From positions 1-60,659 of the forward strand of contig CAZEEJ010000005.1 of the NCBI GenBank assembly GCA_964511155.1: 60,659 bases of DNA. Reading direction: 5' to 3'. The notes under the pieces were generated by a model. The model was not told the origin of the DNA. It was given only the letters and a program-made list of their open reading frames with translations, and searched no databases. The DNA is from an uncultured Planctomycetales bacterium. Its GTDB lineage: Bacteria; Planctomycetota; Phycisphaerae; UBA1845; PWPN01. The translations under genes and the position numbers were made by a program. Positions 1 through 60,659 of this stretch are shown here, piece after piece. Within the stretch, counting starts at the first letter, position 1, and each line of letters opens with the position of its first letter.

Positions 1-444
1 CTGCTGGCACTGGTGCTGCTGGCCCCGGTGCCGGAGACGCCCGGGGCCTGGCAACAGCAGGCGGACACCATTCACCGGGCCTACCTCTGGGTGATCGTCC
101 CGGGGCTGTGGGCGGCGATGCTGGCCGGGGTGATCCTGCTGCTGTCGATCTGGAGGACCCTGCTGCGCATGCGCTGGTTCGTGGTCAAGATGGTCCTGGT
201 GGCCGTGTGCGTGCCCACGCTGCACCTGTACATGCGGGATCGGTCACTCACCCTGCAAGCCCTGGTCGTGCGAGGGGAGGATGCGGCGGCACGCGGCGCT
301 CGACGCGAGTTGTGCTGGGGGATGGGGGCCTCGGTCGCGTTCGGCCTGGCCGCTACCTGGCTCGGTCGGGTCAAGCCGCGGCTGGGACAGGATTTCGGGC
401 GGACGTTCGGGGAGCGGGGATCGGGGGTCGGGGGTCGGGGATAA
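1..444 (+). CDS. Integral membrane protein, C-terminal part; ORF is open to the left window edge
   Basis: The frame of the listed 13..444 ORF has no stop back to nt 1 (CTG CTG GCA CTG precede the GTG). Hydrophobic helices: VIVPGLWAAMLAGVILLLSIW, VVKMVLVAVCVPTL, GASVAFGLAATWL. TAA at 442-444. No family recognised. Confidence 0.5.
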   Translation: MLALVLLAPVPETPGAWQQQADTIHRAYLWVIVPGLWAAMLAGVILLLSIWRTLLRMRWFVVKMVLVAVCVPTLHLYMRDRSLTLQALVVRGEDAAARGARRELCWGMGASVAFGLAATWLGRVKPRLGQDFGRTFGERGSGVGGRG

Positions 445-460
445 GCCGACACACGAACGA

Positions 461-500
461 GCCGGGGACGCAAGTCCGAGCCGGGGACGCAAGTCCCCGG
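461..500. repeat. Family A GC hairpin repeat: GCCGGGGACGCAAGTCC twice in tandem (461-477, 480-496); the second completes the hairpin CCGGGGAC-GCAA-GTCCCCGG (481-500)
   Basis: Read directly. An inverted third copy lies at 641-660. Confidence 0.8.
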
Positions 501-562
501 GTAGCATCAGGGCTCGGGGAATACCAAAGCTTGCACGCGGTCGTGCGAAGCCGCGAGCGGCG

Positions 563-590
563 GTGTGCCACTGCTCTTTGAGCAGTGCGG
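563..590. repeat. Family B palindromic repeat GTGTGCCACTGCTCTTTGAGCAGTGCGG
   Basis: Palindrome CACTGCTC/GAGCAGTG. Near-identical copies at 4422-4449 and (doubled) 33932-33971. Confidence 0.8.
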
Positions 591-640
591 ATCGCGTGCG
601 GGTTCCCGCGTGTCCCCCAATTCCGGGTCCCCGCTCTCAC

Positions 641-660
641 CCGGGGACTTGCGTCCCCGG
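641..660. repeat. Family A hairpin CCGGGGAC-TTGC-GTCCCCGG, 14 nt downstream of the spmB-like stop
   Basis: Reverse complement of the 481-500 copy. No T-tract follows on the minus strand, so it is not called a classical intrinsic terminator. Confidence 0.7.
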
Positions 661-674
661 CTCGCGGAGCCCGC

Positions 675-1238
675 TCAGAGTTCGCGGAAGAACAGGCTGG
701 CGAAGAAGAGAGCGGCGATTATGCCAACCAGGTCGGCCAGCAGGCCGGCCCAGAGGGCGTGGCGGATCTTGCGGATGCTGACGGAGCCGAAGTACACGGT
801 CAGAATGTAGAACGTCGTCTCCGTGCTGCCCTGGATCACGCTGGCGGCGTAGCCGATGAAGCTGTCCACGCCGTGCTGTCCAAACAGGTCGAGCATCACG
901 CCGCGGGCTCCGCTGCCTGAGAGCGGGCGAATGAGCGCCAGCGGCAGCAGTTCGAGCTTGTCGCCGTGGTGGCCGAGGCCCACGAGGGCCAGCCCCCAGT
1001 TCAGCCCGGTTTTCAGGTCATCGAGGGCCCCGCTGGCCCGGAAGACCGCGATCACCGACAGGATGGCCACCAGGTAGGGGATGATCATGACCGCGATGCT
1101 GAAGCCTTCCTTGGCCCCGGTGACGAAGGATTCGTACATCGGCACCCGGCGGGCCCAGGCGGCGAGGATGATCACCAGGAAGATCGCGGGCACCGCCCAC
1201 TGGCTGACGACTTGAGTGACGTTGAGGAATGCGTCCAT
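675..1238 (-). CDS. spmB: Nucleoside-recognition-domain membrane protein, SpmB-like
   Basis: C-terminal 187 aa of the listed 675..1739 ORF, starting MDAFLNVTQVVSQWAVPAIFLVIIL. ATG at 1236-1238 overlaps the upstream stop (ATGA). The upstream 167 aa of the listed ORF are R/H/G-rich and overlap spmA. Polytopic membrane profile typical of SpmB. Confidence 0.85.
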   Translation of the reverse strand: MDAFLNVTQVVSQWAVPAIFLVIILAAWARRVPMYESFVTGAKEGFSIAVMIIPYLVAILSVIAVFRASGALDDLKTGLNWGLALVGLGHHGDKLELLPLALIRPLSGSGARGVMLDLFGQHGVDSFIGYAASVIQGSTETTFYILTVYFGSVSIRKIRHALWAGLLADLVGIIAALFFASLFFREL

Positions 1239-2026
1239 CAGGCCACCTCCTGACCCGTGGAGAGGGCGGCATCGGCGACTGGGGACTCGGCCGAAGTCGG
1301 CGGACCGGAGACGGGATAGAACCGTTGGAGGAACCGACAGGCGGCGATACCCGCGATCGTGCTGCATGCCGTCGCACAGATCATGGCCATGATGGGAGCG
1401 GCCGGGTCGGCGCTCCCCATGGAGGCCCGGTACCCGATGATGGTGAACGGGATGAGGGTGATGCTGCTGGTGTTGATGGCCAGGAACATGGCCATGCTGT
1501 TGGTGGCGGTATCGGGTACGGGGTTGAGCTTCTGGAGTTCCTGCATGGCCTTGAGCCCCAATGGGGTAGCGGCGTTGTCGAGACCGAGAATGTTGGCGGC
1601 CATGTTCATGACGATCGCCCCGCCGGCAGGGTGATCTTTCGGAATGTCCGGGAACAGCCAGCGAAGTATGGGCCGCAACATCCGAGCGAGGATCGCGACG
1701 AGACCGGCGTCCTCCGCCACCTTCATGAAACCGAGCCACAGGGCCATCACGCCGATCAGCGCGATGCAGATCTCGACGCTGAGCTTGGCCGCGTCGAGGC
1801 CCGTGGTGGTGAGCTTGCGGCCCATGTCGGTGAGGATCTCCGATCGGCTGGGCGGCGCGACCGGGGCGGCGGCCTCATCCGCCGCCGAGCCGTCGTGGGC
1901 GGCGGCCGGCGCGGTGGCGGCCGGCGCGGTGGCCGTGGGCGACTCGGGCGGGCTCCCGAACATCGCCTTGCCGAAGCCGTACAGCAAGCCGATCAACAGC
2001 AGGGCGAACCAGACCTTGTTCAACAT
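1238..2026 (-). CDS. spmA: Nucleoside-recognition-domain membrane protein, SpmA-like
   Basis: Starts MLNKVWFALLLIGLLYG (ATG at 2024-2026), trimmed from the listed 1238..2068 ORF. Polytopic. Translationally coupled to spmB. Confidence 0.8.
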   Translation of the reverse strand: MLNKVWFALLLIGLLYGFGKAMFGSPPESPTATAPAATAPAAAHDGSAADEAAAPVAPPSRSEILTDMGRKLTTTGLDAAKLSVEICIALIGVMALWLGFMKVAEDAGLVAILARMLRPILRWLFPDIPKDHPAGGAIVMNMAANILGLDNAATPLGLKAMQELQKLNPVPDTATNSMAMFLAINTSSITLIPFTIIGYRASMGSADPAAPIMAMICATACSTIAGIAACRFLQRFYPVSGPPTSAESPVADAALSTGQEVA

Positions 2027-2158
2027 GGCGGGCACTCCGTGACGCGTCGAACTGAGGGCGAGTTCCACACTTCGCCTCGCGAGGCATGGTACCCGCGGCC
2101 GGGCCGTGGTTCACGCCGCCGCGATCTCTGGTTACAATGCCGCCCGCGACGGTTCAAG

Positions 2159-2220
2159 CAGAGCCGCGACCGTAAGGGAGCGGAGATCCCAGGAACCGCT
2201 CCCTTACGGTCGCGGCTCTG
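2159..2220. repeat. Family E long hairpin: perfect 25-bp stem (CAGAGCCGCGACCGTAAGGGAGCGG / CCGCTCCCTTACGGTCGCGGCTCTG) with a 12-nt loop
   Basis: Read directly. A second family member is at 54428-54495. Confidence 0.85.
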
Positions 2221-2319
2221 CCGGGAGGCGCGGCTCTACAGGGATACATGGCTCTGCTCAGCGGACCTGGAGCGACTGTGGAGCCCGGAAGTCACAACCT
2301 GTGTAGAAAGGGCAAGACA

Positions 2320-3579
2320 ATGAGCAAGCGTTGGACACCTGCCGTGATGGTGATCTTGATGGCCGCCGGGCTGTTGTGCGTATACCTGCCGGGCCGGCCG
2401 GCGGAAGCTGCCGACTGCGGCCTGCGGAACGCTTCCGGGCCGCCGGCGGAGGTGCTCTGCGGTATCGACATTCTCCAACGCGACAACTACAAGCTGCTCG
2501 AGGGCCAGCGCGTCGCGCTCATCACCAACCACACCGGCCGCGACCGTGACGGCAACCGGCTGGTCGACTTGCTGGTCAAGGCCCCCAACGTCCAGGTCGT
2601 CAAGCTGTTCTCGCCGGAGCACGGCCTGTACGGCACACTCGATCAACACGTGAGCGATACGGTGGACGAAGCGACCCGGCTCAAGGTCTACAGCCTCTAC
2701 GGCCAGACCCGCCGACCGTCGCCCGAAATGCTCGAAGGGGTCGACACCATCGTCTTCGACATCCAGGACATCGGTGCCCGTTTTTATACCTACGTCGCGA
2801 CCCTGGGCTTTGCGATGGAGGAGGCGGCCAAACACAAGATCCGCGTCGTGGTGCTCGATCGCCCCAATCCGATCACCGGCCTGGCGGTCGACGGCCCCAT
2901 CAACGACCGAACGGAGCGACTCTTCACCGGGTACGGGCCGCTGCCGGTCATGCACGGCATGACCGTCGGCGAACTCGCGCACATGTTCAACAAGGAATAC
3001 GCGATCAACTGCGATCTGAAGGTCGTGCAGGTCGAAGGCTGGCGGCGGGCGATGTGGTGGGATGAGACGGGCCTCACGTGGGTCAACCCCTCGCCGAACA
3101 TGCGCAACCTGACGCAGGCGACGCTCTACCCGGCCGTCGGGCTGATCGAGGCGACCAACGTCTCTGTCGGCCGCGGGACGGATCAGCCGTTCGAGCTGCT
3201 CGGGGCACCGTGGATCGACGGACGGAAGCTGTCGGCCCTGCTGAACGCGGTCGAGCTGCCCGGCCTGCGCTTCGTGCCCATCGAGTTCACCCCCACGGCA
3301 ACCAAGTTCGCCAAGCAGGCCTGCCAGGGCGTCTACATCATCGTCACCGACCGCAACGCCCTCCAGACGGTGCGCAGCGGCTTGACGATCGGCTGGGCTT
3401 TGAAGACCCTGTTCGGGGAGAAGTTCGAGGTCGACAAGATCGACAACCTACTGCTCAACAAGCAGGCGCTGCGCATGGTCAAGACCACCGAGCGGCCGGA
3501 GACCCTGCCCGAACTGTGGCGGGAGCCGCTCGCGGCGTTCAAGAAGATGCGGGCGAACTACCTGATTTACCCGGAATGA
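2320..3579 (+). CDS. DUF1343 family protein (NamZ/YbbC-like exo-beta-N-acetylmuramidase) with N-terminal signal/anchor
   Basis: Starts MSKRWTPAVMVILMAAGLLCVYL (ATG 2320). Family-typical blocks: VALITNHTGRDRDGN, LFSPEHGL, VFDIQDIGARFYTYV, LDRPNP, WVNPSPNM. Confidence 0.85.
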   Translation: MSKRWTPAVMVILMAAGLLCVYLPGRPAEAADCGLRNASGPPAEVLCGIDILQRDNYKLLEGQRVALITNHTGRDRDGNRLVDLLVKAPNVQVVKLFSPEHGLYGTLDQHVSDTVDEATRLKVYSLYGQTRRPSPEMLEGVDTIVFDIQDIGARFYTYVATLGFAMEEAAKHKIRVVVLDRPNPITGLAVDGPINDRTERLFTGYGPLPVMHGMTVGELAHMFNKEYAINCDLKVVQVEGWRRAMWWDETGLTWVNPSPNMRNLTQATLYPAVGLIEATNVSVGRGTDQPFELLGAPWIDGRKLSALLNAVELPGLRFVPIEFTPTATKFAKQACQGVYIIVTDRNALQTVRSGLTIGWALKTLFGEKFEVDKIDNLLLNKQALRMVKTTERPETLPELWREPLAAFKKMRANYLIYPE

Positions 3580-3646
3580 GGTCCGGCCTGACGTCTGTCA
3601 GTGCCGGGAGTGAGGAATCGAGAAGTGCGAATGGAGATGGTCATCG

Positions 3647-4396
3647 ATGCATAAGGTTGTATTGCTGCGGCACGGGGAGAGCGACTGGAACAAGCAGAAC
3701 CGGTTCACGGGCTGGACCGACGTAGACCTGTCCGAAACGGGGGTCAAGGAGGCCCACGAGGCCGGGCGGGTGCTCCTCAAAGAGGGCTTCACGTTCGACG
3801 TGGCCTATACCTCGGTCCTCAAACGGGCCATCCGCACGCTGTGGATCACGCTGGACGACATGGACCTGATGTGGATTCCCGTCCACCGTTCGTGGCGGCT
3901 CAACGAGCGGCACTACGGCGCCCTGCAGGGGCTCAACAAGGCGGAGACGGCGGCGAAGTTCGGCGAGGACCAGGTACTCGTCTGGCGACGATCCTACGAC
4001 ACCCCCCCGCCGGTGCTGGAACCGACCGACGAACGCTATCCGGGCAAGGATCCGCGCTACGCCGATCTGACCGAGGGAGCGTTGCCGTTGACCGAGTGCC
4101 TCAAGGACACCGTCGAGCGGTTCCTGCCGTACTGGCACGATGTGATTGCCCCGACGATCAAGCTGGGCAAGCGGGTGCTGATCGCGGCCCACGGCAACAG
4201 CCTGCGCGCCCTGGTCAAGTACCTCGACAAGGTGAGCGACGAGGCGATCGTGGGGCTGAACATCCCGACGGGCATGCCGCTGGTGTACGAGTTGGACGCG
4301 GCCCTCAAGCCGATCCGCAACTACTACCTGGGCGACCCGGCGAAGGTGCAGGCCGCCATGGCCGCCGTCGCCGCCCAGGGCAAGGCGGGCAAGTAG
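3647..4396 (+). CDS. gpmA: 2,3-bisphosphoglycerate-dependent phosphoglycerate mutase
   Basis: [28 protein letters not shown] (RHGE catalytic motif), [17 protein letters not shown]. Full length of 249 aa. Confidence 0.95.
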
Positions 4397-4421
4397 TATG
4401 ACAGCCGGGGTGGCCGGTACT

Positions 4422-4554
4422 GTGTGCCACTGCTCTCCGAGCAGTGCGGTGTGGCACCGGCGTCCCGCCGGTGCGGGCGGTGGTGATACGCCGGCCGCCA
4501 CAGGGGGCGGCCGCTACAGGTGTGGCACCGGCGTCTCGCCGGTGCGGGCGGTGG
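4422..4554. repeat. Composite repeat cluster: family B copy (4422-4449), then two direct copies of the family C palindrome GTGTGGCACCGGCGTC(C/T)CGCCGGTGCGGGCGGTGG (4449-4483, 4519-4554), flanking a family D segment (..GGGGCGGCCGCTAC..)
   Basis: Read directly. C contains the hairpin CACCGGCG-NNN-CGCCGGTG. Fills the spacer between convergent gpmA and the deacetylase gene. C/D modules recur at 31309-31418, 34062-34088 and 53713-53795. Confidence 0.85.
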
Positions 4555-4568
4555 CGACACTCCGACCT

Positions 4569-5447
4569 TCACTTCTCGTTGTTGGTCTGTGGGTTCTCCA
4601 ATTCCGCGATGGCGTCGCGCAGGGTACCGAAGCGGTACTTGCCGAGCAGGTAGCGCAGCTTGGTGATGGTGTGCGCCCGTCCGACCTGCTGGTGGAAGTT
4701 GAAGAAGCGGAAATGAGCCCACTGCCGCCAGGAGAGGCCCGACAGCGGGTTGATTTGCGGGGCGAGTTCCGTTTCGTAGGGATGCAGGTAGATCACCGCC
4801 CCGATCCCCTCGGCATTGAGGCCGGCGACGGCCCGGTCGGTGATCCCCAGCGGCATCAGGCGAAAGTACCCCCCGCCGCAGACGGGCCAGCGGCGCCCCC
4901 ACTTGACCACCGTGCTCATCGGCACCTCCCAGAGCCAACGGCCGTCGGGCAGGTGCCGCTTGTACGGGGCCCGCGGCGCGGTCGGATCCCCGTAACGGCG
5001 GCCCTTGAACGGGTACACCGATGAATCGTAACGGAAGCCCAGATCCGCCAAGATGCCCAACGCCCAGGGGGTGGACGCGTTGATCGAGAACGCGGTAGCC
5101 CGGTAGGCGTCGGCGGGCACGCCGGCCACATCCTCGATCCGCTTGCGGGCGGCGTCGATCGACCGGCGGAACTCGTCGGCCGTCTGGCGGAACACCAGGT
5201 GGTGATAGTAGCCGTGCACGCCAAGGTGATGGCCCTGCCCGGCGACGCGCCGTACGAGGTCGGGGAAATGCTCGGCAATCTCGCCGAGAATGAAAAACGT
5301 CCCCCGCACGTCCAATTCGCTGAACAGGTCGAGCAGCCGGTCGGTGGCGCGCACCGCCTCCTCGTCCGGCGGAACGATCCGGTTCTGGAAGTCCAGGGCA
5401 AGCTGGTCGTGATAGTCTTCGACGTCGACGGAAAGGATATTCAACAT
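4569..5447 (-). CDS. Polysaccharide deacetylase, PEP-CTERM/XrtA-locus type (DUF3473-containing)
   Basis: MLNILSVDVEDYHDQ..., GTFFILGEIAE, GHHLGVHGYYHH, and a C-terminal block CGGGYFRLMP...YLHPYE, as in TIGR03006-type deacetylases. Start trimmed to the ATG at 5447. Confidence 0.85.
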   Translation of the reverse strand: MLNILSVDVEDYHDQLALDFQNRIVPPDEEAVRATDRLLDLFSELDVRGTFFILGEIAEHFPDLVRRVAGQGHHLGVHGYYHHLVFRQTADEFRRSIDAARKRIEDVAGVPADAYRATAFSINASTPWALGILADLGFRYDSSVYPFKGRRYGDPTAPRAPYKRHLPDGRWLWEVPMSTVVKWGRRWPVCGGGYFRLMPLGITDRAVAGLNAEGIGAVIYLHPYETELAPQINPLSGLSWRQWAHFRFFNFHQQVGRAHTITKLRYLLGKYRFGTLRDAIAELENPQTNNEK

Positions 5448-5478
5448 GGCCGACTTACAGCCCACCTGGCTGAGAGCT

Positions 5479-6510
5479 TTACGGCAGCGAACGACTGATC
5501 GCTGGTCCGACCCAGCGGGTCAGCCAGAGCGGTGCCCGTTTCCACATCTCAACCTTCTTGCGATATCTCGCGTTGTCCGGACTCAGGACGGAGAACTCAT
5601 GCCCCTCGCGACACCAGTACTGGTAGTGCAGTTGGACTTGCCGGGTCCCCCACTGCTTCTTGAACAGATACGGCGGGGTGTTGATCGTGGATCGCCCGAA
5701 GTCGAAACACGTGGCTCCGGCCGCGCAGTAGTGTTTGAGGGCCGCCCAGTACAACGCATGATTGGGAGACAGGTCGTTGTGCTCGATGCGAGTCACGCCC
5801 CAGCAGCTTTCAACCAGGCCGTTGTATGCGACGGCGAGCCGAACGGCCACAGCCACCTTGTTGAGGCGGGCCACGAAGAGTCTGCTGGTTTCGGCGAACG
5901 TCTCGACAATGTTACGCATCAACCGCTTGGAATAGCAGGGCGTCCCGAGCTGGTGCATGCGGATGGTATAGAGATCGTAGAACTCGTCCAGCAGCTCAAC
6001 GCCGCCGCTGATCGTCACGATGCCGGCCTTCTCCGCTTTGCGGATGTGGTTGCGAACCTTGGTGTCGGATTTGAACGAGCGCCACATCGCATCGGCGTCC
6101 GGCACCAGCGGCAAGCGCATGCAGACCTTGTCCGTCCGCAGTCGCAGATCGCCCGCCATCGGATCCATGTTGCGATACTCGATGGATTCGCAGTCCAGAG
6201 TCTTGGCGAGTTCCACCGCATGGCCATGCAGGGCCTGGAAGGTTTCATCATCCGCGACCAGCGGGCCGCCGTAGTTGGCGAACGCCTGAGCCACCAACTG
6301 GTTTCCGAAAAGACGACTCCGAACATGCGTCAGCGGCAGGACACCCCGAACCTCGTCCCCGGATCTGGCCACCAGATAGTACGCGCGATGGCCGAAGGTT
6401 CGCTGGATCATGTCCGCCCAGGCGTAGGTATGCGCAATCGTGGCGTCGGATCTGGACCGCAGAAAGGCATCCAGGTCGCCACGGGCGCTGTGGGCTTCAT
6501 CAATGGTCAT
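5479..6510 (-). CDS. FemAB-family (GNAT-fold) protein, PEP-CTERM-locus-associated type
   Basis: Starts MTIDEAHSARGDLDAFL; its ATG overlaps the upstream stop (ATGA at 6507-6510). Blocks HTYAWADMIQRTFGH, GVLPLTHVRS, VRNHIRKAEKAGI, LFKKQWG resemble the TIGR03019 family. Confidence 0.8.
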   Translation of the reverse strand: MTIDEAHSARGDLDAFLRSRSDATIAHTYAWADMIQRTFGHRAYYLVARSGDEVRGVLPLTHVRSRLFGNQLVAQAFANYGGPLVADDETFQALHGHAVELAKTLDCESIEYRNMDPMAGDLRLRTDKVCMRLPLVPDADAMWRSFKSDTKVRNHIRKAEKAGIVTISGGVELLDEFYDLYTIRMHQLGTPCYSKRLMRNIVETFAETSRLFVARLNKVAVAVRLAVAYNGLVESCWGVTRIEHNDLSPNHALYWAALKHYCAAGATCFDFGRSTINTPPYLFKKQWGTRQVQLHYQYWCREGHEFSVLSPDNARYRKKVEMWKRAPLWLTRWVGPAISRSLP

Positions 6511-7178
6511 GACAACACGCTCTCGTAAATACAGCACCGGGCGCGGACCAGGTCCAGTTCCTTTTTTTTGATCAGCCAGTCACAAGCCTGCAGGAGATGC
6601 TCACATTCAGGTCGATAGTAGATGATCGTGATCTTTCGGGGCCTGCGGCGGAAGGATCTTTCGATCTGCTGGACCACCCGCGAGAAGACCTCGTCGCCAA
6701 ACGGGTTGAAAAAGTAAATCACGGTGGATTCGTCGGGGGTCTCGAACGCTCCCGCATCCGCCTGGAGCACATGCACGTCCTTGCAGATCAGTCGCTCGCG
6801 CACACGATCCAGATTCTGCCGGGCCTCCGCCACGAGTTTACCGGAATACTCAACGCCGATCACCTGCTTGAACGGATAGCGGGCGGCGAGTACCACAACG
6901 CGCCCGCGCCCGCAGCCGTAATCCAGGAACACGTCCTCGTGCTCCTGGAGGTTCACTTGCCTGACGATGCGTCGAAAGCTGCCGTAATCGGTCGTGATAC
7001 TGAACGTCTCGCGCTCGCCGAAGCCGAAGCTCCTGAAGCCCGGGCCAAAGGTCCTGATCCCTGTTCTCCACTCGTGATAGGGCTCGAGCAGCAACGAACC
7101 GGCAAAACGCAAGGTGCGCCACAATCCCTCGCTACGGACGCGCCGGCAGATTCTCAATAGTGCGTACGGCATCTTCAT
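6507..7178 (-). CDS. Class I SAM-dependent methyltransferase
   Basis: Motif I VFLDYGCGRGRVVV, motif post-I GVEYS, acidic LQADA. Confidence 0.8.
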   Translation of the reverse strand: MKMPYALLRICRRVRSEGLWRTLRFAGSLLLEPYHEWRTGIRTFGPGFRSFGFGERETFSITTDYGSFRRIVRQVNLQEHEDVFLDYGCGRGRVVVLAARYPFKQVIGVEYSGKLVAEARQNLDRVRERLICKDVHVLQADAGAFETPDESTVIYFFNPFGDEVFSRVVQQIERSFRRRPRKITIIYYRPECEHLLQACDWLIKKKELDLVRARCCIYESVLS

Positions 7179-7209
7179 GGGTACTGCTCCCGCATGGCGT
7201 CGTCGGCGG

Positions 7210-8505
7210 TCAGACGATGTCGCGGCCGGGGAATGGATGAGCCATGATCTCGTCCAGCCACCTTTCGACGATCTGTCGCCAGCCCATTTCCCGGTGAATG
7301 AACTCGAGCCCGCGGCTTCCCAGTCGCTCCGCCTCCTGCTCGTCGTCGGTAAGGCGAATGATGGCGTCGGCCAGGCTTTGGGGGTCTTCAGGAGGGGTCA
7401 CAATGGCACACCCGCGATCCCGCACGATGTCTCCCGACTCGCACTCTCCGGAAAAGATGACGGGTTTGCGGCAGGCGAGCGCGGGGAACGTCTTGGCCAC
7501 GCGCAGCATCTTGTGGACCGGGGTGTCGCTCAGCGTGACCAACGCTGCCCGGGCGATGGAAAGGAGCGCCGGCAACTCCTGGTGAGCAAATGACGATTCG
7601 CCGAACACGATATTCTTCAAGCCCAAAGCGCCGGCCAAGTCAATGCTGGATTGCCGCTCGGGCCCGCCGCCCACCACCAGGAGGCGGATATCGTCCCGGT
7701 CGCGGAGCAGCTCGGCGGCCCGCACCATCACGTGCGGAGCGTGGGCCTTGCCCAGCGTGCCCGCGTAAACGAACACGATCTTGCCTTCCACACCATACCT
7801 GCGAGCCACTGCGGGGTCCGGCGGACGGAAACCCAGAATGCGGGTGTCCGCTCCGTTCGGCAGCATGGTGATTTTCGCACGCGGGATGCCTCGTTCACGG
7901 TGGAAATGCTCGCGAAAGCGGAACGTCACCGTGCTGACGCTGTGGGCGCTGCGCATGACGGTGTTCTCGAACGCAGCGGCCAAGCCGAGGATCAACTCGT
8001 TCCGCAGCCACATCTCGCGGGCCGCCTGGATCTGCATATCGGGAATGTTATAGATATACGGCACCCGCCAGATGATTCTGGCGAGCAAACCGAGCAGGCC
8101 CACGGGCAGCGGGAACGATTCGATGAACAGGACGTCAGGACGCCGGAGCCTGAACATGTTGATCAGCCCGCTGGCGGTAAAGCTGCAGAAGTTCCAGATC
8201 CGCAGCAGCTTGCGATAGCCCATGTACGGATAGACCCACGTGCGATGCACCGTGATGTCGTCTATGACCTCACGATCGGTCCACTTACCCCGGTATTCTT
8301 CCGGGATAACGCCCGTCGGGTAGTACGGCATGCCGGTGAACACCTCGACGTGCAGACCCAGATCCCGCAAGATGCCGGCGAGTATGCCGAGCCGGACCTG
8401 GGCCGCCCCTCTCTCGGGCGCGTAGTTCTGGGTCACGATGAGCCAGCGTCGGGGTAACCCCGGAGGCAGCTTCCATGCGTTGGTCTTCCTCGCGGCCTCT
8501 TTCAT
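7210..8505 (-). CDS. Glycosyltransferase, GT4-like (GT-B fold)
   Basis: Starts MKEAARK...RRWLIVTQNYAPERGAAQVRLG (ATG 8505, 4 nt after the upstream stop). C-terminal FVYAGTLGKAH...ALVTLSD...FPALACRKPVIF. The listed ORF extends 64 aa further, into the upstream gene. Confidence 0.85.
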   Translation of the reverse strand: MKEAARKTNAWKLPPGLPRRWLIVTQNYAPERGAAQVRLGILAGILRDLGLHVEVFTGMPYYPTGVIPEEYRGKWTDREVIDDITVHRTWVYPYMGYRKLLRIWNFCSFTASGLINMFRLRRPDVLFIESFPLPVGLLGLLARIIWRVPYIYNIPDMQIQAAREMWLRNELILGLAAAFENTVMRSAHSVSTVTFRFREHFHRERGIPRAKITMLPNGADTRILGFRPPDPAVARRYGVEGKIVFVYAGTLGKAHAPHVMVRAAELLRDRDDIRLLVVGGGPERQSSIDLAGALGLKNIVFGESSFAHQELPALLSIARAALVTLSDTPVHKMLRVAKTFPALACRKPVIFSGECESGDIVRDRGCAIVTPPEDPQSLADAIIRLTDDEQEAERLGSRGLEFIHREMGWRQIVERWLDEIMAHPFPGRDIV

Positions 8506-8509
8506 CCTG

Positions 8510-9445
8510 CTACCCCAGCCACCGAGACAGTAGAGCAATCGCCACGATCCCCAGCACGGCCGCGACCGCGCCGGCCCCGAGGATGCGCTTCGTCGAAACA
8601 TACCCGCCGGGTATACACCGCATGATGCACTTTCGGAGCGGCTCCCAATACTTCGGCCCCAGAAGCTGGCCGGGCGTTCGCTTGATTCTCGAAACAATCG
8701 TTCGCTGCAGCACGCCGGCGGGGCTGATCGCCTTGATAAACTCGGGCAAGGTCAGATGCCCCTCGACGTTGACGCGCGGCAGACCCAAGGGGCTCATGCC
8801 GCGGCGCGTGAAACCGGGATTCGAGATCCACACCGCCTCATAGCCCGCTTCCCGGGCCATCCGCATGACCCGGCGATCGTACCAGTTGCCGGGGATGCCC
8901 AGGTATTTGACCGGCCGAGCGAGGATCCGCTCAAGCTCACGTTTGGATTCCACCAGCTCGCGGCGCAGGTCGACATCCGACATCCCCCGCATCGGGAGGT
9001 GAGTGACGCCATGCGACTCCACGGACACGACCGGGCCGTCAAGGCTGCGCAGCTCATCGTCGGTCATACGCCGATCGGTGCTGCCGTGAAGCGTGAAGAC
9101 GTAGGCCTCGGGATCGGTGGTCACGAACACCGTCCCCCGGGCGCCGTATCGTTTAAGTGCCGCAGAGGCGACCGAATACACGCTTTCGCAGCCGTCATCA
9201 AACGTGATCAACACTGACGGATCAGGCAGGCGAGCATGCCCGAGCACGAACGCACACATTTCGTCAGGATTGAGAAAATGGTATCCCTCGGTTGCCAGGT
9301 ACTCGATCTGCCGTTCGAACTCCGCCACCGGGAGGGTGAAGATTTTCTCGGTACCCGTGCAGCGAGCGTAGGCTTCGGCGGAGGCCACCCGATGGTACAT
9401 CAGGCAGAGAACTCTTGGGTTTGCGGGGGGATGGGCATGCAACAT
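8510..9445 (-). CDS. NodB-type polysaccharide deacetylase with C-terminal TM anchor
   Basis: VLITFDDGCESVY (TFDD motif), VESHGVTH, and a C-terminal helix ILGAGAVAAVLGIVAIALL. Confidence 0.85.
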   Translation of the reverse strand: MLHAHPPANPRVLCLMYHRVASAEAYARCTGTEKIFTLPVAEFERQIEYLATEGYHFLNPDEMCAFVLGHARLPDPSVLITFDDGCESVYSVASAALKRYGARGTVFVTTDPEAYVFTLHGSTDRRMTDDELRSLDGPVVSVESHGVTHLPMRGMSDVDLRRELVESKRELERILARPVKYLGIPGNWYDRRVMRMAREAGYEAVWISNPGFTRRGMSPLGLPRVNVEGHLTLPEFIKAISPAGVLQRTIVSRIKRTPGQLLGPKYWEPLRKCIMRCIPGGYVSTKRILGAGAVAAVLGIVAIALLSRWLG

Positions 9446-9519
9446 CAGCGATGTTCCTCACGAAATGATCGCAACACACCGCGGACCACACGTATTGATT
9501 TCATTGTCATTGCCGCACG

Positions 9520-10533
9520 TCAACGTGTGGCCACATTCCAGAGAAACAGCATACTTCCAATCAGATAAAGTACCATGCCGCCAAGCACGAGTTTCTTCAG
9601 GTTACGAGTCTCAAAAAGCATGCGGAACGGACCGAAGTAGAGTACCTTCCTTAGGGCACGGGCCGACCGGGCCCCTCCGAGTCGTTCGGGGATGCGCTTC
9701 ACGTCGCCAACTACTTTCAACATCAGCGAAACACGGGGAGTCAGACACGCTGCGAAATCAGCGAGCTGCATATCACGCTCGACCACAATCCGGGGCAAGG
9801 CCAACGGGTCGGATCGGCCGTGACTGGTTCCTTTGTTGTTACAGCAGGCAGTACGGTAGCCCACCGCCGCCACCAACCGCCGTACGCGGTGCGCGTACCC
9901 GGCGCGTGGAATCGCGATGTGATCGACCGACCTACCGGTTATGGCCGCGATTTTCTCACGTGATTCGGACAGTTCCCGGCGGACATCCGGTTCGCTCAAC
10001 TCGGACAGCACGGAGTGCGTGAGCGTGTGGGACTGAATGGAGATTCCGTTTTCGGCCAACTCGCGCATCTGTTCCGGCACCATGAAGCCGTCTACCCCTT
10101 CGACGCATTTCACGCTGTACTCGTTCGGCTCGGGGACGGCGAAAATCGTGGCCTTGAATCCATGCCGTTGCAGTTCCGGGTAGGCTAACGTGTAATTGCT
10201 GACATACCCGTCATCGAAGGTGATGAGAATCGGCTTTTCCGGACGGGGTTTACGGCCACTCCGGATCTCGAGATAATCATCCAGGTTGAGCGTGGTGTAG
10301 CCTCGCTCCGCCAGGAATCTCATTTGTTCGCTGAATCGCGTGTCGTAGCAGGCGTAGATGGGTTCGTCATCGCGGACCGCTCCTCGATCCACGTCCGCCT
10401 TGGAAATGAGTCGATGGTACACCAGTATCGGGATCCGATCCGGCCGATATTCACTGTATGCCGTCCACGCCAACCATCCGAGAAGGACGAGTGGCAGGAC
10501 TACGAAGAAGATCCACCCCAGCGCTACCATCAT
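9520..10533 (-). CDS. NodB-type polysaccharide deacetylase with N- and C-terminal TM segments
   Basis: N-terminal MMVALGWIFFVVLPLVLLGWLAW, ILITFDDGYVSNY, IQSHTLTH, C-terminal LVLGGMVLYLIGSMLFLW. Confidence 0.85.
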   Translation of the reverse strand: MMVALGWIFFVVLPLVLLGWLAWTAYSEYRPDRIPILVYHRLISKADVDRGAVRDDEPIYACYDTRFSEQMRFLAERGYTTLNLDDYLEIRSGRKPRPEKPILITFDDGYVSNYTLAYPELQRHGFKATIFAVPEPNEYSVKCVEGVDGFMVPEQMRELAENGISIQSHTLTHSVLSELSEPDVRRELSESREKIAAITGRSVDHIAIPRAGYAHRVRRLVAAVGYRTACCNNKGTSHGRSDPLALPRIVVERDMQLADFAACLTPRVSLMLKVVGDVKRIPERLGGARSARALRKVLYFGPFRMLFETRNLKKLVLGGMVLYLIGSMLFLWNVATR

Positions 10534-11144
10534 GGCCCATTCCCCTTCTGATCGTCGTGGACCGCATCTGATTGAGGGGCGATAGAGGACGCCTCGGTGG
10601 GCGATTTTGCGAATAGATGCCTCGGGTGCGGATCATCAGGTGTGCCCCGCGGCGCATCCCGAATCACTCTGGCCGGGTTGCCGACGGCGATCTTCCAGTC
10701 GGCAACGGACCTGGTGACGACGCTTCCGGCACCGATGATTGTTCCTTCCCCGATCGTAATGCCCTCCCTTCCGGAGATAAGCATACTGCCCATCCCGATG
10801 TACGCGTAGTCTTTGATCACGATCGGAGTACCCCCATGCCCCAGGCCATGGGTGGCAAACTTCGTGCAGTACGACACATCGACGTTATTGCCGATGGTTA
10901 TCATTTCGGGATAGCGATCATCCAGGTAGCAGTGCATGCCGATGAAGCAGTTCTTGCCGATCGTGTAACCGACCCGGCGATAGAGAAACACTCTAACCGA
11001 GTTGAACGGGACAAAGGGCGCGATAGACGCGTTGATGAACTTCCGAACAAACTTCCAGATCAGAAAGAAGACCCCGTAGTCCATCCCCATGCGCGCTGGT
11101 GGGTCACGGCGCAGAATAAGCTTATAGAGTGTTTTGGCTTTCAC
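10530..11144 (-). CDS. Left-handed beta-helix (hexapeptide) acetyltransferase
   Basis: IGNNVDVSY...IGMGSMLISGREGITIGEGTIIGAGSVVTRSV hexapeptide repeats. Its stop overlaps the downstream ATG (ATGA). Confidence 0.85.
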   Translation of the reverse strand: MKAKTLYKLILRRDPPARMGMDYGVFFLIWKFVRKFINASIAPFVPFNSVRVFLYRRVGYTIGKNCFIGMHCYLDDRYPEMITIGNNVDVSYCTKFATHGLGHGGTPIVIKDYAYIGMGSMLISGREGITIGEGTIIGAGSVVTRSVADWKIAVGNPARVIRDAPRGTPDDPHPRHLFAKSPTEASSIAPQSDAVHDDQKGNGP

Positions 11145-11328
11145 GAGCTATCCCACAGACTGGCGAATCTTTGTCCATCGTCCTCAATCATCCTCCACTT
11201 TCGGTCCAAGGCTGCGGCCGCACGCTGCAGGGCCTATCGGTCGGGGACCGCACCCGCAGAGGCCCGGTATGCAGCCTCGATATCGCGCATGTCCGTCTAT
11301 GTCGCTGCCGCGGAAGGGTTGCTCCAAT

Positions 11329-12549
11329 TCAAGACAACTCCTGAATCAGCCTTATGTAGGGCTGATACAGGCGGTCCCGGTCCCATCGCTCGATGGACGC
11401 GTCCCTTGCCGCGGTTCGCATCGCCGCCAGCCGCGAGGGATTCGCGACCAGCTCGCTCAGCGCCCGGCAGGCATCATCCACATCGCCGGCCCGGTAGGAC
11501 AGCCCGGTGCCCGTCCTTTCCACCCATTCGGCACACTCACCCGGAATGCTGTTGAGCACCGCCAGCCCGGCCGCCCAATAGTAGAACACCTTGTTGGGAA
11601 ACAGCACCAGGGCCTCGGGCCACGCGGCGTTCCAGCCGATATCGCAGCGGGCGACGGTTGCCGCCCAATCCTCAAAGGGCGCGAAGCCCAGAAGATCGAC
11701 GCGGGGAGCGCCGGCCACGATCCGCCGGACCTCCGGTTCGAGATGCCCTCGCCCGCTGAAGATGAAACGCACGTCGTTGCGCTGGCGCGAAACCCGCGCG
11801 GCCGCCGCGGCCACGGTCAACACGTCATAGTTGCGCGACAGGCTGCCGCTGTAAACCGCCCATATCTCGCCGGGCGGCTTGTCGCCCAGCAGGCAGCGAC
11901 CCTTCTGGACCGCAGCATCGAACGACGCCAAGTCGATACCCAGCGGGACCACCTCACGCCGGTATTGCACGCGCCCGTAGCGACGGGGTTCGTCCGCGTA
12001 ACTGCCGGCCACACCGACCACCGCATCCGCCCCCGCATACGCCCGCCGGTTGGCTCGGATCCACGGCTGGAACAGCAACCGCCAACCCCAGCGGACCACC
12101 GGCGGCAGAAACCGCCGACTGGTGTCGATCCAGATGTCCTGCACGTCAACGATGAGCCGGGCACCGCAGGCGGCCTTGACGCGCACGGCTGCGGCGGCCG
12201 ACTCCAGCGGCGGATTGCTGGCGATGATGACTTGCGGCGGGCGCTCGGCCGACGCCTCCCGCACGAACCCGCTCGCGTAGGCCCAATGCGACCGCACACG
12301 GGCCAGGCCGACGTTGGTGTGATAGCCCGGCACGGCGATGAACCGGGGGCTGATACCAAGTCGGCCGCACGCCGCGTGAATCGGAGCCGTGTCGATTTCG
12401 CGCTTGAACCGGTGCGACCAAGTGGCCGTCCACCAAGTCACCTGGTGTCCTGCCGCGGCCAGCAGGCGGGCCAGCGTGGCATAGCGCCCCGGCTGCTCCG
12501 GATCACCGGGCAACGGATCGAACGGGTTGACAATCCAGACGATGGCCAT
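11329..12549 (-). CDS. Glycosyltransferase, GT4-like
   Basis: MAIVWIVNPFDPLPGD..., IWAVYSGSLSRNYD, FPNKVFYYWAAGLAVLN. Confidence 0.8.
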   Translation of the reverse strand: MAIVWIVNPFDPLPGDPEQPGRYATLARLLAAAGHQVTWWTATWSHRFKREIDTAPIHAACGRLGISPRFIAVPGYHTNVGLARVRSHWAYASGFVREASAERPPQVIIASNPPLESAAAAVRVKAACGARLIVDVQDIWIDTSRRFLPPVVRWGWRLLFQPWIRANRRAYAGADAVVGVAGSYADEPRRYGRVQYRREVVPLGIDLASFDAAVQKGRCLLGDKPPGEIWAVYSGSLSRNYDVLTVAAAAARVSRQRNDVRFIFSGRGHLEPEVRRIVAGAPRVDLLGFAPFEDWAATVARCDIGWNAAWPEALVLFPNKVFYYWAAGLAVLNSIPGECAEWVERTGTGLSYRAGDVDDACRALSELVANPSRLAAMRTAARDASIERWDRDRLYQPYIRLIQELS

Positions 12550-12636
12550 ACCGGAAAGTTCACCAACTGAAGGCGGCGCAGGTCACCAAAACAGAATTGC
12601 GGCGAATGCCCGGCCAGTCACTGGCTCCCGCCGATC

Positions 12637-12705
12637 CATCTGTGTCGATCTGTGTGATCTGTGGGCCTTTCTTCCGCCCACAGATCACGCAGATGGACAC
12701 AGATG
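12637..12705. repeat. Family F imperfect inverted repeat (CATCTGTGTCGATCTGTGTGATCTGTGGGC ... GCCCACAGATCACGCAGATGGACACAGATG) inside the operon
   Basis: Read directly. The core GCCCACAGATCAC(T/G)CAGAT recurs at 30500-30528 and 57076-57097. Confidence 0.8.
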
Positions 12706-12733
12706 AAGTCAGCAAGACAACAAGCCGGAGCGG

Positions 12734-15700
12734 TCACTCACCCGATTGAGAATAGGCGTGGCGTTCGATGACGACCCGGTCACCGACGCCGAAGTCGGCG
12801 ATCAGGGCATCTCGGCGCACGGTCTGGTCCTCGCCGCCGGCAAACGCCGTCATGGGCGTCCCCGCTTCCAGTTGGATGGTGCCCTTGTCAATCGCGACAA
12901 TCCGGCCGGCTTGCGTGCGCCCCGGTGCAACGAGGTGCATCCCGGGCAGGCGGACCGGGGCCACCACGTGAGTCGCCGACTTGACCGCTCGGGCCTCCTC
13001 GTCAACCTCATCGATTCGGACTCGGCCGGCGTAAATATCCGAGCCGGTCACCGTCAGCACCAGCATGCCATCTTCCGCCCGTGCCTCGGCAACCGTATGC
13101 ACGCAGGAGTGGTCCTCCTTGAACACCCGCACGGTCAGGCCCACGAGCGTCCGCGCGTCTCCCAACACCTGAGCCTCTTTGACTCGCAGGGTCCGTGTCG
13201 CATAGTCCACCGACTCGACCACGCCGGTGATCGTCGGCGGGACCGCCAGTGATCGGTTGACCCTCCGGTCCTCGAGCCGCGTTCCCCCGGCGGCAAGCAC
13301 CCGACTCCAAACGCCCGCTTGCGTGGTGACCACCGCCACGGACGTGTCACCGCTCAGCCCGGCCACATCGGCAAAGGGTTGGTCCGTTTTCGCTGAGATC
13401 AACACGCGATCGACGGCCCCACCGCGGTGCACCTCCAGGCTTACCAACGCATCCGCTCCGGCATCCGCGGCCGGCGGTTCTCCGAACGCGACGCGCTCAA
13501 TCATCGCCTCGACGCGAAAGGGTTCCCAGACGGTCACGAACGTGCTCCCCGATTCGTCCGCCGCGCGTCGAGCGAGCATGTACTTGAGCACGGTCGGGAT
13601 CTTGCGTAATGGGGACACGTACGCATCGGCGACGATGATTTCCTGGCCGGCGTGCGGGGCGACGTGGATGCGCAAGCCCGCGGGCGGCGCTTCCGTGCGG
13701 CGGTAGGTACCCGAGGCCCAGTCTGACGGCTCGGCCCGCTGCCAGTTGAACAAGTGCTGATACCCGCTGCCGGCGTAGTCGCCGAAGCTTCCGCTGAAAC
13801 CCGGTGCCCCGCGCACAGGGTCATCATACATCGCTCCGTAAGACACATCGCGACCCGCCAGAGTGCCCTCAGTCACCGCGACACTCAGCGGCGAGCCCGC
13901 CCAGTCAAAACTCCCCTCCAGGCCGTGCATGCTCATCACGTGCCGGCGCCCGCCGCGGACCCGGAAGACGTCGACCAGGTATCCATCGTGCTCGCCGGTG
14001 TCTACCAGCACCAGCGTGCGGCGGTAGACCTGGGCCTGGTCGTATGCGCCGGCCGCGTCCACGTCCACAACATGGACGGTCGGCCCGTCGTGGAACCGCA
14101 ACACGCGGCCGATCGGGAAGCCTGTTTGCCGGCTGTCATCGACGACCAGGCAGTTGTGACTGATCGTGTGCATCGACCAACTGAAGATGCCCGACACGAG
14201 AGAGTTCATCGCGTCCGGGTAGCCGAGATCGGGCGACAGCCGCTGGCCATGCCCGAAGAGTTCGATGTTGAGTCGGTCGTTGTGGCCATGGCTGCCGCGT
14301 GGTCCGTAGAAGAGAGACACGGCCAGCGTGTCATCCGGGTTGTTGAGGATGGCCAAGCCATAACCATCCAGCAGGCGGCTGGGCGGACGATGAACATGGG
14401 TCCGGACCGCCTCGCGGGCCTCGGTGCTGGCGAACAGCGGCTCCTTGAGCAGGTCGTCCAGGCCGGTGGGACGATTGGACTTCAACCCGCCAAGCCGATG
14501 GAAGGCCCACGCATACTCCGGCTTGCCGAGCCGGCGGTAGGCGGTTTCGTAGACGGCGGGCGTCGGCCCGATCCATCCCAACGTGATGTTGCCCGCATCC
14601 CCGATGGCCGGCGTGAACCGGCCCAGGCAGGCGATCCGCAACGGGGCGTCGAGCAGGGCCTGCATTCGCGGATGTTGATACAGGTCGGTGCCAGACGGCC
14701 GCAGCGCCTCGGCAATCCGCATCAGGCTCTCCACCCAGCCCCAGCAATAGAAAGGCGACGTTTCGTAGGGCATCCCGTCCTTGTACACCAGGTTGAACAG
14801 GGCGTAGTGAATCCCCTCGTCGTCCCGGGTCTCCGTGCCCGTCTGCATGAATAGATTGCGAAGCAGATCGCCGGTCGGCCCGTGCTGCCGAACCAGCGCC
14901 GCCGTAATCAGCGCCTCCTGGTGGGTCCCGTAGTTGCCGCGGATATCCCCCCGCTCCACGGCATCGATACCCTCCTCCAGGAAGTTCGCCTCGATGTTGG
15001 CGCGGATCTCTTCCGGACCGCGCCAGGGCAGGGCGAACGCATCCGATCCCACCAACGTGTCGAAAACGCGGTCATAGGCGCGGGCCAGACCGGTCAGCAC
15101 GCCCGTCTCCCAGATCCTGTTGCGGATCTTGCCTCGATACCGACCGCCGGTCCGTTCGCCGAACCTCGATTGGCGGCCGTAGTCCATGCCCGGGTAAACC
15201 TCGGCCACCCGGTCCAGCATGGCGATCGCGCTGCGGGCATAGCGTACCTCGCCCGTCAGCACGTACACTTCGGCCAAGCGGCTGATCGCCGGCAGCCAGT
15301 GCCTCGCCCAGTTCCAGTGGCATGCGTATGCCACAAACCAGTATTTCTCCCCGTCCGGTGCCAACCAGCCGCGACCGTCGTCGGCGCAGGGGCCGGTCAA
15401 CAGGTTCCGATCCGTCATCCCGCCCCGATAAAAGGCCTCGAAGTCATTGCTCGGATAACGCTCGCCGCCAACGGGACAGATGAGCGCAAACGGGTGTTGC
15501 GGGTCCAGCTTCCAGGGATACGTACCGTGCTGATAGATGCTCGTGCCGTGCAGGGGACAGCCCTTGGCGGATACATCGAAGGCCCGCGGCACCCGGCCGT
15601 CGGGCAGCAGGTGACGCAGGGCCTCCGCCGACATGTCCGCCCACTCGCGGGCCTGCTGAACGATGCTATCCCGGTAGTCCGCCGCCGCCTTGTCCCGCCG

Positions 15701-15871
15701 ACAGCGCTCCCGCACCCGGCTGATTTCCTCGTCGGTCATCAGCGTGCGGGAAGTCTTGAGCGGCCACTGCGGACTGCGCGGCGAGAGCGCTTCCGTATCC
15801 GCGGGGGCAGCCTGCGGAGCGGCCAACAGCATCGTCAGCAATGCCCGGCTGACCGTCCTTACTCCCGCCAT
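12734..15871 (-). CDS. Secreted heparinase II/III-family protein (alginate-lyase-like N-domain plus heparinase II/III C-domain plus extra C-terminal beta-rich region)
   Basis: Signal-like [24 protein letters not shown] (ATG 15869-15871 shares one nt with the upstream stop, TGATG). GSHGHNDRLNIELFGHGQRLSPDLGYP and HNCLVVDD are typical of the heparinase II/III C-domain. Confidence 0.85.
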   Translation of the reverse strand: MAGVRTVSRALLTMLLAAPQAAPADTEALSPRSPQWPLKTSRTLMTDEEISRVRERCRRDKAAADYRDSIVQQAREWADMSAEALRHLLPDGRVPRAFDVSAKGCPLHGTSIYQHGTYPWKLDPQHPFALICPVGGERYPSNDFEAFYRGGMTDRNLLTGPCADDGRGWLAPDGEKYWFVAYACHWNWARHWLPAISRLAEVYVLTGEVRYARSAIAMLDRVAEVYPGMDYGRQSRFGERTGGRYRGKIRNRIWETGVLTGLARAYDRVFDTLVGSDAFALPWRGPEEIRANIEANFLEEGIDAVERGDIRGNYGTHQEALITAALVRQHGPTGDLLRNLFMQTGTETRDDEGIHYALFNLVYKDGMPYETSPFYCWGWVESLMRIAEALRPSGTDLYQHPRMQALLDAPLRIACLGRFTPAIGDAGNITLGWIGPTPAVYETAYRRLGKPEYAWAFHRLGGLKSNRPTGLDDLLKEPLFASTEAREAVRTHVHRPPSRLLDGYGLAILNNPDDTLAVSLFYGPRGSHGHNDRLNIELFGHGQRLSPDLGYPDAMNSLVSGIFSWSMHTISHNCLVVDDSRQTGFPIGRVLRFHDGPTVHVVDVDAAGAYDQAQVYRRTLVLVDTGEHDGYLVDVFRVRGGRRHVMSMHGLEGSFDWAGSPLSVAVTEGTLAGRDVSYGAMYDDPVRGAPGFSGSFGDYAGSGYQHLFNWQRAEPSDWASGTYRRTEAPPAGLRIHVAPHAGQEIIVADAYVSPLRKIPTVLKYMLARRAADESGSTFVTVWEPFRVEAMIERVAFGEPPAADAGADALVSLEVHRGGAVDRVLISAKTDQPFADVAGLSGDTSVAVVTTQAGVWSRVLAAGGTRLEDRRVNRSLAVPPTITGVVESVDYATRTLRVKEAQVLGDARTLVGLTVRVFKEDHSCVHTVAEARAEDGMLVLTVTGSDIYAGRVRIDEVDEEARAVKSATHVVAPVRLPGMHLVAPGRTQAGRIVAIDKGTIQLEAGTPMTAFAGGEDQTVRRDALIADFGVGDRVVIERHAYSQSGE

Positions 15872-16965
15872 CAGGCGCCGACTCCTCGGCTCGCCAAGCG
15901 ATAGTAGCACTCCTCCAAACAGAGCATGCCCTTCTGCCGACTCGCGTGCTCCTCAACGATCCGGCGATTACGCACCGCTGCCGACTGATGCAGGTCATGA
16001 TCCGCAGAGGCGCGTAGGATCTGTTCCGCCAACTGATGGTGGTCACCACAGTCGAACATCAGGCCGGAACGACCGTCTTCGAGCCATGCCTGGTTGCTGG
16101 GTATTCGGGAGACGATTGGCAGTATGCCGGCCGCCATGGCCTCGAGCAGGCATATCGACGTGCCGTCCGACAACGAAGCCGACACGAATGCGTCGTACTC
16201 ATGCAGCATGGCGGGCAGATCCTGGTTGGCGTAACCACCCAGCAGGCTCACGCAATCATCGAGTCCGAGTTTCGCCACCTGTTGCCGCAAGCTCTCCATC
16301 AACGACCCTCTGGCGGCCAGGGTGAGCCTGAAGCTCAGCCCGCGTTCCCGCAGCAACGCACAGGCGCGAACGATCGTCTGCGGGTCATACAACTCATTCA
16401 GGGTGCGCGTACAAAGGAGTCGCACCGGCGTGGAGGGTGGACGTGGCAAGCGGAACGCGAATTGCTCCGTGTCGACCCCCAGTGTAGCCACGAGAAGCTT
16501 GTCGGCCGGCACCCCCAACTCCCCTGCCAGTTCGCCCAGTTGTGCCGAGACCACATTGATGACTGCCGCCCGGTCGAATGCGAGTCTTAGCAACCGCCGC
16601 CAGAACATCGACCTCAGCGACCGGATCAGATCGCTCCCGTGAACGGTAAGCATGTACGGCCGAAAGCCGCCCATCAGCGCAATCAAGCCCGAGGCGGTCA
16701 CGTAGTGACCATGCAGGAGATCCGGTTGGATCTTCCGCAACAAACGGCGCGTACTCAAGCCGGCCAGCAGGTACTTCCACTTTGTGGAAGGGTCCATGGA
16801 GTCAGCCCCGCGCGATACATCATGGGTGATCACGCCGAAGTCCTCCTTCGGCCGATCATAGGCGATCCAATGCACCTCGTGCCCGCGATCCCTAAAGAAC
16901 GCCAGATAGGGGCCGATGTGGGTGAAGGTTCCACCCGACAGGAATGCGATTCGCAGCTTATGCAT
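15871..16965 (-). CDS. Glycosyltransferase, GT4
   Basis: Starts [22 protein letters not shown]7E region [26 protein letters not shown]. Start trimmed from the listed 17034. Confidence 0.85.
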
Positions 16966-17506
16966 GATTCGCGTCTGTGCGATAATGAATAACTCGGGCG
17001 GGTACACCAGCGGCAACGGCGTAATCCGGCACATCGCGGGTCACCACTGCTCCCGCGCCGATGACCACACCCTTTCCAACCCGGACCCCCGGCAGAATGA
17101 TCACCCGTGTGCCGATCCATACATCATCTTCGATCACCACGGGTTTGGCATCCTCCCAGCCCTGCTGGCACATGGGGATGTCCAACCGATCATGGCGGTG
17201 CAGACGGGTGATAATGATGCACTCCGGGCCCATCATGACGTCGCGCCCGATCGTGATCGGGCCGCGCAGATCGCAGTCCACGCCGATGCCCGAGTTATCG
17301 CCGATCTCGATCCTGGCCCCGTCGCCAAAGTGGGCGCCGCGTTCGACGTTGATATTGCGGCCGACACGCCGAAAGATGTAACCGCAGATCACCCGGCGGA
17401 TTGGGCGCGTCCACTTCCCCGCCCGCGTATTCGAGGCGGGCAGGAAACGCGCAAAACCGTAATAGGCGCTGAGTGCCGCGATTCGAATGATGGTTCTGAA
17501 ACTCAC
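16958..17506 (-). CDS. Left-handed beta-helix acetyltransferase (WcaF-like)
   Basis: [15 protein letters not shown]..., [37 protein letters not shown]. Confidence 0.85.
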
Positions 17507-17509
17507 GCC

Positions 17510-18658
17510 TCAGGCTCTCCTGCCGCCACCGGTACTCGTCCTGCCCATCCGCGGCAACGCATACACTTCCTCATACAATGTTTCCATCTTGTCGACGAGC
17601 GCGGGCCACGAATACGCACCCTGCACGCTGAGCTTCCCCGCCCGCCCCATCGCCGCCCGCCGATCCGGATCGTCCAACAGCTCCTCCACCACGCGCGCCA
17701 ACGCCGCGGCATCGTTCCTGGGCACCAGGACGGCCGAGTCGGCAATCCCTTCAATCTCCTGCACTGCCGGGAAATCCGTGCACACGACGGGCAGCGCACT
17801 GGCCATGGCCTCAAGGACGACGTTCGGGAAGCCCTCGCGATCGGAGGTCAGGCAAAACACATCCGCCCCGGCCATCCAGCGAAAGACATCCGGCTGCATC
17901 TGAACGAGCCGCACGTTCTCCTCCGCATGCTCCTCCCGGATCACGGCCCGCAATTCGGCCTCCAACACGAAGCGTCCCAGCCCCACGAAGGTCACGTTGG
18001 ACCGCTTTCGGGTGAGCGCCGCCCCCGCCCGGATGAACATGGGGTAGTTCTTTTCCACCGCGTGTCGCCCCACCATCAGCACGATCTGCTGGCTCTCCGG
18101 AAGCCCCAGTTCGGTCCGGATATCAACACGTGCCGACGCCTGGTCCCGCTCGGGAACGCTCACCGCGTTATAAATAATGCGCACGTCGTCGACGGGGACA
18201 CCGGCCCACTGCTCCATGGACTGTGCGATCGCCCTGCTGTTGGCCAGATGGATCGTTCGACCGGCCAGCAGCCGCTCATACACCCGCACGGGCCACGGCA
18301 CGTCGCACATGACGCTCCGGGTGCTGGCCAACAGCCGCCGGACCCCGCAACTCATGGCCAGGATGCGGCCCCAGAACCTGGCCGAGTACAGCCACGTATG
18401 CACGATATCCGGTCGAAACTCCCGGATTACGCCGCGTAACCAGAGCGCGAATCGCCACAGCGGATTGGAGAACTTATTGAGGTAGAATACCGGTATGCCC
18501 GCCGCGAGCAACTCGTCATCCTGGACGTCTGGCGCCGGCGAGTAGTAGACCACCGCCTGCTCGAACCGGGCACGATCCATCCGCGGCAGAAGTTGCACGA
18601 GCTGCCGCTCCGCCCCGCCCCGGCTCAACTGTGGAATGACGTGAAGAATGCGCATCAT
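17510..18658 (-). CDS. Glycosyltransferase, GT4
   Basis: Starts MMRILHVIPQLSRGGAERQLVQL (ATGA overlap with the upstream stop at 18655-18658). EX7E region FCLTSDREGFPNVVLEAMASALPVV. The listed ORF's extra 112 aa overlap the ligase gene. Confidence 0.85.
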   Translation of the reverse strand: MMRILHVIPQLSRGGAERQLVQLLPRMDRARFEQAVVYYSPAPDVQDDELLAAGIPVFYLNKFSNPLWRFALWLRGVIREFRPDIVHTWLYSARFWGRILAMSCGVRRLLASTRSVMCDVPWPVRVYERLLAGRTIHLANSRAIAQSMEQWAGVPVDDVRIIYNAVSVPERDQASARVDIRTELGLPESQQIVLMVGRHAVEKNYPMFIRAGAALTRKRSNVTFVGLGRFVLEAELRAVIREEHAEENVRLVQMQPDVFRWMAGADVFCLTSDREGFPNVVLEAMASALPVVCTDFPAVQEIEGIADSAVLVPRNDAAALARVVEELLDDPDRRAAMGRAGKLSVQGAYSWPALVDKMETLYEEVYALPRMGRTSTGGGRRA

Positions 18659-19956
18659 GAAGATCCAGCGTACGTGCCGGTACTCGACCTGGCGTATGTC
18701 CGTTCCAGCCACAGCGTATAGCCAAGCTGTGCGGCCAACGCGGCCCAGACCAGTTTGTGCTTGTGCATCTCTCCACAGAACACCCAAAGGCCCAGCGACA
18801 TATAGAGCAGCCATCCGCACTGCATCAACTGCTTGCCGTGCAGAGGCATGTCCATCCGGTCCAGTTTGATCATCCTCACGACAGGCAGACTCCAGGCGCT
18901 GAAGAGCAGACCCCAACCAATCAGGCCCGTCTCGGAAGCGATCGCCAGGATGGAATTGTGAGGACTGCGGCCGCCAAACTCGTATGACAGGCAAGCGTAT
19001 CCCACGCCCATAATCGGATTGTCCTGGAGGGCAGCCAGACTGTCCTTCAAGAACCTGATGCGCGCATCGGCACTGCCTTCCTTACCCGTACCCTGCAAAA
19101 CCTCAGCCAGCGCGATCATGCGATCCCAGTATGTCGTCGTCGTCAAGTAAACGAACAGCCCCACCAGCCCCAGCGCGATGATGACCGGCCACATCAACTT
19201 CATGCTCACGGATGCCGCCGATTTTCTGAACACAAACCAGTACATCCCGCCGCACATGATCATGAGCGTCAACATCGCCATCCGGGAGCCGGTATTCGCC
19301 GCCAACCCAACGAGCGCAATACACGCGCACACCATCATGAACTTGACACTCCTGCGCCGGGTGCTCACGGCGATGGACAAGGCCCCCCACAGCGCCAGGC
19401 ATAAGAACATGCCATATTCGTTAGCACTTCCCATCGTTGCGGCGGCACGCCCGCTCGCCCCCGTTGTGCTGTACCCCACCATCCCCAACACCGTAGTCGT
19501 TGCCGCCGCGGCGATGAGCGCCCCCAGATACCACCGATACGCAGAGAACCCATTTATGCTGTTCAGTACTATGAAGAACATCCCCAGGAGTTTTGCGAGG
19601 GTAATCGCGCCTTCCCGAGCCGCCTCGCCGAACGCCGCGAACGGCACGCCTGCAAGCACCCACATGAGAAACATGGCATACAGAACACACTCCCGGCTGA
19701 ACACCAGCGGCGTGCCCTTCATGGCGGCTCCCAGGACCACCATCGCCCCCAGGTAGGCCACCACGATCTGCGAAGTGAGCGACACCCAGGATCCGGTATC
19801 CCCGACCCGCCACGTGCTCATTAACCCGATGCTGAACACCAGGATTCCCAGCAACGGACCGTTGATTCCCGCTCGCGCTTCCTTCGCCCACGCATTCCCG
19901 TCCACCGGGTCGAGATAAAGCGTTTCGTACACCTGAGCCGAACCGTATTGTCTCAT
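18655..19956 (-). CDS. O-antigen ligase/polymerase-like polytopic membrane protein
   Basis: About 10 or more hydrophobic helices. Family-typical motifs GSANEYGMFLCLALWG and SPHNSILAIASETGLIGW. Confidence 0.8.
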   Translation of the reverse strand: MRQYGSAQVYETLYLDPVDGNAWAKEARAGINGPLLGILVFSIGLMSTWRVGDTGSWVSLTSQIVVAYLGAMVVLGAAMKGTPLVFSRECVLYAMFLMWVLAGVPFAAFGEAAREGAITLAKLLGMFFIVLNSINGFSAYRWYLGALIAAAATTTVLGMVGYSTTGASGRAAATMGSANEYGMFLCLALWGALSIAVSTRRRSVKFMMVCACIALVGLAANTGSRMAMLTLMIMCGGMYWFVFRKSAASVSMKLMWPVIIALGLVGLFVYLTTTTYWDRMIALAEVLQGTGKEGSADARIRFLKDSLAALQDNPIMGVGYACLSYEFGGRSPHNSILAIASETGLIGWGLLFSAWSLPVVRMIKLDRMDMPLHGKQLMQCGWLLYMSLGLWVFCGEMHKHKLVWAALAAQLGYTLWLERTYARSSTGTYAGSS

Positions 19957-19960
19957 CTCG

Positions 19961-21331
19961 TCACCTGCAAACCGCGGTTTCGTCCAGAATCTCTGCCAAC
20001 TGCCGCGTGCAGGCCTCGCGGGTAAACTGCCCCGCCGCCTGCGCCAGCTTGTCCCGATACATGGCGTAGTTCGCCAACAACTCCCGCAAACCCGCGATCA
20101 CGCGTTCGCCGCTCGAGGGATCAACCGCCACGCCCACCTGATGATGACGGATGAAGTCGGTCAACGCGCCCGGCGGCGTCAGCGCCAGGATGGGTCGCCC
20201 GGCTCCGACATACTCAAACAGCTTGCCGGGCAGGGCGTATCCGTGTTCCTGTGAACCGACTAACAGCAGAACATCCATCTCCAGCATCAGCGCCAAGGCC
20301 TGGCGGTACGGGACGGGACCGCCATTGTCCAGGATGTCCACCGCGTCAGCACGAGCGGCCAGAGCCGCGATGGCCTGGTGCGACGGACCGCGCATCACCA
20401 CATGCAGGGGCCGCTCGCAAAACTCATCGGAGATCGCCTTGGCCCCGCGCAACAGCTCCAGCATGTACTCCTCGCGTCCCTGGTACACGGCCCCGAAGTA
20501 GCCCACCCGAAGAGCCTTTCCACGGGATGGATCACTCGACACCGTCTCGCCCGCGAAGTCCGTCGGATCATATCCATTATAGATCACCGACAGTTTGTCG
20601 GTATACTCGGGATGCTCCCGCCGCAACGTATCCGCCATCAGCGGCGTGACTACGACGATTCGACTGGCGGTCTCAAGCACGAACCGTTCCCAACGCCGGT
20701 CAAGCCAGTGATGGCACCGCGTCGGCCACAGCTTCACATCGCCCAACCGCCACGGATCTCGCAAATCCACCACCAACGGCCGCCCCGTCAGTCGGCTGAG
20801 CACCGCTCCCACACACAGTCCCACGGTTGGAGGAGAGGTTGCCCAGATGACATCGCTTCGCCGAGCCGGTCGGAGCCCCTGCAGGATGCCCGTCGGGAGC
20901 CAGCTTGCCGACTCCGGCACCTCGATCCAGTCGGTCAACTGCGCTCGCCGGGGTCCGCTCTGCAGCGTTCTCCCTTGCGCGGTGCCCGTCGCCCGAGTTC
21001 GTCGCCAGGCATCGAGCCAACGCCGCAACCGGCGCGGTTCGAGATAACCGCCGCGAATCACCTCCATCCCCACGGGAATCTCCGCGCATAACGCGCGGTC
21101 CACGAACAGGCTGAGATCTGGATAGAACTCCTCCTTGATGGTCAGAACGGTCGGTTCCCAGCCGAATCGCCGCAGGTACTTGGCGAACTTGCCGGCCCGA
21201 TGCGAGCCCACCGCCGCACAAGGGTAGTAGCCCCGGGTCACAAGCAGCACTCTACCCCGCGGCGGCCGCCCGGGGCCGATGCCGAATTCAGCCGGTTGAT
21301 CGCTGGGTTGAAGCACGCCGTGCTCTGTCAT
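19961..21331 (-). CDS. Glycosyltransferase (GT-B fold, GT4-like)
   Basis: RVLLVTRGYYPCAAVGSHRAGKFAKYLRRFGWEPTVLT, C-terminal LPGKLFEYVGAGRPILAL. Confidence 0.7.
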   Translation of the reverse strand: MTEHGVLQPSDQPAEFGIGPGRPPRGRVLLVTRGYYPCAAVGSHRAGKFAKYLRRFGWEPTVLTIKEEFYPDLSLFVDRALCAEIPVGMEVIRGGYLEPRRLRRWLDAWRRTRATGTAQGRTLQSGPRRAQLTDWIEVPESASWLPTGILQGLRPARRSDVIWATSPPTVGLCVGAVLSRLTGRPLVVDLRDPWRLGDVKLWPTRCHHWLDRRWERFVLETASRIVVVTPLMADTLRREHPEYTDKLSVIYNGYDPTDFAGETVSSDPSRGKALRVGYFGAVYQGREEYMLELLRGAKAISDEFCERPLHVVMRGPSHQAIAALAARADAVDILDNGGPVPYRQALALMLEMDVLLLVGSQEHGYALPGKLFEYVGAGRPILALTPPGALTDFIRHHQVGVAVDPSSGERVIAGLRELLANYAMYRDKLAQAAGQFTREACTRQLAEILDETAVCR

Positions 21332-22428
21332 TCGCGGTGCCCGGCCTCAGGCTCGAAGCCGGCGCCCACTTCCGGCGCCGAAGAGGCGGGCTCGCCGCGC
21401 CGCTCCGCAAGGGTCTTCAGCAGGTCATCGAGAATGGCGTCCTGGGGCCAACACTGCCCCTCGTGCCAATTCAGTTCCCGGTCCCAGTGCCCGGCACAAT
21501 CGTAAACGAACTGTGCTACGAACGCATAACTGATCTCGACGATTCCCGGCTCGCCCGATGGATAGGTCACGAAATCGAACGCAATACTCTGCCCTTTGAT
21601 CTGCTCCGCGACGGCAAAGGCCTGTCTCACGCACTCCAGCTTGATACGTTGCCGGTCGTAGCCGAGATACCCGCCGCCGGAAGCCCTGAAATCGCCGGGA
21701 CGCACGCCGCGCGTGTAGCCGAACGCACGATCACCGATCACGGTGATCCGCGTATCGAACGTGTTGTCCGGCACGAAATCCTGGAAAAGCACATAGCCCC
21801 GCTCACGCGGCATCAGGCGGTTGGCTCGCCAACTGGCATGTAACACCCGGGGCACGCGGCGAAGCACGCCCCACAGATCGCCCGCCCGACGGTGTCGCCG
21901 AAACTTCACCGAGCTGTCGCGCAGATACCCGGCAATCGGCTTGAAGCCCCTGCCGAAAGCCCGCCCAACCAGTTGTCGAGCCGCGGCCGCGTCGCGAACC
22001 AGCCGCACATTCTGCGAACCCGCACCACGACGCAACTTAAAGACCTTCGGGAAGGTCGTTCGCTCGATCCACGCGTAGGCCGCTTGCGGGTTGAAGAAGG
22101 TGTGCGTCGGGACCAGCGAGGCCCCTACCGACTCGAGCAGGTACTTCTGCGCCATCTTATCATCGAAATGCCAGAACGTCGGCGTACTCGGGTAAACCAG
22201 CAAGCCGGTGTGTTCCAGCGCCTGGATCAGTTGACGGGCCAGCAGCATGTCCTCGGGCAGATGGTGAGCGGGGTGCCACAGCAAGGCGTCGCACTCGGCC
22301 AACTGCTCCACAATATCGCTGCCAAAGCAGTCCACCTCGCAGCACCTGATCCCGCGCTCCCGACACACCTCCAACCACCGGTCCGTAAAACTACCCGGCC
22401 GCGGATGAATCGCCAGTTGAACACTCAT
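21328..22428 (-). CDS. ATP-grasp domain protein
   Basis: Starts MSVQLAIHPRPGSF (ATG 22428). DKMAQKYLLESVGASLVPT, FPKVFKLRRGAGSQNVRLV, LFQDFVPDNTFDTRITVIGDRAF, DFRASGGG. Its stop overlaps the downstream ATG (ATGA). Confidence 0.8.
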   Translation of the reverse strand: MSVQLAIHPRPGSFTDRWLEVCRERGIRCCEVDCFGSDIVEQLAECDALLWHPAHHLPEDMLLARQLIQALEHTGLLVYPSTPTFWHFDDKMAQKYLLESVGASLVPTHTFFNPQAAYAWIERTTFPKVFKLRRGAGSQNVRLVRDAAAARQLVGRAFGRGFKPIAGYLRDSSVKFRRHRRAGDLWGVLRRVPRVLHASWRANRLMPRERGYVLFQDFVPDNTFDTRITVIGDRAFGYTRGVRPGDFRASGGGYLGYDRQRIKLECVRQAFAVAEQIKGQSIAFDFVTYPSGEPGIVEISYAFVAQFVYDCAGHWDRELNWHEGQCWPQDAILDDLLKTLAERRGEPASSAPEVGAGFEPEAGHRE

Positions 22429-22563
22429 TTCGTTTTCTCCAAGCCGTTTGCATCGTGGTCTACACTTCTTCGCTGCGCTTCGCACCACGACCAGTTGCCT
22501 GTGCCTGACCTGACCACGGTCAAGCAGAGGCGGCTGACCAGGCAGTCGGCCGCGAGGCAATGA

Positions 22564-23520
22564 TCACTCCACGCCCACTCTGTCAGAGGACCAATGATGA
22601 CGTTCACGGGCCAGCCTCGACGCCAGGTAGCGAGAGAAGATGCGAGCACCGTCAGCGTTGAGGTGGTGTTGATCCGTGTAGCTGGCAGGGCTCAGGCCTT
22701 CGATCTCACGGCAGTCAATGCAGCCGACGCCGGTGCGTTCGATCGTGTCCAGCAAGTCCTGCGGCAGTTCATAGGGCTGAGCTCTGGGCATCAAAACCAG
22801 GATGGGTTTGACCCCATGCTGCTGCGCAAGGCTTGCGAATAGTCCCAGTCGGTGATGGCTGGTGTCATCCTGGCTACTGGGGCTCGCGACGTCCAGGGAA
22901 CGCCGCAGCAGGGTGTGTGACCAGGCCACCATCTCGATGTAATCCGGTACGATGCTCTGCAATATGATTTGTCGGCCCCGGGCCCGCTGGACACACGACG
23001 CGGACAGGGATGCGTGCAGATACTCTGCCCGCTGGCCGAAGTCAAAGTGGCCATCCCTCAGCACCTCCATCCTGGCACCGCAGTATGTCACCAGGCGGGC
23101 GATCCGGACATCCGGCACATCGCACAAACCGGGGGGCGTCGCGTTCACCAGAACGAGGTCTGGCAGCCTGCCCGGCTCGACGAAGAACATGCGAAACATC
23201 CACAACCACTCGCACATCTCGGCTCCGTTGAACGCCACGACCTCAAAAGCAAGATCGGTCCAGCCGCAACTGGCCGCCTGTCCTTTGAACGCGTCCTGAT
23301 CCAGGCCGCAGTTGGTCAAGGAGTTGCCCAGAATGAGCATTCTGGTCTGGTCCATCTTGCACAGTGTAGAAGCCTGCTGAGGAAGACTGGCGAGGGCTCG
23401 CAGCTCACTTGAGAACCGCTGCCCCTGCAAGCGGATACCCAGGTCCGCCGACAGCATGACCGCCAGCACGGTCAGAATGACCTTGAATTCGCGCTTAGAA
23501 CTGGAAGTAAATGAACGCAT
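22564..23520 (-). CDS. SGNH/GDSL-like putative acyl-transfer partner of the MBOAT (AlgJ/AlgX/DltD-like), N-terminal anchor
   Basis: Anchor FKVILTVLAVMLSADL. Block I-like MLILGNSLT. Block V-like DQHHLNADGARIF near the C-terminus. Overlaps the MBOAT gene by 26 nt. Confidence 0.55.
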   Translation of the reverse strand: MRSFTSSSKREFKVILTVLAVMLSADLGIRLQGQRFSSELRALASLPQQASTLCKMDQTRMLILGNSLTNCGLDQDAFKGQAASCGWTDLAFEVVAFNGAEMCEWLWMFRMFFVEPGRLPDLVLVNATPPGLCDVPDVRIARLVTYCGARMEVLRDGHFDFGQRAEYLHASLSASCVQRARGRQIILQSIVPDYIEMVAWSHTLLRRSLDVASPSSQDDTSHHRLGLFASLAQQHGVKPILVLMPRAQPYELPQDLLDTIERTGVGCIDCREIEGLSPASYTDQHHLNADGARIFSRYLASRLARERHHWSSDRVGVE

Positions 23521-24913
23521 GACTGACCTCTGGAGGGAAGCAGCACAGCATCATGACCATGTAGCTGTAGACGGCGGCTCGGATCGGCCAGGCCGCTTTG
23601 AGCAAGGCGGTCATGTCGTTTCGGCGATGGGTCCAGAACTCCAGCAGCATCAGCGGAGCAACGAAGAAAAGGATCAGCACTCCGGCATAGCAGGTAAATG
23701 GACTGGGATGCAGGTTGGTTGCCATGTTGCGCAGGATGTCCCACACCTGGCCCATACCCTGGGCTCGAAACAGCAGCCAGCCCAGGCAGGTCAAATGAAA
23801 CATGACCACCACCCCGACGATGTTCCGCAGCGTTTGGCCGCGAGGTTGGCTGGTGGCCCGGCTGGACGAACCGAAGAAGCGATAGATCGCCAGAATGCCG
23901 CCATGAAAACCACCCCAAGTGATGAACGTCCAGCTCGCTCCGTGCCACAGGCCGCCCAGCAGCATGGTGATCATCAGGTTGCGGTAGGTGTTGACCGAGC
24001 CGTGGCGATTGCCGCCCAGCGGGATGTAGAGGTAATCCCGTAGCCAACTGGAAAGGCTGATGTGCCAGCGATTCCAGAAATCGCTGGGCGATACCGCGAA
24101 ATACGGCATCCGGAAGTTGTACATCAGGTCGAAACCCATCCACTTGGCGATGCCCTGGGCCATCGAGGAATAGCCCGAAAAGTCACCATAGATCTGGAAG
24201 GCAAACGCGTACACCCCCATCAGGTAGTCGAACCCGCCCAATTCTCCCTGTTCAGCGGCAAACACCGCATTGACCAGGCCGGCCATGTTGTCGGCAATCA
24301 CCACTTTCTTGAACAGGCCCAGCAACACGTGATAAAGGCCTTCGGCGAAGTCCCCCTCTCTCAGGACGCGCGGCGAAGTGATCTGGCCCATCAGGTGATT
24401 GTATCTTTCGATCGGTCCGGCCACGAGTTGAGGGAAGAAAGCCACGAACAGGCTGAAGTCCAGCAGGCTGCTGGCCGGGCGGGCCTTGCCGAAGTACACA
24501 TCGATCGTATAGCTCATGGTCTGGAAGGTGTAGAAGGAGATCCCGACCGGCAGCAATACGTTCAACGTGGGCAGGGACGCGTTGAATCCAATCAGGCTGA
24601 GCAGATCGCACAACTCCGAGATGAAGAAGTCGTAGTACTTGAAGGTGCCCAGCAGGCCAAGGTTGCAGACCATCGATACCAGCAGCAGGGCCTTGCGCCG
24701 CGGGCGACTGACGCTGGTGGCGATGGCGTTGGAGACGAAGAAATCCACCACGGCCGAGATCGCCAGCAGCGAAAGGAACCGCCAATCCCACCAGCCGTAA
24801 AACACGAAACTCGCCAGCAGTAGCAGCCGATTCTGCCGATCGTGGCGCAATCTCCAATACAGGACGATGACAATGAGATAAAAGAGCCAGAATACGTAAC
24901 TATTGAACAACAT
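23495..24913 (-). CDS. MBOAT-family membrane O-acyltransferase (AlgI/DltB-like)
   Basis: MLFNSYVFWLFYLIVIVLYW..., FWNRWHISLSSWLRDYLYIPLGGNR, LLGGLWHGASW (invariant His). Confidence 0.9.
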   Translation of the reverse strand: MLFNSYVFWLFYLIVIVLYWRLRHDRQNRLLLLASFVFYGWWDWRFLSLLAISAVVDFFVSNAIATSVSRPRRKALLLVSMVCNLGLLGTFKYYDFFISELCDLLSLIGFNASLPTLNVLLPVGISFYTFQTMSYTIDVYFGKARPASSLLDFSLFVAFFPQLVAGPIERYNHLMGQITSPRVLREGDFAEGLYHVLLGLFKKVVIADNMAGLVNAVFAAEQGELGGFDYLMGVYAFAFQIYGDFSGYSSMAQGIAKWMGFDLMYNFRMPYFAVSPSDFWNRWHISLSSWLRDYLYIPLGGNRHGSVNTYRNLMITMLLGGLWHGASWTFITWGGFHGGILAIYRFFGSSSRATSQPRGQTLRNIVGVVVMFHLTCLGWLLFRAQGMGQVWDILRNMATNLHPSPFTCYAGVLILFFVAPLMLLEFWTHRRNDMTALLKAAWPIRAAVYSYMVMMLCCFPPEVSHAFIYFQF

Positions 24914-25049
24914 CAGGCTTTCCGCCCACCTGCCCCAAAGCTCATCCGGTGTCGCCGCATGGGTGTTAACCGAAACCTGAAGCCGATCATCCAGGAGGCG
25001 CGCTTATCGAGAGCACGTCAACTGTGAAGGCCTCATCCCGCACAATCCC

Positions 25050-26030
25050 TTAGAGCCCCAAATCGCCATACAGCCGGGCCAGAGCAGTAGCCTCGCTCGC
25101 CAGCGAGAACCGCTCCCGCACCATCGCCGCGCCGGCCACGTTCGGCGTTCCAGCCTGCCCGATGGATTCGAGCGCCGCTTGCGCCCCCGTGACATCCTCC
25201 GCGAAATGGCAATGGTCCAGCCGCCGGTTGTAAATCACGTACCGCCCTCGGGCCAACATCTCCAGTACCATGGCCGACAGGCTGTCATGCTCCGGCAGGC
25301 GGATCAGCACGGTGGATTCGCGGTAGATCGCCTCCACGTCTCGGCGGAATCCCAGGAACTCCACGTTCGCCGGCGCCTCCACCCCCGCCCCACTGGCCCC
25401 CAGGATGCGAAACTCCACCTTCGGCAGCCGCCGGGCGAGCTCCAGAACCGTGTCGCCCCCGTAAAAACTAAACCGTTGATCGCTCCAGTAACTCAGCGCC
25501 GCAAACCGCTCGGGCAGCGGTAGCACGTCCGCCTCGATCTGCGCGGGCAGCAAACGCACCACCTTGGCCGTGATGCCCAGCTCGGCAAGCTCGGCCGCCA
25601 GATCAGGCGAATCCGCCAGATGGGCCGACGCCCACCGGCTTGCCGCCCTGCGATTGACCCATGTCGCCCAGCGCCCTCGCGATGTGTCACGGAAACTCAG
25701 CAGATCGCTTCCAATCCAGTGCCAGACCACGGGCCGACCCAGCAAGCGAAGCAGCAACGCCGTCCGCCAACGGCAGGGACCGCCCACGTGATGGATCGCC
25801 CGCAATCGCCGCCACGAGCCCCACAACAGCCAACGTACTGACGCCAGCCGACTCTGCGGCCGAACCAGCTCCCCCTTCATCCCCGCTCGCCTGAACAGTT
25901 CCGCAGCCACCCCCATCCAGTACGGCGCCCCCATGATCCCGACCCGCGGCTCCGCCCCGCCCGTGACCTCCGCCGCCCCCGTCCGTTCCACCTCTGCGGT
26001 GCCCGTGTGCTCCCGGTCATCCACCGGCAT
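25050..26030 (-). CDS. Glycosyltransferase-like protein (GT-B, family 1/4-like); start uncertain (26030 or ATG at 25934)
   Basis: LIRLPEHDSLSAMVLEMLARGRYVIYN resembles the EX7E region. The first 32 aa are low-complexity. Confidence 0.55.
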   Translation of the reverse strand: MPVDDREHTGTAEVERTGAAEVTGGAEPRVGIMGAPYWMGVAAELFRRAGMKGELVRPQSRLASVRWLLWGSWRRLRAIHHVGGPCRWRTALLLRLLGRPVVWHWIGSDLLSFRDTSRGRWATWVNRRAASRWASAHLADSPDLAAELAELGITAKVVRLLPAQIEADVLPLPERFAALSYWSDQRFSFYGGDTVLELARRLPKVEFRILGASGAGVEAPANVEFLGFRRDVEAIYRESTVLIRLPEHDSLSAMVLEMLARGRYVIYNRRLDHCHFAEDVTGAQAALESIGQAGTPNVAGAAMVRERFSLASEATALARLYGDLGL

Positions 26031-29000
26031 TCACTCCCGAGCCTGAAAGGCTCGTTCCGCCAGCCCACGTCTTTGAGCCTGAAGGGCTCGTTCCGTCAGC
26101 CCAGGTCTTCGAGCCTGAAGGGCTCGTTCTATCAGCCCAGGCCGAAGGCCTGGGAACGGGATGACGCCTCGCGAGCCGGCCCTGAAGGGGCCGTTCATGC
26201 TGCTGCGACTGAGCCGATGCCCCCGGGATGCGAGGTGCTCCGGTGGGGTGATTGCCAGCTACCGTCTGCCAGTCATAGGAGTCTTGCGATTCGATCGGCC
26301 AGCGAAGGCTCAGCCGACCGCGCTCCCCCGCCCACTCGGCCCCCGCGGCATCCGCACTGACACGACCCGTCTCCGTCCCGCCGGAAGCATCCAGCAGGGT
26401 CACGAGGACGGCATTCCGCCCCGTCACCGCGAAGTAACCCACCGGCCCCGCCAGCCCCGTCTCAGGACGCCCCACCTGACCATCGCACACCACCGTGCTC
26501 TCGATCCGCAGCAACGTCTCGGCCGGCTCATCACCCGACACGGCCACCAGGGCACCATCCGCGATCCCCGCGTTCAACCCCTCGGCCACGCGGAACTGCT
26601 GCCGATAAACATGAGGTTCCTGCGACGCCAACTCATCGACCACCAGCAGCGTCCGCACCCCCGGGCCAAAGAACAAGCTTCGCCGGTGCACCACCCCGGC
26701 GTACAACTGCGATTCCCCCTGAAAGGCCACGAACGCCGGCATACCCGCCTCCTGCGTTCCTGCCGGGCGGACATCCAGCCAACGTGCCTTGCAGTCACCC
26801 TGCCGGTGTGAAGCACCATCAACCGAAACAGTCGTTTGCGACGGCGTGCCGATCAAGGCCTGCCGCTCCGCCGCATCCCTGTAGCTGGGATAGCCCGGCC
26901 CGGCCAGCAAGGCCCGGCCACCGGCGAACAGGGTCAGCGCCAGCGCGTCGTAATGGGAGTGCGCCACCGACCACTCACCACACCGCAGCGTCAGCATCAA
27001 GGCCGAGGACGTCGTCCACTCCGGCGCCGGCGCCCGGAGAACCAGGTACCCCGCCCCTGGCCATAAACGAACGCCCGGCTCGTTGGGTGGCACGGTCGAG
27101 GGCTTGACCGCCTCGCGCAGCGCCGCCAGCTCCGGCAGCGCGGGGAGGTGCTCATGCGGCCACCACGTCAGGTCCACCACCTCCGATTCCGTGTCCGCGA
27201 TCAACGGCAGCGATCGGTCCGGATGCAGGATCTCCCGGCAAAAAACCAGCATCTTCCGCACCGTCTCGGCGAACTGCGGACTCACCTCCACGTCCGCCTG
27301 CTCGCAGGTGGCCAGGAACCACAGGGCTGCTCTGGTCACGAAGTAGTGATAACTCGGCGTCACCTCGCGCGATACGCCCTCCGCCGTGACATTCGCCGCC
27401 GCGTGCTCCTGCATCCGCCGCACGGCCGTTTCGCGCCACCGCCCCCCACGGTCGAACTCCGGATACTGCAGCGCCATGCTCAGCAGCGCATAGTTCTGCA
27501 TCAGCCCATGGTTCGTCTTTGCGTTGTATTCGCGCCGATTGGTCAGGTGCCGCCCGTGCTGGATCAACGAGGTCAGAAAGGCTTTCTCGTCCTCGTCGGA
27601 CACTTGGCCGCCCGATCGCAGAACCTGCATCACCGCCATGTGCGCACAGATGCGATGGGACATGCAGTCATCGTTCCAGACATACTGATTGAAGTTCGGC
27701 CAGTCGCGGTTCCCGCGACGCCACTCCTCCATCATCGCCCGGGCCGCGGTGATGCCCTCCGAACCGCTGTTCAGCAACGGAAACAGCAACGCCTGCCGCT
27801 GCATGGCGAACAGCACCGGCACGGGCGTGGGGGCTTTCCACCGAAAACGTTCCTCCGGTCGCCACTGATACGACGGAGACTCAAAGAGCTCGCCCAATCG
27901 CCCGGCCAGGATCGCCTCAGCCATCCGCTCCGAGTCCGCGGGTGAGTCTCGCCACAGGATCGGCAGCGGCATCGGCGTGAAGGGGGTGCGCTCGCCCAAA
28001 TGGCGGATGATCGCGTTCATGGCCTCCCGCCGCCCGCCTGTTCGCCGCGCCTCCTCCATCCGCGCGCAGACCGGGTGCGTGCGGTCGATCATCGCCAGCA
28101 GATCCACGTGGTTGCGGTGGTAGTAAAACGCACCAAACCCGCTCCCCCCCACCGCCGCCACCACGCCCAGCATGGCCACAACGATGCGCCGGTACCACCA
28201 CAGTCCCGCTCCCGCCCGAACCCACGGTCCAGGCCGGTAGGTCACAATCACCACGCATGCCGACAACGTCGCCAGCAGACCCGACAGCCCGCTCAGCAAC
28301 GCAAAACCCCGCCGCCCGGCCAGATACCCATCGCCGTTCACCAGTGACGCCAGCACGATCGGACACGCCACCACCGCACCCGCTGCCAGCACGCACGCCA
28401 GGGCCATCAGCCGCCGACGCCAATGTCTGGGAACCGGCCCGACCCAGCCAGGCCCCATCATCCCGCCGCCCGCTGGCCCCACCGGCAGCAGGCGCGTTCG
28501 TCGCAATACCTGCCCCACCAGTTCCAGCCCGCCGCTCCAGACGCGACGCAGATCCTCCCACGCTGGAACCAACTCGCGAAACGATCGGCCCGACTCACGC
28601 AGATAAAACCGAGTCCACAGCCCCAGGGCCATGGTATAGGCGACACTGGCGGTGATCGCCGCACCCGCGATGCCCAGGATCGGGATCAACAACAGATTCA
28701 GACCGGCGCTCACCGCCAGCGTGGACCACGCGACGGTCACGTTGTAGTGGGTCTTCTGCCGCGTCAGCAGGTCGCTGGCCAGCACGGATGCCCCGCCCAG
28801 GGCCGCGATGCCCGGAAGCAGCAGCAGAAACGGCACGATCGAGCCCGTGAACTCCCAACCGAACAGCACCAGAATGGCCGGGATGCCGAACACGCCCGCC
28901 CCGACCATCGCCGCCAGGGAGGCGATCATCGTTGCCCGAAACACCGCCGGCACCTGCCCCTGACGACTCGCCATCTCGTTCGCCAGCCGCGGCAGAAACG

Positions 29001-29805
29001 CCGTCGAGATCGAGCCCGGCACCATGCGAAGATGCTCGGCCAAGCTCACGGCGAGCGTGTACAAGCCCAGGTCGGACCGCTCCACCAGATACCCCAGGAT
29101 GCCCTGATCCAGACGGTAGATGAGGAAACCCGCCAGCGTAGCCAGACAGATGGGCAACCCGAACCGCAGACTTCGACCCCACAACCACCGCGGCAGCGCG
29201 CTGGGACGCAGGCTGATCTCGTGCCGCAGAAACCAGATGGCCAGCACACTCGCCGGCAGATGCGCCAGGGCCATCACCCACACTGCCGCCAGAACCCCCC
29301 ATTCCAGCACCACCAGAAACACGAACAGCGCCGCCAGCAGGGTGGCCCCCGCCACGATGCGCAGGATGGACGCCAGAACCACCTGGCCCACCCCTCGCAC
29401 CAGTGAGAACATCAGCGTGCTGAAAATCGACATCGGCGCGATCATGCACGAGGCCAGGATGATCTCCGTGCTCAGCGTACCGAAATTGCCCCGGGGGATC
29501 GGCAGCCAGAAGAAATACGCACAGACCACCAGCACACTGACCAGCGTCCCGAACGCGGTGATCACCAGGGATTGCAGAAACAATCCCGCTCGAGCCTCCT
29601 TGTAAAGCCCCGCAAACGTGCTGTTGACGCTCTCCTGCCCCAGCATGGCGAACGTCGTCGTGATGGAGGGCAACAACAGCGCCAGCGCAAGGATGCCGCG
29701 TCCCTCCGGTCCCAGCCACCGCGACGTGACCGTCACGGTACCCAGCATGATCACCGCCAGCACCATGCTGCCGGCGAAAGTCGCGCTGATGTCCCGTTTC
29801 AGCAT
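26017..29805 (-). CDS. Fusion protein: Wzx-like polysaccharide flippase (about 400 aa), then 3 extra TM helices, then a heparinase II/III-like domain
   Basis: Starts MLKRDISATFAGSMVLAVIM (ATG 29805), with about 12 TM helices and typical flippase blocks (LGPEGRGILALA, GLYTLAVSLAEHL). There is no stop before the heparinase-like part (NHGLMQNYALLSMAL, HSHYDALALTLFAGGRALLAGPGYPSY). 1262 aa. Confidence 0.8.
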   Translation of the reverse strand: MLKRDISATFAGSMVLAVIMLGTVTVTSRWLGPEGRGILALALLLPSITTTFAMLGQESVNSTFAGLYKEARAGLFLQSLVITAFGTLVSVLVVCAYFFWLPIPRGNFGTLSTEIILASCMIAPMSIFSTLMFSLVRGVGQVVLASILRIVAGATLLAALFVFLVVLEWGVLAAVWVMALAHLPASVLAIWFLRHEISLRPSALPRWLWGRSLRFGLPICLATLAGFLIYRLDQGILGYLVERSDLGLYTLAVSLAEHLRMVPGSISTAFLPRLANEMASRQGQVPAVFRATMIASLAAMVGAGVFGIPAILVLFGWEFTGSIVPFLLLLPGIAALGGASVLASDLLTRQKTHYNVTVAWSTLAVSAGLNLLLIPILGIAGAAITASVAYTMALGLWTRFYLRESGRSFRELVPAWEDLRRVWSGGLELVGQVLRRTRLLPVGPAGGGMMGPGWVGPVPRHWRRRLMALACVLAAGAVVACPIVLASLVNGDGYLAGRRGFALLSGLSGLLATLSACVVIVTYRPGPWVRAGAGLWWYRRIVVAMLGVVAAVGGSGFGAFYYHRNHVDLLAMIDRTHPVCARMEEARRTGGRREAMNAIIRHLGERTPFTPMPLPILWRDSPADSERMAEAILAGRLGELFESPSYQWRPEERFRWKAPTPVPVLFAMQRQALLFPLLNSGSEGITAARAMMEEWRRGNRDWPNFNQYVWNDDCMSHRICAHMAVMQVLRSGGQVSDEDEKAFLTSLIQHGRHLTNRREYNAKTNHGLMQNYALLSMALQYPEFDRGGRWRETAVRRMQEHAAANVTAEGVSREVTPSYHYFVTRAALWFLATCEQADVEVSPQFAETVRKMLVFCREILHPDRSLPLIADTESEVVDLTWWPHEHLPALPELAALREAVKPSTVPPNEPGVRLWPGAGYLVLRAPAPEWTTSSALMLTLRCGEWSVAHSHYDALALTLFAGGRALLAGPGYPSYRDAAERQALIGTPSQTTVSVDGASHRQGDCKARWLDVRPAGTQEAGMPAFVAFQGESQLYAGVVHRRSLFFGPGVRTLLVVDELASQEPHVYRQQFRVAEGLNAGIADGALVAVSGDEPAETLLRIESTVVCDGQVGRPETGLAGPVGYFAVTGRNAVLVTLLDASGGTETGRVSADAAGAEWAGERGRLSLRWPIESQDSYDWQTVAGNHPTGAPRIPGASAQSQQHERPLQGRLARRHPVPRPSAWADRTSPSGSKTWADGTSPSGSKTWAGGTSLSGSGVNAGG
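26039..26154. repeat. Three tandem 36-bp units (GAGCCTGAARGGCTCGTTCC..CAGCCCA.GTCTT.), the last ending in the hairpin CCCAGGCC-GAA-GGCCTGGG (26136-26154)
   Basis: Units at 26039-26074, 26075-26110 and 26111-26146. They are in frame with the tail of the fusion ORF (WADRTSPSGSKT x3) and lie just upstream of the next gene's ATG. Confidence 0.85.
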
Positions 29806-30359
29806 GTGCCGCGGTCCTCGAACTGCATGGAGTAGACCATTTGCCTGAAAGCAGCCACATCCTGTGCGGTAATCTCCCGCGGGGATCGTCCCGGATAGGG
29901 CGCCTCGATCATGGTGAACCGGCTGCGGCGGTCCAGGTACTCCGCCAGACCGCATAGCACGCGCGCAGGGACACCCGCAGCCACGGATCGGTCCGGCACA
30001 TCCTTGGTGACCACGCTGCCCGCGCCGATGACTACCTGGCTCCCGATTCGCACCCCCGGCATGATGATGGCCCCATACCCGATGAACACCTCGTCACCAA
30101 TCCACACCGGAGCGACACGGTATTCCCCGGTATGCAGGTAGTAGCTCGCATCATGGCTGAGGATCATCGAACTCGGACCGATGACGCAGTTGCGCCCAAT
30201 GTGGATCAAACGCGGAAACATGCCGTCGAGGTTCTCGCGCATGAGCCGCGTACCCGCCCCGATATCCAGGTCCGCCATCCAGGCGAACGGATCCTCCTTC
30301 ACCAGCGATCGAGAAATCCGGCGAAGAATCCTTTTCAACACGGGGAGCCTCCTCGGCAC
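29799..30359 (-). CDS. Left-handed beta-helix acetyltransferase (maltose/galactoside O-acetyltransferase-like)
   Basis: VWIGDEVFIGYGAIIMPGVRIGSQVVIGAGSVVTKDVP. Confidence 0.85.
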   Translation of the reverse strand: MPRRLPVLKRILRRISRSLVKEDPFAWMADLDIGAGTRLMRENLDGMFPRLIHIGRNCVIGPSSMILSHDASYYLHTGEYRVAPVWIGDEVFIGYGAIIMPGVRIGSQVVIGAGSVVTKDVPDRSVAAGVPARVLCGLAEYLDRRSRFTMIEAPYPGRSPREITAQDVAAFRQMVYSMQFEDRGTC

Positions 30360-30499
30360 ACACCTTCACACCGTGCAAACAACCGCCAAGAAACAGAATG
30401 AGCAATCCGCGAACGAAACGTTCGATCCGGCTTGCCGCTTCGCGTGGAACCCGTCCAAGCTCTGATCGTCCGGCTCCTGACTTTGAGCTTCCCCATCCG

Positions 30500-30528
30500 C
30501 TCTGTGTCAATCTGAGTGATCTGTGGGC
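30500..30528. repeat. Family F repeat copy CTCTGTGTCAATCTGAGTGATCTGTGGGC
   Basis: Matches 12637-12666 and the reverse complement of 57076-57097. Supplies the last codons (PTDHSD-stop) of the adjacent acetyltransferase ORF. Confidence 0.8.
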
Positions 30529-31202
30529 AAACGCTTCTCGCTATCCCGCGGCAACCCCTCCGCACCGGAGCGGTACCGAATCACCCGCGCCGGCACGCCC
30601 ACGGCGATGGCCATCGGCGGGATGTCCCGCGTCACCGCCGCACGGGCCCCGATCACCGCTCCATCCCCGATCGTCACCCCGGGCAGGATCGAGCACCCCG
30701 CCCCAATCCACACGTCGTTGCCGATACGGATCGGCCGCGAGTGCAGCGGCTGCGTGCGGATCGACTGCCCCGCTTCCATACCATGATTGACATCGGTGAT
30801 GTGGCATTCCGGGGCGATCAGGCTATCCCGACCGATGCACACCTGCTGGTGCGCCAGGATGATCGTCCGGCGGCCGATGTAGCTGTCGTCGCCGATCTCC
30901 AGCCGGCCCTCAGGCCAAACCGCCATGTAGACGTCCACGCCCAGACGAACACGACGCCCCAACCGCACCCGCTCCGGGTGGGTCAGCTCAACGCGTCCCT
31001 CCAGGATTAAGCCCTCACCGCCAACCAACCCCGACCGAAAAAGCTGCGCGATGCGCCACCGGGAGCAGGCACCGGCCAGCAGCGCCCCGAGCCATCCCAG
31101 CACCGACGGGCTCCGACAACGCTTTCCCGGCATAGGGAAATCCGCCGACACAGGCAAGCCCGCCGGCATAGGTTTGCCTGCCTCCGAATCCTGCGTCGTC
31201 AT
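30507..31202 (-). CDS. Left-handed beta-helix acetyltransferase
   Basis: Starts MTTQDSEAGKPMPAG (ATG 31202). IRIGNDVWIGAGCSILPGVTIGDGAVIGARAAVTRDIP. The listed ORF's upstream 72 aa are translated repeat DNA. Confidence 0.75.
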   Translation of the reverse strand: MTTQDSEAGKPMPAGLPVSADFPMPGKRCRSPSVLGWLGALLAGACSRWRIAQLFRSGLVGGEGLILEGRVELTHPERVRLGRRVRLGVDVYMAVWPEGRLEIGDDSYIGRRTIILAHQQVCIGRDSLIAPECHITDVNHGMEAGQSIRTQPLHSRPIRIGNDVWIGAGCSILPGVTIGDGAVIGARAAVTRDIPPMAIAVGVPARVIRYRSGAEGLPRDSEKRLPTDHSD

Positions 31203-31308
31203 CGACTCCCCCTGCGAAAACGCATGACCAGCCTCCCGACCTTCCCCGTCACGGCCCACGATCCGGCTTGCCTCTTCGCGGCGCAACCGCGGGATCGAAC
31301 GCCCCGCC

Positions 31309-31418
31309 TCTCGCTCCCCGCACCAGTAGCGGCCGCCCACCGACTTCGGCGAGCTCAGCCGAGCCGCGGCGGCCGGCGTCTCCTCGCTCCCCGCACCGGC
31401 GAGACGCCGGTGCCACAC
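31309..31418. repeat. Composite family C/D repeat (reverse orientation relative to 4449-4554)
   Basis: CCGCACCGGCGAGACGCCGGTGCCACAC is the reverse complement of family C. GTAGCGGCCGCCCACCGACTTCGGCGAGCTCAGCCGAGCCGCGGCGGCCGGCGT matches 53741-53795. Confidence 0.8.
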
Positions 31419-31437
31419 CGAATCGAACGCCCCCGTA

Positions 31438-32385
31438 TCACGTCCCCGCGCGTAACCACGCCACGAACGCCGCCAGACCCGCCGCCAGGTCCGTCCGCGG
31501 CTCGTAGTCCAGTTCCCGCCGGGCCAGCGTCACATCCGCGAAGGTCCGCTCCACGTCGCCCGGTTGCGGCGGTAGCCGCTCGATCACCGCCTGCTTGCCC
31601 AGCGCCCGTTCGATGGCCGCCACCAGATCGCTCAGCGACACCGGATGGGCGTTCCCCAGATTATAGAGGTGATACCCTTCGCAGCGCTCGATCGCCGCCA
31701 ACACGCCGGCCACAATATCGCCAACGTAAGTATGGTCCCGCATCATCCCGCCGTCGCCGAAGACCGGGATCGGTTCGCCCCGCTCGATGAGCCGGGCAAA
31801 CTTGTGAATCGCCAGGTCCGGCCGTTGCCGCGGGCCATACACCGTGAAGAACCGCAGGCAGGTCACGTTCAGCCCGAACAGGTGGTGGTACGTGTGGCAC
31901 AGCAGCTCGCCCGCCTTCTTCGTGGCCGCGTACGGCGAGATCGGGTGATCGACGTTGTCCGTCTCGGCGAACGGAACCTTGGCGTTATTGCCGTAGACGC
32001 TCGAACTGCTCGCGAAGACGAAACGCCCCACCCCCGCTCGCCGGGCCGCCTCCAGCAGCACGCACGTGCCGCCCACGTTCACCTGCTCGTACAGCAGCGG
32101 TTGCTCGATCGACGGCCGTACTCCGGCCCGCGCCGCCAGGTGCACCACCGCGTCGACCGAGTCCTGGAGCACCCCCTCCATCGCCGTCTCGTCGCGGACA
32201 TCCGCCTCGACCAGCCTGAACCCCGGGTACTTCTGGCAGGCCCTCGCGTTGGCCCGCTTGACCTGCGGGTCGTAGAAAGTGTCGAACGAATCCACTCCCG
32301 TCACCCGCCAGCCGGCCGCCAGCAGGGCCTCGCTGACGTGTGAGCCGATGAACCCCGCCGCCCCGGTGACCAATGCGTGTGCCAT
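31438..32385 (-). CDS. NAD-dependent sugar-nucleotide epimerase/dehydratase (UDP-glucuronate 4-epimerase-like SDR)
   Basis: LVTGAAGFIGSH Rossmann motif, SSSSVYG, catalytic YAATK, RFFTVYGPRQRPD. Confidence 0.9.
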   Translation of the reverse strand: MAHALVTGAAGFIGSHVSEALLAAGWRVTGVDSFDTFYDPQVKRANARACQKYPGFRLVEADVRDETAMEGVLQDSVDAVVHLAARAGVRPSIEQPLLYEQVNVGGTCVLLEAARRAGVGRFVFASSSSVYGNNAKVPFAETDNVDHPISPYAATKKAGELLCHTYHHLFGLNVTCLRFFTVYGPRQRPDLAIHKFARLIERGEPIPVFGDGGMMRDHTYVGDIVAGVLAAIERCEGYHLYNLGNAHPVSLSDLVAAIERALGKQAVIERLPPQPGDVERTFADVTLARRELDYEPRTDLAAGLAAFVAWLRAGT

Positions 32386-32528
32386 ATCCGGCTCCGTGAC
32401 GTGTAGCCCCGCGGAGACTGCTTTCTCCCCGCGATGGCTGGACTCCGTCCCCGTCGGCCGCGCGCGAACGACCGATAACCCCCCTGGAAGTGCCCGGCTT
32501 ACGTATTCGCAAGTCCGGTATTTACCGT

Positions 32529-32558
32529 ATGATATCGGCCAGCCGGAGAGCCCGGCAA
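32529..32558 (-). promoter_or_regulatory. Candidate sigma70-like internal promoter (TTGCCG - 18 nt - TATCAT) in the 197-bp NusG-to-epimerase spacer
   Basis: Pattern match only, in a locally AT-richer stretch. The promoter consensus of this lineage is unknown. Confidence 0.2.
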
Positions 32559-32581
32559 CAGTTGCGGCGCCCCTGCTCTGT

Positions 32582-33193
32582 TCAGACCCGGTGGATTGGT
32601 CTTCGCCCGGTGATCCCGGCGTAGGCAGGAGGGTCGATCGGTTCCACGCTCTCGCTATCGACCTCGACCATCACGCTCTGGCCGAGCGTGGTGACGTTCA
32701 GATAGAGCCGCCAGCGATCCGCTGCCCGTGCGATCGTACCTTCCAGACCCTGCAGCGGGCCGGCGACAATACGCACCCAGTCCCCCACTTTCAGCCGTTT
32801 GGCCACCGAAAAATCGCACTGGCTGACCAGCAGCGTATGGACATGCAGCAGCTCCGCGTAAAACTGCTCCTGGTTGGCCACATTCAACACCTGAGCGATC
32901 CGATTCGTCCGCAGGGCTTGGTACCGCTGCTCCGGGTTGCCGTGAAAAAACACGTACCCGGGAAACACGGGTACCATGCTCCGCGAGACCCGTCGCGTCA
33001 CCGGACTGCGCGTCGTGCGCGGGCACAGCGGCAGGTAGTTGAAGACGCCCATCCGGCCGAGTTCCCAGGCCAAGGCCTTCTCGTTCCGCGAACGCGTATG
33101 CGCCACATACCACTGGCCCGCCAGGTCCGTAGGGATCGGGGCCAGTGATTCGACCCCCTGCTCACCCCACGCGATGTGATCCAGCTCGCTCAA
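32582..33193 (-). CDS. NusG-paralogue transcription antiterminator (RfaH/UpxY-like) at the head of the polysaccharide operon
   Basis: NGN-like WYVAHTRSRNEKALAWEL...VPVFPGYVFF. KOW motif VGDWVRIVAGPLQGLEGTI. Confidence 0.85.
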   Translation of the reverse strand: MSELDHIAWGEQGVESLAPIPTDLAGQWYVAHTRSRNEKALAWELGRMGVFNYLPLCPRTTRSPVTRRVSRSMVPVFPGYVFFHGNPEQRYQALRTNRIAQVLNVANQEQFYAELLHVHTLLVSQCDFSVAKRLKVGDWVRIVAGPLQGLEGTIARAADRWRLYLNVTTLGQSVMVEVDSESVEPIDPPAYAGITGRRPIHRV

Positions 33194-33371
33194 CGCCTCT
33201 TGCCTCGCTCAGCCCCGGCTCCGGACTACCCGCCGGGTCCAACGGCCGTATCAGTACTGCCCGGCGTGCCACGACCGTCACAGAACCGCTGCACCGGGCC
33301 GCCACCGCCCTGTGTATCTTACGCCAGCTATCGGCCAAAAGTCCTTGTGGCAACAGGCGATGTGAACATTC

Positions 33372-33740
33372 TCAGTTGAATCGGGGGCGTTTCGCCGACT
33401 CGCGGCGTTGCCAGGCCGCCAGCGCCAGCAACGCCAATCCCAGGCCCAGCACGTCGCACAGGAAGTCCCACACGCTGGGCTGTCGCCCCACGATCGCCTG
33501 CGTCAGCTCGTCGAAAGCCGCCCAAACGACCCCGCCCGCCAGGATCCAGCCCATCGCGGATGCCCCCACTCGCCGCCGCTCGGTCCCAGCCAACACCCAC
33601 CACCACAAGCACGCCCAGCCCGCGTAGAGCCCGAGGTGGACCACCTTGTCCAAATGAGGCACTCGCCAGCCCGCCGACGGCAGGAACCTGTCGATCTCCG
33701 GGAGATGGGTCAAGCCGAACATCGCGGCCCAGTAGACCAT
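33372..33740 (-). CDS. VanZ-family membrane protein (start uncertain; the ORF is open up to 33944)
   Basis: MVYWAAMFGLTHLP...LDKVVHLGLYAGWACLWWW...AAFDELTQ...DFLCDVLGLGLALL: 4 TM helices with the VanZ-typical DK..H and DE..Q blocks. Confidence 0.65.
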   Translation of the reverse strand: MVYWAAMFGLTHLPEIDRFLPSAGWRVPHLDKVVHLGLYAGWACLWWWVLAGTERRRVGASAMGWILAGGVVWAAFDELTQAIVGRQPSVWDFLCDVLGLGLALLALAAWQRRESAKRPRFN

Positions 33741-33931
33741 CAGCGACCCGTGCCGAAGCTTCCGCGAGGCGAGCCAGCCGCCCGAGCCCTGCTGATCCGT
33801 GGCTCGGCTCAAGCCGCGCCCCCCACCGGCCGCCGCCCCCGCATATTGCCTTGCTCCCTTGCTCACTCGCCTGCTCGTTGCCTCACGCGAGGACCGACCG
33901 AACTCCTTCGTTGTCCCAAACCGTACACGCA

Positions 33932-33971
33932 CCGCACTGTTCAAAGAGCAGTGGCTCTTTGAGCAGTGCGG
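33932..33971. repeat. Doubled family B palindrome (CCGCACTGTTCAAAGAGCAGTGGCTCTTTGAGCAGTGCGG)
   Basis: Matches 563-590 and 4422-4449. Confidence 0.8.
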
Positions 33972-34100
33972 TCGCGGTTAAAGTTTGCCAGCGGAGCGAT
34001 CCTCGTCACGGGTTGCATCATCGCCAGCCCACCCTTGCTGCGTAAGGATGGGCCACTCGTCGGCCGCTGCGGGGGGCGGCCGCTACGGTTTCGCGGGTAC

Positions 34101-35405
34101 TCACAGTCGGCGGCGACGGCGTGGCTTAAACTTGGCTCCCAACCCGCGGGGTGAGGAAGCGGCGGCCGACTCCTGCGCCGCCTCAGCGCCGGGCGCCGGC
34201 CCGCCCGCCATGGCCGCGGCGGCTTCACGTGGGCCGTAGGAGGGCTGCCAGTCGTCGCGCGGCGGCCGGGGTACGAAGCCTTCAACGGTGATCGGTGGCA
34301 CCTCACGGTTGATCAGGATCTCCACGTCGGTGAGCCGCTTGCCCTGGTCCCGCGTGACCAGCGAGATCGCCTTTCCGAACGTGCCCATCCGCGCCGTCCG
34401 CCCGATGCGGTGCACGTAGGAGTGCGGGTCATCCGGGATGTCGTAGTTGATGATGTGGCTGATGCCCTGCACGTCGATCCCGCGGGCCGCCAGGTCCGTG
34501 GCCACCAGCACGTTCAGGTTATGCTTGCGGAACCGGTCCATCACGCGCTCGCGCTTCGCCTGCACCAGGTCGCCGTGGATCTCGCGGGCGTCGACGCCGG
34601 CGTCGTGCAACTGACGCGTCAGTTTCTCCACGCTCCGCTTCGTGTTGCAGAAGACGATGGCCAGCCGCGGCTTCTCCTGATCGATCAACATGCGCAACAC
34701 CCGGAACTTGTCCCACGGGTCCACCGTGACGTAGACCTGCGTGACCCCCTCGACGGTCAGCTCGTCGCGCGAGACATTGACCTCAACGGGATCGGTCATG
34801 TAGCGTTTGGCCAGTCGCGTGATCTCCTCGGTCAGCGTAGCGGAAACCAGGACCGTCTGGTGCGGTGTCGTGATGTGACCGAGGATGTGCCGGATGTCCT
34901 CGCGGAAGCCGATGTCCAGCATCCGATCGACCTCGTCCAGCACGACGAAGCGGATGTGGGCGAAACCCAGGGCCTTGCGCTGGAGCAGGTCCATGACCCG
35001 TCCGGGCGTCCCGACGACCACGCAGGGCTTACGACCCAGCAGATGTAACTGGGCTTTGATCTTCTGCCCGCCGTACACCGGCACGATCCGCAGGTCGAGC
35101 CCCTCGCACAGGCGGCGCAGCTCGGCGGCGACCTGGACGGCCAGCTCGCGCGTTGGCACAAGGATCAGAAACTGGAGCCCCTCGTTGGGTCGGATCATCT
35201 GCAGGATCGGCAGGCCAAAGGCCGCGGTCTTGCCCGTGCCCGTCCGGGCCTGCCCGAGGACATCCCGGCCGGCCAGCACCAGGGGGATGACCTGGCTCTG
35301 GATCTCCGTTGGGGTGGTGAATCCGATTTTCGCCAAGGCGAGCAGGAGCGGGGTCTCAATCCCCAGCTCGGCAAACGCCTCCGGTAAAGCGTGAGTCTTG
35401 TGCAT
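34101..35405 (-). CDS. DEAD-box ATP-dependent RNA helicase (RhlE-like) with basic C-terminal tail
   Basis: Q-motif GFTTPTEIQ, motif I AQARTGTGKTAAF, motif II VLDEVD, SAT, HRIGRTAR, tail KPRRRRRL. Start at MHKTHALPEAF. Confidence 0.9.
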   Translation of the reverse strand: MHKTHALPEAFAELGIETPLLLALAKIGFTTPTEIQSQVIPLVLAGRDVLGQARTGTGKTAAFGLPILQMIRPNEGLQFLILVPTRELAVQVAAELRRLCEGLDLRIVPVYGGQKIKAQLHLLGRKPCVVVGTPGRVMDLLQRKALGFAHIRFVVLDEVDRMLDIGFREDIRHILGHITTPHQTVLVSATLTEEITRLAKRYMTDPVEVNVSRDELTVEGVTQVYVTVDPWDKFRVLRMLIDQEKPRLAIVFCNTKRSVEKLTRQLHDAGVDAREIHGDLVQAKRERVMDRFRKHNLNVLVATDLAARGIDVQGISHIINYDIPDDPHSYVHRIGRTARMGTFGKAISLVTRDQGKRLTDVEILINREVPPITVEGFVPRPPRDDWQPSYGPREAAAAMAGGPAPGAEAAQESAAASSPRGLGAKFKPRRRRRL

Positions 35406-35584
35406 GTTCTGCGAGCGGTGTCCCGTGCAACCCCCATTGTGCACCGCCGGCCGAGCAGTGCGTCCTGATAACCCTGTAACGCTACCCCCCCCTGGCCAGC
35501 ATATACTCTAATCCATGATCGGCCTGATGGCCAGTGGCCCGCCGCTTGACCATGGCCCGGGCGGCCCGGTATCGTCGCCGGGCT

Positions 35585-36736
35585 ATGGACCCGCCGGTCG
35601 TCGCTGAGATTGAGCTGGACGCGTTGCGGGGCAACCTGCACGCCTGCCGGGGCCGCGTCCCCGCAGGTACGGCGCTGTGCCCGGCCGTCAAGGCGGACGC
35701 CTACGGGCACGGTATCGCTCATGTGCTCCCCGTCCTTGCCGATGCGGGCATCCGCCAAGTAGCGGTGGCCAATCTCGATGAGGCTCTGGAGCTCCGGCAG
35801 ATCGGCTGGTCCGGGGCCATTCTGTGCTTCGGCCCCATGCTCGCCACGGACAGCCCAACCGAGCAACGCGAGCGGGCCCACACCGCGGTCGCCGCCGACG
35901 TCACCCTGACCATCCAGTCAGCCTCGGAGCTTGCTCAACTTTCCGCCGCCGCGGCCCGTCTCCACCGTCGGGCCCGGGTCGAGGTCAAGGTGGACACCGG
36001 GATGGGGCGGATGGGCCTGCTGCCCGGCCTCGCCGAAGAAGTCATCCGCCAGACCCTTGGCTGCCCCGAAGTGCTCATCGAGGGCATCTACACGCATTTG
36101 GCCACGGCGGACGAGCCGGACCTGAGCTTTGCCCGCGAGCAGCTTGCCGTGTTTACCGGACTTCGTGAACGGCTGTCGAGCGGGGCTGCCGGGATCGCGT
36201 TTCACGCGGCCAATTCGGCGGCCATCTTTCGGCTGCCCGAGGCCCATCTGGACCGGGTGCGGCCGGGACTGGCCCTGTACGGCTACTGGACGGGACCGCA
36301 GGACGAGCGCCCGGCCGATCTGCGCCCAGCCCTCCGGGTGGTCAGCCGGCTGACCGCCGTCCGCTCCCTGCCTGCGGGGCATGCGGTCGGCTACGGCCGG
36401 TCGTTCGTGACCCAGCGCCCGAGCGTTATCGGCCTCGTCCCGATCGGCTATGCGGACGGCTATCGCCGGCTGCTGGGCAACCAGGCGGTGATGACGCTGG
36501 AGGCCCGCCGCGGCCTGGCCGCGCGAACCGTACCCGTCGTCGGCCGGATCAGCATGGACCAGACCGCCATCGACTTGACGGAAGCGGGCGAGGTTCGCCC
36601 CGGCGACCGGGTTGTGGTGATCGACAGGCAGCCGGCATCGCCGCACAGCGTTGAGGGCTTGGCACGTGGCCTCGCTACAATTCCGTATGAAGTGACTTGC
36701 CTACTGGGTAGGCGTGTGCGCCGCGTGCCCGTATGA
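35585..36736 (+). CDS. alr: Alanine racemase
   Basis: MDPPVVAEIELDALRGNL, PLP-lysine motif AVKADAYGHG, C-terminal GRISMDQTAIDL. Upstream in-frame starts at 35534 and 35552 are possible. Confidence 0.9.
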   Translation: MDPPVVAEIELDALRGNLHACRGRVPAGTALCPAVKADAYGHGIAHVLPVLADAGIRQVAVANLDEALELRQIGWSGAILCFGPMLATDSPTEQRERAHTAVAADVTLTIQSASELAQLSAAAARLHRRARVEVKVDTGMGRMGLLPGLAEEVIRQTLGCPEVLIEGIYTHLATADEPDLSFAREQLAVFTGLRERLSSGAAGIAFHAANSAAIFRLPEAHLDRVRPGLALYGYWTGPQDERPADLRPALRVVSRLTAVRSLPAGHAVGYGRSFVTQRPSVIGLVPIGYADGYRRLLGNQAVMTLEARRGLAARTVPVVGRISMDQTAIDLTEAGEVRPGDRVVVIDRQPASPHSVEGLARGLATIPYEVTCLLGRRVRRVPV

Positions 36737-36985
36737 TCAACTCAGGGACGGGTGGCGGTCGGCTGGGGGAGATGCGCATGTCTGGATATTGGGGCATTGA
36801 CGCCAGGGAACGAGAACCGGCGGCTGTGGGGGGGCCGGATACCCTTCGACGGACGCAGGAAGGGGAGCGCGCTTGTTTCTCGGACGGCGGTTCACTGTGA
36901 ATTGGGAATGGACACCCCGGGGTCCGTTTGACGATAAGACCTTGTCGCAAGTTGGTTTGTTGAGCATGATAGTCAGGGGAGGTAC

Positions 36986-38752
36986 ATGAGAACTCTAGCC
37001 CATGTGACGCACGAGGCGGTCCATAAGGTCGGCGGAATCGGGGCGGTCCTCGAGGGCCTGCTGACCAGCAACGCCTATCAGACCGCGGAACAGCGGACGA
37101 TCCTGATCGGACCGCTGTTCGCCGCCGAAGACGGGACCCATGGCCGGCTCGGCCCCTCTGGGGAGGTCCTCTACAGCAGCATCGACCATCTGCCCCCGCA
37201 CCCGGTCAGCAACGCGCTCGACCAGATCCGCCGCGACTTCCACGTACAGATGGTCTACGGCCACCGAACCTACACCAACCCGCACACCGGGGTGATCGTC
37301 TCGCCGGAGATTCTGCTGATCGACGTGTCCCGCATGGACCTGGGTCGGGTCAACTATTTCAAGTCCCGACTCTGGGAAAGCTTCGGCATCGACTCGCGCC
37401 GGTACGAGTCGTCGTGGGAATACGACCTCTACGTGAAGCTGGGCGCGGCCGCGATCGCCACGCTGCATGCGCTGGGCGCCGTGGACGATGAGTGCGTCGT
37501 GATCGCCCACGAGTTCATGGGCATGCCCGCCGCCCTGGCCGCCATGATCGACGCGAGCCCGGCCTTCCGCACCGTTTTTTACGCCCATGAGGTCTCCTCC
37601 GTACGACGGATCGTCGAGGATCACGGCGGGCACGACGTGATGTTCTACAACGTCCTCTCGCGGGCCATGGAGCATGGGCGGTACGTGACGGATGTGTTCG
37701 GCCCGCAGGATGGCTACTATCGGCACGCGCTGGTCGATGCCAGCCGACACTGCGACCGGATCTTCGCCGTCGGCGACATGGTGGCCAAAGAGCTGCGTTT
37801 CATGAGCCCGGGCTTTGCCGACGCCGGCATCAGCATCTGCTACAACGGCATCCCCGCCCAGGAGATCACTCTGGCCGAGAAACGCGCCAGCCGGGAGAAA
37901 CTCCAGGACTACGCCCAGACCCTGCTCGGCGATCGGCCCGACTACATCTTCACCCACGTCACGCGAACCGCACCGAGCAAGGGTCTCTGGCGCGACATCC
38001 GTGTGCTGGCTCAGCTCGAGCCGCTCTTCCGGGCGGCCGGGAAATCCGCCGTCCTCTTCGTTCTCTCCACCGAGGTGCCCGCCCGGCGACCGGTCGACGT
38101 GCGGCACATGGAACGCTGGTGGCATTGGCCCGTCGCCCACCGCGAGGGCGATCCCGACCTGTCCCACGGCGAGGCGATCTTCTACGCCGGCGTCCAGGAG
38201 TTCAACACGCGGGCACGCCAGATCAAGATGGTCTTCGTCAACCAATTCGGATGGGACCACGAAGTCTGCGGCGAGCGCATGCCCGAAGACATGACCTTCA
38301 TGGACCTGCGCCGCGGGGCGGACGTCGAGTTCGGGCAGAGCATCTACGAGCCGTTCGGCATCGCCCAACTCGAACCGCTCACCTTCGGGGCGGTCTGCGT
38401 GCCTTCGAATGTTTGCGGATGCGTGGGGTTCGTGCAGGAGGTCCTGGGCGCCCAGCGCACGCCCAACGTCATCGTCGCCGACTACTGCGACATGGGCCCG
38501 GAGCTTCGCGATGAACCCGGCTGGCTGGCCCTGACCCGTGAGGAACGCGACCGTCACGAGATGCACGTCGCCCAGCGCATCGCCGGACAAATCATGGCCG
38601 CCCTGCCGCCCGACGAGCGGGCCATCGAGCGTCTCATGGCCAGCGGCCTGGCCCTCGCCCGGCAAATGAGCTGGGAGGTGGTCGCCAGCCGCTTCGTTCT
38701 TCCGGGCATCGACGCCGCCTGCCAGCACCGGGACGGGGTCGAAGTTGCCTGA
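36986..38752 (+). CDS. Glycogen-synthase-like glycosyltransferase (eukaryote/GT3-type N-terminal motif)
   Basis: THEAVHKVGGIGAVLEGL...ILIGPL resembles the GT3 motif E.ANKVGGIYTV...IGP. HEFMGMPAAL, QSIYEPFGIAQLE. RBS AGGGGAGG 5 nt upstream of the ATG. Confidence 0.7.
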   Translation: MRTLAHVTHEAVHKVGGIGAVLEGLLTSNAYQTAEQRTILIGPLFAAEDGTHGRLGPSGEVLYSSIDHLPPHPVSNALDQIRRDFHVQMVYGHRTYTNPHTGVIVSPEILLIDVSRMDLGRVNYFKSRLWESFGIDSRRYESSWEYDLYVKLGAAAIATLHALGAVDDECVVIAHEFMGMPAALAAMIDASPAFRTVFYAHEVSSVRRIVEDHGGHDVMFYNVLSRAMEHGRYVTDVFGPQDGYYRHALVDASRHCDRIFAVGDMVAKELRFMSPGFADAGISICYNGIPAQEITLAEKRASREKLQDYAQTLLGDRPDYIFTHVTRTAPSKGLWRDIRVLAQLEPLFRAAGKSAVLFVLSTEVPARRPVDVRHMERWWHWPVAHREGDPDLSHGEAIFYAGVQEFNTRARQIKMVFVNQFGWDHEVCGERMPEDMTFMDLRRGADVEFGQSIYEPFGIAQLEPLTFGAVCVPSNVCGCVGFVQEVLGAQRTPNVIVADYCDMGPELRDEPGWLALTREERDRHEMHVAQRIAGQIMAALPPDERAIERLMASGLALARQMSWEVVASRFVLPGIDAACQHRDGVEVA

Positions 38753-38898
38753 GCACTCGGGAGACAACGGTCCGCGGACAGACGATCCGATTCCGCCACG
38801 GGCGGCACTGCGGTCTGCCCACTGACGGGCGAGGCGGACGTTTGGGGGACCACGGCACCGGGGAACGGCGGATCCGCTTCGGGCGAGTCCTGGCCGAA

Positions 38899-39294
38899 TT
38901 ACCTCAGCAGAATCACGAAACCCGCCTGCTCGAAATGGTGATCCCCGGTCAATGCCTCGCTGATTCCCCGCTCCTGCATAACGACGAAGGAGATACAGTC
39001 GGTCAGCGACCAGTCCTTATCCGGACGGCGGGCATACAGATCAACGCCGGCCTCAAACAGGTCCTCGCTTGCCGGCACAACGGTCACCTCGGGATCGTTC
39101 TTCAAGAGCTGCCACAAGGCGAGAAAATCGGCCCGCCTTTCGGGGGCTGCCAGTGCATCGGCTACCTCGGTCAACACCCATGCGGTGGTCACCACCCGGC
39201 CGCTCATCCGCTCGGATGCCCGAATAGCCCGCTCATGGGCGGTGTCATCGGCGTTGATGACCGCCAAGTAGTAGAAGGTATCGGCAAATGTCAC
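38899..39294 (-). CDS. vapC: PIN-domain toxin (VapC family)
   Basis: 131 aa. Acidic PIN residues in FADTFYY, TEVAD and LTDCISF. The GTG start overlaps the antitoxin stop (GTGA). Confidence 0.8.
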   Translation of the reverse strand: MTFADTFYYLAVINADDTAHERAIRASERMSGRVVTTAWVLTEVADALAAPERRADFLALWQLLKNDPEVTVVPASEDLFEAGVDLYARRPDKDWSLTDCISFVVMQERGISEALTGDHHFEQAGFVILLR

Positions 39295-39512
39295 TGTGAT
39301 GCCTTCGGCCGGCCGTGCAGGTAATGATCATGATTCCTGGCCAGATCCTTCGGAAGTCCGGTCGCGATGCCGATCACCGGCTTAAGCCGATCCGCCAGGC
39401 TCCGGGCAGGGAGTGCTTGTACCGCCTCGACTACGACCTCCGCGCCTTCATCCAGCCGAGCCCCCGCCTCCAACACCACCACCCCGCCTTTGACTTTGCC
39501 TCGGTACGTCAT
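39291..39512 (-). CDS. Small antitoxin (AF2212/DUF104-like) partner of VapC
   Basis: 73 aa, MTYRGKVKGGVVVLEAGARLDEGAEVVVEAV. ATG at 39510-39512. The listed 191-aa ORF upstream part overlaps the tail of the giant gene. Confidence 0.65.
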   Translation of the reverse strand: MTYRGKVKGGVVVLEAGARLDEGAEVVVEAVQALPARSLADRLKPVIGIATGLPKDLARNHDHYLHGRPKASQ

Positions 39513-39675
39513 GGTTTCACCTCGCCAAACGATTATATCACAGCGCGGGCTTTGCCCGCAACCCAAAGCGGCCAGGGGACTTACAGCTAGTCGCCTGAAG
39601 AAATCTTCGCACGGCGCGAAGAAATCAACCGTTAGTGGTACAGGAGGGGGTGGGCCACCTATCCCGGTCCATCGA

Positions 39676-42600
39676 TCAGGGCGCGCGGGTGCCCGGTTCG
39701 CAGGGGGCCAGGTGGGTGTTGAGGTGGCGACGGATGGCCACGAGGTCATCGAGGTCGATGATGCCGTCGGCGTTGACGTCGAGACGGAAGCGGGCGGCAT
39801 CGACGGGCCAGGCCATGGCGGTGCGGGCGGCGACCAGATCAAGCACATCCGCCACCCCGTCGCCATTCACGTCGCCCGGCAACAAGCGGACGCAGAACGT
39901 ATCCGTTACCAGGCAGGTCGGATCGCGGGCGTCGGCCAAGCCGGGGAAGGACACCATCACCGTCTCGGCGGGCACCGCATCGAGCATCACCGCCAGTTGA
40001 TCGTGATCCAGGGCGATATCCGCAACGGGCACCTCCGCGCCCGCGGCGTCGACGATACGAACGGCGGTCGGATGGAGCCCGGCCGGGGCCTGCACCGGTC
40101 GCGTGAAGTTGACAAGCAGCCAGGCCGGCCCGCCGATTCGACATTCGATGGGCGCGGGCTGACCGGGATCAGCCAGCAGTTCCTGATCGAAGCCGCCGGC
40201 CGCGCCGTGGGTCAGCCGCAAGACCGGCCGACGGCCCGCGGCGCGATCCACGACCGGCGGGTCGTCGGTGCAGGGAACGGTTGAGAACGACCATGCCTGG
40301 CCGACGCGCTGACCGCAGGCGTTGCGGGCGACGACGGTCCATTGGTAGGTGGTACCGAAATCGAGGGGAACCGGCAGATCGCACACCGGGCCGACGGCCC
40401 CCTCGCACATCAAGAGGCCCGGAGCCCCGGCCGGCCCGAGGTACACGTCGTAGGCCACCTGCCCGGCGGGGTTGACGCACAGGGTCATGGGGATCGCGGA
40501 ACCGCCCCAGAAGCGGGCGTCACCCCCGAGGGGCACGGCCTGGGCGGAACCGTAGAGGTAGCCCTCCAACGTCCCGAGCGGCCAGTCCACGGGGTAGCTC
40601 TGATGCTGCAGGCCGAAGCCGATACGCTCCATCCCCCAGGCCACGCCCAGAGCGTAGGCACGCTCCGGGTACAGCGGCACGTGCATGAGCCCAGAGCTGT
40701 AGAGGGTCTTGCCGGTTCCTGCAGCCTGCACGGTGCCGACCCGCAGGGGCATAAACAGCCCCGCCGGTGCGACGGCTTCCAGGACCAGGAACTCCAGGGA
40801 CGCTGCGCCGACGAAGTCGAGTTGCACCTTGAACTCGTGCAGGGTCTGCGGCTCGTTGACGGTGATGACGTTGGCGAGGACCTGGTCACGGGCGGAGTAG
40901 CTGACCTGGGCGGTACCCAGTGGGTGACACTGTTGCGGCACGGGCAGCCCGACGTTCCAGGCCAGCGGCGGCTCGGGCGGCACGTCCGGCTGACCGTCGG
41001 CCGGGTACGGCATCAGCGGCAACCGCGGCAACGCACAGACGCTCAGCACCAGCGTCCGTGAATGAGTCAGGATGGCATCCGTGTCGCGGAAGACGACCTC
41101 GACCGGGTGATCGCCCGGCGGGAGGCTGTCAGCCTGGAGATTCAGGCACACGGCCGCGGCGACGCTCCCGCCGGGCCCCAGGCTCCCGGCGGCCGGCTGC
41201 ACGTCCAGCCAGGCGGCACCGGGCTGGGCGACCCAGTTGACGGTCACCGGCCCGTTGTTGGACAAGAGGTATTCGATGCAGAGGGGTGTGAAAGGCCCCC
41301 CCTCCGGCCCGGTTACCATGCCGGGTTCCTCCGGCGGCGGCGCGACCTGCAGGTAGCCCGGCCCACCGGTACCCAGCAAGCGCACCTCCAGCCGAGGCAC
41401 ATCCGCCGCATTCCCGTCGATCCGCAGGGCACATTCGGCCGGCCCTTCGACCGTCGGCACAAACGTCACGGGTAGCTCGCGACACTCGCCCGGCGCCAAC
41501 ACCAGTGGTTCAGCCGGCGGATCGGGCAGCCGGAAGCCGGCGCAGGGATCAGGCATGGCGATGTCCTGCTGCACAGCCAGGAGTTCCAGCTCCCCCGCCG
41601 TCGGCTCGGGCGGCAGATCCTCGGGAACGCTTTGAGCCAACAAGTCGTCCACCGCGACCGGGGCGGCGCTCACGGGGATGGGAACCGGCTCAGAAGGCAG
41701 TGGCAACGGGCCGGTCACGCTCAAGTCATCATAGAAGTGCCGGGTCAATCGGCTTTCGGGCAAATCGCTGAAGCCGAGCAGGGCCACGTACCCGGCGTCC
41801 GGCAAAGCATCGTCGCTGCCCGCCCAGGCCAACATGCCGTTGAGGTAGACCTCGAGGCGCTCGCCGGCGAGGTTGACGGCCAGATGGTTGACGCCGATGA
41901 GGCCCTTGAGGTGCGGCGACGCCTGCCAGTCGGCCAGGAAGACGAACTCGCCTTCCAACTGCCGGCCGACGTAGAACCGGCCGGTGCCGCTGATTGCCAC
42001 CATGTAGGCCGACCCGGTCGCGGTGGCCCAGTCGAAGTCTTTAGTGGCCCGGACGGCCACGCCGGCCATGTTATTGGGACTGCCCAGGCGCCAGGTCCTG
42101 AACCGTACGCAGGCGTCCGCCCACTGCCGACCGACGTAGGTGGCCTGAAGCCGCGCGCCCGCGGCCTCGGACCAGGCTTGGTAACTGCCTTCGCGGGCTT
42201 CCCAGTGCTCCGACACCGCAGGCACCCAATCCTCCGGCGGCCCGTCCTCGAAACCCTCCGCGTACTGCTCCCAAGGCTCCCCGCGCACCCGGTCGAGCAC
42301 CAGGTCCGCCGAGGCGTGCGTGTTGCAGACGGTGACGGTCTCCGCACGGGCGGTGCCCAGGGCCGTTTCGCCGAACGGCACGGTCAGGTCGTCGGCGGGC
42401 TCGACGCTGTCGCGGGCCTCGACCGCGGCCACGGGCGGCGTCGAGAAGGACCAGACCGGCCCGGCGATGCGCCCGGCGCGATTCTCCGCCACTACCTGCC
42501 AGTAATAAGTCGTACCGTAGCGCAGCGGCGTCGGGCGGGGACAGCGGTGATCCAGGGCCGACCGGCAAGCGAGCGTCGCGGGCGGGTTGTCGGTTCCGAA

Positions 42601-45600
42601 ATAAACGTCGTAGGTGGTCGCGGCCCCGTGATGACGACCGACGTGTGCCACGGCGTTGGCCAGGATCAGCCCGCCGTCGGTTGCGGCGCTCCAGAACTCG
42701 ACGTTGACCCGGTCGGAGGTCGGGTAGAGCGCCAGATCCACGCGGGGTACGCCGTCGATCTCACGGACGGCGATGAGCGGCGCCCCGTCGCTCCACGCGG
42801 CCACGAAGGAGGCACCGGGCGACAGATACGACGAGCGCACGCGGAAACTGCGCTCACCGCCGTCGAAGCTGGTTATGCCGCTGAGCACCGGGTGCAACGG
42901 GTCGAAGCGGTCGCCGAGGGTCTGCCGCGGCCGGTCCAGCAGGCCGGGCAGGAGACCGCCCGGGTAGTCGATGCAGGAGTACCGGCCCTCCAGGAAGCGT
43001 CCGAGGAGCACGCTGTACGATCGGACGGAGACGTTGGCGAAAATCGCGACCACCACGCCGCCGCCTGCGTCGATGTAGTCGGCCAGCACGTCCCCGAGCG
43101 TAAACGGGTCGTCGAACTGATCGTTGCTCCAGACGATGACTCCGTCGAAGGCCAGGAGATCCGCCAGCGTCGGGGTCTCCCGGGCGGCATCGATGATGAC
43201 TACTTCGTGGAACCGGCCGCTGGCCAGGAGCCAGTCTCGCGTGTCGGTGAAATGCGGGTCGCCCGGGCCGGCCGGGTAGGCCGCCGCCACGATGGCCGCC
43301 CGGCGGTAGGCGGGCTCCGCTCCAGAGAAGGTCAAGGCGGACAGGTCAATGGGCACGGCTACGGCACCATCGGGCGGGTCCGGCCCGGCGAGTGGCGAAG
43401 GGGCCGCGACTACGCGGATGGTCGCGGTCGCCGGCAGAGACTCACCGCCGCCCGGGGGCTGGCCGCCGTCATGGGCACGGTAGGTGAATCGATCCACGCC
43501 GCTGAAGCCCGGATCGGGCGTATAGAGCACGCTGCCCGCGCCGATGTCGCCGCTAAGCTGCCCATGCGCGGGGTGGGTTTCCACCAGGTAATGGATATTA
43601 CCGGGCTGAGGAGGCTGGCCGTCGTCGTCAGCCGTCAGCACAACCGTCACCGGCGCGGCGACCGCGGTGGTGACGAGCACGTCACGGGCCGTCGGCGGGC
43701 TGGTGGCGATGACCGCCAACTGCACATCCCGTGCCGTGCCAACGCCGGCGGCGAGGTCGACGAAGTGCACCCGGGCGGCGTACGACCAGTCTCGGGGCGG
43801 CAGCGCGGCGGCGGCCTCGTTGACGCATACCTCGACGGTGACCGTCTGCTCCACCGTAAGCGTGCCGCCGTCGGGGGTTACCGTGACCCAAGGTTGATCC
43901 GCGGTCGCCGTCCAGGACACGTCTTCCGCGGGCTGGGCCGAGTTCCGCAGGGTATAAGTCGTGCAAGCCGGCTCGAACGGCCCGCCCGGCGCCCCCCGGG
44001 CCGCAAGGCCACTGGAGGGCTGCACAGCCAAATGGTCCGACCCGCAACCGGCCAGCCCGGGCAGATCGCTCTCGATGAAATCGGCCGGCACGCCCGTACC
44101 GCGGCTCAGGCCGACCACCGGGTCATTCGCCCCCGCTTCCAGCCACGACATGCGCAGCCGACCGTCGAAGAACATCTCCACCTGGAAGGTACTCAGCCGT
44201 GCCGTGGCCGCGTCGCGAATCTGCTCCCAGGTGACGGCGATCCGGTCGGTCAACTGCCGCCAACTGATATGACCATCCTCCGCTGGCGAATACCAATCGG
44301 TCAGGGCGGCTATGCGCGGCAAGGCGAAGTGCCCCGCCAGGTCGTTCGCCGCGGAGTCCCAGCTCGTGAAGGTGATCGATCCGCTGGTATTGATCCAGAA
44401 CACGTCGTAGGCGACGCCGTAGAGCATCACCTTGCGGCCGTCGAGCGGTCGAACCTGCGTATGATTCTTGACCCACGTGCCGCCCGACGGATCGATGGGC
44501 AACGCGTCGATGGGCGTCACGCAGGCACGGTAGAAGTCGATCGAGCCGTCGGGCGTGAACTGGACGCTGTGATGGGCCAGGGGGACCTCGCCGCGCAGAA
44601 AGTGCTGGGCGAAGTAGTCTGGGGCATCGGGAGTGGCCAGTACATGGCAGGCCCCGCCCTGATCGTCGAGGGTGACGTTGCCCGCCCGGTCCTGGGCGTG
44701 CACCGCGAACCGGTACGTCCGGTCGGGCAGCAAGCCCGCGAGCGACACGTTGTGCTCGGTGCCGTACCCGATCCCCAGGGCGGCCTGCTCCAGGTCGTCG
44801 CACGAGGTTCCCCAGTGCACCGCCACGCTCGCGGGCTCGTCCGTGCGAAGCATGACCCGTGCGGCCAGGGCCGACACTTCCGCTACGGCCAGCTCGGAGA
44901 TAACCGGAGCGACGCAATCCACAAGCGCCTCGGCCTGCGGGGTTGCCGAGGCCCCCTCCCCGGTATCGGCATCGAAGAACTCGACGGTGAGGATCTCGCC
45001 GTCGGCGGCCGCGAGCCCCCCGGCCTCGTTGAGCCGCACCGTACCGGTGAAAGTGCCGGTATCCGGCCCGGTCTCGGTCAAGAATAGCGAGGCGCCGGTC
45101 GGATCGCTCGACGTCCACACGCGGGCCTCGGCGACCTCGACCGTCGAGGGGTCTTCGTTCAGGTCGCAGTCGTTGACGGTGACCGTGACGCCGCCGGTGC
45201 AGGTATAAGCCTCCGCGTTGAGCGTCACCGTGGCGGCCCGCGAGCAGCCGATCATGGGCGGTGAGGTGACCAGCGAGAAGACCTGCGGCCCGAGGGGGAC
45301 GGCATGACCGCTCACCCGGATCACCCACAGGCCCGCGGTCGGCGTATCGACAACCACCTGCTCGATATTGTTGAGCCGGTCGGCGTGCGCGCGAACCGCG
45401 GGCTGGCCGGGCTGCTGCGGATCCAGCGTCCACGGGAAATGCACCACGTGGCCGTCCGGGGCGATGGCCACGACATCGAGATCGTTGACCAGTTGCGGGA
45501 TGGTGTTGGCCGCACCGGATGGGTCGTCCCAGGCCAACGTGGCCCGGAGTTCCGCCGTACCCGGCAACACGTCCACCAGGAACGAGCGGGCCTCCGACTG

Positions 45601-47415
45601 GTCGATCGGCTCCTCTCGGACACTGCGGGTTCGCAGCAGGTCGACGGCCTCGGCCGTGCGGACGGAGCCGTAGCCGGACTGGTAATCAGGCCCTACCACA
45701 CCGAGGTCGGTCGCGGTATGGGCCAGGATGGCCTTGAGCGTCGCATTACGCGGCAGGTCGGCACCGGGGAAGAGCGTTTGCCATTCCTGCAGCAGCAGGG
45801 CGCCGACGCCGGTGACCGCGGGGGCCGCCATGGAGGTACCGCAGAGCACGCTGTAGCCGCTGGTGCCGGCCGTCGAGGTGATGCCGCGATCCCCGCCGAC
45901 CTCGCAGCCGGGGGCACACACGTCCGGCCGGAGGCGGCCGTCGTCGGTCGGGCCCCAGCTCGAGAAAGAGGTCATCGAATCGTCGTTGGCGTTGATGGCC
46001 CCGACGGCGATGTGATTCTTGGCGCCGGCCGGCGGGGCCGTCGTGTAGTACAGGTTGCCGCAGCGCAGGATCGAGCGTTCGTTGCCGTTGGCCCAGACGA
46101 TGCGCATCGGGCTGCCCAGGCTGCCGGTGACGATGGCGTCGATGAGCATCGCGGTCACGCCGTAGTCGCCGGTGATGTCGCAGGGAAAGCCGTTGCGGGC
46201 GGTGTTGGTGCCGATGGAGTTGTTGGCCAGATGGGCGCCGTGCGTCTGCATCGCCTCGCGGTAGTCGGACTCGATGTCGCCGGGATTCGTGTAGAGGAAG
46301 ATGCCCGTCTCGTCATACTCGAAGCCGTAAGACTGGATGAGCACACCGGGGGCCATGCCGCGGTACTGCCCGAGGCTGGCGGTGCCGTCGCCGCCGATGG
46401 TGCCGGCCACGTGGTGGGCGTGGCTGCTGAAGCCGGAGGCGTCGCGCACGGTGAGCCTGCCGCCGAAATCCAGGTGGCTCGGGCTGGCGGTGCCCGCGTC
46501 GTAGAGCAGCACGTTGACGCCGCTGCCGTCCAGGCCGTACGGGCCAGGCTCGGCCTGGACAAAATCCGCCTGGGTCAGCAGGCGCGAGCCGTCGTTGACC
46601 TCGCCCATGCGGGGCAACGGCGGCTCGATCCACTGCACGACCTCCTCATCCGCCAACGCGTTGATCTTCCCCAGGGGCAGTTCGATCACCAGCCCGTTGA
46701 TCGAGGTAATTTCCGCACGCACGCGGGCCTGGTGCCGCCCGCAGACCTGCACGGCCGTTGGACGCAGCGGCACATCGGGATGGAAAAGGGCGTACACGGC
46801 TACGATCGCGGCCTCCGCAGGGAGGGGATCCTCCGCCAGACGTGTGGCATCCTCCGCCCGCGGGGCTTCGGGCACGTGCGCCCAATCCGGTGCCTGCCCC
46901 GCGGCCAAGGTCGGGTGCAGCTTCCAATCCCTCCGGATCGCCCGCACCTCCGCCAGGCCGGCAGTGCCCGCAATGGCCGCGACATCCGGCTTGGCCAGCT
47001 TGAGGGCGGCGAACCAGGCATGATCGCCCAGGTAGGTCAGTAGTCGCAGGCCGGCTTCACGCAGCGTCCCGCGGGTGACGGGGCTGATCGGGCCCTCGAA
47101 CCGCACGACGATGTGCCGTACCGTCGACCCGGGCGCCGCGGCCTGACCCGACCTGACCAGCTCCGCCACCGCGTCGGCCCGCGCGGCGGGTGTGTGCAGG
47201 GCCTCGGCGACCAGCCCCTCCGCGGTGCCCGGGTTACGCCAGCGGATGGTTTCCGCCGCCGCACCCGGGGATGGAAGCATCAGAAAAAGGGATGCCAGCG
47301 TCAGGCACCGGAATGCCAGTGTCAGACACCGCTGTGCGGTGCAGAACCGTGACGCACGCCCGCGCCAACGCGCAGACCGATTCCCCTGGCTCGCCGCGCA
47401 GTCGGTACCCCACAT
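39676..47415 (-). CDS. Giant (2579 aa) secreted multidomain subtilisin-like (S8) serine protease with C-terminal dockerin-type repeats
   Basis: Signal-like LTLASLFLMLPSPGAAA. Catalytic triad motifs VLLYDAG, HAHHVAGTIGG, GTSMAAPAVTGVGALLL. P-domain-like segment, FN3-like modules (YDVYFG...YYWQVVAENRAG; YDVYLG...YQWTVVARNACG), cadherin/VCBS-like and LamG/DUF1080-like segments. Tail DVNGDGVADVLDL...DVNADGIIDLDDL. Confidence 0.9.
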   Translation of the reverse strand: MWGTDCAASQGNRSARWRGRASRFCTAQRCLTLAFRCLTLASLFLMLPSPGAAAETIRWRNPGTAEGLVAEALHTPAARADAVAELVRSGQAAAPGSTVRHIVVRFEGPISPVTRGTLREAGLRLLTYLGDHAWFAALKLAKPDVAAIAGTAGLAEVRAIRRDWKLHPTLAAGQAPDWAHVPEAPRAEDATRLAEDPLPAEAAIVAVYALFHPDVPLRPTAVQVCGRHQARVRAEITSINGLVIELPLGKINALADEEVVQWIEPPLPRMGEVNDGSRLLTQADFVQAEPGPYGLDGSGVNVLLYDAGTASPSHLDFGGRLTVRDASGFSSHAHHVAGTIGGDGTASLGQYRGMAPGVLIQSYGFEYDETGIFLYTNPGDIESDYREAMQTHGAHLANNSIGTNTARNGFPCDITGDYGVTAMLIDAIVTGSLGSPMRIVWANGNERSILRCGNLYYTTAPPAGAKNHIAVGAINANDDSMTSFSSWGPTDDGRLRPDVCAPGCEVGGDRGITSTAGTSGYSVLCGTSMAAPAVTGVGALLLQEWQTLFPGADLPRNATLKAILAHTATDLGVVGPDYQSGYGSVRTAEAVDLLRTRSVREEPIDQSEARSFLVDVLPGTAELRATLAWDDPSGAANTIPQLVNDLDVVAIAPDGHVVHFPWTLDPQQPGQPAVRAHADRLNNIEQVVVDTPTAGLWVIRVSGHAVPLGPQVFSLVTSPPMIGCSRAATVTLNAEAYTCTGGVTVTVNDCDLNEDPSTVEVAEARVWTSSDPTGASLFLTETGPDTGTFTGTVRLNEAGGLAAADGEILTVEFFDADTGEGASATPQAEALVDCVAPVISELAVAEVSALAARVMLRTDEPASVAVHWGTSCDDLEQAALGIGYGTEHNVSLAGLLPDRTYRFAVHAQDRAGNVTLDDQGGACHVLATPDAPDYFAQHFLRGEVPLAHHSVQFTPDGSIDFYRACVTPIDALPIDPSGGTWVKNHTQVRPLDGRKVMLYGVAYDVFWINTSGSITFTSWDSAANDLAGHFALPRIAALTDWYSPAEDGHISWRQLTDRIAVTWEQIRDAATARLSTFQVEMFFDGRLRMSWLEAGANDPVVGLSRGTGVPADFIESDLPGLAGCGSDHLAVQPSSGLAARGAPGGPFEPACTTYTLRNSAQPAEDVSWTATADQPWVTVTPDGGTLTVEQTVTVEVCVNEAAAALPPRDWSYAARVHFVDLAAGVGTARDVQLAVIATSPPTARDVLVTTAVAAPVTVVLTADDDGQPPQPGNIHYLVETHPAHGQLSGDIGAGSVLYTPDPGFSGVDRFTYRAHDGGQPPGGGESLPATATIRVVAAPSPLAGPDPPDGAVAVPIDLSALTFSGAEPAYRRAAIVAAAYPAGPGDPHFTDTRDWLLASGRFHEVVIIDAARETPTLADLLAFDGVIVWSNDQFDDPFTLGDVLADYIDAGGGVVVAIFANVSVRSYSVLLGRFLEGRYSCIDYPGGLLPGLLDRPRQTLGDRFDPLHPVLSGITSFDGGERSFRVRSSYLSPGASFVAAWSDGAPLIAVREIDGVPRVDLALYPTSDRVNVEFWSAATDGGLILANAVAHVGRHHGAATTYDVYFGTDNPPATLACRSALDHRCPRPTPLRYGTTYYWQVVAENRAGRIAGPVWSFSTPPVAAVEARDSVEPADDLTVPFGETALGTARAETVTVCNTHASADLVLDRVRGEPWEQYAEGFEDGPPEDWVPAVSEHWEAREGSYQAWSEAAGARLQATYVGRQWADACVRFRTWRLGSPNNMAGVAVRATKDFDWATATGSAYMVAISGTGRFYVGRQLEGEFVFLADWQASPHLKGLIGVNHLAVNLAGERLEVYLNGMLAWAGSDDALPDAGYVALLGFSDLPESRLTRHFYDDLSVTGPLPLPSEPVPIPVSAAPVAVDDLLAQSVPEDLPPEPTAGELELLAVQQDIAMPDPCAGFRLPDPPAEPLVLAPGECRELPVTFVPTVEGPAECALRIDGNAADVPRLEVRLLGTGGPGYLQVAPPPEEPGMVTGPEGGPFTPLCIEYLLSNNGPVTVNWVAQPGAAWLDVQPAAGSLGPGGSVAAAVCLNLQADSLPPGDHPVEVVFRDTDAILTHSRTLVLSVCALPRLPLMPYPADGQPDVPPEPPLAWNVGLPVPQQCHPLGTAQVSYSARDQVLANVITVNEPQTLHEFKVQLDFVGAASLEFLVLEAVAPAGLFMPLRVGTVQAAGTGKTLYSSGLMHVPLYPERAYALGVAWGMERIGFGLQHQSYPVDWPLGTLEGYLYGSAQAVPLGGDARFWGGSAIPMTLCVNPAGQVAYDVYLGPAGAPGLLMCEGAVGPVCDLPVPLDFGTTYQWTVVARNACGQRVGQAWSFSTVPCTDDPPVVDRAAGRRPVLRLTHGAAGGFDQELLADPGQPAPIECRIGGPAWLLVNFTRPVQAPAGLHPTAVRIVDAAGAEVPVADIALDHDQLAVMLDAVPAETVMVSFPGLADARDPTCLVTDTFCVRLLPGDVNGDGVADVLDLVAARTAMAWPVDAARFRLDVNADGIIDLDDLVAIRRHLNTHLAPCEPGTRAP

Positions 47416-47507
47416 GCTCCGCTTCCTCCGCTACCGCCTCCCTATGATGATATCCGTCCGCCGGGCCGGTTTCTATCCGGGTCGCAAGCGACCCGGCTAA
47501 ACGGCTG

Positions 47508-47545
47508 CCTCCTGTCTTCTGTCTCCTGTCTCCTGTCTTCTCTCC
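47508..47545. repeat. CT-rich heptamer microsatellite (CTGTCTY)n in the leader of the giant protease gene
   Basis: CCTCCTGTCTTCTGTCTCCTGTCTCCTGTCTTCTCTCC, read directly. Confidence 0.6.
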
Positions 47546-47586
47546 AACAAAAACCCCCTGTCCGCCTGCGAGAGGCGGACAGGGGG
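47546..47586 (-). terminator. Rho-independent terminator after the 861-aa secreted protein gene
   Basis: 13-bp perfect stem CCCCCTGTCCGCC / GGCGGACAGGGGG with a 7-nt loop. On the minus strand it is followed by TTTTTGTT. It begins 33 nt after the stop. Confidence 0.75.
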
Positions 47587-47618
47587 CTCGAAATCATCAG
47601 GCGATACGACGAACCGGA

Positions 47619-50204
47619 TTAGTCGTCGCAGGCCGGGTCGGCGTCCACGCCCGCACCGCTGTAGCAGGCCTCGAACGCCAGGAAGTCCGTCGCATCGACG
47701 GCACTGTTGAGATCCCGATCGAAGCACCAGCAGTTGTCTTCATCGAAGACCCCTTCCGGATCGCCGGGGCCGGTGTAGCAGAGCTGCCAGGCACCGAAGT
47801 CCAGCATGTCCACGTCACCGTCGTCGTCGATATCCGCGAACGGCTCGTTGCACCGGCGGCAGACCTCCTGACCCTCGCAGTCGGGATCGTCGCAGTCGGT
47901 GAGCCCGTCGCAGTCGTCGTCCGCCTCGTTGTCGCACACCTCCGGAACACCCGCGATGGTGATCACGCACACGGCGCCGAGGATGTCCGTGCAGCGTTCC
48001 TTGGTGCCGCAGTCATCGGTCACCTCGCAGCAGTAGTTACCCCCGTCGGCGCAAGTGGCCGCCAGGATCCGGTAGGCGCTGTCCGTCGCGCCCTGGATCG
48101 GCTGCCCGTTGAGCTTCCACTGGAAGGTGAGGGTGCCCGTGCCGCTGGCGTAGGTGTTCATCCAGTGACCGTTCTCGCCCAGATTGACGACCCCGCCGTA
48201 GCCCACGTGGGAGATGGACGGGCCATCGCTGATGAACAGCCCCGCGGCCGCGGTGACGATGGGATCGCCACCCTCATTGCAGTCGTCCCAGAGCGTGCAG
48301 CGGTACTGCGTGTTGTGGTCCTGGGTGGTCACGCCGGTGAGGGTCAGCGTCGCGGTATCCGTCCCGGAGACACTTCCGACGTCCGTCATGTCATCCCAGG
48401 TCGTCAGGCTGGCGTTGTACTTCTGCCACTTGTAGGTGATGTCCCCCACGCCGCTGGCGTTCACCGTGAAGCTGACGTTCGAGTTAATGCAAGCGCTCTT
48501 GGTGGCAGGCTGCGCAACGATCTGGAGGCCGATCTTCAGGACGGTTGCATCGCTGATGATCACGCCATTGTCGCCGCAGATGATGACCGTCAGCAGGGAG
48601 TTGGCGTCACTGGCCGGGATGTTGCTCAGCGACAGGTTGGCGGTCTGGGCACCGGAAACGTTGGCGCCGTCGACCAAGTCGACGCCGTCCTTCTGCCACT
48701 GATAGGTCAGGTTGGTGTCACCGCTCGCGGTCACGCTGACGTTGGCCGAGCCGTCCGGGCAGGCAACGACCATATCAACGGGCTGGGCGGTGATCTGCGG
48801 TCCGCCGCTGCCGCCCTTGTTCAACGTGAACGTGGCGGTCGTGGTGCTGCTGGAGTTGGGCCCATCCGGCGGGGACCAGATCCGCAGGTACTCCCGTGCG
48901 TTGTCGATGGTATAGAGGTTGCCGACGGCATCGAAGGCCACGTCCTGGACGGCACCGCTCGGTGTGCCGGCAAGCCGGCTCACCACGAGGTCGAAAACAA
49001 CCTGCCCGTTGGCCATGTTGTAGAAGTACACGGTGCCGTTCACCCCATGGCCATACGCGATCCAGCCCTTGGGCGAATGGCCGCCGATGCCTCTGGCGTA
49101 GGTGTAAGGCGAAGCCGCAGAGGCTTCCCAGGTCGGCGTGGCCAGCGGCGGGGTACCGTTGAGGAACTTGGAAATCGGCGGGGCCTGATTCGGGCTGGCC
49201 CGGTACTGGTTGACGTACCAGTCGCCATTGGCATCGCCTTCAAAGTCGTAGGGGTAATAGGTGAAGTACGATCGCGGAATAAACTGCGTGCCCTGGTCAC
49301 CCGGGGTCACGATGTCGTTGCTGCCGAGATCGTAGCGGATGATGCCCTTGCGCGCGGTGTCCAGGTAGTTATCGTTGACCAGGTAAATCTGCCGGTTGCC
49401 CGCCGCCTTGGTCCCGGTCACGTAGATGCTGCGCACATACTGGGCCGAGGACCGGTTGCTGGCATCGATGAGCTGCGTGGCGACGGACATATCGTCGTTG
49501 AACTCAAAGACCAGGTCGCGGTTGTAGTCGGCCACGTACACATGGCCGTCCGGGCCGATGGTCATTCGGAGGGGGGCGGAGTAGTTGGTCCCATCCCAGT
49601 TCCAGGTCAGGCCGCCCTGATGCACGCCCATGTCCACGGCATCGGCCCGCAGCATGTAGATGCCGTCCGTCATGGCCCGGCCGGTGGCCGTCGGCAGGTT
49701 GGAGGCCTGCGCCACGTAGATCCGGCCGTACTTCGAGCTGGCCGGGTTGGTGTTCACGCCGATACCCTGGGGACGCTCGAAGTGCGTGTCCTTGTTGGGG
49801 GTATCGTCAACGCTGATCTGCGTCCAGCTCGAGTACCCGAGGTCGGCGGCGGTGATCTTCACCTTGTACGGGCTGCCCGCGTTGTCCGCCCGGTCGCCGT
49901 TGTCTTTGCGGCCGTCCCACTGCCAGGTGTACTTGCCCTTCTTCTGTGAAGCGATGGTAATCGTCCGCACGGCCACGGAGTCCTTGTCGAGCACCTCGAT
50001 CTTCACGCCGGGCAGCACGTCCGTTCCCGCCGCGTCCTCGTTCAGGACGTAGTCGACCTTCAGCGTGCCGCACGTGTCCTCGTTCAAGCCCGTGGTGTTG
50101 ATGGACACCTCCGCCGGGTACACGTTACCCAGCACAACAGCCGGCAACATCGCCATGCAGGCTGCCGCCAGGCCCCCCACCAATTGTCGATAACCTTGTT
50201 TCAT
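47619..50204 (-). CDS. Secreted protein: FlgD-Ig-like N-domain, beta-propeller-like region, three Ig (I-set-like) modules, Cys/Asp-rich module and a dockerin/EF-hand-like tail ending ADPACDD
   Basis: Signal MKQGYRQLVGGLAAACMAMLPAVVLG with RBS AAGGAG. Repeated YQWQKDG / YKWQKYN / FQWKLNG Ig blocks. CDNEADDDCDGLTDCDDPDCEG. DIDDDGDVDMLDFGAWQLCYTGPG. Confidence 0.85.
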   Translation of the reverse strand: MKQGYRQLVGGLAAACMAMLPAVVLGNVYPAEVSINTTGLNEDTCGTLKVDYVLNEDAAGTDVLPGVKIEVLDKDSVAVRTITIASQKKGKYTWQWDGRKDNGDRADNAGSPYKVKITAADLGYSSWTQISVDDTPNKDTHFERPQGIGVNTNPASSKYGRIYVAQASNLPTATGRAMTDGIYMLRADAVDMGVHQGGLTWNWDGTNYSAPLRMTIGPDGHVYVADYNRDLVFEFNDDMSVATQLIDASNRSSAQYVRSIYVTGTKAAGNRQIYLVNDNYLDTARKGIIRYDLGSNDIVTPGDQGTQFIPRSYFTYYPYDFEGDANGDWYVNQYRASPNQAPPISKFLNGTPPLATPTWEASAASPYTYARGIGGHSPKGWIAYGHGVNGTVYFYNMANGQVVFDLVVSRLAGTPSGAVQDVAFDAVGNLYTIDNAREYLRIWSPPDGPNSSSTTTATFTLNKGGSGGPQITAQPVDMVVACPDGSANVSVTASGDTNLTYQWQKDGVDLVDGANVSGAQTANLSLSNIPASDANSLLTVIICGDNGVIISDATVLKIGLQIVAQPATKSACINSNVSFTVNASGVGDITYKWQKYNASLTTWDDMTDVGSVSGTDTATLTLTGVTTQDHNTQYRCTLWDDCNEGGDPIVTAAAGLFISDGPSISHVGYGGVVNLGENGHWMNTYASGTGTLTFQWKLNGQPIQGATDSAYRILAATCADGGNYCCEVTDDCGTKERCTDILGAVCVITIAGVPEVCDNEADDDCDGLTDCDDPDCEGQEVCRRCNEPFADIDDDGDVDMLDFGAWQLCYTGPGDPEGVFDEDNCWCFDRDLNSAVDATDFLAFEACYSGAGVDADPACDD

Positions 50205-51105
50205 CGCTCAGACACTCCTTTCCAAAAGAAGCCCACAACCGCCTTCCGCATCAGGAACTGTTTGCGTCAATGATGCCGGGAACCGATAACCATGGTCAGA
50301 CACGTGAGCGGGCCGACGGCAACCGCTGCCGCACCGGGATAAGAGCCCGCCTACACACGCCAACCTGTTCTTCCATTTGCACAAGAACTGTACCGAACCA
50401 CTCGAACCGCCTCGGGACGTTCCAGCCACTGTACATCGTCCGCGGGACGGACACACAACACTTGAATCGGAAGGAAATGCACTGTCCGGCAGCTATCGGA
50501 CCGGAATACCCATGCGCTTCCTTCCCCACGGCCTCCACCTGCCCCACTGTGTTCCATACCCTCCGCCGCGGCCCCACACCGGACTTGCACGCCTCGGACG
50601 TCGGGGGAGCCCAGCCGACGCCGCGGCCTCATATGCCGAACGCCATTATAACCGATGCGGCGCCAGGTAAAAGCAGAATGTTCGGGCAAAGAGCATTTTG
50701 CGGACCGCGCCCGACCCGACCAGACGCGCTATAGCCGACAACAGACTGTCCGATAAGGGCTTACGTGATCCGGCTGAGCTCTTGGACCAGGGTTCAGTCC
50801 GCTCATTTTTTTCTCGGCCGGTTCAAGGAACACCGGACAGGTCGGGCGAGAGGGTGGCCCATCCTCGCTGGGCAAGGGTGAGCGGCTGAAGTAACTGTGG
50901 TATCATGCCCGGCGGCGCGGTACGTGTTGAGCGTCCGGGGACTGGCTCTTTTTTGCCGGCGTGAAGGCTTTCCACGCGGTTCAGTCGCTTGACGGCCTGG
51001 CGGCGCCGTTGCGTGAGAACGGCCGCAAGGCAAAAAAGTGCCTGTCCCCCTTCCGAGGACGCTCAACACATACGCGGCGCGTCGCCGCAGGGAGGAGGTC
51101 TGCAA

Positions 51106-52530
51106 GTGGACTATCCGCTGTTCGAGGTGCCCCGCATGGGGGGCGGCATGTTCGTCGGAATCGTGGCCATCATCCACGTAGCGATTGCCCAGTTGGCCGT
51201 CGGAGCGGGGATGTTCATCGCCGTGGCTCACACCCTGGGAGTACGGAACAACGACCGGCTGCTGCTCGACTTCCTCGCCCGGTACGGGCGGTTCCTGGTG
51301 CTGCTGGCGTTCGTCAGCGGAGCGATCACCGGCGTGGGGATCTGGGTGACCATCTCGCTGGTCAGCCCACCCTCCACCAGTATGCTGATCCACCTGTTCG
51401 TCTGGGGTTGGGCGATCGAATGGGTGTTCTTCCTCGTCGAGATCGTCGCGGGGTACATGTACTACTACGGGTGGAACCGGCTGACCCCGCGACGGCACAT
51501 CGCGGTGGCGTGGATCTACGCCTTCGCGGCGTTCATGAGCCTGGTGGTGATCAACGGGATCATCACCTTCATGCTGACGCCGGGCGACTGGCAGCCGCCG
51601 TGGGTGGACGCGGACTACGACGGGCAGCGGGCGTTCTGGACCGCGTTCTTCAATCCGACCTACTGGCCGTCGCTGGTGCTGCGGACGATCTCGTGCATGG
51701 CCCTGGCGGCCATCTCGGTGGCGCTGGTGGTCAACTGCATCCGCAGCTACTCGCGGGAACAGAAGACGCGGATCATCAACCTGGGCAGCTACCTGCTGAT
51801 GCCCATCGGGCTGATGGCCCCGGCGGCGGCGTGGTACTTCTTCGCGTTGCCGGAAAACGCGCGGAGCTTCGCCTTCGGCGGGGCGATCGCAATGACGCTC
51901 TTCTTCGCGTTCGGCGTGGTGTCGAGCATCTACATTGCCGGTTACGCCTACTGGGCCCTGATCCGCAACCGGAGCTACGCGAACCTGCAGACGTCCGCCC
52001 TGCTGCTGGCCGTGGCCGTAGTTGCCACCGGGTCCATCGAGTTCATGCGCGAGGGCATTCGCAAGCCCTACCTGGTCCACGGGCACATGTACAGCAACGG
52101 CATCCTGGTCACGGACGATGGCATGCGCGACCGAATCGACCGCGAGGGCATCCTGGCCCACGCCCGGTTCGCCTACCCGCCGACCATGAGCCTCGAGGAC
52201 GTGCACCGCCTGCCGCCGCACGAGATGGGGCGCTTCGTCTACAACGCCCAGTGCCGCATGTGCCATCAGCCCAACGGCACCAACGACCTGGCCCCGCTGA
52301 TCAACCAGTCCTCACGCGAGCTGGTGATGAAGATGACTTCCGAGCTGCACGAGTTGAAGCATTTCATGCCGCCGTTCATGGGCACCGAGCAGGAGAAGCG
52401 GGCCCTGGTCGAGTACCAGTTGTACCTGGCGCGTGGCGAGAACTACACCCCGCCGATGGACGCGAGGCCCGCGTCGGCCGTGGAGCCGACGCCCCGGCGA
52501 ACGGCGACGAACCAAGGAGAAGTGCGATGA
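51106..52530 (+). CDS. Cytochrome bd-superfamily CydA-like membrane protein fused to a C-terminal mono-heme cytochrome c domain
   Basis: GTG start with GGAGGAGG 8 nt upstream. TM1 His (AIIHVAIAQ). WAIEWVFFLVEIVAGYMYYYGW matches the CydA AIEG..FFLES region. C-terminal CRMCH (CxxCH) plus FMPPFMG Met-ligand-like motif. Confidence 0.8.
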   Translation: MDYPLFEVPRMGGGMFVGIVAIIHVAIAQLAVGAGMFIAVAHTLGVRNNDRLLLDFLARYGRFLVLLAFVSGAITGVGIWVTISLVSPPSTSMLIHLFVWGWAIEWVFFLVEIVAGYMYYYGWNRLTPRRHIAVAWIYAFAAFMSLVVINGIITFMLTPGDWQPPWVDADYDGQRAFWTAFFNPTYWPSLVLRTISCMALAAISVALVVNCIRSYSREQKTRIINLGSYLLMPIGLMAPAAAWYFFALPENARSFAFGGAIAMTLFFAFGVVSSIYIAGYAYWALIRNRSYANLQTSALLLAVAVVATGSIEFMREGIRKPYLVHGHMYSNGILVTDDGMRDRIDREGILAHARFAYPPTMSLEDVHRLPPHEMGRFVYNAQCRMCHQPNGTNDLAPLINQSSRELVMKMTSELHELKHFMPPFMGTEQEKRALVEYQLYLARGENYTPPMDARPASAVEPTPRRTATNQGEVR

Positions 52531-53705
52531 TCCTGGCCGCCGTATCGATCCCCGCGCTGGACCCCGTCGGGTTGCCCGCCCCGCCGGCGCTGTTTGTATT
52601 CCTGCACCTGCTGACCATGCTGCTGCACGTGCTGTTCATGAACTTCGTGCTGGGCGGCAGCGTGCTGGCAGTGGGGCTGAACGTCGCGGCTGCCGCGGGG
52701 CGACGGGAGGCCAATCCGATCGCCATCCTGATCCACCAGGCCATGCCGCCGATGATCAGCATGGCCGTCACCATGGGCGTGGCCCCCCTGCTGTTCGTCC
52801 AGACGCTGTACGGCCCGTTCTTCTACAGCGCCAACGTGCTGATAGGCTTCGCCTGGTTCTCGTTCGTGGTCGTGCTGCTGGTGGGTTTTTACCTGACCTA
52901 CTGGCTGACGTACCGCGGCAGTAACGCCCTGCAAGGCCGGATCGGAACCTGGGACGACAAGCCCCTGCGACGGCTGGCGGTGGGCACGCTCACCGCCGCA
53001 GGTTTTCTGTGGATCGCCTGGATCCTGACCAACAACCACGAGTTGAGCCTGCGGCCCGACCTCTGGGCGAACGAAGGCGCGTGGCGCAGCCCGCGCTGGT
53101 ATGTGCCCTCGGCCAGCACCCTCCCGCGATACTTGCACAACGTGGTCGGAGCCACCGCGGTGGCGGGCCTGTGGGTCGCGGCCATGGGCTGGTGGCGCGT
53201 CCGCCGGGGCACGGGCGAGCCCGAGGCCCAATTCGGCATGATCCGGTTGGGGCTCTTCGTTGCCGCCGGCCTGACCGCGGTGCAGATCGCCGTGGGGTTC
53301 TACTTCCTGTTCTCGCTCGACGGTGCGGTGGTCAGGCACATGGTCGGGTTCAAGACCCTCCTGGGTGGGATCTGGTCGGTGGCGCTGCTGGTGGCCCTCA
53401 TGCTGCCGATGGCTCTGGCCTTCGCGGCCATGCAGGTCCGCCGATTCGCCTGGTTCGCCGCGTCGGGCGGAGCGACCGTGCTGGTGGTGGCGGGCATGCT
53501 CTGCGGCCACGAGCAGGTGCGGCTGAGTTCGCTGGGCCGGCTCGAGCCCGAGCCCTTCTCCCTCGGTCTGTGGCAGGTCTTCCCGCAATGGACCAGTGTC
53601 ACCCTCTTCGCCCTCCTGCTGCTGGGCGGCCTGGGCACCGTCGGCCTGATGCTCTACTGGATCACCGACCGCACGGCCGCGGAGCGCACCCATAAGACAC
53701 CTTAA
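52527..53705 (+). CDS. Polytopic membrane protein, translationally coupled partner of the CydA-like protein
   Basis: ATGA overlap at 52527-52530. 392 aa with about 10 hydrophobic helices, starting MILAAVSIPALDPVGLPAPPALFVFLHLLTMLLHVLF. Corresponds to the C-terminal part of the listed 914-aa ORF. Confidence 0.7.
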   Translation: MILAAVSIPALDPVGLPAPPALFVFLHLLTMLLHVLFMNFVLGGSVLAVGLNVAAAAGRREANPIAILIHQAMPPMISMAVTMGVAPLLFVQTLYGPFFYSANVLIGFAWFSFVVVLLVGFYLTYWLTYRGSNALQGRIGTWDDKPLRRLAVGTLTAAGFLWIAWILTNNHELSLRPDLWANEGAWRSPRWYVPSASTLPRYLHNVVGATAVAGLWVAAMGWWRVRRGTGEPEAQFGMIRLGLFVAAGLTAVQIAVGFYFLFSLDGAVVRHMVGFKTLLGGIWSVALLVALMLPMALAFAAMQVRRFAWFAASGGATVLVVAGMLCGHEQVRLSSLGRLEPEPFSLGLWQVFPQWTSVTLFALLLLGGLGTVGLMLYWITDRTAAERTHKTP

Positions 53706-53712
53706 CCGCCCT

Positions 53713-53795
53713 CCGCACCCGCGGGACGCCGGTGCCACACGGTAGCGGTCGCCCCCCGACTTCGGCGAGCTCAGCCGAGCCGTGGCGACCGGCGT
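53713..53795. repeat. Composite family C/D repeat copy
   Basis: CCGCACCCGCGGGACGCCGGTGCCACAC followed by GGTAGCGGTCGCCCCCCGACTTCGGCGAGCTCAGCCGAGCCGTGGCGACCGGCGT. Matches 31309-31418. Confidence 0.8.
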
Positions 53796-53797
53796 AC

Positions 53798-53892
53798 AAC
53801 GAGCCGCGGGCTTCAGCCCGCGCGGCTCTCCGGTCGGGATCAACGCTTCCCTCACGCACAAGCACCGCGCGGGCTGAAGCCCGCGGCTCGTT
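53798..53892. repeat. Perfect 28-bp inverted repeat pair (AACGAGCCGCGGGCTTCAGCCCGCGCGG / CCGCGCGGGCTGAAGCCCGCGGCTCGTT) separated by 39 bp
   Basis: Read directly. Each arm also contains its own hairpin CGCGGGC-TTCA-GCCCGCG. Confidence 0.85.
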
Positions 53893-53919
53893 AGATACTA
53901 GACCTGGCCATGCGTGCCT

Positions 53920-54175
53920 GCGTGCCGGCGTTCAACGCATCATCTTGAACGGCAGCTTCGTCACGGATATAATAGAACCGAACGACGTGGACTGCGCGCT
54001 GCTGATCGGGCGAGGTTTTCCGAAGGATCGGGCGGCGGAAACGGAGCTTCGTGCTGGCCTGCCGTTCCTGGATATCGCGATCGTCCGACGAACGGACTTC
54101 GAGCGACTGGTCAAGGTGGTGTATGCGACCGATCGTTACGATGCGCCGAAAGGCATGATAGAGGTTATCTCATGA
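53920..54175 (+). pseudogene. 5'-truncated remnant of a DUF6932-like (GSFVT-motif, nucleotidyltransferase-fold-like) gene
   Basis: QRIILNGSFVTDIIEPNDVDCALLI... looks like the C-terminal half of that family. No plausible in-frame start lies between the repeat DNA and the conserved block. The listed ORF start (53732) lies inside family C/D repeats. Confidence 0.35.
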
Positions 54176-54372
54176 GCCTCAAGACTGACCGAGAACTCGC
54201 CAACACAAAGCGCAAGCTTCGTCTTCTGCAAGCCAGTCTCGAAGAGGCGCGCACTGACCCTGACGAGGATGAGCACATCCGCGAAGTGACGATGGAATCA
54301 CTCCGACGCCTGATCAACCAGTTCACGGAAGAGATCGCGCGCTACCAAGCCCATCAGCCGGCACGGCCATGA
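54172..54372 (+). CDS. Small (66 aa) helical protein coupled to the truncated upstream ORF
   Basis: ATGA overlap at 54172-54175. MSLKTDRELANTKRKLRLLQASLEEARTDPDEDEHIREVTMESLRRLINQFTEEIARYQ, predicted helical hairpin. No family recognised. Confidence 0.4.
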   Translation: MSLKTDRELANTKRKLRLLQASLEEARTDPDEDEHIREVTMESLRRLINQFTEEIARYQAHQPARP

Positions 54373-54427
54373 ACCAAGTACCCCAATCGCTCCCCAAAGT
54401 CCAAAGGACTTGGGCCACCCGGCCTAC

Positions 54428-54495
54428 AGGGCCGCGACCGTGAGGGAGCGGTTCTTCTCGACTGCGAGCGACCGCTCCCTGACGGTCGCGGCTCT
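54428..54495. repeat. Family E long hairpin (AGGGCCGCGACCGTGAGGGAGCGGT ... ACCGCTCCCTGACGGTCGCGGCTCT)
   Basis: Same stem sequence family as 2159-2220, with one stem mismatch and an 18-nt loop. Confidence 0.8.
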
Positions 54496-54560
54496 GAACA
54501 ACCGTCCCGCAGCCATCGAGGTCCGCAACGCCGGCGCGCAGAAACCAGGTGACGAGCCGG

Positions 54561-56999
54561 TCAGTCGTCGCAGGCGGGGTCGGCGGGGATCTCCGCGCCG
54601 GAGAAGCACAGACGCAAGCGGCTGAGGTCGTGCACATCCACGTCGCCGTCCTCACCCAGCCGGGCCCCCGCACAGGCGGGACCGTTTTGAGCCATGCCGG
54701 CACCGGTCAGGCAGGCTTGCAGCCGGGCGAAGTCGTCGAGGTCCACGTCGCCGTCCCGATCGAGGTCCGGCCCGACGCTACGCACATCGACGGATACCGC
54801 AAGGGTCTGCGAGCCGTTGAAGGCTTCCGGCGATGAAACGGTGATAGTAGCTTCGTGCACCCCGATGGGCAGGTCGGCCACGTCGTAGGATATCCCGATC
54901 ATGACGGGCTCGCTGCCGCACGTGCCGCTGTCCGGTTCCACGAGCAGCCAGTCGGCATCCACCGTCACGCTGTAGTTCAACGTCCCCGGCCCGGTATTGG
55001 CGACCGCGAAGCTGCCGGCGGTCAGGTTCTCTCGCCAATGGACGGAGCGCTCGAGCCGGTCGGGGCTGCGCCACAGCGTGGGAACCTCGATGACCACGCC
55101 GAAGGGGTTGGTGAAGGAGCTGCCGCCCTGGCCGGCCATTTCCGCCCGGACATAGGTGTCGATCCCGGGCGTGTTGAAGTAGTCGAGCGTCGGGCCGACG
55201 TGGATCACCACGCCCGCGGAGATCCAGCGGTAGTTCGCCTCGGGGAGCGGCTGATCGCCGGAGGAGGCAAATACCGTTATTGTACCCCCTGCGGCATCGC
55301 GAACGATCGCCTCGATCACCGGGGTCTGAGCGACGCTGCGAGACGCCGTCGGGGCGGTGGCCACGGAGCTGAAGTAGAACTGGCCGCGTTCCAGCGCCTC
55401 GCGGGCATGGCCCTCGGTCAGGCCAGCGAGGAGTAAGGTATTCCAATCGCGGCCGAGATGGCTGAGCGTGTGCATATCGTCGCAGGCAAGCCCCCATACG
55501 GGCCGGTCGGGCATCAGAATCGCCAGAACCTGGTCCCAGAGGTGCAGATCGTTGCCGGGCCAGACCGGCGACCAGTTGCCGTTGTAACGGCCACCCTGGT
55601 TGATGACCTCGAGACCGATGAGATGGTCGTACGTGGTGAACCAGCCGACGTAATCCTGAACCGTGTAGGTGTAGCGGCCGGGATGGTTGAGCACGGCCAG
55701 GCCGCCGGCCGCACCGACCTCCGTGAGCGTCTGCTCGAGATTGCTCGACGTGGTTTCGTACTGGATGAAGAAACTGTTCATGTGGTGGTGCTGGGATGTT
55801 TCGTTACCCGCGGTCGCCACCATGCCGAGCAGACCCGGGTCCCGGCCCCAGTTCTGCCACGGCCAGGTGCAGCGGTTGTGGTCGGTGAGGGCGAGGATCG
55901 TGTAGTCCCGCTGATGGTACTCGTCGATCGCCTGGGACGGGCTGAGGGAACCGTCACTCTGCGTCGTGTGGGTGTGCAGGTTGGCCTTGTGCTGCACGAA
56001 CGTGCCCCAGTCCACGTCCGCATACGGGTCTACCAGCGTGATCCATTCGTAGGCGAACACCTGGACGGACAAATCATCATCTTCGAGGCCCGCGTCGTTG
56101 GTTGTGGCGATCGTGGCGCGGCCCGCCGAGCCGATGTCCACGTGGATGGTTTGCTGATCGGGCCCCCCGGCGGCGAAGAGCACGGTCAGCACCCCGCCCG
56201 CCCCGCCGACGGGTGCCGCGACGGCCGGGTTGTCCGACGTGAGCGTGACCTGCACCGGATGAACGGCATTGCTGCCGGGCGCGATGGCCAGCACGACCGG
56301 CAGGTCCGCTTGGCCGGCCATCGTACGGATGAAGTCGGGCGTCAGGCGGACCCCGGTCACCGGCGGGCTGAAGGTGACGGTGAGCTTGGGTCTGCGGGCG
56401 GCATCCGTGCTCTCGCTACTGCGGATCTGAACGCCATCGGTGCCGGTCGGGCGGAAGATCCACCCGCGATTGCCCGTCGGGTTCGCCTGCCAGCCGACGA
56501 GGCTCGCCGTGACATTCAGGTCCATGCCGCCCAGAACACCGCCGTTGGCAGTGCCGACCAGGGCACCGTATTCATCGGGCTGTACGCCGGCATCGCCACC
56601 GAAGTTGTTGTACGTGGTGGACGCGGTCCAGGGCACCAGGACCTCGTTGACGTTACCGGCATGCCCGATATTGATGATGTCACAGGTGAGGATCGCCGAC
56701 TGGATCGTCGCCCCCGGCGGGATCTGCCCGGGGCCCGAGCCGAAGAGCCCCTCGAAGCGCAGCAGGCCATAGTTGACGCCCCCACCGTCGTCACCATCCC
56801 ACTCGATAACCGCAGCGGAGCCCTGCGGGGTGTCCGCCGCGGAACCTTTCAGGAACGTGTCCACCGCCCCGGCGTAGCCGCCCGCCCCCTGCTGGAAGAC
56901 AAGGCTCTCCGCCAAAACAGGCGACCCGGCAGCCAGCGTCACCAGAACCAGGGACACCAGCAGGGCGGCGCCTCTCTCCACCTGCCAAGGATATGCCAT
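54561..56999 (-). CDS. Secreted PHP-domain (metal-dependent phosphoesterase fold) protein with DNRLRE-like N-domain and a dockerin/EF-hand-like tail ending ADPACDD
   Basis: ATG at 56999 (MAYPWQVERGAALLVSLVLVTLAAGSPVLA) with GGAGG 8 nt upstream. PHP motif HTHTTQSDGS...ALTDHN. Tail DLDRDGDVDLDDFARLQACLTGAG...GEDGDVDVHDLSRLRLCFSGAEIPADPACDD. Confidence 0.85.
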   Translation of the reverse strand: MAYPWQVERGAALLVSLVLVTLAAGSPVLAESLVFQQGAGGYAGAVDTFLKGSAADTPQGSAAVIEWDGDDGGGVNYGLLRFEGLFGSGPGQIPPGATIQSAILTCDIINIGHAGNVNEVLVPWTASTTYNNFGGDAGVQPDEYGALVGTANGGVLGGMDLNVTASLVGWQANPTGNRGWIFRPTGTDGVQIRSSESTDAARRPKLTVTFSPPVTGVRLTPDFIRTMAGQADLPVVLAIAPGSNAVHPVQVTLTSDNPAVAAPVGGAGGVLTVLFAAGGPDQQTIHVDIGSAGRATIATTNDAGLEDDDLSVQVFAYEWITLVDPYADVDWGTFVQHKANLHTHTTQSDGSLSPSQAIDEYHQRDYTILALTDHNRCTWPWQNWGRDPGLLGMVATAGNETSQHHHMNSFFIQYETTSSNLEQTLTEVGAAGGLAVLNHPGRYTYTVQDYVGWFTTYDHLIGLEVINQGGRYNGNWSPVWPGNDLHLWDQVLAILMPDRPVWGLACDDMHTLSHLGRDWNTLLLAGLTEGHAREALERGQFYFSSVATAPTASRSVAQTPVIEAIVRDAAGGTITVFASSGDQPLPEANYRWISAGVVIHVGPTLDYFNTPGIDTYVRAEMAGQGGSSFTNPFGVVIEVPTLWRSPDRLERSVHWRENLTAGSFAVANTGPGTLNYSVTVDADWLLVEPDSGTCGSEPVMIGISYDVADLPIGVHEATITVSSPEAFNGSQTLAVSVDVRSVGPDLDRDGDVDLDDFARLQACLTGAGMAQNGPACAGARLGEDGDVDVHDLSRLRLCFSGAEIPADPACDD

Positions 57000-57075
57000 C
57001 GGGCTCACCTCCAACTGTTAAGGATAGGTAAAGACAACGGAGAACTCAAGGCGGTGCGGGCCAGAAGAAGCCCCG

Positions 57076-57226
57076 GCCCACAGATCACTCAGATGACGTA
57101 ACGTGGGCTCTGCCCACAACCCAAAACGAATCTCACGCAGAGGCGCAGAGACCGCAGAGACACTCAGCAACGCCTCTCTCTGCGATCTCTGCGCCTCTGC
57201 GTGAGATCTCCTCTGGCTGTGGGCAT
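57076..57226. repeat. Family F copy (57076-57097) followed by a large nested palindrome (about 57110-57226; core arms ATCTCACGCAGAGGCGCAGAGACCGCAGAGA / TCTCTCTGCGATCTCTGCGCCTCTGCGTGAGAT)
   Basis: Read directly. Outer arms CTGCCCACAACC / GGCTGTGGGCAT. Lies in the divergent spacer between the PHP and STAND genes. Confidence 0.8.
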
Positions 57227-57526
57227 AACCCGCGCTGCGACACCTGTGGATCATCTCCTGACTCGGACTACTGATCGGTCAGTGTGTGCTGGAAAGCAAG
57301 GCGCTCCCCGCCGACGGGCATCGCCGCTTCACTGCGTAGAGATCGCCCCCGGTGCCGGGGCCGACACCATGCAGAGTAGCTCCTGCATGCCGTTACGGAT
57401 GGTGAAGCAAGAGGCTTCCGCACACCGCCAAACTGGCATATACTGTGGGCTGCAACACGTGGCTGGCCGGCTCCGCCGGGGGACAAGCCCGGCCACCGCT
57501 CTGCGGGACAATCAGAGGATCGCCCG

Positions 57527-60500
57527 TTGGCCAAGGCCCCTACAGACGCTGCCTTCGTTATTACGGCCGCCGGGGTTGCGGGATTCGCCGTGCTGTGCGC
57601 GACGGGGATCGTACCCACCGCCGTCTTGGCAAGCGCGACAGGCGGCCTGGGTGCCAGCGTGCTCGCCGGCGTAATCGCCAACGCTCTGAGCGCAGCGGCC
57701 CGCTGCACGCCTTCGCGCTTGCGTTCCTCCACCAGTCTGGGCAAAAACAACGACCTCGTCCGGCTCACGGCGGACGCCGCCTACCATTGTGCGCGGACGG
57801 TAACAGAGCGGCGCCCGCGCTGGAAAGTTTGCTGCTGGGGCGAGCGTCGGGCGCTGGGGCGGGCCGCCCGCAGACTGCGAGAACAGTGGGCCAACGTGGA
57901 TGCGTCGAGTCTGGGCGAGACCTGCCGCTCTGAACGGGTCGTTGACTGGTTCCGGCAATCCATGACCGATGCGGCGGGTATTCCCGCTCCCCTGGATCTG
58001 CACCAGTGGAGGAACTTGGTCTACAACGCATGCGACGGCAAGCTCGCCACCAAGTTGCGCGACGAGTTGGCGGCCGAACTCCACGCGAAGTTCACGCGCT
58101 GGGTGCGCGAGCGTTTCAAGGCCGACGCCATGGGCGACACCCCGGCCAAGGGGCGCGCCTACGCCGCCCTCCAGATGGCGTTGCTGGGCGGGTTGTATGA
58201 AGCGATAACCCAGGTAGCCGATTCCAGCGAGCGCACCAGGGTGGGCGTCGATCAGCTTACCAAGGCCGTCGAGGACATCCGCCGGCGCGTCGACGACATC
58301 GCCAAAGCCCACCCCGACCTGAGCGAACTGGCCAACCAACTCCGGCAATCCGAAGCTCGATTGCTCGAAGCCATCGGCGCCAACCACGCGCCGCTTATCA
58401 CGCTTCCCAAGCCCGATCCCGAGGGCCCCCGCTTCGTCTTCCGTACCGAGCGGCTCACGCTTGTCGGCCGCGAGGCGGAACTGGCGGAACTCAACGGCTG
58501 GCTCGACGAAGAGCGCCCGTTCTCCTGGGATCTGTGGACCGGCCCAGCCGGCAGCGGCAAAAGCCGACTAGCTCTCCGCCTATGCCGCGAGCGGACGAAA
58601 GAGGGCTGGCGAGCGGGTTTCTACGACCACCAGAGCGACCACCCCGTCCGTTGGGACAACTGGGACCCTGCCCGCGACACCCTGATCGTCTTCGACTACG
58701 TTCACGAACGCGCCGATAAGATCGGCGCTGCCCTGCGCACACTGGCCGGCCGGTCGTGGCCCAAGGGGCGACGCGTGCGCGTGCTGTTGCTGGAGCGCGA
58801 GATCGCGCGACCGCCGGACGCCCCCAAGGAGGACGTACCGACCAAGGTCACCCAGGCGTTGCCCGGCTGGTTTGACGAGCTGATTCGTGAAGGCAAGCAG
58901 AACCCCGCCCCCTTCCGCGAGACGCACGCCCGTCAGGACATCGAACGACCCGAGCGTCCCATCGCCGGTGTGGATGACGACGCCCTTGCTGCCATGGTGC
59001 GGGAGGAGACGCGGCTTGCGACGGACGGAACGCCCGCTGTGATCGAGGATGATGAGGTCGCGAAGCGCATCAACATCATCAAGCAGATCGACCCGCGCGC
59101 CCGCCCGCTCTTCGCCGCGATGGCCGCCGAGGCGATTCGCGAGAACACGGCGACTGATGCTACGCTCGCGAAATGGGACGTTCGCGAACTCGTCGACTAC
59201 ATCCGCGACAAGGAGCACACCCGCTGGACCAAGGCATTGAAGGGGCATGGCGTCAGCGAATCTGCCGCCATCGCCCGCTGGGAGCGCTTTGCGTGCCTGG
59301 CCACCATGTGCGGGGGCTTGATCGGCGACGCCCGCCGAAAGGCCTTGACCCATAGCAACGCGGGGCTGCCGAATCGGGAAGACTGGCGCAACGGCGAGAC
59401 CTACCGCCTGCTGATCGCGGGCGGCTCCAACGACGAAGCCGCCCCCCTCGAACCGGATGTACTCGGCGAGGCATACGTACTCGATTGGCTTGGGGATGAT
59501 CCGGACTTTGCCAAGGGACTCGTTGATCTGGCCTGGCAAGTGGGTTCCGGAAGCGGCCAAGGAGCCAGCGGCCGCGCAGGCGGCGCCGGCTTTGCCGGCT
59601 TCCTCACCCGGGCGGCGCAGAACTTCCCCGACCATCCGATGGTCGATCAACTCCTTGCCCCCATCTCGGTAGCCGATCCGAGAGCCCTGGCCAACGCCCA
59701 CCTTGCGCGCACCCTGCGCCCCTTCCTGGCCGGTGATTTGACAAAACTTGCCGCACGCGGCCGCACGCTCCTGCTTGCCCCAGAGCAGCCCCCGCTCGTG
59801 CGGACACTCGGCGCACTCATGTGGACCCAAGGCCCTTTCTCCGCGGAGGCCCTCGACGAGTTGCTCGACGAGGTAGGTCCACTCAACAACCAACACACCG
59901 AGGACGCCGCCGTACGCGAGCTGTTGGCCCAGGGGCTGGCCAACGCGATCGCCCACGCCGGGGCCGACCACGACCGGGCGGACCGGCTGCTGGACGAGCT
60001 ACGCACGCTGCAACAGCAGCACGCCGAGGACGCCGCCGTGCGCGAGCAGTTGGCCAAGGGACTGAACAACGTCATCTTCCACGCCCGGGCCGACCACGAC
60101 CGGGCGGACCGGCTGTTGGACAAGCTGCGCACACTGCAACAGCAGTACGCCGAGGACGCCGCCGTACGCGAGCCGTTGGCCAAGGGGCTGAACAACGCCA
60201 TCGCCCACGCCGGGGCCGACCACGACCGTGCGGACCGGCTGCTCGACGAACTGCGCACCCTGGACCAGCGGTACGCCGATGACGCCGCCGTGCGCAGGCA
60301 GTTGGCCAACGGGCTGTTCAATGCCTTTAACAACGCCGGGGCCGACCACGACCGCGCGGACCGGCTGCTGGACGAGCTACGCGCACTGCAACAGCAGCAC
60401 GCCGAGGACGCCGCCGTACGCGAACGGTTGGCCAAGGGGCTGACCAACGCGATCGCCCCCGCCGGGGCCGACCACGACCGCGCGGACCGGCTGCTGAAAG

Positions 60501-60659
60501 AGCTACGCACACTGCAACAGCAGCACGCCGAGGACGTCGCCGTACGCGAGCTGTTGGCCAAGGGACTGAACAACGCCATCGCCGACGCCGGGGCCGACCA
60601 CGACCGGGCGGACCGACTGCTGGACGAGCTACGCACACTGCAACAGCAGCACGCCGAGG
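57527..60659 (+). CDS. STAND-type P-loop NTPase with N-terminal TM helices and a C-terminal 42-aa helical (TPR-like) repeat array; runs off the right window edge
   Basis: Not in the ORF track. The frame with codon starts congruent to 2 mod 3 is open from the TAG at 57377-57379 to the window end. Walker A WTGPAGSGKSRLAL (58541 onward), Walker B-like TLIVFDYVHE. TM stretch AAFVITAAGVAGFAVLCATGIVPTAVLASATGGLGASVLAGVIANAL. Start proposed at TTG 57527 (GAGGA 7 nt upstream). Alternatives are GTG 57590 and ATG 57962. Confidence 0.8.
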   Translation, partial: MAKAPTDAAFVITAAGVAGFAVLCATGIVPTAVLASATGGLGASVLAGVIANALSAAARCTPSRLRSSTSLGKNNDLVRLTADAAYHCARTVTERRPRWKVCCWGERRALGRAARRLREQWANVDASSLGETCRSERVVDWFRQSMTDAAGIPAPLDLHQWRNLVYNACDGKLATKLRDELAAELHAKFTRWVRERFKADAMGDTPAKGRAYAALQMALLGGLYEAITQVADSSERTRVGVDQLTKAVEDIRRRVDDIAKAHPDLSELANQLRQSEARLLEAIGANHAPLITLPKPDPEGPRFVFRTERLTLVGREAELAELNGWLDEERPFSWDLWTGPAGSGKSRLALRLCRERTKEGWRAGFYDHQSDHPVRWDNWDPARDTLIVFDYVHERADKIGAALRTLAGRSWPKGRRVRVLLLEREIARPPDAPKEDVPTKVTQALPGWFDELIREGKQNPAPFRETHARQDIERPERPIAGVDDDALAAMVREETRLATDGTPAVIEDDEVAKRINIIKQIDPRARPLFAAMAAEAIRENTATDATLAKWDVRELVDYIRDKEHTRWTKALKGHGVSESAAIARWERFACLATMCGGLIGDARRKALTHSNAGLPNREDWRNGETYRLLIAGGSNDEAAPLEPDVLGEAYVLDWLGDDPDFAKGLVDLAWQVGSGSGQGASGRAGGAGFAGFLTRAAQNFPDHPMVDQLLAPISVADPRALANAHLARTLRPFLAGDLTKLAARGRTLLLAPEQPPLVRTLGALMWTQGPFSAEALDELLDEVGPLNNQHTEDAAVRELLAQGLANAIAHAGADHDRADRLLDELRTLQQQHAEDAAVREQLAKGLNNVIFHARADHDRADRLLDKLRTLQQQYAEDAAVREPLAKGLNNAIAHAGADHDRADRLLDELRTLDQRYADDAAVRRQLANGLFNAFNNAGADHDRADRLLDELRALQQQHAEDAAVRERLAKGLTNAIAPAGADHDRADRLLKELRTLQQQHAEDVAVRELLAKGLNNAIADAGADHDRADRLLDELRTLQQQHAE
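59897..60659 (+). repeat. Six complete 126-bp tandem repeats, plus the start of a seventh, inside the STAND gene
   Basis: Unit boundaries at 59897, 60023, 60149, 60275, 60401, 60527 and 60653. Consensus AEDAAVRExLAKGLxNAIxxAGADHDRADRLLDELRTLQQQH. Confidence 0.9.

Follow-up and report, generated by a model that had tools for sequence, protein, structure and literature searches.

A single planctomycete open reading frame joins a predicted Wzx flippase to a membrane-anchored heparinase III-fold enzyme

On a contig of an uncultured Planctomycetales bacterium, of which the 60,659 nucleotides analysed are called the window here, a single open reading frame (ORF) encodes a Wzx-type flippase that continues into a basic linker, three additional transmembrane (TM) helices and a heparinase-type enzyme domain. 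The fusion combines known domains in a new arrangement and is topologically viable. The explanation we favor, at about even odds, is that a one-base event has joined into one frame two genes that are normally separate in a Wzx/Wzy-type exopolysaccharide operon. Since it is a single observation resting on one base, the weight of the fusion is limited, and it is a curiosity rather than a proven new machine. Table 1 presents an overview of the features discussed below.

Table 1. Features of the long ORF and of its surroundings, with positions in the window.
Feature	Position	Strand	Basis
Hexapeptide acetyltransferase gene, upstream of wzx	29799..30359	-	Pfam Hexapep; NCBIfam NeuD/PglB/VioB-type
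Open frame	26017..29955	-	Uninterrupted; stop codon 26019-26017
Wzx (PST/MOP) flippase module, residues 1-447	28465..29805	-	Pfam, profile, AF2, Foldseek
Basic cytoplasmic tail and linker, residues 401-459	28429..28605	-	K/R content, model pLDDT
In-frame ATG-ATG (M449, M450)	28456..28461	-	Sequence; start sites of stand-alone enzyme homologues
Three extra TM helices, residues 460-489, 498-523, 528-565	28111..28428	-	Hydropathy, AF2
PL12-like (heparinase III fold) catalytic domain, residues 566-1182	26260..28110	-	Pfam, AF2, Foldseek, profile
Catalytic triad N765, Y819, H949	27513-27511, 27351-27349, 26961-26959	-	Alignment to HepIII
C-terminal tail, 80 residues, in no homologue	26020..26259	-	Homologue ends, GC3, repeats
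Three tandem 36-nt hairpin units	26039-26146	-	TRF: period 36, 2.9 copies, 89% matches
GT-B-like gene, 326 aa, downstream of long ORF	25050..26030	-	Weak GT4/GT1 Pfam matches
Wzy_C protein	18655-19956	strand block 7210-26030	Pfam

Read from the ATG at 29805 (MLKRDIS...), the frame 29805-26017 on the minus strand encodes 1262 aa with a mass of 136.8 kDa. This ATG is taken as the real start because all close flippase homologues begin MLKR(D/E). GC3 remains at 0.72-0.92 from 29775 to about 26350, the junction at 28.1-28.6 kb included, with no sign of a change of frame. The single 1262-residue ORF proposed in a sequence-only reading therefore stands, being uninterrupted and of coding-type GC3 through the junction, and Pfam, hydropathy, AF2 and Foldseek agree with the order of parts that it gave, in which a complete Wzx is followed by a basic linker, then by three TM helices and finally by a heparinase-type domain. 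Elsewhere on the contig, the ORFs that were scanned carry complete Pfam domains, among them uninterrupted ORFs of 7.7 kb and 3.2 kb, and no further broken gene was noticed.

By sequence and model, residues 1-447 are a complete 12-helix Wzx flippase, with flipping itself a prediction. Pfam Polysacc_synt (PF01943) matches residues 3-275 (E 2e-16, 60.6 bits against a cut-off of 28.2), Polysacc_synt_3 scores 28.7 against a cut-off of 23, and a profile built from 32 Wzx homologues matches WzxE (9g95) at E 3e-16 over positions 2-403 of 439. The AF2 model of this half (pLDDT 93.0, pTM 0.90) has 12 TM helices and a cytoplasmic C-terminal helix at residues 416-438, and Foldseek places WzxE 9g9p and 9g9n at ranks 1-2 (TM 0.75 and 0.81, rmsd 3.7). 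The full-length 12-helix MOP fold and the Polysacc_synt match are thus common to E. coli WzxE (PDB 9G95/9G9P), with about 20% sequence identity in the structural alignment. In published work, WzxE has 12 TM helices and WzxO157 an arginine-rich C-terminus on the cytoplasmic surface (PMC11706664). Like the Wzx O-unit and lipid III flippases, the present protein has a cytoplasmic arginine-rich tail and is encoded in an operon with a Wzy-type polymerase and GT4 glycosyltransferases. Stand-alone Wzx homologues (424-475 aa, 63-26% identity) end at the equivalent of residues ~439-447; whereas known Wzx proteins stop at about 410-480 aa, the present protein runs 815 residues further.

Residues ~449-1182 are, again by sequence and model, a complete member of an uncharacterised family of TM-anchored proteins with a PL12 fold and a predicted enzymatic activity. 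Pfam Hepar_II_III_N covers residues 704-874 (E 1e-23, 84.6 bits against a cut-off of 22) and Hepar_II_III_C residues 913-1087 (E 5e-21, 75.6 bits against 24). The predicted fold combines an alpha/alpha toroid with an antiparallel beta-sandwich (AF2 pLDDT 91.2, pTM 0.87). The top five Foldseek matches are all heparinase III (5jmf, 5jmd, 4fnv, 4mmi and 4mmh; E 3e-25 to 3e-23, target TM-score 0.63-0.75), and the enzyme profile finds 5jmd at E 2e-41 and 4mmh at E 4e-40. The catalytic triad is intact, its residues aligning to HepIII N240, Y294 and H424, of which Y294 and H424 are catalytic and N240 neutralising (PMC12088678 Table 4). Across 31 family sequences, the Asn and Tyr are invariant and the His nearly so. 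Heparinase III / HepC of PL12 (PDB 4MMH, 5JMD, 4FNV) is therefore alike in domain pair, fold and Asn/Tyr/His triad, at a structure-based identity of 14-18%. An assignment as a HepC orthologue was rejected in favor of a distant relative, as the scores for NCBIfam NF045573 and NF045572 (50.4 and 26.8 bits) fall far under the equivalog cut-offs of 700 and 600. While heparinase III is soluble, secreted and encoded in catabolic loci, the present enzyme is anchored by three TM helices and encoded in a biosynthetic locus, and its substrate is presumably the cell's own polysaccharide.

The family otherwise consists of unnamed stand-alone membrane-anchored PL12-like proteins (P0004-P0008 and P0010-P0065; for example, a 'heparinase II/III family protein' from a Planctomycetota MAG). 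They have the same catalytic residues, a conserved first periplasmic loop and the same domain end, and are 38-46% identical to the enzyme module over 81-93%, with its three TM helices covered. These proteins of ~650-830 aa, however, are the products of separate genes with their own starts, none of them fused to or adjoining a related Wzx. The genes lie among GT4 genes or by an exosortase locus, a sulfotransferase or ABC-2 transporter genes; all of the loci that could be read are concerned with glycan biosynthesis rather than catabolism. In the window, no gene for a uronic-acid precursor (UDP-sugar dehydrogenase) was identified.

Independent of the fusion question is whether the enzyme half may be a polymer-level uronate C5-epimerase rather than a lyase, with GlcA, for instance, turned into IdoA or ManA into GulA while the chain is being made. 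We regard this as possible but somewhat unlikely. Such an epimerase would have the same fold with a His/Tyr/Tyr catalytic set, and would epimerise without cleaving. Neither sequence nor fold separates the two activities, and all readable loci of the family are biosynthetic, one with a sulfotransferase. Human dermatan-sulfate epimerase 1 (PDB 6HZN), compared by fold alone, has the same two-domain fold and is found at rank 10 (E 1e-14, TM 0.51). It is a polymer-level biosynthetic enzyme that abstracts the uronate C5 proton, and has the fold and active-site residues common to bacterial lyases (PMC8006597). Another heparinase-like protein, GnlB, is encoded in Acinetobacter capsule loci, where its biosynthetic role is unsettled (10.64898/2026.07.20.739706). 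On the other hand, DS-epimerase 1 is a eukaryotic Golgi enzyme and a much weaker match than the PL12 lyases, which are the nearest structures by a wide margin (E ~1e-25 against 1e-14, TM 0.75 against 0.51), and the triad matches that of heparinase III exactly. A biosynthetic setting also speaks less for an epimerase than it may seem, since biosynthetic operons often encode an enzyme that degrades their own product, as with AlgL in alginate operons. AlgL is likewise a uronate-directed beta-elimination enzyme acting in the periplasm and encoded in a polymer-making operon; it differs in belonging to the PL5 fold family, in being soluble and in serving a synthase-dependent pathway rather than a Wzx/Wzy pathway. 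The enzyme may act by abstracting the C5 proton from a uronic-acid residue, either in the undecaprenyl-linked repeat unit after flipping or in the growing chain. Beta-elimination cleavage would be the most likely outcome, leading to trimming, chain-length control or clearance, with C5-epimerisation less likely.

Between the two halves, hydropathy bounds the three extra helices at about residues 463-489, 500-523 and 538-560 (peaks 2.55, 2.22 and 2.02). AF2 models all three segments as helical, with block-mean pLDDT of 56-92 and a minimum near the 524-527 loop. Sequence comparison identifies them as the membrane anchor at the N-terminus of the enzyme family: among 30 aligned homologues, three hydrophobic segments precede the catalytic domain in 17, five in two and one in four. 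The linker holds eight K/R in its 59 residues, the next helix starts RHWRRR, and arginines are distributed as at least 12 on the linker side, two at the periplasmic end and four in the 524-540 loop. Since the linker is basic and the number of extra helices odd, the enzyme domain is predicted to be periplasmic. The suggestion that an odd number of helices would carry the catalytic domain across the membrane from the Wzx C-terminus is in keeping with hydropathy, AF2, charge and the WzxE fold match. Were the 137-kDa product expressed, the cytoplasm would hold the Wzx C-terminus and the basic linker, the three helices would cross the membrane out-in-out and the catalytic domain would face the periplasm. 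As this is the placement predicted for the stand-alone enzymes, the fusion would be tolerated. Tethering to Wzx would also raise the local concentration of the enzyme at the flipping site.

How widespread the architecture is was examined by a HMMER scan of 1.84 billion (1.84e9) representative proteins, which returned 15,781 matches at E<=1e-3. The best 150 of these, covering total scores down to about 124 bits, include no second Wzx-enzyme fusion; each covers either residues ~1-448 or ~460-1194 alone. Long or two-stretch matches were considered as further fusions and rejected, since they are tandem heparinase domains without a flippase. The fused protein forms a one-sequence cluster on one contig, with no close relative in the 90%-identity clusters. 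A junction scan of JGI metagenomes found no relatives of the junction, and a literature search found no description of a Wzx-heparinase-like fusion. The sequence-only reading was thus right to consider the architecture undescribed, there being neither a second case among the best 150 of the 15,781 matches nor a paper found. Its further proposal, of a fusion that evolved to link translocation with modification, is not supported. Judged by sequence data, the homologous loci all carry the two genes separately, an outcome that the reading itself had named as counting against it, and every homologue found is a separate protein. In the other loci fetched, the two families do not co-occur, with a related wzx near the enzyme homologue in none of 10 loci and an enzyme near the wzx homologue in none of 15, and one enzyme homologue lies beside ABC-2 transporter genes. 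The fused state itself hangs on a single base ahead of the overlapping stop and start (ATGA).

The junction peptide reads ...PVGPAGGG-MM-GPGWVGPVP and the junction DNA ...GGC GGC GGG ATG ATG...; it is poorly modelled, with a mean pLDDT of 53 over residues 441-447 and values below 50 over residues 449-455. Stand-alone enzyme homologues begin ~10-17 residues ahead of the first TM helix, which is the position of ATG 28461, and by comparison with them the ancestral enzyme gene probably began at the ATG-ATG. An internal ATG at 28461 had been noted earlier; it is real, in frame and located where the stand-alone homologues begin, so that separate expression of the enzyme half from it is plausible. 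Upstream of this ATG there is no canonical Shine-Dalgarno motif. In the +1 frame, a TGA at 28460-28458 overlaps the first ATG as ATGA, and any single-base deletion within 28462-28521 yields a 448-aa Wzx that stops at this TGA over ATG 28461. Under the one-base explanation, the ancestral wzx would have ended at the TGA overlapping the enzyme-gene start, an overlap of the same kind as that between wzx and its neighbor (GTGA) in the closest relative. One extra base in the G/C-rich tail would then have shifted wzx into the frame of the enzyme gene, and the enzyme may also still be made separately from ATG 28461. Removing one G at 28469-28471 gives a Wzx tail of PAAAG before the stop, as compared to PAAAEA in the closest homologue (446 aa). 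The PAAA resemblance falls in low-complexity, GC-rich sequence. In an ungapped DNA alignment with the closest relative, no clear indel was seen.

The same dependence on one base suits a sequencing or assembly artefact, in which the true genome is one base shorter in the G/C-rich run immediately upstream of ATG 28461 and encodes wzx (448 aa) and a separate 814-aa enzyme gene but no fusion protein. We put this at about one chance in four. The ATGA overlap is present, two canonical genes reappear if any one of the 60 nt before it is deleted, and the restored Wzx of 448 aa resembles the nearest homologue of 446 aa in its tail. The closest relative has the same kind of stop/start overlap, and the fused protein is found on one contig only, all homologues found being separate proteins. 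An error, however, would have to hit one stretch of ~60 nt in a contig whose rate of indel errors seems low, since no other broken gene was noticed among the ORFs scanned. The runs of identical bases there are short, at most four (GGGG), with three directly before the ATG. C-terminal fusions also do occur in the clade, as in a related Wzx read on 8 contigs from four sources.

That related protein, P0002 (781 aa; MAG GCA_003170085.1 and three other sources), is a Wzx fused to a glycosyltransferase (GT)-like domain, and its 8 contigs come from NCBI, ENA, JGI and Logan. It belongs to the same Wzx clade (49% identity), is fused at the same point of the C-terminal tail and has a Met in the linker, and hence shows that the present type of Wzx tolerates C-terminal extensions. 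In contrast to the present fusion, its partner is a cytoplasmic GT-B-like protein without extra TM helices, and it arose by loss of a stop codon, as seen from PPGEA before the stop in P0024 and PPGEGMPGP in P0002. The in-frame junction peptide PAGGGMMGPGWVGP resembles the in-frame linker PPGEGMPGPRPVAGP of this genuine fusion, a likeness that would fit an older in-frame fusion and thus argues against a one-base event.

Upstream of the long ORF, the stop of the hexapeptide acetyltransferase gene overlaps the wzx start by 7 nt, an order of hexapep then wzx that recurs in L009-L013 and L021. In the Phycisphaerae loci L009-L011 (Wzx 63% identical), the order is VanZ, NusG-like, epimerase, hexapep, wzx, GT-like, GT and Wzy, with the wzx stop overlapping the start of the GT-like gene as GTGA; in L020 and L021, wzx and the GT-like gene are separate. 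Downstream, the ATG of the GT-B-like gene is 14 nt before the long-ORF stop, with GGGAG 4 nt upstream of it. Its product is 61% identical to the one encoded immediately after wzx in L009-L011. Identities of 40-46% link it to the products of the post-wzx genes of L020 and L021, to that of a non-adjacent copy in L012 and to one half of P0002, the C-terminal one. By these identities, the GT-B-like gene is the conserved partner of the present Wzx clade. The enzyme gene here sits between wzx and the GT-like gene, which are adjacent in most related loci found. The strand block 7210-26030 holds six GT4-type genes besides this weakly GT4-like gene.

A fusion maintained by selection, with the enzyme coupled to translocation and acting on each repeat unit as it emerges from Wzx, would draw on several of these observations. 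All residues invariant in their families are retained in the two intact halves, the topology fits exactly, and Wzx in this clade tends to couple or fuse with its downstream neighbor. Because the enzyme family is membrane-anchored even when stand-alone, it is likely to work at the membrane surface with lipid-linked intermediates. We nevertheless consider selection unlikely, at perhaps one chance in five. No second case is found among the best 150 of 15,781 matches, the two families co-occur in none of the other loci fetched, and enzyme homologues are found by ABC-2 transporter genes in one case and in an exosortase locus in another. Besides being short and poorly modelled, the linker still contains the old start codon, and the 3' end enters repeat DNA that homologues do not share, which would be expected if the event were recent and unpolished.

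The existence of a Wzx/Wzy/Wzz complex is a long-standing proposal based on indirect evidence. The contacts of Wzx with the enzymes that act before and after it are poorly known, and natural fusions provide cheap hints to them. In the boldest interpretation, which we hold to be improbable, the 137-kDa fusion is genuine and expressed and reflects the docking of periplasmic processing enzymes on Wzx. Together with the Wzx-GT fusion of the sister lineage, it would then amount to Rosetta-stone evidence for a flippase-centered Wzx/Wzy assembly complex, and the PL12-fold family could act in the biosynthesis of bacterial glycosaminoglycan-like polymers, as C5-epimerases or chain-releasing lyases. If real and functional, the fusion would offer a ready construct for the effect of tethering on polymer length or chemistry. 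Apart from the fusion, a small uncharacterised family of inner-membrane-anchored enzymes with a heparinase III fold, lyase or C5-epimerase, is defined.

At the other end of the ORF, the heparinase-like domain was at first read as reaching the stop, but the last ~80 codons (26259-26020) lie outside the enzyme domain. Enzyme homologues end at YDWQTV, the equivalent of residue ~1182, and GC3 falls to 0.60-0.65 over the tail. The tail probably derives from intergenic DNA that is now translated as far as the stop at 26019-26017. The 36-nt repeat motif that it contains occurs only here within the window, and the repeat stretch is predicted to fold as RNA at -66.2 kcal/mol (z -3.15).

The two halves of the long ORF lie in one continuous reading frame. 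An open frame on the minus strand spans 26017-29955, within which ATG 29805 is the biological start because the six closest flippase homologues begin with (M/V)LKR(D/E). From this codon the ORF runs for 1262 codons (136.8 kDa), and the end of the upstream acetyltransferase gene reaches 7 nt into it. As the window DNA is about 65% G+C, the third codon position is a good marker of frame, and its G+C content (GC3) in a codon-position GC plot stays at 0.72-0.92 along the ORF, including 28.1-28.6 kb, before dropping to about 0.6 in the tail. A hidden frameshift at the junction was therefore rejected, since the steady GC3 leaves no frame change parting the two halves. The sequence-only reading had described a single uninterrupted ORF joining a flippase to a heparinase-like protein, with a basic linker followed by three further hydrophobic helices; the open frame, the Pfam domains of both halves (see the table of features) and the GC3 continuity bear out the former, and both the linker and the helices are present.

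That layout is correct except at its 3' end, where the last 80 codons (26259-26020) are not enzyme domain. Enzyme homologues stop at the equivalent of residue ~1182, the fall in GC3 lies in this tail, and 26038-26146 (-) holds three (2.9) tandem 36-nt units with 89% matches. Each unit is a GAGCC...GGCTC hairpin found nowhere else in the window, and the repeat region has an RNA fold of -66 kcal/mol (z -3.15). Lying just upstream of the start of the GT-like gene at 26030, the repeats may be a structured intergenic element that was swallowed by the long ORF.

The flippase half (residues 1-447) is intact and a clear member of the Wzx/PST flippases. Stand-alone flippases of 424-475 aa align with it end to end, the top homologue being 63% identical and annotated as a Phycisphaerae flippase. 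A profile of 32 flippase homologues matches the solved lipid III flippase WzxE over its whole length (E 3e-16). The AlphaFold2 model of this half (pLDDT 93, pTM 0.90) shows 12 membrane helices and a C-terminal amphipathic helix, with WzxE as its best structural matches (TM 0.75/0.81).

The enzyme half (residues ~449-1182) is likewise an intact, membrane-anchored protein of the PL12 fold with a complete catalytic triad. Over 81-93% of its own length, it shares 38-46% identity with stand-alone proteins of 648-826 aa. These relatives start 10-17 residues upstream of the first hydrophobic helix, and the three helices are therefore part of the enzyme family and not of the flippase; nor are they a linker that arose with the fusion. 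Among 30 aligned relatives, N-terminal hydrophobic segments number three in 17, five in 2 and one in 4, all of them odd counts. The AlphaFold2 model (pLDDT 91.2, pTM 0.87) consists of three long helices, an alpha/alpha toroid and a beta-sandwich, and its top five PDB matches are PL12 heparinase III, with E-values of 3e-25 to 3e-23 and a target TM-score of at most 0.75. Alginate lyases of families PL15, PL17 and PL39 come next, and human dermatan-sulfate epimerase 1 ranks tenth. In heparinase III, Tyr294 and His424 are catalytic and Asn240 is the neutraliser (PMC12088678, Table 4). Residues Y819, H949 and N765 of the long ORF align with these three, respectively, and the positions are invariant or nearly invariant across the enzyme family. 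The half scores far under the NCBIfam cut-off for HepC orthologues and belongs to the PL12-type lyase fold within an uncharacterised membrane-anchored subfamily. Other multidomain forms occur among the relatives. P0018, which aligns from its own residue 14 as in the anchored family, carries cadherin/Big_9 domains at its C-terminus; P0082 and P0105 each contain a polysaccharide deacetylase fusion; and the 1935-aa P0096 includes a methyltransferase domain. Three more (P0075, P0076 and P0084, 1225-1272 aa) consist of heparinase domains duplicated in tandem.

Where the halves meet, the codons read ...CCA GCG GGC GGC GGG ATG ATG GGG CCT... (GCGGGCGGCGGGATGATG, within window 28440-28530; spanning peptide ...LLPVGPAGGGMMGPGWVGPVPR...). 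Stand-alone flippases end a few residues upstream of the first of these ATGs and stand-alone enzymes start at about the same codon, so ATG 28461 is most simply read as the old start codon of the enzyme. A TGA in the +1 frame (28460-28458) overlaps it, forming an ATGA stop/start overlap, and any single-base deletion within the 60 nt upstream yields a Wzx of 448 aa ending at that TGA. Whether the two are fused is therefore decided by a single base within a G/C-rich run, and the most parsimonious history would be an overlapping ancestral gene pair joined by a one-base insertion. Removing one G at 28469-28471 gives the tail PAAAG*, to be compared with PAAAEA* in the nearest homologue (446 aa), and the in-frame junction peptide is in turn similar to the linker of a genuine Wzx-GT fusion, which weakens the one-base history somewhat; both resemblances sit in low-complexity sequence. 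This history thus has two supports, the ATGA overlap and the weak similarity of the tails, and is weakened somewhat further by the want of a clean indel in an ungapped DNA alignment of the wzx tail with its closest relative. No GGAG-type ribosome-binding motif was found upstream of ATG 28461, which is uninformative because many window genes also lack one. A mobile insertion or mis-join was rejected, as direct repeats flanking the enzyme module are limited to matches of chance size. The extra base might also be an assembly error instead of a mutation. This is rather unlikely because no other broken gene was noticed in the contig: domains are complete in the scanned ORFs, two of which run without a break for 7.7 kb and 3.2 kb.

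The flippase-PL12 fusion is a singleton created by one base. The protein forms a cluster of one sequence from one contig among 5.8 billion clusters, and a word-indexed search with the whole protein returned itself and two flippases only. In a HMMER search of residues 1-1200 against 1.84 billion representatives, no protein with both halves was present among the best 150 of 15,781 matches (E<=1e-3), a range outside which distant fusions totalling less than about 124 bits would fall; each of the 150 covers residues ~1-448 only or ~460-1194 only. In a protein with both halves the two scores would add up, which would place it at the top of this list. Long or two-stretch matches were considered as a second fusion and rejected, being tandem heparinases, deacetylase, cadherin-like or methyltransferase fusions, or GT2-Wzx. 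The junction peptide found nothing in JGI metagenomes, and a scan of GTDB genomes with the family alignment yielded a single locus, from Planctomycetota and lacking wzx. A literature search on heparinase-like proteins with Wzx or flippases gave nothing relevant except GnlB in Acinetobacter K loci, and no paper describing the combination was found. The earlier impression that the architecture is undescribed is thereby upheld: the combination of Wzx with a PL12 fold is new, while each half belongs to a known superfamily. Other fusions of either half in the searches were GT2-Wzx (P0003), Wzx-GT-like (P0002), heparinase-deacetylase, heparinase-cadherin and tandem heparinase. Like the window protein, P0002 has Wzx fused at its C-terminus, but its partner is GT-like.

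WzxE has 12 transmembrane helices, and a related Wzx has an arginine-rich C-terminus at the cytoplasmic surface (PMC11706664). In the long ORF, Arg and Lys together number at least 12 in the tail and linker. Extra helices 1 and 2 are joined by a short loop with two Arg, located where helix 2 begins, and four Arg lie in the loop that connects helices 2 and 3. Under the positive-inside rule these helices would therefore run in-to-out, out-to-in and in-to-out, which predicts that the catalytic domain faces the periplasm, across the membrane from the flippase C-terminus as first proposed. Stand-alone relatives have short, basic N-termini, from which an identical orientation is predicted. Because a cytoplasmic C-terminus is joined to a cytoplasmic N-terminus, the fusion should be topologically tolerated.

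In a one-chain product, the flippase would span the membrane and keep a cytoplasmic tail, and the three helices would bring the chain back out so that the catalytic domain acts on the periplasmic face. There a uronic acid, either in the lipid-linked repeat unit after flipping or in the growing polymer, could lose its C5 proton to the enzyme. The favoured outcome would be beta-eliminative cleavage, since true lyases provide the nearest structures and have this triad; it could serve trimming, chain-length control or clearance of stalled polymer, as proposed for AlgL in alginate synthesis. C5-epimerisation is a serious, if secondary, alternative because the loci of the family are mostly biosynthetic and dermatan-sulfate epimerase shares the lyase fold (PMC8006597). 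A paper on the archaeal epimerase Agl32 mentions neither heparinase, lyase nor Pfam and gave no lead. There is a gap in the argument, in that no UDP-sugar dehydrogenase for uronic-acid supply was identified among the window's annotated genes. The Wzx tether would hold the enzyme where units emerge, and initiation at ATG 28461 could also yield free enzyme, so that the separate second-half product envisaged at first is plausible from the position at which stand-alone enzymes begin. A physical coupling of translocation to modification or cleavage had also been suggested; nothing indicates that tethering was selected, and it is improbable that the fusion reports a real flippase-enzyme partnership.

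Neighbouring genes in related genomes bear on that partnership. Readable neighbours of the enzyme relatives are mostly glycan biosynthesis genes: one relative adjoins a DUF3473 deacetylase as well as exosortase EpsH/EpsI, another lies beside a GT-like gene and a sulfotransferase, and a third beside ABC-2 transporter genes, the exception being L008, with acyl-CoA dehydrogenases. The same fusion was not met in these genomes, where each half occurs without the other: a related wzx occurs in none of the fetched flanks of 10 enzyme-relative loci, and an enzyme gene in none of 15 loci with a wzx relative. The enzyme family is thus biosynthesis-associated, yet not tied to Wzx.

The long ORF itself sits in a same-strand block (~4.5-34 kb) typical of a Wzx/Wzy exopolysaccharide operon. 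On its 5' side are, in order, genes for a VanZ-like protein, a UpxY-type NusG antiterminator, an SDR epimerase and two hexapeptide acetyltransferases. A small GT-B-like gene follows it, then a DltB-like MBOAT, an unknown gene and an ATP-grasp gene; further 3' lie GT4 genes, a Wzy-type polymerase and a second lyase-fold protein, and distally more GT4, deacetylase, methyltransferase and FemAB-like genes. Three syntenic Phycisphaerae loci (L009-L011) share the operon head and read VanZ, NusG-like, epimerase, hexapep, wzx, GT-like, GT, Wzy, GT, GT, with no heparinase-like gene. Regulators of the UpxY type are familiar chiefly from the capsule loci of Bacteroides.

Features of the window and of related loci (all window features on the minus strand)
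Feature	Window	Related loci	Remarks
Polysacc_synt	residues 3-275 of long ORF		Pfam, well over curated cut-off
Hepar_II_III_N	residues 704-874 of long ORF		Pfam, well over curated cut-off
Hepar_II_III_C	residues 913-1087 of long ORF		Pfam, well over curated cut-off
NusG-like antiterminator (UpxY family), VanZ-like gene before it	32582-33944 (-)	L009-L011 ~6850-8100	operon head in both
GT-like protein	25050-26030 (-)	L009-L011 11338-12288; L020 1919-2878; L021 1962-2864; L001 7958-8941	300-330 aa
DltB-like MBOAT, no-family protein, RimK-like ATP-grasp	21328-24913 (-)		472, 318 and 410 aa
Second lyase-fold protein	12734-15910 (-)		1058 aa; Hepar_II_III_C only; signal-peptide-like N-terminus; long C-terminal extension
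Deacetylase with DUF3473, FemAB-like GNAT, two more deacetylases	4569-6537 (-) and 8510-10533 (-)		distal operon end
Secreted-type giant protein	39676-47415 (-)		2579 aa; subtilase, BACON, Big_9, dockerin domains
Secreted-type proteins	47619-50204 (-), 54561-57014 (-)		861 and 817 aa; Ig or BACON domains
Features of L005, contig of the best-covering stand-alone enzyme homologue		150-1097, 1234-3546, 3772-4327, 5999-6985	

A different partner for the flippase may be encoded by the GT-like gene, which lies directly 3' of this Wzx clade in most related loci. The wzx stop overlaps its GTG start (GTGA) in L009-L011, it directly follows wzx in two further relatives (L020, L021), and in a fourth lineage the two genes are fused into the 781-aa P0002 (seen on 8 of the contigs read, which came from four sources). 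The pairing of wzx with a GT-like gene right after it is thus conserved, and the adjacency together with the P0002 fusion makes a flippase-glycosyltransferase partnership possible. In the window, the enzyme gene is placed between the two, and the GT-like gene retains its own start (MPVDD... vs VTVDG... in a relative) and a GGGAG motif. The GT-like proteins share the strongly conserved motifs HW[IV]G[ST]D, ADSP and EHDSLSAMVLE, with no Pfam or NCBIfam family over threshold. On L005, the enzyme gene has a complete GT-like gene before it and, on its 3' side, two pieces of another GT-like copy that are out of frame with each other; a sulfotransferase is nearby. This layout is a hint of a sulfated polymer and of rearrangements involving the same set of genes.

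Among the other operon genes, the second lyase-fold protein was considered as the source of the enzyme half by duplication and rejected, the likeness being confined to the surroundings of the HxH...GYP motif. The MBOAT/ATP-grasp block is missing from the syntenic Phycisphaerae loci and may serve to decorate the polysaccharide with aminoacyl or acyl groups. Deacetylases with DUF3473 and FemAB-like genes are kinds associated with PEP-CTERM/exosortase exopolysaccharide loci; the deacetylase type is also present in an exosortase locus (L006/L007), and no exosortase gene is among the scanned window ORFs. Giant secreted-type proteins such as those in the window seem typical of planctomycete genomes and fit the Phycisphaerae affinity of the closest homologues.

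What the first reader, a model, noticed from the sequence alone, without database searches (positions are those of the whole stretch)
57527..60659. Unlisted STAND NTPase with predicted N-terminal transmembrane module: candidate NLR-like conflict/defence sensor
The supplied track misses this gene because the ORF never terminates inside the window; three long antisense ORFs are listed in its place. Reading the frame directly gives four parts. The first is a hydrophobic stretch of about 45 aa that could form two TM helices. The second is a helical/coiled-coil region of about 250 aa (DQLTKAVEDIRRRVDDIAKAHPDLSELANQLRQSEARLLE). The third is a P-loop NTPase (GPAGSGKSRLAL, hhhhD Walker B LIVFDY). The fourth is a helical array of 42-aa repeats. 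An N-terminal effector-like module, a STAND NTPase and a C-terminal repeat sensor together form the architecture of bacterial NLR-like/Avs-type immune and conflict proteins. Membrane-inserting N-termini are one known effector class. The neighbourhood (VapBC, decayed cassette, repeat-rich spacers) looks accessory. This N-terminal module matches no family I recognise.
Basis: partly seen in the sequence, partly recalled or inferred. Interest (0 to 1): 0.75.

Follow-up and report, generated by a model that had tools for sequence, protein, structure and literature searches.

The report
Membrane-anchored bacterial NLR-like STAND NTPase
The window ends in a real but incomplete gene for a bacterial relative of animal and plant NLR immune receptors; its front end is a membrane-embedded module that no domain library describes, though the same module sits at the front of hundreds of other bacterial NLR-like proteins.

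Summary
A + strand ORF runs from TTG 57527 off the window end (1044 codons). It is absent from the ORF list only because it has no stop codon.

The gene is real. The closest homolog (67% identity, a Phycisphaerae MAG) starts at the same TTG behind the same GGAGGA. dN/dS is 0.35 over the codons upstream of ATG 57962.

Anatomy:
- a hydrophobic hairpin (aa 8-58);
- a conserved helical domain and coiled coil (aa 74-286);
- a STAND NTPase with NBD, HD and WHD (aa 313-657). hhalign gives probability 100% against nSTAND_NTPase5-bearing proteins, and the Foldseek top hits are SAMD9 and Avs5;
- at least six 42-aa helical-hairpin repeats that are 82-92% identical in DNA, with variation confined to one face of helix A.

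The N-terminal module has no match in Pfam, NCBIfam, PADLOC or PDB. Even so, it defines a family of at least 592 clusters at 50% identity, almost always N-terminal, fused to NB-ARC, NACHT, AAA_16-type NTPases or TPRs. In the same NTPase clade, hydrolase, trypsin, HNH and SMEK domains occupy that position, so it is the effector slot.

Most likely this is a single-gene NLR-like sensor that perturbs the membrane when it oligomerises. A defence role is inferred, not shown: neighbourhoods are unconserved and mostly housekeeping. It is a new variant of a known kind.

The parts
57515..57519 (+). Shine-Dalgarno-like GAGGA, 7 nt before the start codon
   Evidence: Read directly from the sequence. The ortholog L001 has GGAGGA, a 7-nt spacer and TTG at the aligned position.
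57527..60659 (+). Partial CDS of 1044 codons with a TTG start and no stop inside the window: an NLR-like STAND NTPase
   Evidence: GC3 0.82; 15 close homologs, the best at 67% identity over 100% of the query.
57548..57700 (+). N-terminal hydrophobic hairpin, aa 8-58. AF2 predicts helices at 7-25 and 42-59. It is Gly/Ala-rich, and helix 2 carries the family motif GGxxG(N/G)
   Evidence: Kyte-Doolittle 19-residue maximum is 2.17. The summed Hessa scale is 0.36 for helix 1 and 2.5 for helix 2. Of 152 family members, 80 have about two such segments and 48 have one, all upstream of the NHD motif. The N-terminal tail carries a net charge of +2.7. AF2 pLDDT is below 50 here.
57746..58222 (+). Conserved cytoplasmic all-alpha domain of the N-terminal module, aa 74-232. 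Motifs: N74-x-D76-L, W121, W161, F189, R194-E-x-x-K198-x-D200, G209, Q216
   Evidence: Residue frequencies across 152 sequences: N74 95%, W161 97%, G209 96%, D200 92%. AF2 pLDDT is about 80-89. No match in Pfam, NCBIfam or PDB.
58226..58384 (+). Coiled-coil hairpin linker, aa 234-286
Evidence: AF2 helices at 234-261 and 263-286.
58463..58966 (+). Nucleotide-binding domain, aa 313-480. Walker A GPAGSGKS at 58541-58564; Walker B LIVFDY at 58682-58699; sensor-1-like RVRVLLLER at 58772-58798
   Evidence: Invariant columns G342, G344, K345, D390, R418, E423 and R424 in 25 sequences; coordinates; strand/helix order.
58976..59497 (+). Helical domain (aa 484-547, with RPLF at 526-529 as a GxP-like motif) and winged-helix domain (aa 552-657, with LEPDVLGEAYVL at 641-652)
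   Evidence: Invariant P527, L528, P643, G647, E648 and L652. AF2 pLDDT about 90. The hhalign match covers this region.
59501..59893 (+). Non-repetitive helical spacer leading into the repeat array, aa 659-789
   Evidence: AF2 helices. This is the least conserved segment against the ortholog, at 49% identity.
59894..60659 (+). Array of 42-aa helical-hairpin repeats with 126-bp units. Six full units span aa 790-1041, and the array is cut by the window end
   Evidence: TRF: period 126, 6.1 copies, 86% matches. Units are 82-92% identical in DNA. Five of 42 positions (10, 13, 16, 20, 21) hold 55 of 123 pairwise nonsynonymous codon differences and none of the 75 synonymous ones. AF2 pLDDT is above 93.

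Best explanation
This is the 5' four-fifths (at least) of a single-gene, NLR-like STAND NTPase from a Planctomycetota-type (Phycisphaerae-like) genome, and it reads as three modules.

- Sensor (inferred). The C-terminal alpha-solenoid is an array of near-identical 42-aa helical hairpins. Its variable residues lie on one face of helix A. It most likely binds a ligand from an invader, or from a perturbed self component.
- Switch (fold and motifs shown, mechanism inferred). The central NBD-HD-WHD module belongs to the nSTAND5-related clade. By analogy with solved STANDs, it converts ligand binding into nucleotide-dependent oligomerisation.
- Output (inferred). The N-terminal module is a Gly/Ala-rich hydrophobic hairpin that probably sits in the inner membrane with both ends in the cytoplasm. 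It is followed by a conserved, roughly 160-aa all-alpha domain and a coiled coil. Oligomerisation would cluster these hairpins and perturb or permeabilise the membrane, giving growth arrest or death of the cell.

Shown here: the gene and its start, the domain order, STAND homology, the family-wide conservation and N-terminal placement of the module, and the pattern of repeat variation. Inferred: membrane insertion, the permeabilising output, and a conflict or defence role.
For: - Gene and start.
- STAND membership. hhalign probability 100%, E 8e-48. phmmer and profile hits to proteins carrying PF25199 and PF13191 at 1e-26 to 1e-54. Foldseek top PDB hits are SAMD9 at 1.2e-5 and EfAvs5 at 2.5e-5. 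Walker A, Walker B, sensor-1, GxP-like and WHD motifs are invariant.
- The N-terminal position is an effector slot. Within the same NTPase clade it is occupied by DUF676-type alpha/beta-hydrolase (9 loci), SMEK_N (8), trypsin-like peptidase (4-5) and HNH (1). DUF4062, Ser/Thr kinase and Trypsin_2 also occur there.
- The N-terminal module is a shuffled domain. 592 representative clusters match at E<=1e-3 and 344 at E<=1e-10, nearly always at the N-terminus. Partners are NB-ARC (11 of 57), NACHT (6), AAA_16 (12) and TPR-only proteins. In Planktothrix it is a separate gene 83 nt upstream of an NB-ARC-TPR gene.
- Hydrophobic hairpin. It is conserved across the family, strongly hydrophobic in distant members (KD up to 3.4), and preceded by a positively charged tail.
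- Repeat variation. Helix A has 75 nonsynonymous and 31 synonymous differences; helix B has 25 and 44. Copy number differs between homologs.
- Precedent. Membrane-targeting N-terminal domains of bacterial NLRs and their partners act in abortive infection (10.1101/2024.11.07.622273; 10.1101/2020.01.06.895854). 2TM SLATT effectors occur in conflict systems (PMC7159879).
Against: - No match to any PADLOC, NCBIfam or above-threshold Pfam model.
- No phenotype data exist.
- Neighbourhoods of 10 related loci are unconserved and mostly housekeeping. Examples: PGK, GAPDH, SecY, ribosomal proteins. Among 70 neighbouring ORFs there is one AbiE pair, one SNF2/ZorD-like helicase and two IS110 transposases. 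Only one immediate neighbour hits a candidate defence model, and that locus (L007) lacks this N-terminal module.
- Membrane insertion rests on hydropathy scales only. Helix 2 of this protein is marginal (Hessa sum 2.5), one homolog (P0007) has no 19-residue window with KD>=1.5, and 13 of 152 show no such segment.
- AF2 gives no confident structure for aa 1-72.
- The gene is incomplete and its C-terminus could not be recovered.
Confidence: 0.55

Rival explanations
1. It is a membrane-tethered STAND signalling or scaffold protein with a non-immune cellular role, such as envelope or developmental regulation. On this reading the N-terminal module is an anchor plus adaptor that positions the ATPase at the membrane, not a death effector.
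For: Many STAND clades are non-defence; 391 of 589 are not classed as defence-associated in PMC13581612. Flanking genes are mostly housekeeping and no defence island was seen. There is no PADLOC hit. The N-terminal module carries no recognisable catalytic or pore-forming signature.
Against: In the same NTPase clade the N-terminal slot holds classical toxic effectors: hydrolase, trypsin, HNH and the TIR-like DUF4062. The module is shuffled among NB-ARC, NACHT and nSTAND5-type NTPases. Repeats with concentrated nonsynonymous variation and variable copy number fit a fast-evolving receptor. The family is rare and patchy, with 15 close homologs among 5.8 billion clusters and the best at 67%. Gene context is not conserved.
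Confidence: 0.27
2. The polarity is reversed. The membrane hairpin and its helical domain sense a membrane or periplasmic disturbance, such as phage injection or envelope damage. The C-terminal repeats then serve as the scaffold or output that recruits another protein.
For: TM regions of some bacterial NACHT proteins have been proposed to sense intramembrane or periplasmic signals (Kibby et al. preprint). No enzymatic effector is present anywhere in the protein.
Against: The loop between the two hydrophobic helices is only about 5 residues in this protein, leaving nothing exposed to sense. The cytoplasmic part of the module is highly conserved, while the repeats are the variable part, as expected of a receptor. 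No conserved partner gene exists to be recruited.
Confidence: 0.1
3. Translation starts at ATG 57962, or the ORF is a decayed or spurious high-GC reading frame, so no membrane module is made.
For: TTG is a rare start codon. High-GC DNA yields long spurious ORFs, and three occur on the opposite strand here.
Against: Homologs conserve residues 1-145, at 63% identity to P0001. dN/dS is 0.35 for codons 1-145 and 0.48 for codons 1-60. The ortholog has the same SD, 7-nt spacer and TTG. GC3 is 0.82. The profile of aa 1-292 finds hundreds of N-terminal matches. There is no in-frame stop over 1093 codons.
Confidence: 0.03

Closest known systems
nSTAND_NTPase5-type STAND NTPases (Pfam PF25199) with TPR-like C-termini
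   Same: The NBD-HD-WHD core and the following helical repeats are homologous (hhalign probability 100%, E 8e-48, 557 columns). The shared motifs are GxGKSRLA, hhhhDY, VRVLLxER, PLF and LxPDLLGExFVL. The tripartite layout of effector, NTPase and repeats is the same.
   Different: The window protein scores below the Pfam gathering cut-off (23 bits against 34). Its N-terminus is the 2-helix hydrophobic module rather than DUF4062, trypsin or a hydrolase. Its repeats hit no TPR model.
Avs (AVAST) and bNACHT antiphage NLR-related proteins, e.g. EfAvs5 (PDB 9jap)
   Same: Single-polypeptide design of N-terminal effector, STAND NTPase and C-terminal helical-repeat sensor. EfAvs5 and AVAST5 filaments are among the best structural matches.
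   Different: No PADLOC or NCBIfam Avs/bNACHT model matches. The effector is membrane-embedded rather than an enzyme such as SIR2 or a nuclease. No phage-sensing or protection data exist, and the gene is not in a recognised defence island.
Bell/Babybell, HeLo/HELL, MLKL-4HB and plant CC domains: membrane-targeting cell-death domains of NLR systems
   Same: An all-alpha N-terminal module with a hydrophobic N-terminal helix, attached to an NLR or encoded next to one. It is found both fused and as a separate adjacent gene (10.1101/2020.01.06.895854; 10.1101/2024.11.07.622273).
   Different: It is about three times larger (roughly 290 aa against 80-130 aa). It has two hydrophobic helices that are not modelled as packed inside the bundle (pLDDT below 50). 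There is no Pfam HeLo or HELL hit and no significant fold match. The N-terminus (MAKAPTD...) does not show the MEPIS-type motif those papers describe.
SLATT 2TM effector domains of nucleotide-signalling conflict systems
   Same: A two-TM hairpin plus a cytoplasmic helical part, used as the predicted pore-forming output of a conflict system (PMC7159879).
   Different: No SLATT Pfam model matches at E<=1. Here the module is fused to a STAND NTPase rather than activated by a nucleotide second messenger.

Membership tests
STAND NTPase superfamily | Walker A GxxxxGK[ST] | tested here: met
   GPAGSGKS at aa 339-346; G342, G344 and K345 are invariant in 25 sequences.
STAND NTPase superfamily | Walker B hhhhD followed by a second acidic residue | tested here: met
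   LIVFD390 is invariant. An acidic residue sits at +4 (E394; D/E in most homologs), as in the NACHT motif DGxDE.
STAND NTPase superfamily | Conserved Arg (sensor 1) at the end of the strand after Walker B | tested here: met
   RVRVLLLER424. R418, E423 and R424 are invariant, and AF2 places a strand at 417-424. The assignment is by position only.
STAND NTPase superfamily | Helical domain with a GxP-type motif, then a winged-helix domain with a conserved His-type motif | tested here: inconclusive
   The RPLF motif (P527, L528 invariant) opens a helix of the helical domain. The WHD carries an invariant LEPDxxGE but no conserved His.
STAND NTPase superfamily | Fold similarity to solved STAND proteins | tested here: met
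   Foldseek against PDB gives SAMD9 (9zjv, E 1.2e-5), EfAvs5 (9jap, 2.5e-5) and AVAST5 (9nc9, 2e-3), each with probability 1.00. TM-scores are low (0.16-0.28) because the model has several domains.
Pfam PF25199 nSTAND_NTPase5 | Score at or above the gathering threshold of 34 bits | tested here: not met
   23 bits, E 7.6e-5, aa 329-426.
Pfam PF25199 nSTAND_NTPase5 | Homology to proteins that pass the model | tested here: met
   hhalign of A1 against A7: probability 100%, E 8.4e-48. Profile hits to P0015-P0017 at 1e-38 to 1e-54.
Known antiphage STAND systems (Avs1-5, bNACHT and other PADLOC or NCBIfam models) | Match to a system-specific HMM | tested here: not met
   PADLOC best hit is LmuB at 3.4e-4 on the coiled coil, and no Avs or NACHT model matches. 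NCBIfam finds nothing below E 0.003.
Known antiphage STAND systems (Avs1-5, bNACHT and other PADLOC or NCBIfam models) | Protection against phage; enrichment next to defence genes | tested here: inconclusive
   The phenotype cannot be tested with these tools. For context, 1 of 10 immediate neighbours hits PDC-S34. Among 70 neighbouring ORFs there is one AbiE pair and one ZorD/DpdE-like helicase.
Bell / HeLo-like membrane-targeting domains | Sequence or fold match to HeLo, HELL or Bell; a single hydrophobic N-terminal helix cupped by a 4-5-helix bundle of about 100 aa | tested here: not met
   No Pfam hit at E<=1 in 11 members. The best Foldseek PDB E-value is 0.6. The module is about 290 aa with two hydrophobic helices. 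No Bell sequence was available for a direct comparison.
SLATT 2TM domains | Match to SLATT_1-6 models | tested here: not met
   None at E<=1.
TPR repeats | Match to a TPR model (34-aa or 42-aa type) | tested here: not met
   No TPR family at E<=1. AF2 does show two-helix hairpins forming a solenoid, and the 42-aa period equals that of TPR_10/TPR_12-type units in relatives.
Integral membrane protein (2-TM hairpin) | Two segments hydrophobic and long enough to span the bilayer; positive-inside charge distribution | tested here: inconclusive
   Helix 1 has KD 2.17 and Hessa sum 0.36, which is borderline favourable. Helix 2 has KD 1.77 and Hessa sum 2.5, which is marginal. Family-wide, 80 of 152 have about two segments, and the N-terminal tail carries +2.7 net charge. 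No dedicated TM predictor was available.

The most novel reading that the evidence does not exclude
The N-terminal module (hydrophobic Gly/Ala-rich hairpin, NHDL...W...W...F..RE.LK.DF..GGKA.A.LQ helical domain, then a coiled coil) is a previously undescribed and widespread family of membrane-resident execution domains of bacterial NLR-like proteins. It is unrelated in sequence and fold to HeLo, Bell, MLKL, CC or SLATT. Oligomerisation by any of several STAND clades (NB-ARC, NACHT, nSTAND5-like) turns it into a pore or membrane lesion. That would be a convergent bacterial counterpart of the plant resistosome and MLKL logic.
Probability: 0.35. Interest if true: 0.7.

Novelty: new variant of a known kind. 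Interest (0 to 1): 0.55.

Why it matters
Bacterial NLR-like STAND proteins are a large, mostly uncharacterised reservoir of immune receptors. Their N-terminal effectors define what the cell does once an invader is sensed.

This gene exposes an effector-position module that is absent from Pfam-A, NCBIfam, PADLOC and the PDB. The module nevertheless recurs in at least 592 sequence clusters and is combined with at least three different STAND clades. If it is a membrane-disrupting output, it adds a new class to the small set of membrane-targeting death domains (HeLo/Bell/MLKL/CC, SLATT, gasdermin). It would also give an easily testable, self-contained cassette (aa 1-290).

The near-identical repeats, with variation focused on one helix face, are a compact natural example of receptor diversification by repeat shuffling in a poorly studied phylum.

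Tried and rejected
- Recovering the missing 3' end failed. The genome-contig scan with the family alignment did not contain the window (best hit 66%). An exact 48-mer search of metagenome contigs found nothing. A close-relative search of metagenome contigs found nothing. The contig probably breaks in the 126-bp array.
- Naming the N-terminal module failed in every library tried:
  - Pfam on 11 members;
  - NCBIfam on 57 members;
  - a PDB profile search, which returned only designed helical repeats at E>=3.7e-4 with no significant stretches;
  - AF2 on the module alone (pLDDT 62), followed by Foldseek against PDB (best E 0.6) and BFVD (best E 1.6).
- A catalytic reading of the conserved N-H-D motif was rejected. 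The His is only 64% conserved and is Asn in the window protein.
- A word-index search with a broadened N-terminal-module alignment returned a single protein, so the index was probably swamped by Ala/Gly-rich words. A viral-contig scan with the N-terminal-module alignment could not be run because no stretch was conserved enough.
- A first local HMM of the N-terminal module wrongly included the start of the NTPase and matched every locus. It was rebuilt on aa 1-235.
- Conserved operon partners were sought and not found.
- No Rfam family or tRNA lies near the gene. No sigma-70-like promoter was found upstream.


Full report
**Observation**

On the + strand, the frame of base 57527 is open from the stop TAG at 57377 to the last base of the window. 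The first possible start is TTG 57527, preceded by GAGGA (57515-57519) and a 7-nt spacer.

The mechanical ORF list omits ORFs that run off the source. It therefore shows only three long antisense ORFs over this stretch: 57512-58387, 58580-59971 and 59647-60636. Codon-position GC shows the + frame is the coding one. Its GC3 is 0.82, whereas the antisense ORFs have GC3 0.73-0.78 and GC1 0.80-0.91.

- a 51-residue uncharged hydrophobic stretch, aa 8-58;
- a helical region containing the quoted peptide;
- GPAGSGKS and LIVFD-Y;
- a 126-bp tandem array at 59894-60659 with 6.1 copies and 86% matches.

**The gene is real and starts at TTG 57527**

A search with aa 1-780 found 13 full-length-type homologs. 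The best is a 925-aa 'ATP-binding protein' from a Phycisphaerae MAG, at 67% identity over 100% of the query. It begins MGKADTDAVLVI... against MAKAPTDAAFVI... in the window.

In that ortholog's DNA (L001) the gene also starts with TTG, 7 nt after GGAGGA. A Nei-Gojobori comparison of the two genes gives these values:

| Codons | dN | dS |
|---|---|---|
| 1-145 (everything upstream of ATG 57962) | 0.249 | 0.717 |
| 1-60 | 0.339 | 0.71 |

These values are similar to those for the NTPase domain. The alternative start at ATG 57962 is therefore very unlikely.

**Central module: a STAND NTPase**

Pfam alone gives only sub-threshold hits: nSTAND_NTPase5 at 23 bits against a cut-off of 34, and AAA_16 at 7.5e-4. 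PADLOC and NCBIfam give nothing meaningful. Four other lines of evidence settle the assignment.

- More distant homologs, at 1e-26 (phmmer) to 1e-54 (profile), carry PF25199 and PF13191 above threshold.
- A profile of the family aligns to a profile of eight PF25199-bearing proteins with hhalign probability 100%, E 8.4e-48, over 557 columns. The alignment runs from the GRE..EL..L..WL helix through the P-loop, helical and winged-helix domains into the repeats.
- The invariant columns in 25 sequences are the expected ones: G342, G344, K345 (Walker A); D390 (Walker B); R418, E423, R424 (end of the next strand, sensor-1 position); P527, L528 (GxP-like); and P643, G647, E648, L652 (WHD).
- An AlphaFold2 model built on that alignment has mean pLDDT 82, and above 90 for the NTPase and repeats. 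Its best PDB matches are the STAND proteins SAMD9 (E 1.2e-5), EfAvs5 (2.5e-5) and the AVAST5 filament.

A genome-contig scan found 80 loci with this NTPase core in Planctomycetota, Acidobacteriota, Alphaproteobacteria, Actinomycetota, Bacteroidota and others.

**N-terminal module**

Residues 1-292 match nothing in Pfam, NCBIfam, PADLOC or the PDB by sequence. A separate AF2 model (pLDDT 62, with the bundle at about 80-87) has no significant Foldseek match in PDB or BFVD.

Yet a profile of these residues finds many relatives when searched exhaustively against 1.84 billion representative proteins. It finds 592 proteins at E<=1e-3 and 344 at E<=1e-10. Almost all carry the match at their N-terminus, in proteins of 163-1538 aa.

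An alignment of the best 150 with the close family shows a genuine domain signature:
- N74 95%, D76 86%, L77 86%
- W121 86%, W161 97%
- F189 82%, K198 86%
- D200 92%, G209 96%

This signature is preceded by a hydrophobic region of median length 73 aa. By a crude criterion, 80 of 152 sequences have about two membrane-length uncharged hydrophobic segments, 48 have one, 11 have three and 13 have none. Where the two segments are separate, the N-terminal tail has a mean net charge of +2.7. Distant members such as P0006 and P0008 show a textbook arrangement of basic tail, TM1, acidic loop, TM2 and basic stretch.

In the window protein the hairpin is Gly/Ala-rich. Helix 1 has KD 2.17 and Hessa sum 0.36. 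Helix 2 is marginal, at KD 1.77 and Hessa sum 2.5, and the loop between them is about 5 residues. The second helix carries the family motif GGxxG(N/G)hxA. AF2 does not pack aa 1-72 against the bundle (pLDDT below 50).

I conclude, from hydropathy only, that this is most likely a resident inner-membrane hairpin with both ends in the cytoplasm. This is an inference, not a demonstration.

**What the N-terminal module is attached to**

Of 57 proteins carrying the module, Pfam finds NB-ARC in 11, NACHT in 6, AAA_16 in 12 and TPR families in about 22. Some carry the module followed by TPRs with no detected NTPase.

In Planktothrix (CP136572.1) a 333-aa module-only protein is encoded 83 nt upstream of a 747-aa NB-ARC-TPR gene, on the same strand. 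That second gene begins exactly at the GRE..L..WL motif. The module therefore occurs both fused to an NLR and adjacent to one.

Within the window's own NTPase clade, a local HMM restricted to aa 1-235 finds the module in 12 distinct loci: 10 Planctomycetota, one Vicinamibacterales and one Fimbriimonadaceae, plus one weak hit in Sphingobacteriales (taxa).

The other loci of the clade have different N-termini:
- DUF676-type alpha/beta-hydrolase (9)
- SMEK_N (8)
- trypsin-like peptidase (4-5)
- HNH (1)
- DUF4062 and Ser/Thr kinase

This is the variable effector position that characterises NLR-like conflict systems (PMC7159879, PMC8195603; Kibby et al. preprint).

**C-terminal repeats**

Six complete 42-aa units (aa 790-1041) are 82-92% identical in DNA. 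AF2 models each unit as a helix-turn-helix in a regular solenoid, with pLDDT above 93.

Variation is not uniform:
- Five positions (10, 13, 16, 20, 21, spaced i, i+3, i+6, i+10, i+11 on helix A) hold 55 of 123 pairwise nonsynonymous codon differences and none of the 75 synonymous ones.
- Helix A has 75 nonsynonymous and 31 synonymous differences.
- Helix B has 25 nonsynonymous and 44 synonymous differences.

Homologs have fewer units, from the full alignment and a crude motif count. This pattern matches the highly conserved, rapidly reshuffled repeats described for fungal and bacterial NLRs (10.1101/2020.01.06.895854). It suggests a ligand-binding face, but I ran no formal selection test.

No TPR model matches. 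I therefore call the repeats TPR-like by shape and period only.

The window ends inside the array, and none of three searches recovered the remainder. An assembly break at the repeats is the likely reason; that is inference.

**Context**

In the window the gene is divergent from an 817-aa BACON-domain protein (54561-57014, - strand). Further upstream lie a DUF6932 protein, a cytochrome-like membrane protein, an Ig-domain protein and a 2579-aa subtilase.

Around homologs the neighbours differ from locus to locus and are mostly housekeeping. Examples:
- MFS transporter and ThiC
- RF-1
- ABC and MlaD
- PGK and GAPDH
- SecY and ribosomal proteins

Among 70 neighbouring ORFs of 10 loci, PADLOC finds one AbiEi/AbiEii pair and one SNF2 (ZorD/DpdE-like) helicase. 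Two IS110 transposases are also present. Of ten immediate neighbours, only one hits a candidate defence model (PDC-S34), and that is in a locus (L007) that lacks this N-terminal module.

The gene is therefore a stand-alone unit with no conserved partner and no conserved housekeeping operon. Equally, there is no positive defence-island signal.

**Mechanism proposed**

The proposed chain has four steps:
- a ligand binds the variable face of the repeat solenoid;
- this releases autoinhibition of the STAND module;
- nucleotide-dependent oligomerisation follows;
- the membrane hairpins and their conserved juxtamembrane domains cluster, causing a membrane lesion and growth arrest or death.

Only the parts list and their homologies are shown here. 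Each arrow is inferred from what is established for solved STANDs such as Avs and SAMD9, and from precedent for membrane-targeting NLR outputs: Bab/Bell in abortive infection (10.1101/2024.11.07.622273), HeLo, ZAR1 and SLATT.

The main rival is a non-immune membrane-tethered STAND. It cannot be excluded, because most STAND clades are not defence-associated (PMC13581612) and the neighbourhood is uninformative.

**Comparison and novelty**

The protein works like an Avs or bNACHT-type single-chain NLR. It is a divergent member of the nSTAND5-related clade, below Pfam's own threshold.

Its N-terminal module resembles Bell/HeLo and SLATT in logic only. It fails the sequence and fold tests I could run for membership in those families.

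As far as the libraries and papers available here show, the module is an undescribed domain family. I could not check supplementary domain catalogues of the large STAND surveys, so prior description under another name remains possible.

I rate the finding a new variant of a known kind, with interest 0.55.

Noticed in passing
window 57130-57207: A 31-nt inverted repeat, 97% complementary, with a 16-nt loop (ATCTCACGCAGAGGCGCAGAGACCGCAGAGA / TCTCTGCGATCTCTGCGCCTCTGCGTGAGAT). It lies in the divergent intergenic region between the BACON-domain gene and the STAND gene. The arm occurs nowhere else in the window. It could be an operator, a transcript hairpin or a small repeat element.
   Followed up: partly
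L087 8001-11328 (Planktothrix CP136572.1): A stand-alone 333-aa protein made only of the N-terminal module plus a Q-rich coiled coil lies 83 nt upstream of a 747-aa NB-ARC-TPR gene on the same strand. That gene starts at the GRE..L..WL motif. This is a split or genuinely two-gene version of the fused architecture, and it is seen in two assemblies.
   Followed up: partly
window 59894-60659: The window, and probably the contig, ends inside the near-identical 126-bp repeat array. The true copy number and the C-terminal cap of the protein are unknown, and assemblies of such genes may collapse or truncate repeats.
   Followed up: yes
window 39676-57014: A run of very large secreted or surface-type proteins typical of Planctomycetota: a 2579-aa subtilase with BACON, Big_9 and dockerin domains; an 861-aa Ig-domain protein; and an 817-aa BACON-domain protein. 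There is also a 513-aa protein combining a cytochrome bd subunit I-like region with a cytochrome c domain.
   Followed up: no
window 52443-54372: A stretch with overlapping ORFs on both strands and only one domain hit (DUF6932, at 53732-54175 on the + strand). Two short - strand ORFs (52898-53239, 53300-53638) have very high GC3 but also high GC2, so gene calls here are uncertain.
   Followed up: no
L007 12392-13273: In a cyanobacterial MAG, a relative of the same NTPase clade with a different N-terminus is immediately followed by a gene matching the PADLOC candidate system PDC-S34 (E 4e-115).
   Followed up: no
L086 5001-6251 (IMG/VR UViG_3300045988_143198): This is the only relative of the NTPase clade found among 2.9 million viral contigs. 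It has 25% identity and sits on a 116-kb contig. The family is therefore not typically phage-borne.
   Followed up: no

Follow-up and report, generated by a model that had tools for sequence, protein, structure and literature searches.

The six 126-bp tandem repeats at the end of the window, a stretch of 60,659 nucleotides from an uncultured Planctomycetales bacterium, probably encode the C-terminal sensor domain of a single-gene NLR-like (STAND) receptor, which is diversified by selection and by recombination among the repeats. A preliminary description had read the array as a putative ligand-binding surface diversified by recombination in a STAND system, and this reading was supported on the elements that were tested computationally. 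The features of the locus are listed in Table 1.

Table 1. Features of the array-bearing gene and its protein in the window.
Feature	Position	Strand	Basis or remark
Long gene, STAND/NLR-like protein	57527..60659	+	1044 codons visible; 3' end cut by window end
Gly/Ala-rich hydrophobic N-terminal segments, aa 11-58	57557..57700	+	one or two transmembrane-like helices
Helical N-terminal domain, aa 75-290	57749..58396	+	AlphaFold2 helices, pLDDT ~70-80
P-loop NTPase core, aa 302-427	58430..58807	+	motifs read from sequence; invariant columns in family alignment
Walker A, GPAGSGKS	58541-58564	+	invariant in 14-sequence family alignment
Walker B, LIVFDYV	58682-58702	+	LIVFDY (58682-58699) invariant in 14-sequence family alignment
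Sensor-1-like motif, VRVLLLER	58775-58798	+	invariant R424 at expected place; helical modules after
Helical arm between NTPase and array, aa 447-789	58865..59893	+	AlphaFold2 helices H447-H789; conserved across family
Six complete 126-bp (42-codon) units	59894..60649	+	Tandem Repeats Finder, unit tables, predicted-model DSSP
Hypervariable nucleotide offsets per unit	28-30, 37-39, 46-48, 58-60, 61-63	+	codons 10, 13, 16, 20, 21
Start of seventh unit, 10 nt	60650..60659	+	CACGCCGAGG, the start of units 2, 5 and 6

The array and the protein that carries it

Tandem Repeats Finder reported a single array at 59894-60659 with a period of 126, 6.1 copies, 86% matches and no indels. We define the unit as HAEDAAVRE..., one codon ahead of the register used previously, which starts at 59897. 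The six units are all mutually different, in frame and free of stops. As had been proposed, the array runs past the window, since a seventh unit opens at the window end and the C-terminal cap, which is conserved in all complete homologues, is absent. Pairwise identity between the units is 82-92% for nucleotides and 71-88% for protein (mean 80.5%), with a similarity to the consensus of 0.889. The units had been called near-identical and homogenised; they are indeed six similar copies, but the first term overstates the identity values, and the second is too strong for an array in which the synonymous divergence between units is about 0.2. DSSP of the predicted model assigned helix A (codons 5-22) and helix B (codons 26-42) to each unit with pLDDT of ~90-94, and a model of the repeats only gave a 42-residue two-helix solenoid with pLDDT 93.8.

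None of the Pfam repeat models recognises the units. TPR was rejected as an identity, as no TPR model in Pfam matches the window protein; three-unit segments gave E = 0.004-0.1 to TPR_14, TPR_19 and TPR_16 in one to three of nine cases, one relative (P0031) reaches TPR_14 cumulatively, and the LGN TPR ranked 34th when the repeat-only model was searched with Foldseek. This search returned alpha-solenoid neighbours with armadillo as the best match (E of ~1e-4, TM of ~0.5). Armadillo was also rejected as an identity, because DSSP shows two helices per unit, not three, and hhalign against the designed ARM consensus gave a probability of 0.05%.

The reading frame of the host gene is open from 57380, and its proposed start is the TTG at 57527, which has AGAGGA 8 nt upstream and coincides in the alignment with the initial Met of the closest homologue (P0001). 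The gene has a GC3 of 0.81, and 14 close homologues of its protein have E-values of 0 to 1e-72. The protein layout is tripartite as in STAND proteins, with an N-terminal module, a P-loop NTPase plus helical arm, and a C-terminal alpha-solenoid. The hydrophobic N-terminal segments show Kyte-Doolittle averages of 1.6-2.2 in 19-residue windows, and 12 of the 13 family members have counterparts within their first ~90 residues, while the model has low pLDDT (<35) there and a Pfam search of the protein gave no match to them. Judged by hydrophobicity alone, they are a candidate membrane-acting effector. The N-terminal module is swapped among relatives, for example for transmembrane-like segments or DUF4062. 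For the helical domain at aa 75-290, matches to Pfam, NCBIfam and PADLOC families all stayed below threshold. Part of the helical arm consists of degenerate solenoid turns, which form a cap at the N-terminal side of the array, and the unit preceding the array (59768-59893) retains only ...ALDELLDEV....

STAND proteins carry an N-terminal effector or adaptor, the NTPase and C-terminal superstructure-forming repeats, and the superfamily is defined (Leipe et al. 2004) by a P-loop NTPase with Walker A GxxxxGK[ST], a Walker B of the hhhhD[DE] kind and a sensor-1 arginine of the hhhT/SR type behind strand 4, with helical and winged-helix modules further on. The placement of the array in a STAND-type protein was supported by the Walker A, Walker B and sensor-1-like LLLER motifs and by antiviral STANDs as the top structural matches. 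When the full model was searched with Foldseek, EfAvs5 SIR2-STAND, SAMD9 and AVAST5 were the best matches and a wheat resistosome was also found, with E = 5e-6 to 2e-3 but low TM values of 0.17-0.27. In Pfam, nSTAND_NTPase5 (PF25199) gave 23 bits and E = 7.6e-5, below the gathering cut-off of 34 bits, and AAA_16 matched weakly with 20.5 bits, so that the NTPase passes none of the curated Pfam cut-offs. The nSTAND_NTPase5 model matches only two of the 14 family members, both sub-threshold, and the domain is present in more distant relatives (P0016-P0018). By these matches, the window protein lies near the nSTAND_NTPase5 clade and is not a demonstrated member. Neither NACHT nor NB-ARC, which serve as the criterion for NLRs with repeats of high internal conservation (HIC NLRs), matched the window protein in Pfam at E <= 1.

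The neighbouring genes encode a BACON-domain protein, a cytochrome-like protein and polysaccharide biosynthesis proteins, and no defence island is recognisable around the gene in the window. The defence models of PADLOC-DB v2 (Avs, bNACHT and others) gave no match to a system protein, only weak matches to LmuB (E = 3e-4, over a coiled region) and DruC (4e-3). The STAND/NLR-like protein is encoded by a stand-alone gene, because no neighbour gene is conserved across 17 homologous loci. Such a chromosomal context without defence genes, together with the fact that many bacterial STAND proteins are regulators, would also suit a signal-transduction STAND of the MalT/AfsR type or a membrane-associated regulator, which senses an endogenous or environmental ligand and has no role in conflict or immunity. 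We regard this as decidedly improbable, as the protein has neither a DNA-binding nor an enzymatic output domain, its hydrophobic N-terminus varies among relatives by module swapping, the closest structural neighbours are antiviral STANDs, and the diversifying selection and copy-number change described below are characteristic of conflict or non-self recognition, not of sensing a fixed metabolite.

Variable positions and selection

Codons 10, 13, 16, 20 and 21 (9, 12, 15, 19 and 20 in the previous register) are hypervariable and are the only multi-state positions of the window array. The residues listed for them in the preliminary description are exact: L/Q/P/Q/R/L, Q/K/K/N/K/K, A/N/N/F/T/N, A/F/A/N/A/A and H/H/H/N/P/D, respectively. 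These five codons hold 55 of the 123 pairwise amino-acid differences (45%, with 12% expected from 5/42 positions). The pairwise differences number 75 in helix A and 25 in helix B, and the second helix is almost invariant, as had been stated, with singleton changes only. The scaffold that is conserved within the units comprises the buried Leu/Ala positions, all of helix B and Asn17.

When helix A is drawn as a helical wheel, the five positions fall within a 140-degree arc, and the variability moment (121 degrees) points ~170 degrees away from the hydrophobic moment (309 degrees), so that they occupy the non-hydrophobic side. In a permutation test, the clustering on the wheel was not significant for the window alone (2264/20000) and was marginal when eight arrays were pooled (903/20000).

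Per-site dN/dS, which had been proposed as a check, was calculated with Nei-Gojobori and minimum-change counts, not with recombination-aware codon models. In the window, dN was 0.61 at the five codons and 0.05 at the remaining ones with a dS of 0.24, which corresponds to a dN/dS of ~2.6 at the five codons (dN there against whole-array dS) and 0.22 elsewhere; these are pairwise values from few sites in non-independent, recombining repeats, and the strong GC3 bias may depress dS. The five codons exceed the synonymous rate, and none of 20,000 random five-codon sets reached the observed nonsynonymous divergence.

The repeat family includes at least 1,180 protein clusters, and many of its arrays lie on long contigs with complete genes. 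The taxa involved here are Planctomycetota, Acidobacteriota, Armatimonadota and a Cyanobacteria MAG. Among 45 independent high-identity arrays, whose source proteins are <50% identical to one another, positions 10, 16, 13, 21 and 20 are the five most variable, with a mean diversity of 0.61 against 0.16 elsewhere and a clear drop after the fifth position (0.57 vs 0.35 for the sixth). When the five positions defined in the window were fixed beforehand, dN/dS was 1.25-27 in nine of ten independent arrays, and the tenth was saturated. The ratio was 4.7-27 in young arrays and 1.25-1.7 in the two oldest arrays with a computable ratio (L003 and L008), while the synonymous divergence of the most diverged array (L057) is saturated and yields no ratio; the minimum-change count gives only 1.0-1.3 for these three arrays. 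In the reverse test, the top five positions from the other arrays (20, 16, 10, 34 and 13) gave a pN of 0.39 vs a pS of 0.20 in the window. When the conservative minimum-change count was pooled over 11 arrays, the nonsynonymous value at the five codons was 0.853 per site, 1.7 times the synonymous 0.509 per site, and other codons gave 0.275 (binomial p = 2e-5). At positions 16 and 21, 50% and 32% of the residues, respectively, are aromatic, against 0-4% on exposed helix B positions. Asn17 is 80% conserved over 746 repeats, and the charged residues exposed on helix B do not vary.

These results bear on whether the array is an ordinary scaffold or adaptor solenoid that expanded recently, in which the five positions are the least constrained exposed residues and neither diversifying selection nor recognition takes place. 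In repeat proteins, exposed helix positions usually vary most, and both the moderate similarity of the window units at the nucleotide level and the low values of the oldest arrays, by either count, would agree with this. However, relaxed constraint leads to a dN/dS of at most 1, which is exceeded in the young arrays and in the pooled count, and it is the aromatic-enriched positions, not the exposed charged ones of helix B, that vary. The same five positions also lead in all the 45 arrays taken together, and we consider an ordinary solenoid rather unlikely.

Recombination, assembly and the source of variation

Recombination and copy-number change, as had been suggested, are supported by three observations. 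First, the orthologues P0008 and L085, which are 99.1% identical over residues 1-974, have three and at least nine units, respectively, although short-read assembly collapse could explain this difference. Second, multi-unit block duplications are found in relatives. Third, five of ten site pairs fail the four-gamete test in the window array.

Assembly also has to be considered for the visible array itself, which may in part consist of collapsed or chimeric units or belong to a contig broken in the repeat, so that the order, the number and some variants of the units would not be biological. The window ends inside the array, the homologous loci L085, L006 and L010 likewise end at a contig end within their arrays, the arrays of two long-read MAGs are split over reading frames, and long reads are needed for repeat domains of high identity (PMC12222747). 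On the other hand, the six units all differ and are in frame and stop-free, at least 1,180 protein clusters contain this repeat family with the same variable positions, many of them with complete genes, and an artefact would not yield a position-specific nonsynonymous excess. Based on these observations, an assembly artefact seems quite unlikely.

The codon pattern would also suit a further source of variation, namely targeted mutagenesis, for example by a diversity-generating retroelement (DGR) acting on AAC-type codons, in place of selection and recombination. The third base is kept at the five codons while the first two vary (NNC at 16, 20 and 21; CNG at 10), and adenine-directed mutagenesis of AAC or CAG codons would give the same pattern. 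DGRs are known to diversify STAND-associated conflict-system sensors in multicellular bacteria (PMC10907252). Like the window array, the sensors they diversify are hypervariable putative antigen sensors on NTPase-based conflict systems in bacteria with complex lifestyles, including planctomycetes, but there the reverse transcriptase acts on one C-type-lectin/FGS variable region (PMC10907252, PMC7159879), whereas the variability seen here is spread over every helical unit of many arrays. No reverse transcriptase domain was found among 20 window ORFs scanned, all upstream of the array (the ten closest to the gene and ten of medium size at a greater distance), and a conserved neighbour that could supply one is absent from the 17 loci. 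NNC/NNG variation is expected anyway at a GC3 of about 0.8-0.9. We regard targeted mutagenesis as extremely improbable.

Proposed recognition mechanism and comparison with known systems

For a receptor diversified by selection and recombination, we propose that the five positions would line up along the solenoid as a single continuous recognition surface. New specificities would arise by point substitutions under diversifying selection, while unequal recombination or gene conversion would duplicate, delete and reshuffle units and keep the scaffold similar. Binding of a ligand, for which phage proteins, other foreign proteins and peptides are candidates, to the variable surface would release autoinhibition. 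The NTPase domains might then oligomerise and gather the N-terminal hydrophobic helices to act on the membrane, and this action could kill the cell or stop its growth in an abortive-infection or non-self response. The fixed scaffold with its five defined putative specificity positions per 42-residue unit is also a candidate natural template for engineered binding proteins, and the targets of the receptor could be approached experimentally by unit swapping.

A bolder version, which we consider unlikely, is that the array is a natural 'programmable' solenoid for reading peptides or proteins, in which Asn17 anchors the backbone and the five residues of each unit read a short stretch of an extended ligand as in designed armadillo proteins, with specificities made combinatorially when unequal recombination shuffles pre-made units. 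If this were true, a widespread unannotated family of at least 1,180 clusters would have a somatic-like repertoire generator, and its members would be membrane-acting NLR-like receptors for immunity or kin recognition. Armadillo proteins (importin-alpha and the designed repeat proteins 4rv1, 5mff and 6s9o) share the 42-residue period and the right-handed alpha-solenoid with the window array, but they have three helices per unit instead of two and no sequence relationship to it. Helix 3 of ARM carries an Asn ladder. The conserved Asn amid the variable helix face of the family may be reminiscent of this ladder.

Among whole proteins, the best structural matches are the Avs/AVAST proteins (9jap, EfAvs5; 9nc9, AVAST5), although with low Foldseek TM-scores of 0.2-0.27. 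These single-gene systems have a similar layout, in which an effector at the N-terminus is followed by a STAND NTPase and by a TPR-like alpha-helical sensor at the C-terminus; when this sensor binds a phage protein, oligomerisation is triggered (PMC13581612). Avs sensors, however, are irregular, non-homogenised helical domains that read conserved phage folds by shape, whereas the window protein has a regular array with hypervariable positions and is without a PADLOC Avs match or a defence-island context.

The diversification of a ligand-sensing NLR solenoid by selection and repeat recombination follows a principle known from fungi, and earlier work has suggested that it also operates in bacteria. 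Fungal NLR repeats combine high internal conservation with positively selected surface positions (PMC4986451), and fungal NLRs of allorecognition and immunity use arrays of this kind as their recognition modules. The fungal HIC NLRs, i.e. the HET-E/HET-D/NWD WD40 genes and the Podospora TPR and ANK NLRs (PMC4986451, PMC13449251, PMC12222747), likewise consist of an effector, a NOD-type NTPase and superstructure-forming repeats, and their units are also ~80-90% identical with few hypervariable, positively selected surface positions per unit. Their repeats are defined by a Psim of >= 0.7 (PMC13449251), and the window array has a Psim of 0.889 (computed by hand, not by T-REKS). Their repeat number is polymorphic; in the window family, the unit counts differ in a homologue pair with 99.1% identical flanks, which may reflect assembly collapse. 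Short-read assembly is hard for both kinds of array. The window protein differs in that it is bacterial, its NTPase is weakly nSTAND5/AAA_16-like and by Pfam neither NACHT nor NB-ARC, its repeat is no recognised WD40, ANK or TPR, and its N-terminus is a hydrophobic helical module instead of fungal HET, HeLo and the like.

In bacteria, internal identities of 80-90% have been described for NLR repeats, and diversification of these repeats has been hypothesised (bioRxiv 10.1101/2020.01.06.895854; PMC13449251). The NB-ARC/NACHT proteins with TPR/WD repeats of Actinobacteria and Cyanobacteria include a 42-residue TPR-like '42PR' class (bioRxiv 10.1101/2020.01.06.895854, citing Marold et al. 2015). 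They are STAND proteins as well, with a 42-residue helical period, high internal identity and proposed rapid diversification; among the 50 Foldseek matches listed for the repeat-only model, none is a 42PR structure. These surveys start from annotated TPR/WD/ANK/LRR repeats and NACHT/NB-ARC/nSTAND1-3 domains (bioRxiv 10.1101/2020.01.06.895854; PMC13449251), from which the window repeats would escape because no Pfam repeat model matches them. More generally, both the repeat type and the NTPase clade lie below current domain models, so annotation-based surveys miss them, and bacterial NLR-like receptors in Planctomycetota, Acidobacteriota and Armatimonadota may be undercounted. The bacterial surveys that we found in the literature only record such arrays and ask whether they are adaptive. 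The present locus and its relatives add quantitative bacterial evidence, with the same five positions in dozens of arrays and nonsynonymous above synonymous change, and positive selection is thus measured in this repeat family where diversification had been hypothesised in the surveys.

The repeat array and the protein that carries it

Tandem Repeats Finder placed one array at 59894-60659, in which a 126-bp period is repeated 6.1 times without indels and with 86% matches. It comprises six complete 42-codon units in the frame of its first nucleotide, followed by 10 nt opening a seventh, in agreement with the preliminary description, which had the array continuing past the window end. Pairwise identity among the six units was 82-92% in nucleotides and 71-88% in amino acids (mean 80.5%), and their similarity to the consensus HAEDAAVRELLAKGLNNAIAHAGADHDRADRLLDELRTLQQQ was 0.889; the units are similar, not nearly identical in DNA as had been described. 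Amino-acid variation was observed at 18 of the 42 codons and synonymous variation at 11, and only five codons are multi-state, namely 10 (L/Q/P/Q/R/L), 13 (Q/K/K/N/K/K), 16 (A/N/N/F/T/N), 20 (A/F/A/N/A/A) and 21 (H/H/H/N/P/D), which together account for 55 of all 123 amino-acid differences counted between pairs of units. These residue strings match the earlier ones exactly, the earlier numbering being one lower because that unit begins one codon later. The second helix, rightly called almost invariant, contains singleton changes only.

The array forms the 3' end of a single open frame, of which 1044 codons are seen before the window end. The start codon is most plausibly a TTG preceded by a Shine-Dalgarno-like AGAGGA; in the closest homologue, from a Phycisphaerae MAG (66% identity), it lines up with the initial Met. 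Between the hydrophobic N-terminus and the NTPase lies a helical domain that matched no family. Pfam searches of the protein returned nSTAND_NTPase5 (23 bits, cut-off 34) and AAA_16, both sub-threshold, and NCBIfam and PADLOC scans gave no credible match. Modelled with AlphaFold2 over its full visible length, the protein had a mean pLDDT of 75.5, with the repeats near 90, and the top PDB matches of the model were the antiviral or immune STANDs EfAvs5 SIR2-STAND (E = 4.6e-6), SAMD9, AVAST5 and a wheat resistosome, with alpha-solenoids ranking after them. Because the TM-scores were low (0.2-0.27), these model-based matches support likeness at the superfamily level only.

The repeats modeled by themselves reached a pLDDT of 93.8 and a pTM of 0.88, and in each unit a short loop is predicted to join helix A (positions 5-22) to helix B (positions 26-42). 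Structurally, this model lay closest to importin-alpha and to designed armadillo repeat proteins (E ~1e-4, TM ~0.5), and the LGN TPR domain ranked below them. At the sequence level, Pfam, NCBIfam and PADLOC searches with the protein and with three-unit segments yielded no hits beyond spurious ones or ones below threshold (Hemerythrin, SPOR, DUF7553, weak TPR_14); no Pfam repeat model matched the window units, and phmmer and profile searches of PDB sequences gave nothing meaningful for the repeat. Among the relatives, one reaches TPR_14 cumulatively only and another touches HEAT_2. Armadillo homology was rejected with hhalign against a verified designed ARM consensus (probability 0.05%), and homology to KLC-type TPRs was dismissed by comparison with the TPR protein P0021 (hhalign probability 0.2%, BLASTP E = 0.97); in both cases structural resemblance alone was retained. 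Since there is neither a sequence relation to ARM nor a Pfam repeat match, we term the repeat an unclassified two-helix 42-residue alpha-solenoid, as the sequence comparisons and predicted fold suggest, with TPR, HEAT or ARM membership undemonstrated.

The surrounding window is ordinary chromosome, encoding polysaccharide biosynthesis, alanine racemase, a DEAD-box helicase, a giant secreted subtilase and a BACON-domain protein. No conserved partner gene or operon was found beside the homologues in 17 loci, and the window gene therefore stands alone, without an operon partner. No defence-island context was found at the gene, which weakens, without overturning, a reading in terms of immunity. 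Several other features were observed in the window, including an inverted repeat that may serve as an operator, form an RNA hairpin or represent a REP-like element.

Features of the window, its protein and the related loci, with coordinates
Feature	Location	Strand	Remarks
Tandem array	59894-60659	+	126-bp period
STAND/NLR-like gene	57527 to window end	+	TTG at 57527
Gly/Ala-rich hydrophobic segments	aa 11-58		N-terminus of the protein
P-loop NTPase			Walker A GPAGSGKS, Walker B LIVFDY and RVLLLER motif, all three invariant across the family
Helical arm, then repeats			C-terminal to the NTPase
Inverted repeat	57130-57207		31-nt arms, 97% complementary, 16-nt spacer; sole copy in the window; in the intergenic stretch that separates the divergently oriented BACON-domain ORF and STAND gene
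817-aa ORF	54561-57014	-	BACON domain too; neighbour of the 2579-aa gene
Small ORF	53732-54175	+	DUF6932 match (E = 1.6e-8); ~3.3 kb upstream of the STAND gene; not conserved beside the homologues (17 loci)
861-aa Ig-domain ORF	47619-50204	-	
CTGTCTC heptamer, x4.9	47505-47590		Adjoins a strong GC-rich hairpin (ccccctgtccgcc...ggcggacaggggg); heptamers and hairpin lie downstream of where the 861-aa ORF stops
2579-aa protein	39676-47415	-	Subtilase, BACON, Big_9 and C-terminal dockerin
36-bp tandem repeat	26038-26141		2.9 copies, 89% matches; junction of the ORFs 25050-26030 and 26017-30093 (both -)
L085 array	5801-6931 of L085		Contig of 174 kb
P0005 array	2822-4216 of L001		
L014 array	7552-12441 of L014		Vicinamibacterales or Bryobacterales MAG; broken over two or three frames
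L035 array	7261-8921 of L035		Likewise broken; units of ~41 residues (123 bp), second half differs

Probable selection and the surface on which it may act

Estimates of dN/dS across units, in line with a check proposed in the preliminary description, revealed an excess at the five multi-state codons. By the Nei-Gojobori method, dS over the unit core of the window was 0.24, and dN reached 0.61 for the five codons as against 0.05 for the other 29, giving ratios of 2.6 and 0.22, respectively; none of 20,000 random five-codon sets reached the observed divergence. Because choosing sites from the same data inflates the ratio, the result was cross-validated in four ways. When the five most divergent positions were taken from other arrays (20, 16, 10, 34 and 13), the window showed a pN of 0.39 at these positions, a pS of 0.20 and a pN of 0.054 elsewhere. 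Conversely, when the window-defined positions were applied to ten independent DNA-level arrays from other contigs, with locus L085 standing in for the homologous protein P0008, the ratio of dN at the five positions to dS was 1.25-27 in nine of them (0.2-1.6 at other positions), and it peaked in the youngest arrays (L085, 9.6; L087, 4.7; L006, 6.7; L004, 9.5; L086, 27). In the tenth, L057, synonymous sites were too saturated (pS 0.75) for any ratio. Pooling 11 arrays and counting, conservatively, the fewest changes that each column requires, we obtained for the five codons 0.853 nonsynonymous changes per nonsynonymous site against 0.509 synonymous changes per synonymous site, and 0.275 nonsynonymous changes per site elsewhere (binomial p = 2e-5).

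We then searched 1.84 billion representative proteins with a three-unit profile, which matched 1,180 at E <= 1e-3, 676 at <= 1e-10 and 225 at <= 1e-30. Among the best 146 new matches, 126 contained at least three units, and 45 of those had a mean inter-unit identity of at least 0.65, their source proteins being less than 50% identical to each other. The most variable positions in these 45 arrays were 10, 16, 13, 21 and 20 (diversity 0.57-0.68; sixth-ranked position 0.35, mean of the others 0.16). The pattern is therefore a trait of the whole repeat family, beyond the six units first described. Related arrays occur in Planctomycetota, Acidobacteriota (Vicinamibacterales, Bryobacterales), Armatimonadota (Fimbriimonadaceae) and one Cyanobacteria MAG. 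The frame-split arrays of L014 and L035 suggest long-read indel errors or pseudogenisation.

The proposal that the variation lies on one helix face was assessed on a helical wheel. The five positions span 60-200 degrees, and their variability moment, at 121 degrees, lies almost across the wheel from that of hydrophobicity in helix A, at 309 degrees. Permutation on the wheel by itself gave a weak result (2264/20000 for the window, 903/20000 for eight arrays), and the case for one face thus leans mainly on this predicted opposition between the variable and the hydrophobic side. On helix B, charged positions that are exposed stay conserved, so exposure alone does not explain the variability. Aromatic residues account for 50% of position 16 and 32% of position 21, compared with 0-4% on helix B, and a conserved Asn17 (80% of 746 repeats) lies mid-arc among the variable positions.

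Copy number, possible recombination and assembly

The number of units in complete relatives ranges between 1 and about 15. P0008 has three, after which comes a C-terminal cap, while the product of L085, 99.1% identical to it over residues 1-974, has at least nine units up to the contig end; either close strains truly differ in repeat number or an assembly has collapsed. A two-unit block recurs in the homologue P0005 and occurs three times in P0026, which points to recent multi-unit tandem duplication, such repeated blocks being what unequal crossing-over would be expected to produce. P0005 also mixes units of 42 and 48 residues, the longer ones bearing a loop insertion, SRPAEQGG. Within the window array, five of ten pairs of informative biallelic sites within 126 bp failed the four-gamete test, consistent with gene conversion, although the numbers are small and recurrent mutation could also account for the failures. 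The variation would also be compatible with a diversity-generating retroelement, as the variable codons show an NNC/CNG pattern, but the same pattern is expected from the GC3 of the gene, and none of the 20 window ORFs scanned encodes a reverse transcriptase, which speaks against such an element.

Like that of the window, the contigs of L085, L006 and L010 stop within the array, which shows that assemblers break inside such arrays. The window contig was absent from the genome and metagenome contig collections searched, where the best matches were 66% and 43% identical. The 861-aa protein of the window is present at 100% identity on ~3-kb Logan contigs (loci L158-L160; runs SRR35045364, SRR35056693 and SRR27710276); public reads of the window strain therefore exist and could resolve the array.

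Proposed mechanism and comparison with known NLR-like proteins

The protein has a STAND-type tripartite layout and a regular solenoid with a conserved scaffold, in which five positions per unit carry a nonsynonymous excess and the number of units varies among relatives. By analogy with known STAND/NLR proteins, namely bacterial Avs (PMC13581612) and fungal NLRs (PMC4986451), we suggest that the variable stripe may be a ligand-binding surface, that ligand binding would lift autoinhibition, that the NTPase would then drive oligomerisation, and that the clustered N-terminal hydrophobic helices might act on a membrane. The effector step is the weakest, its basis being solely the hydrophobicity conserved across the family.

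For fungal NLRs it is established that the repeats are highly similar, that a few of their surface positions are under positive selection and that repeats are reshuffled (PMC4986451, PMC13449251). In bacteria, NB-ARC/NACHT proteins with TPR or WD repeats that are 80-90% identical internally have been described, and their diversification was raised as an open possibility (bioRxiv 10.1101/2020.01.06.895854); an adaptive role in other phyla "remains to be seen" (PMC13449251). The window locus fits with these NLR-like proteins of high-identity repeats. It differs from the described bacterial ones in its NTPase, which is near nSTAND5 and neither NACHT nor NB-ARC, in the taxa of its family, and in its repeat, which lies outside Pfam models and is therefore missed by annotation-based surveys. 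On a more ambitious and improbable reading, the repeats would constitute a modular, Asn-anchored code for extended ligands in which units are shuffled. To the known systems, this locus and its relatives add direct dN/dS evidence from bacterial arrays.
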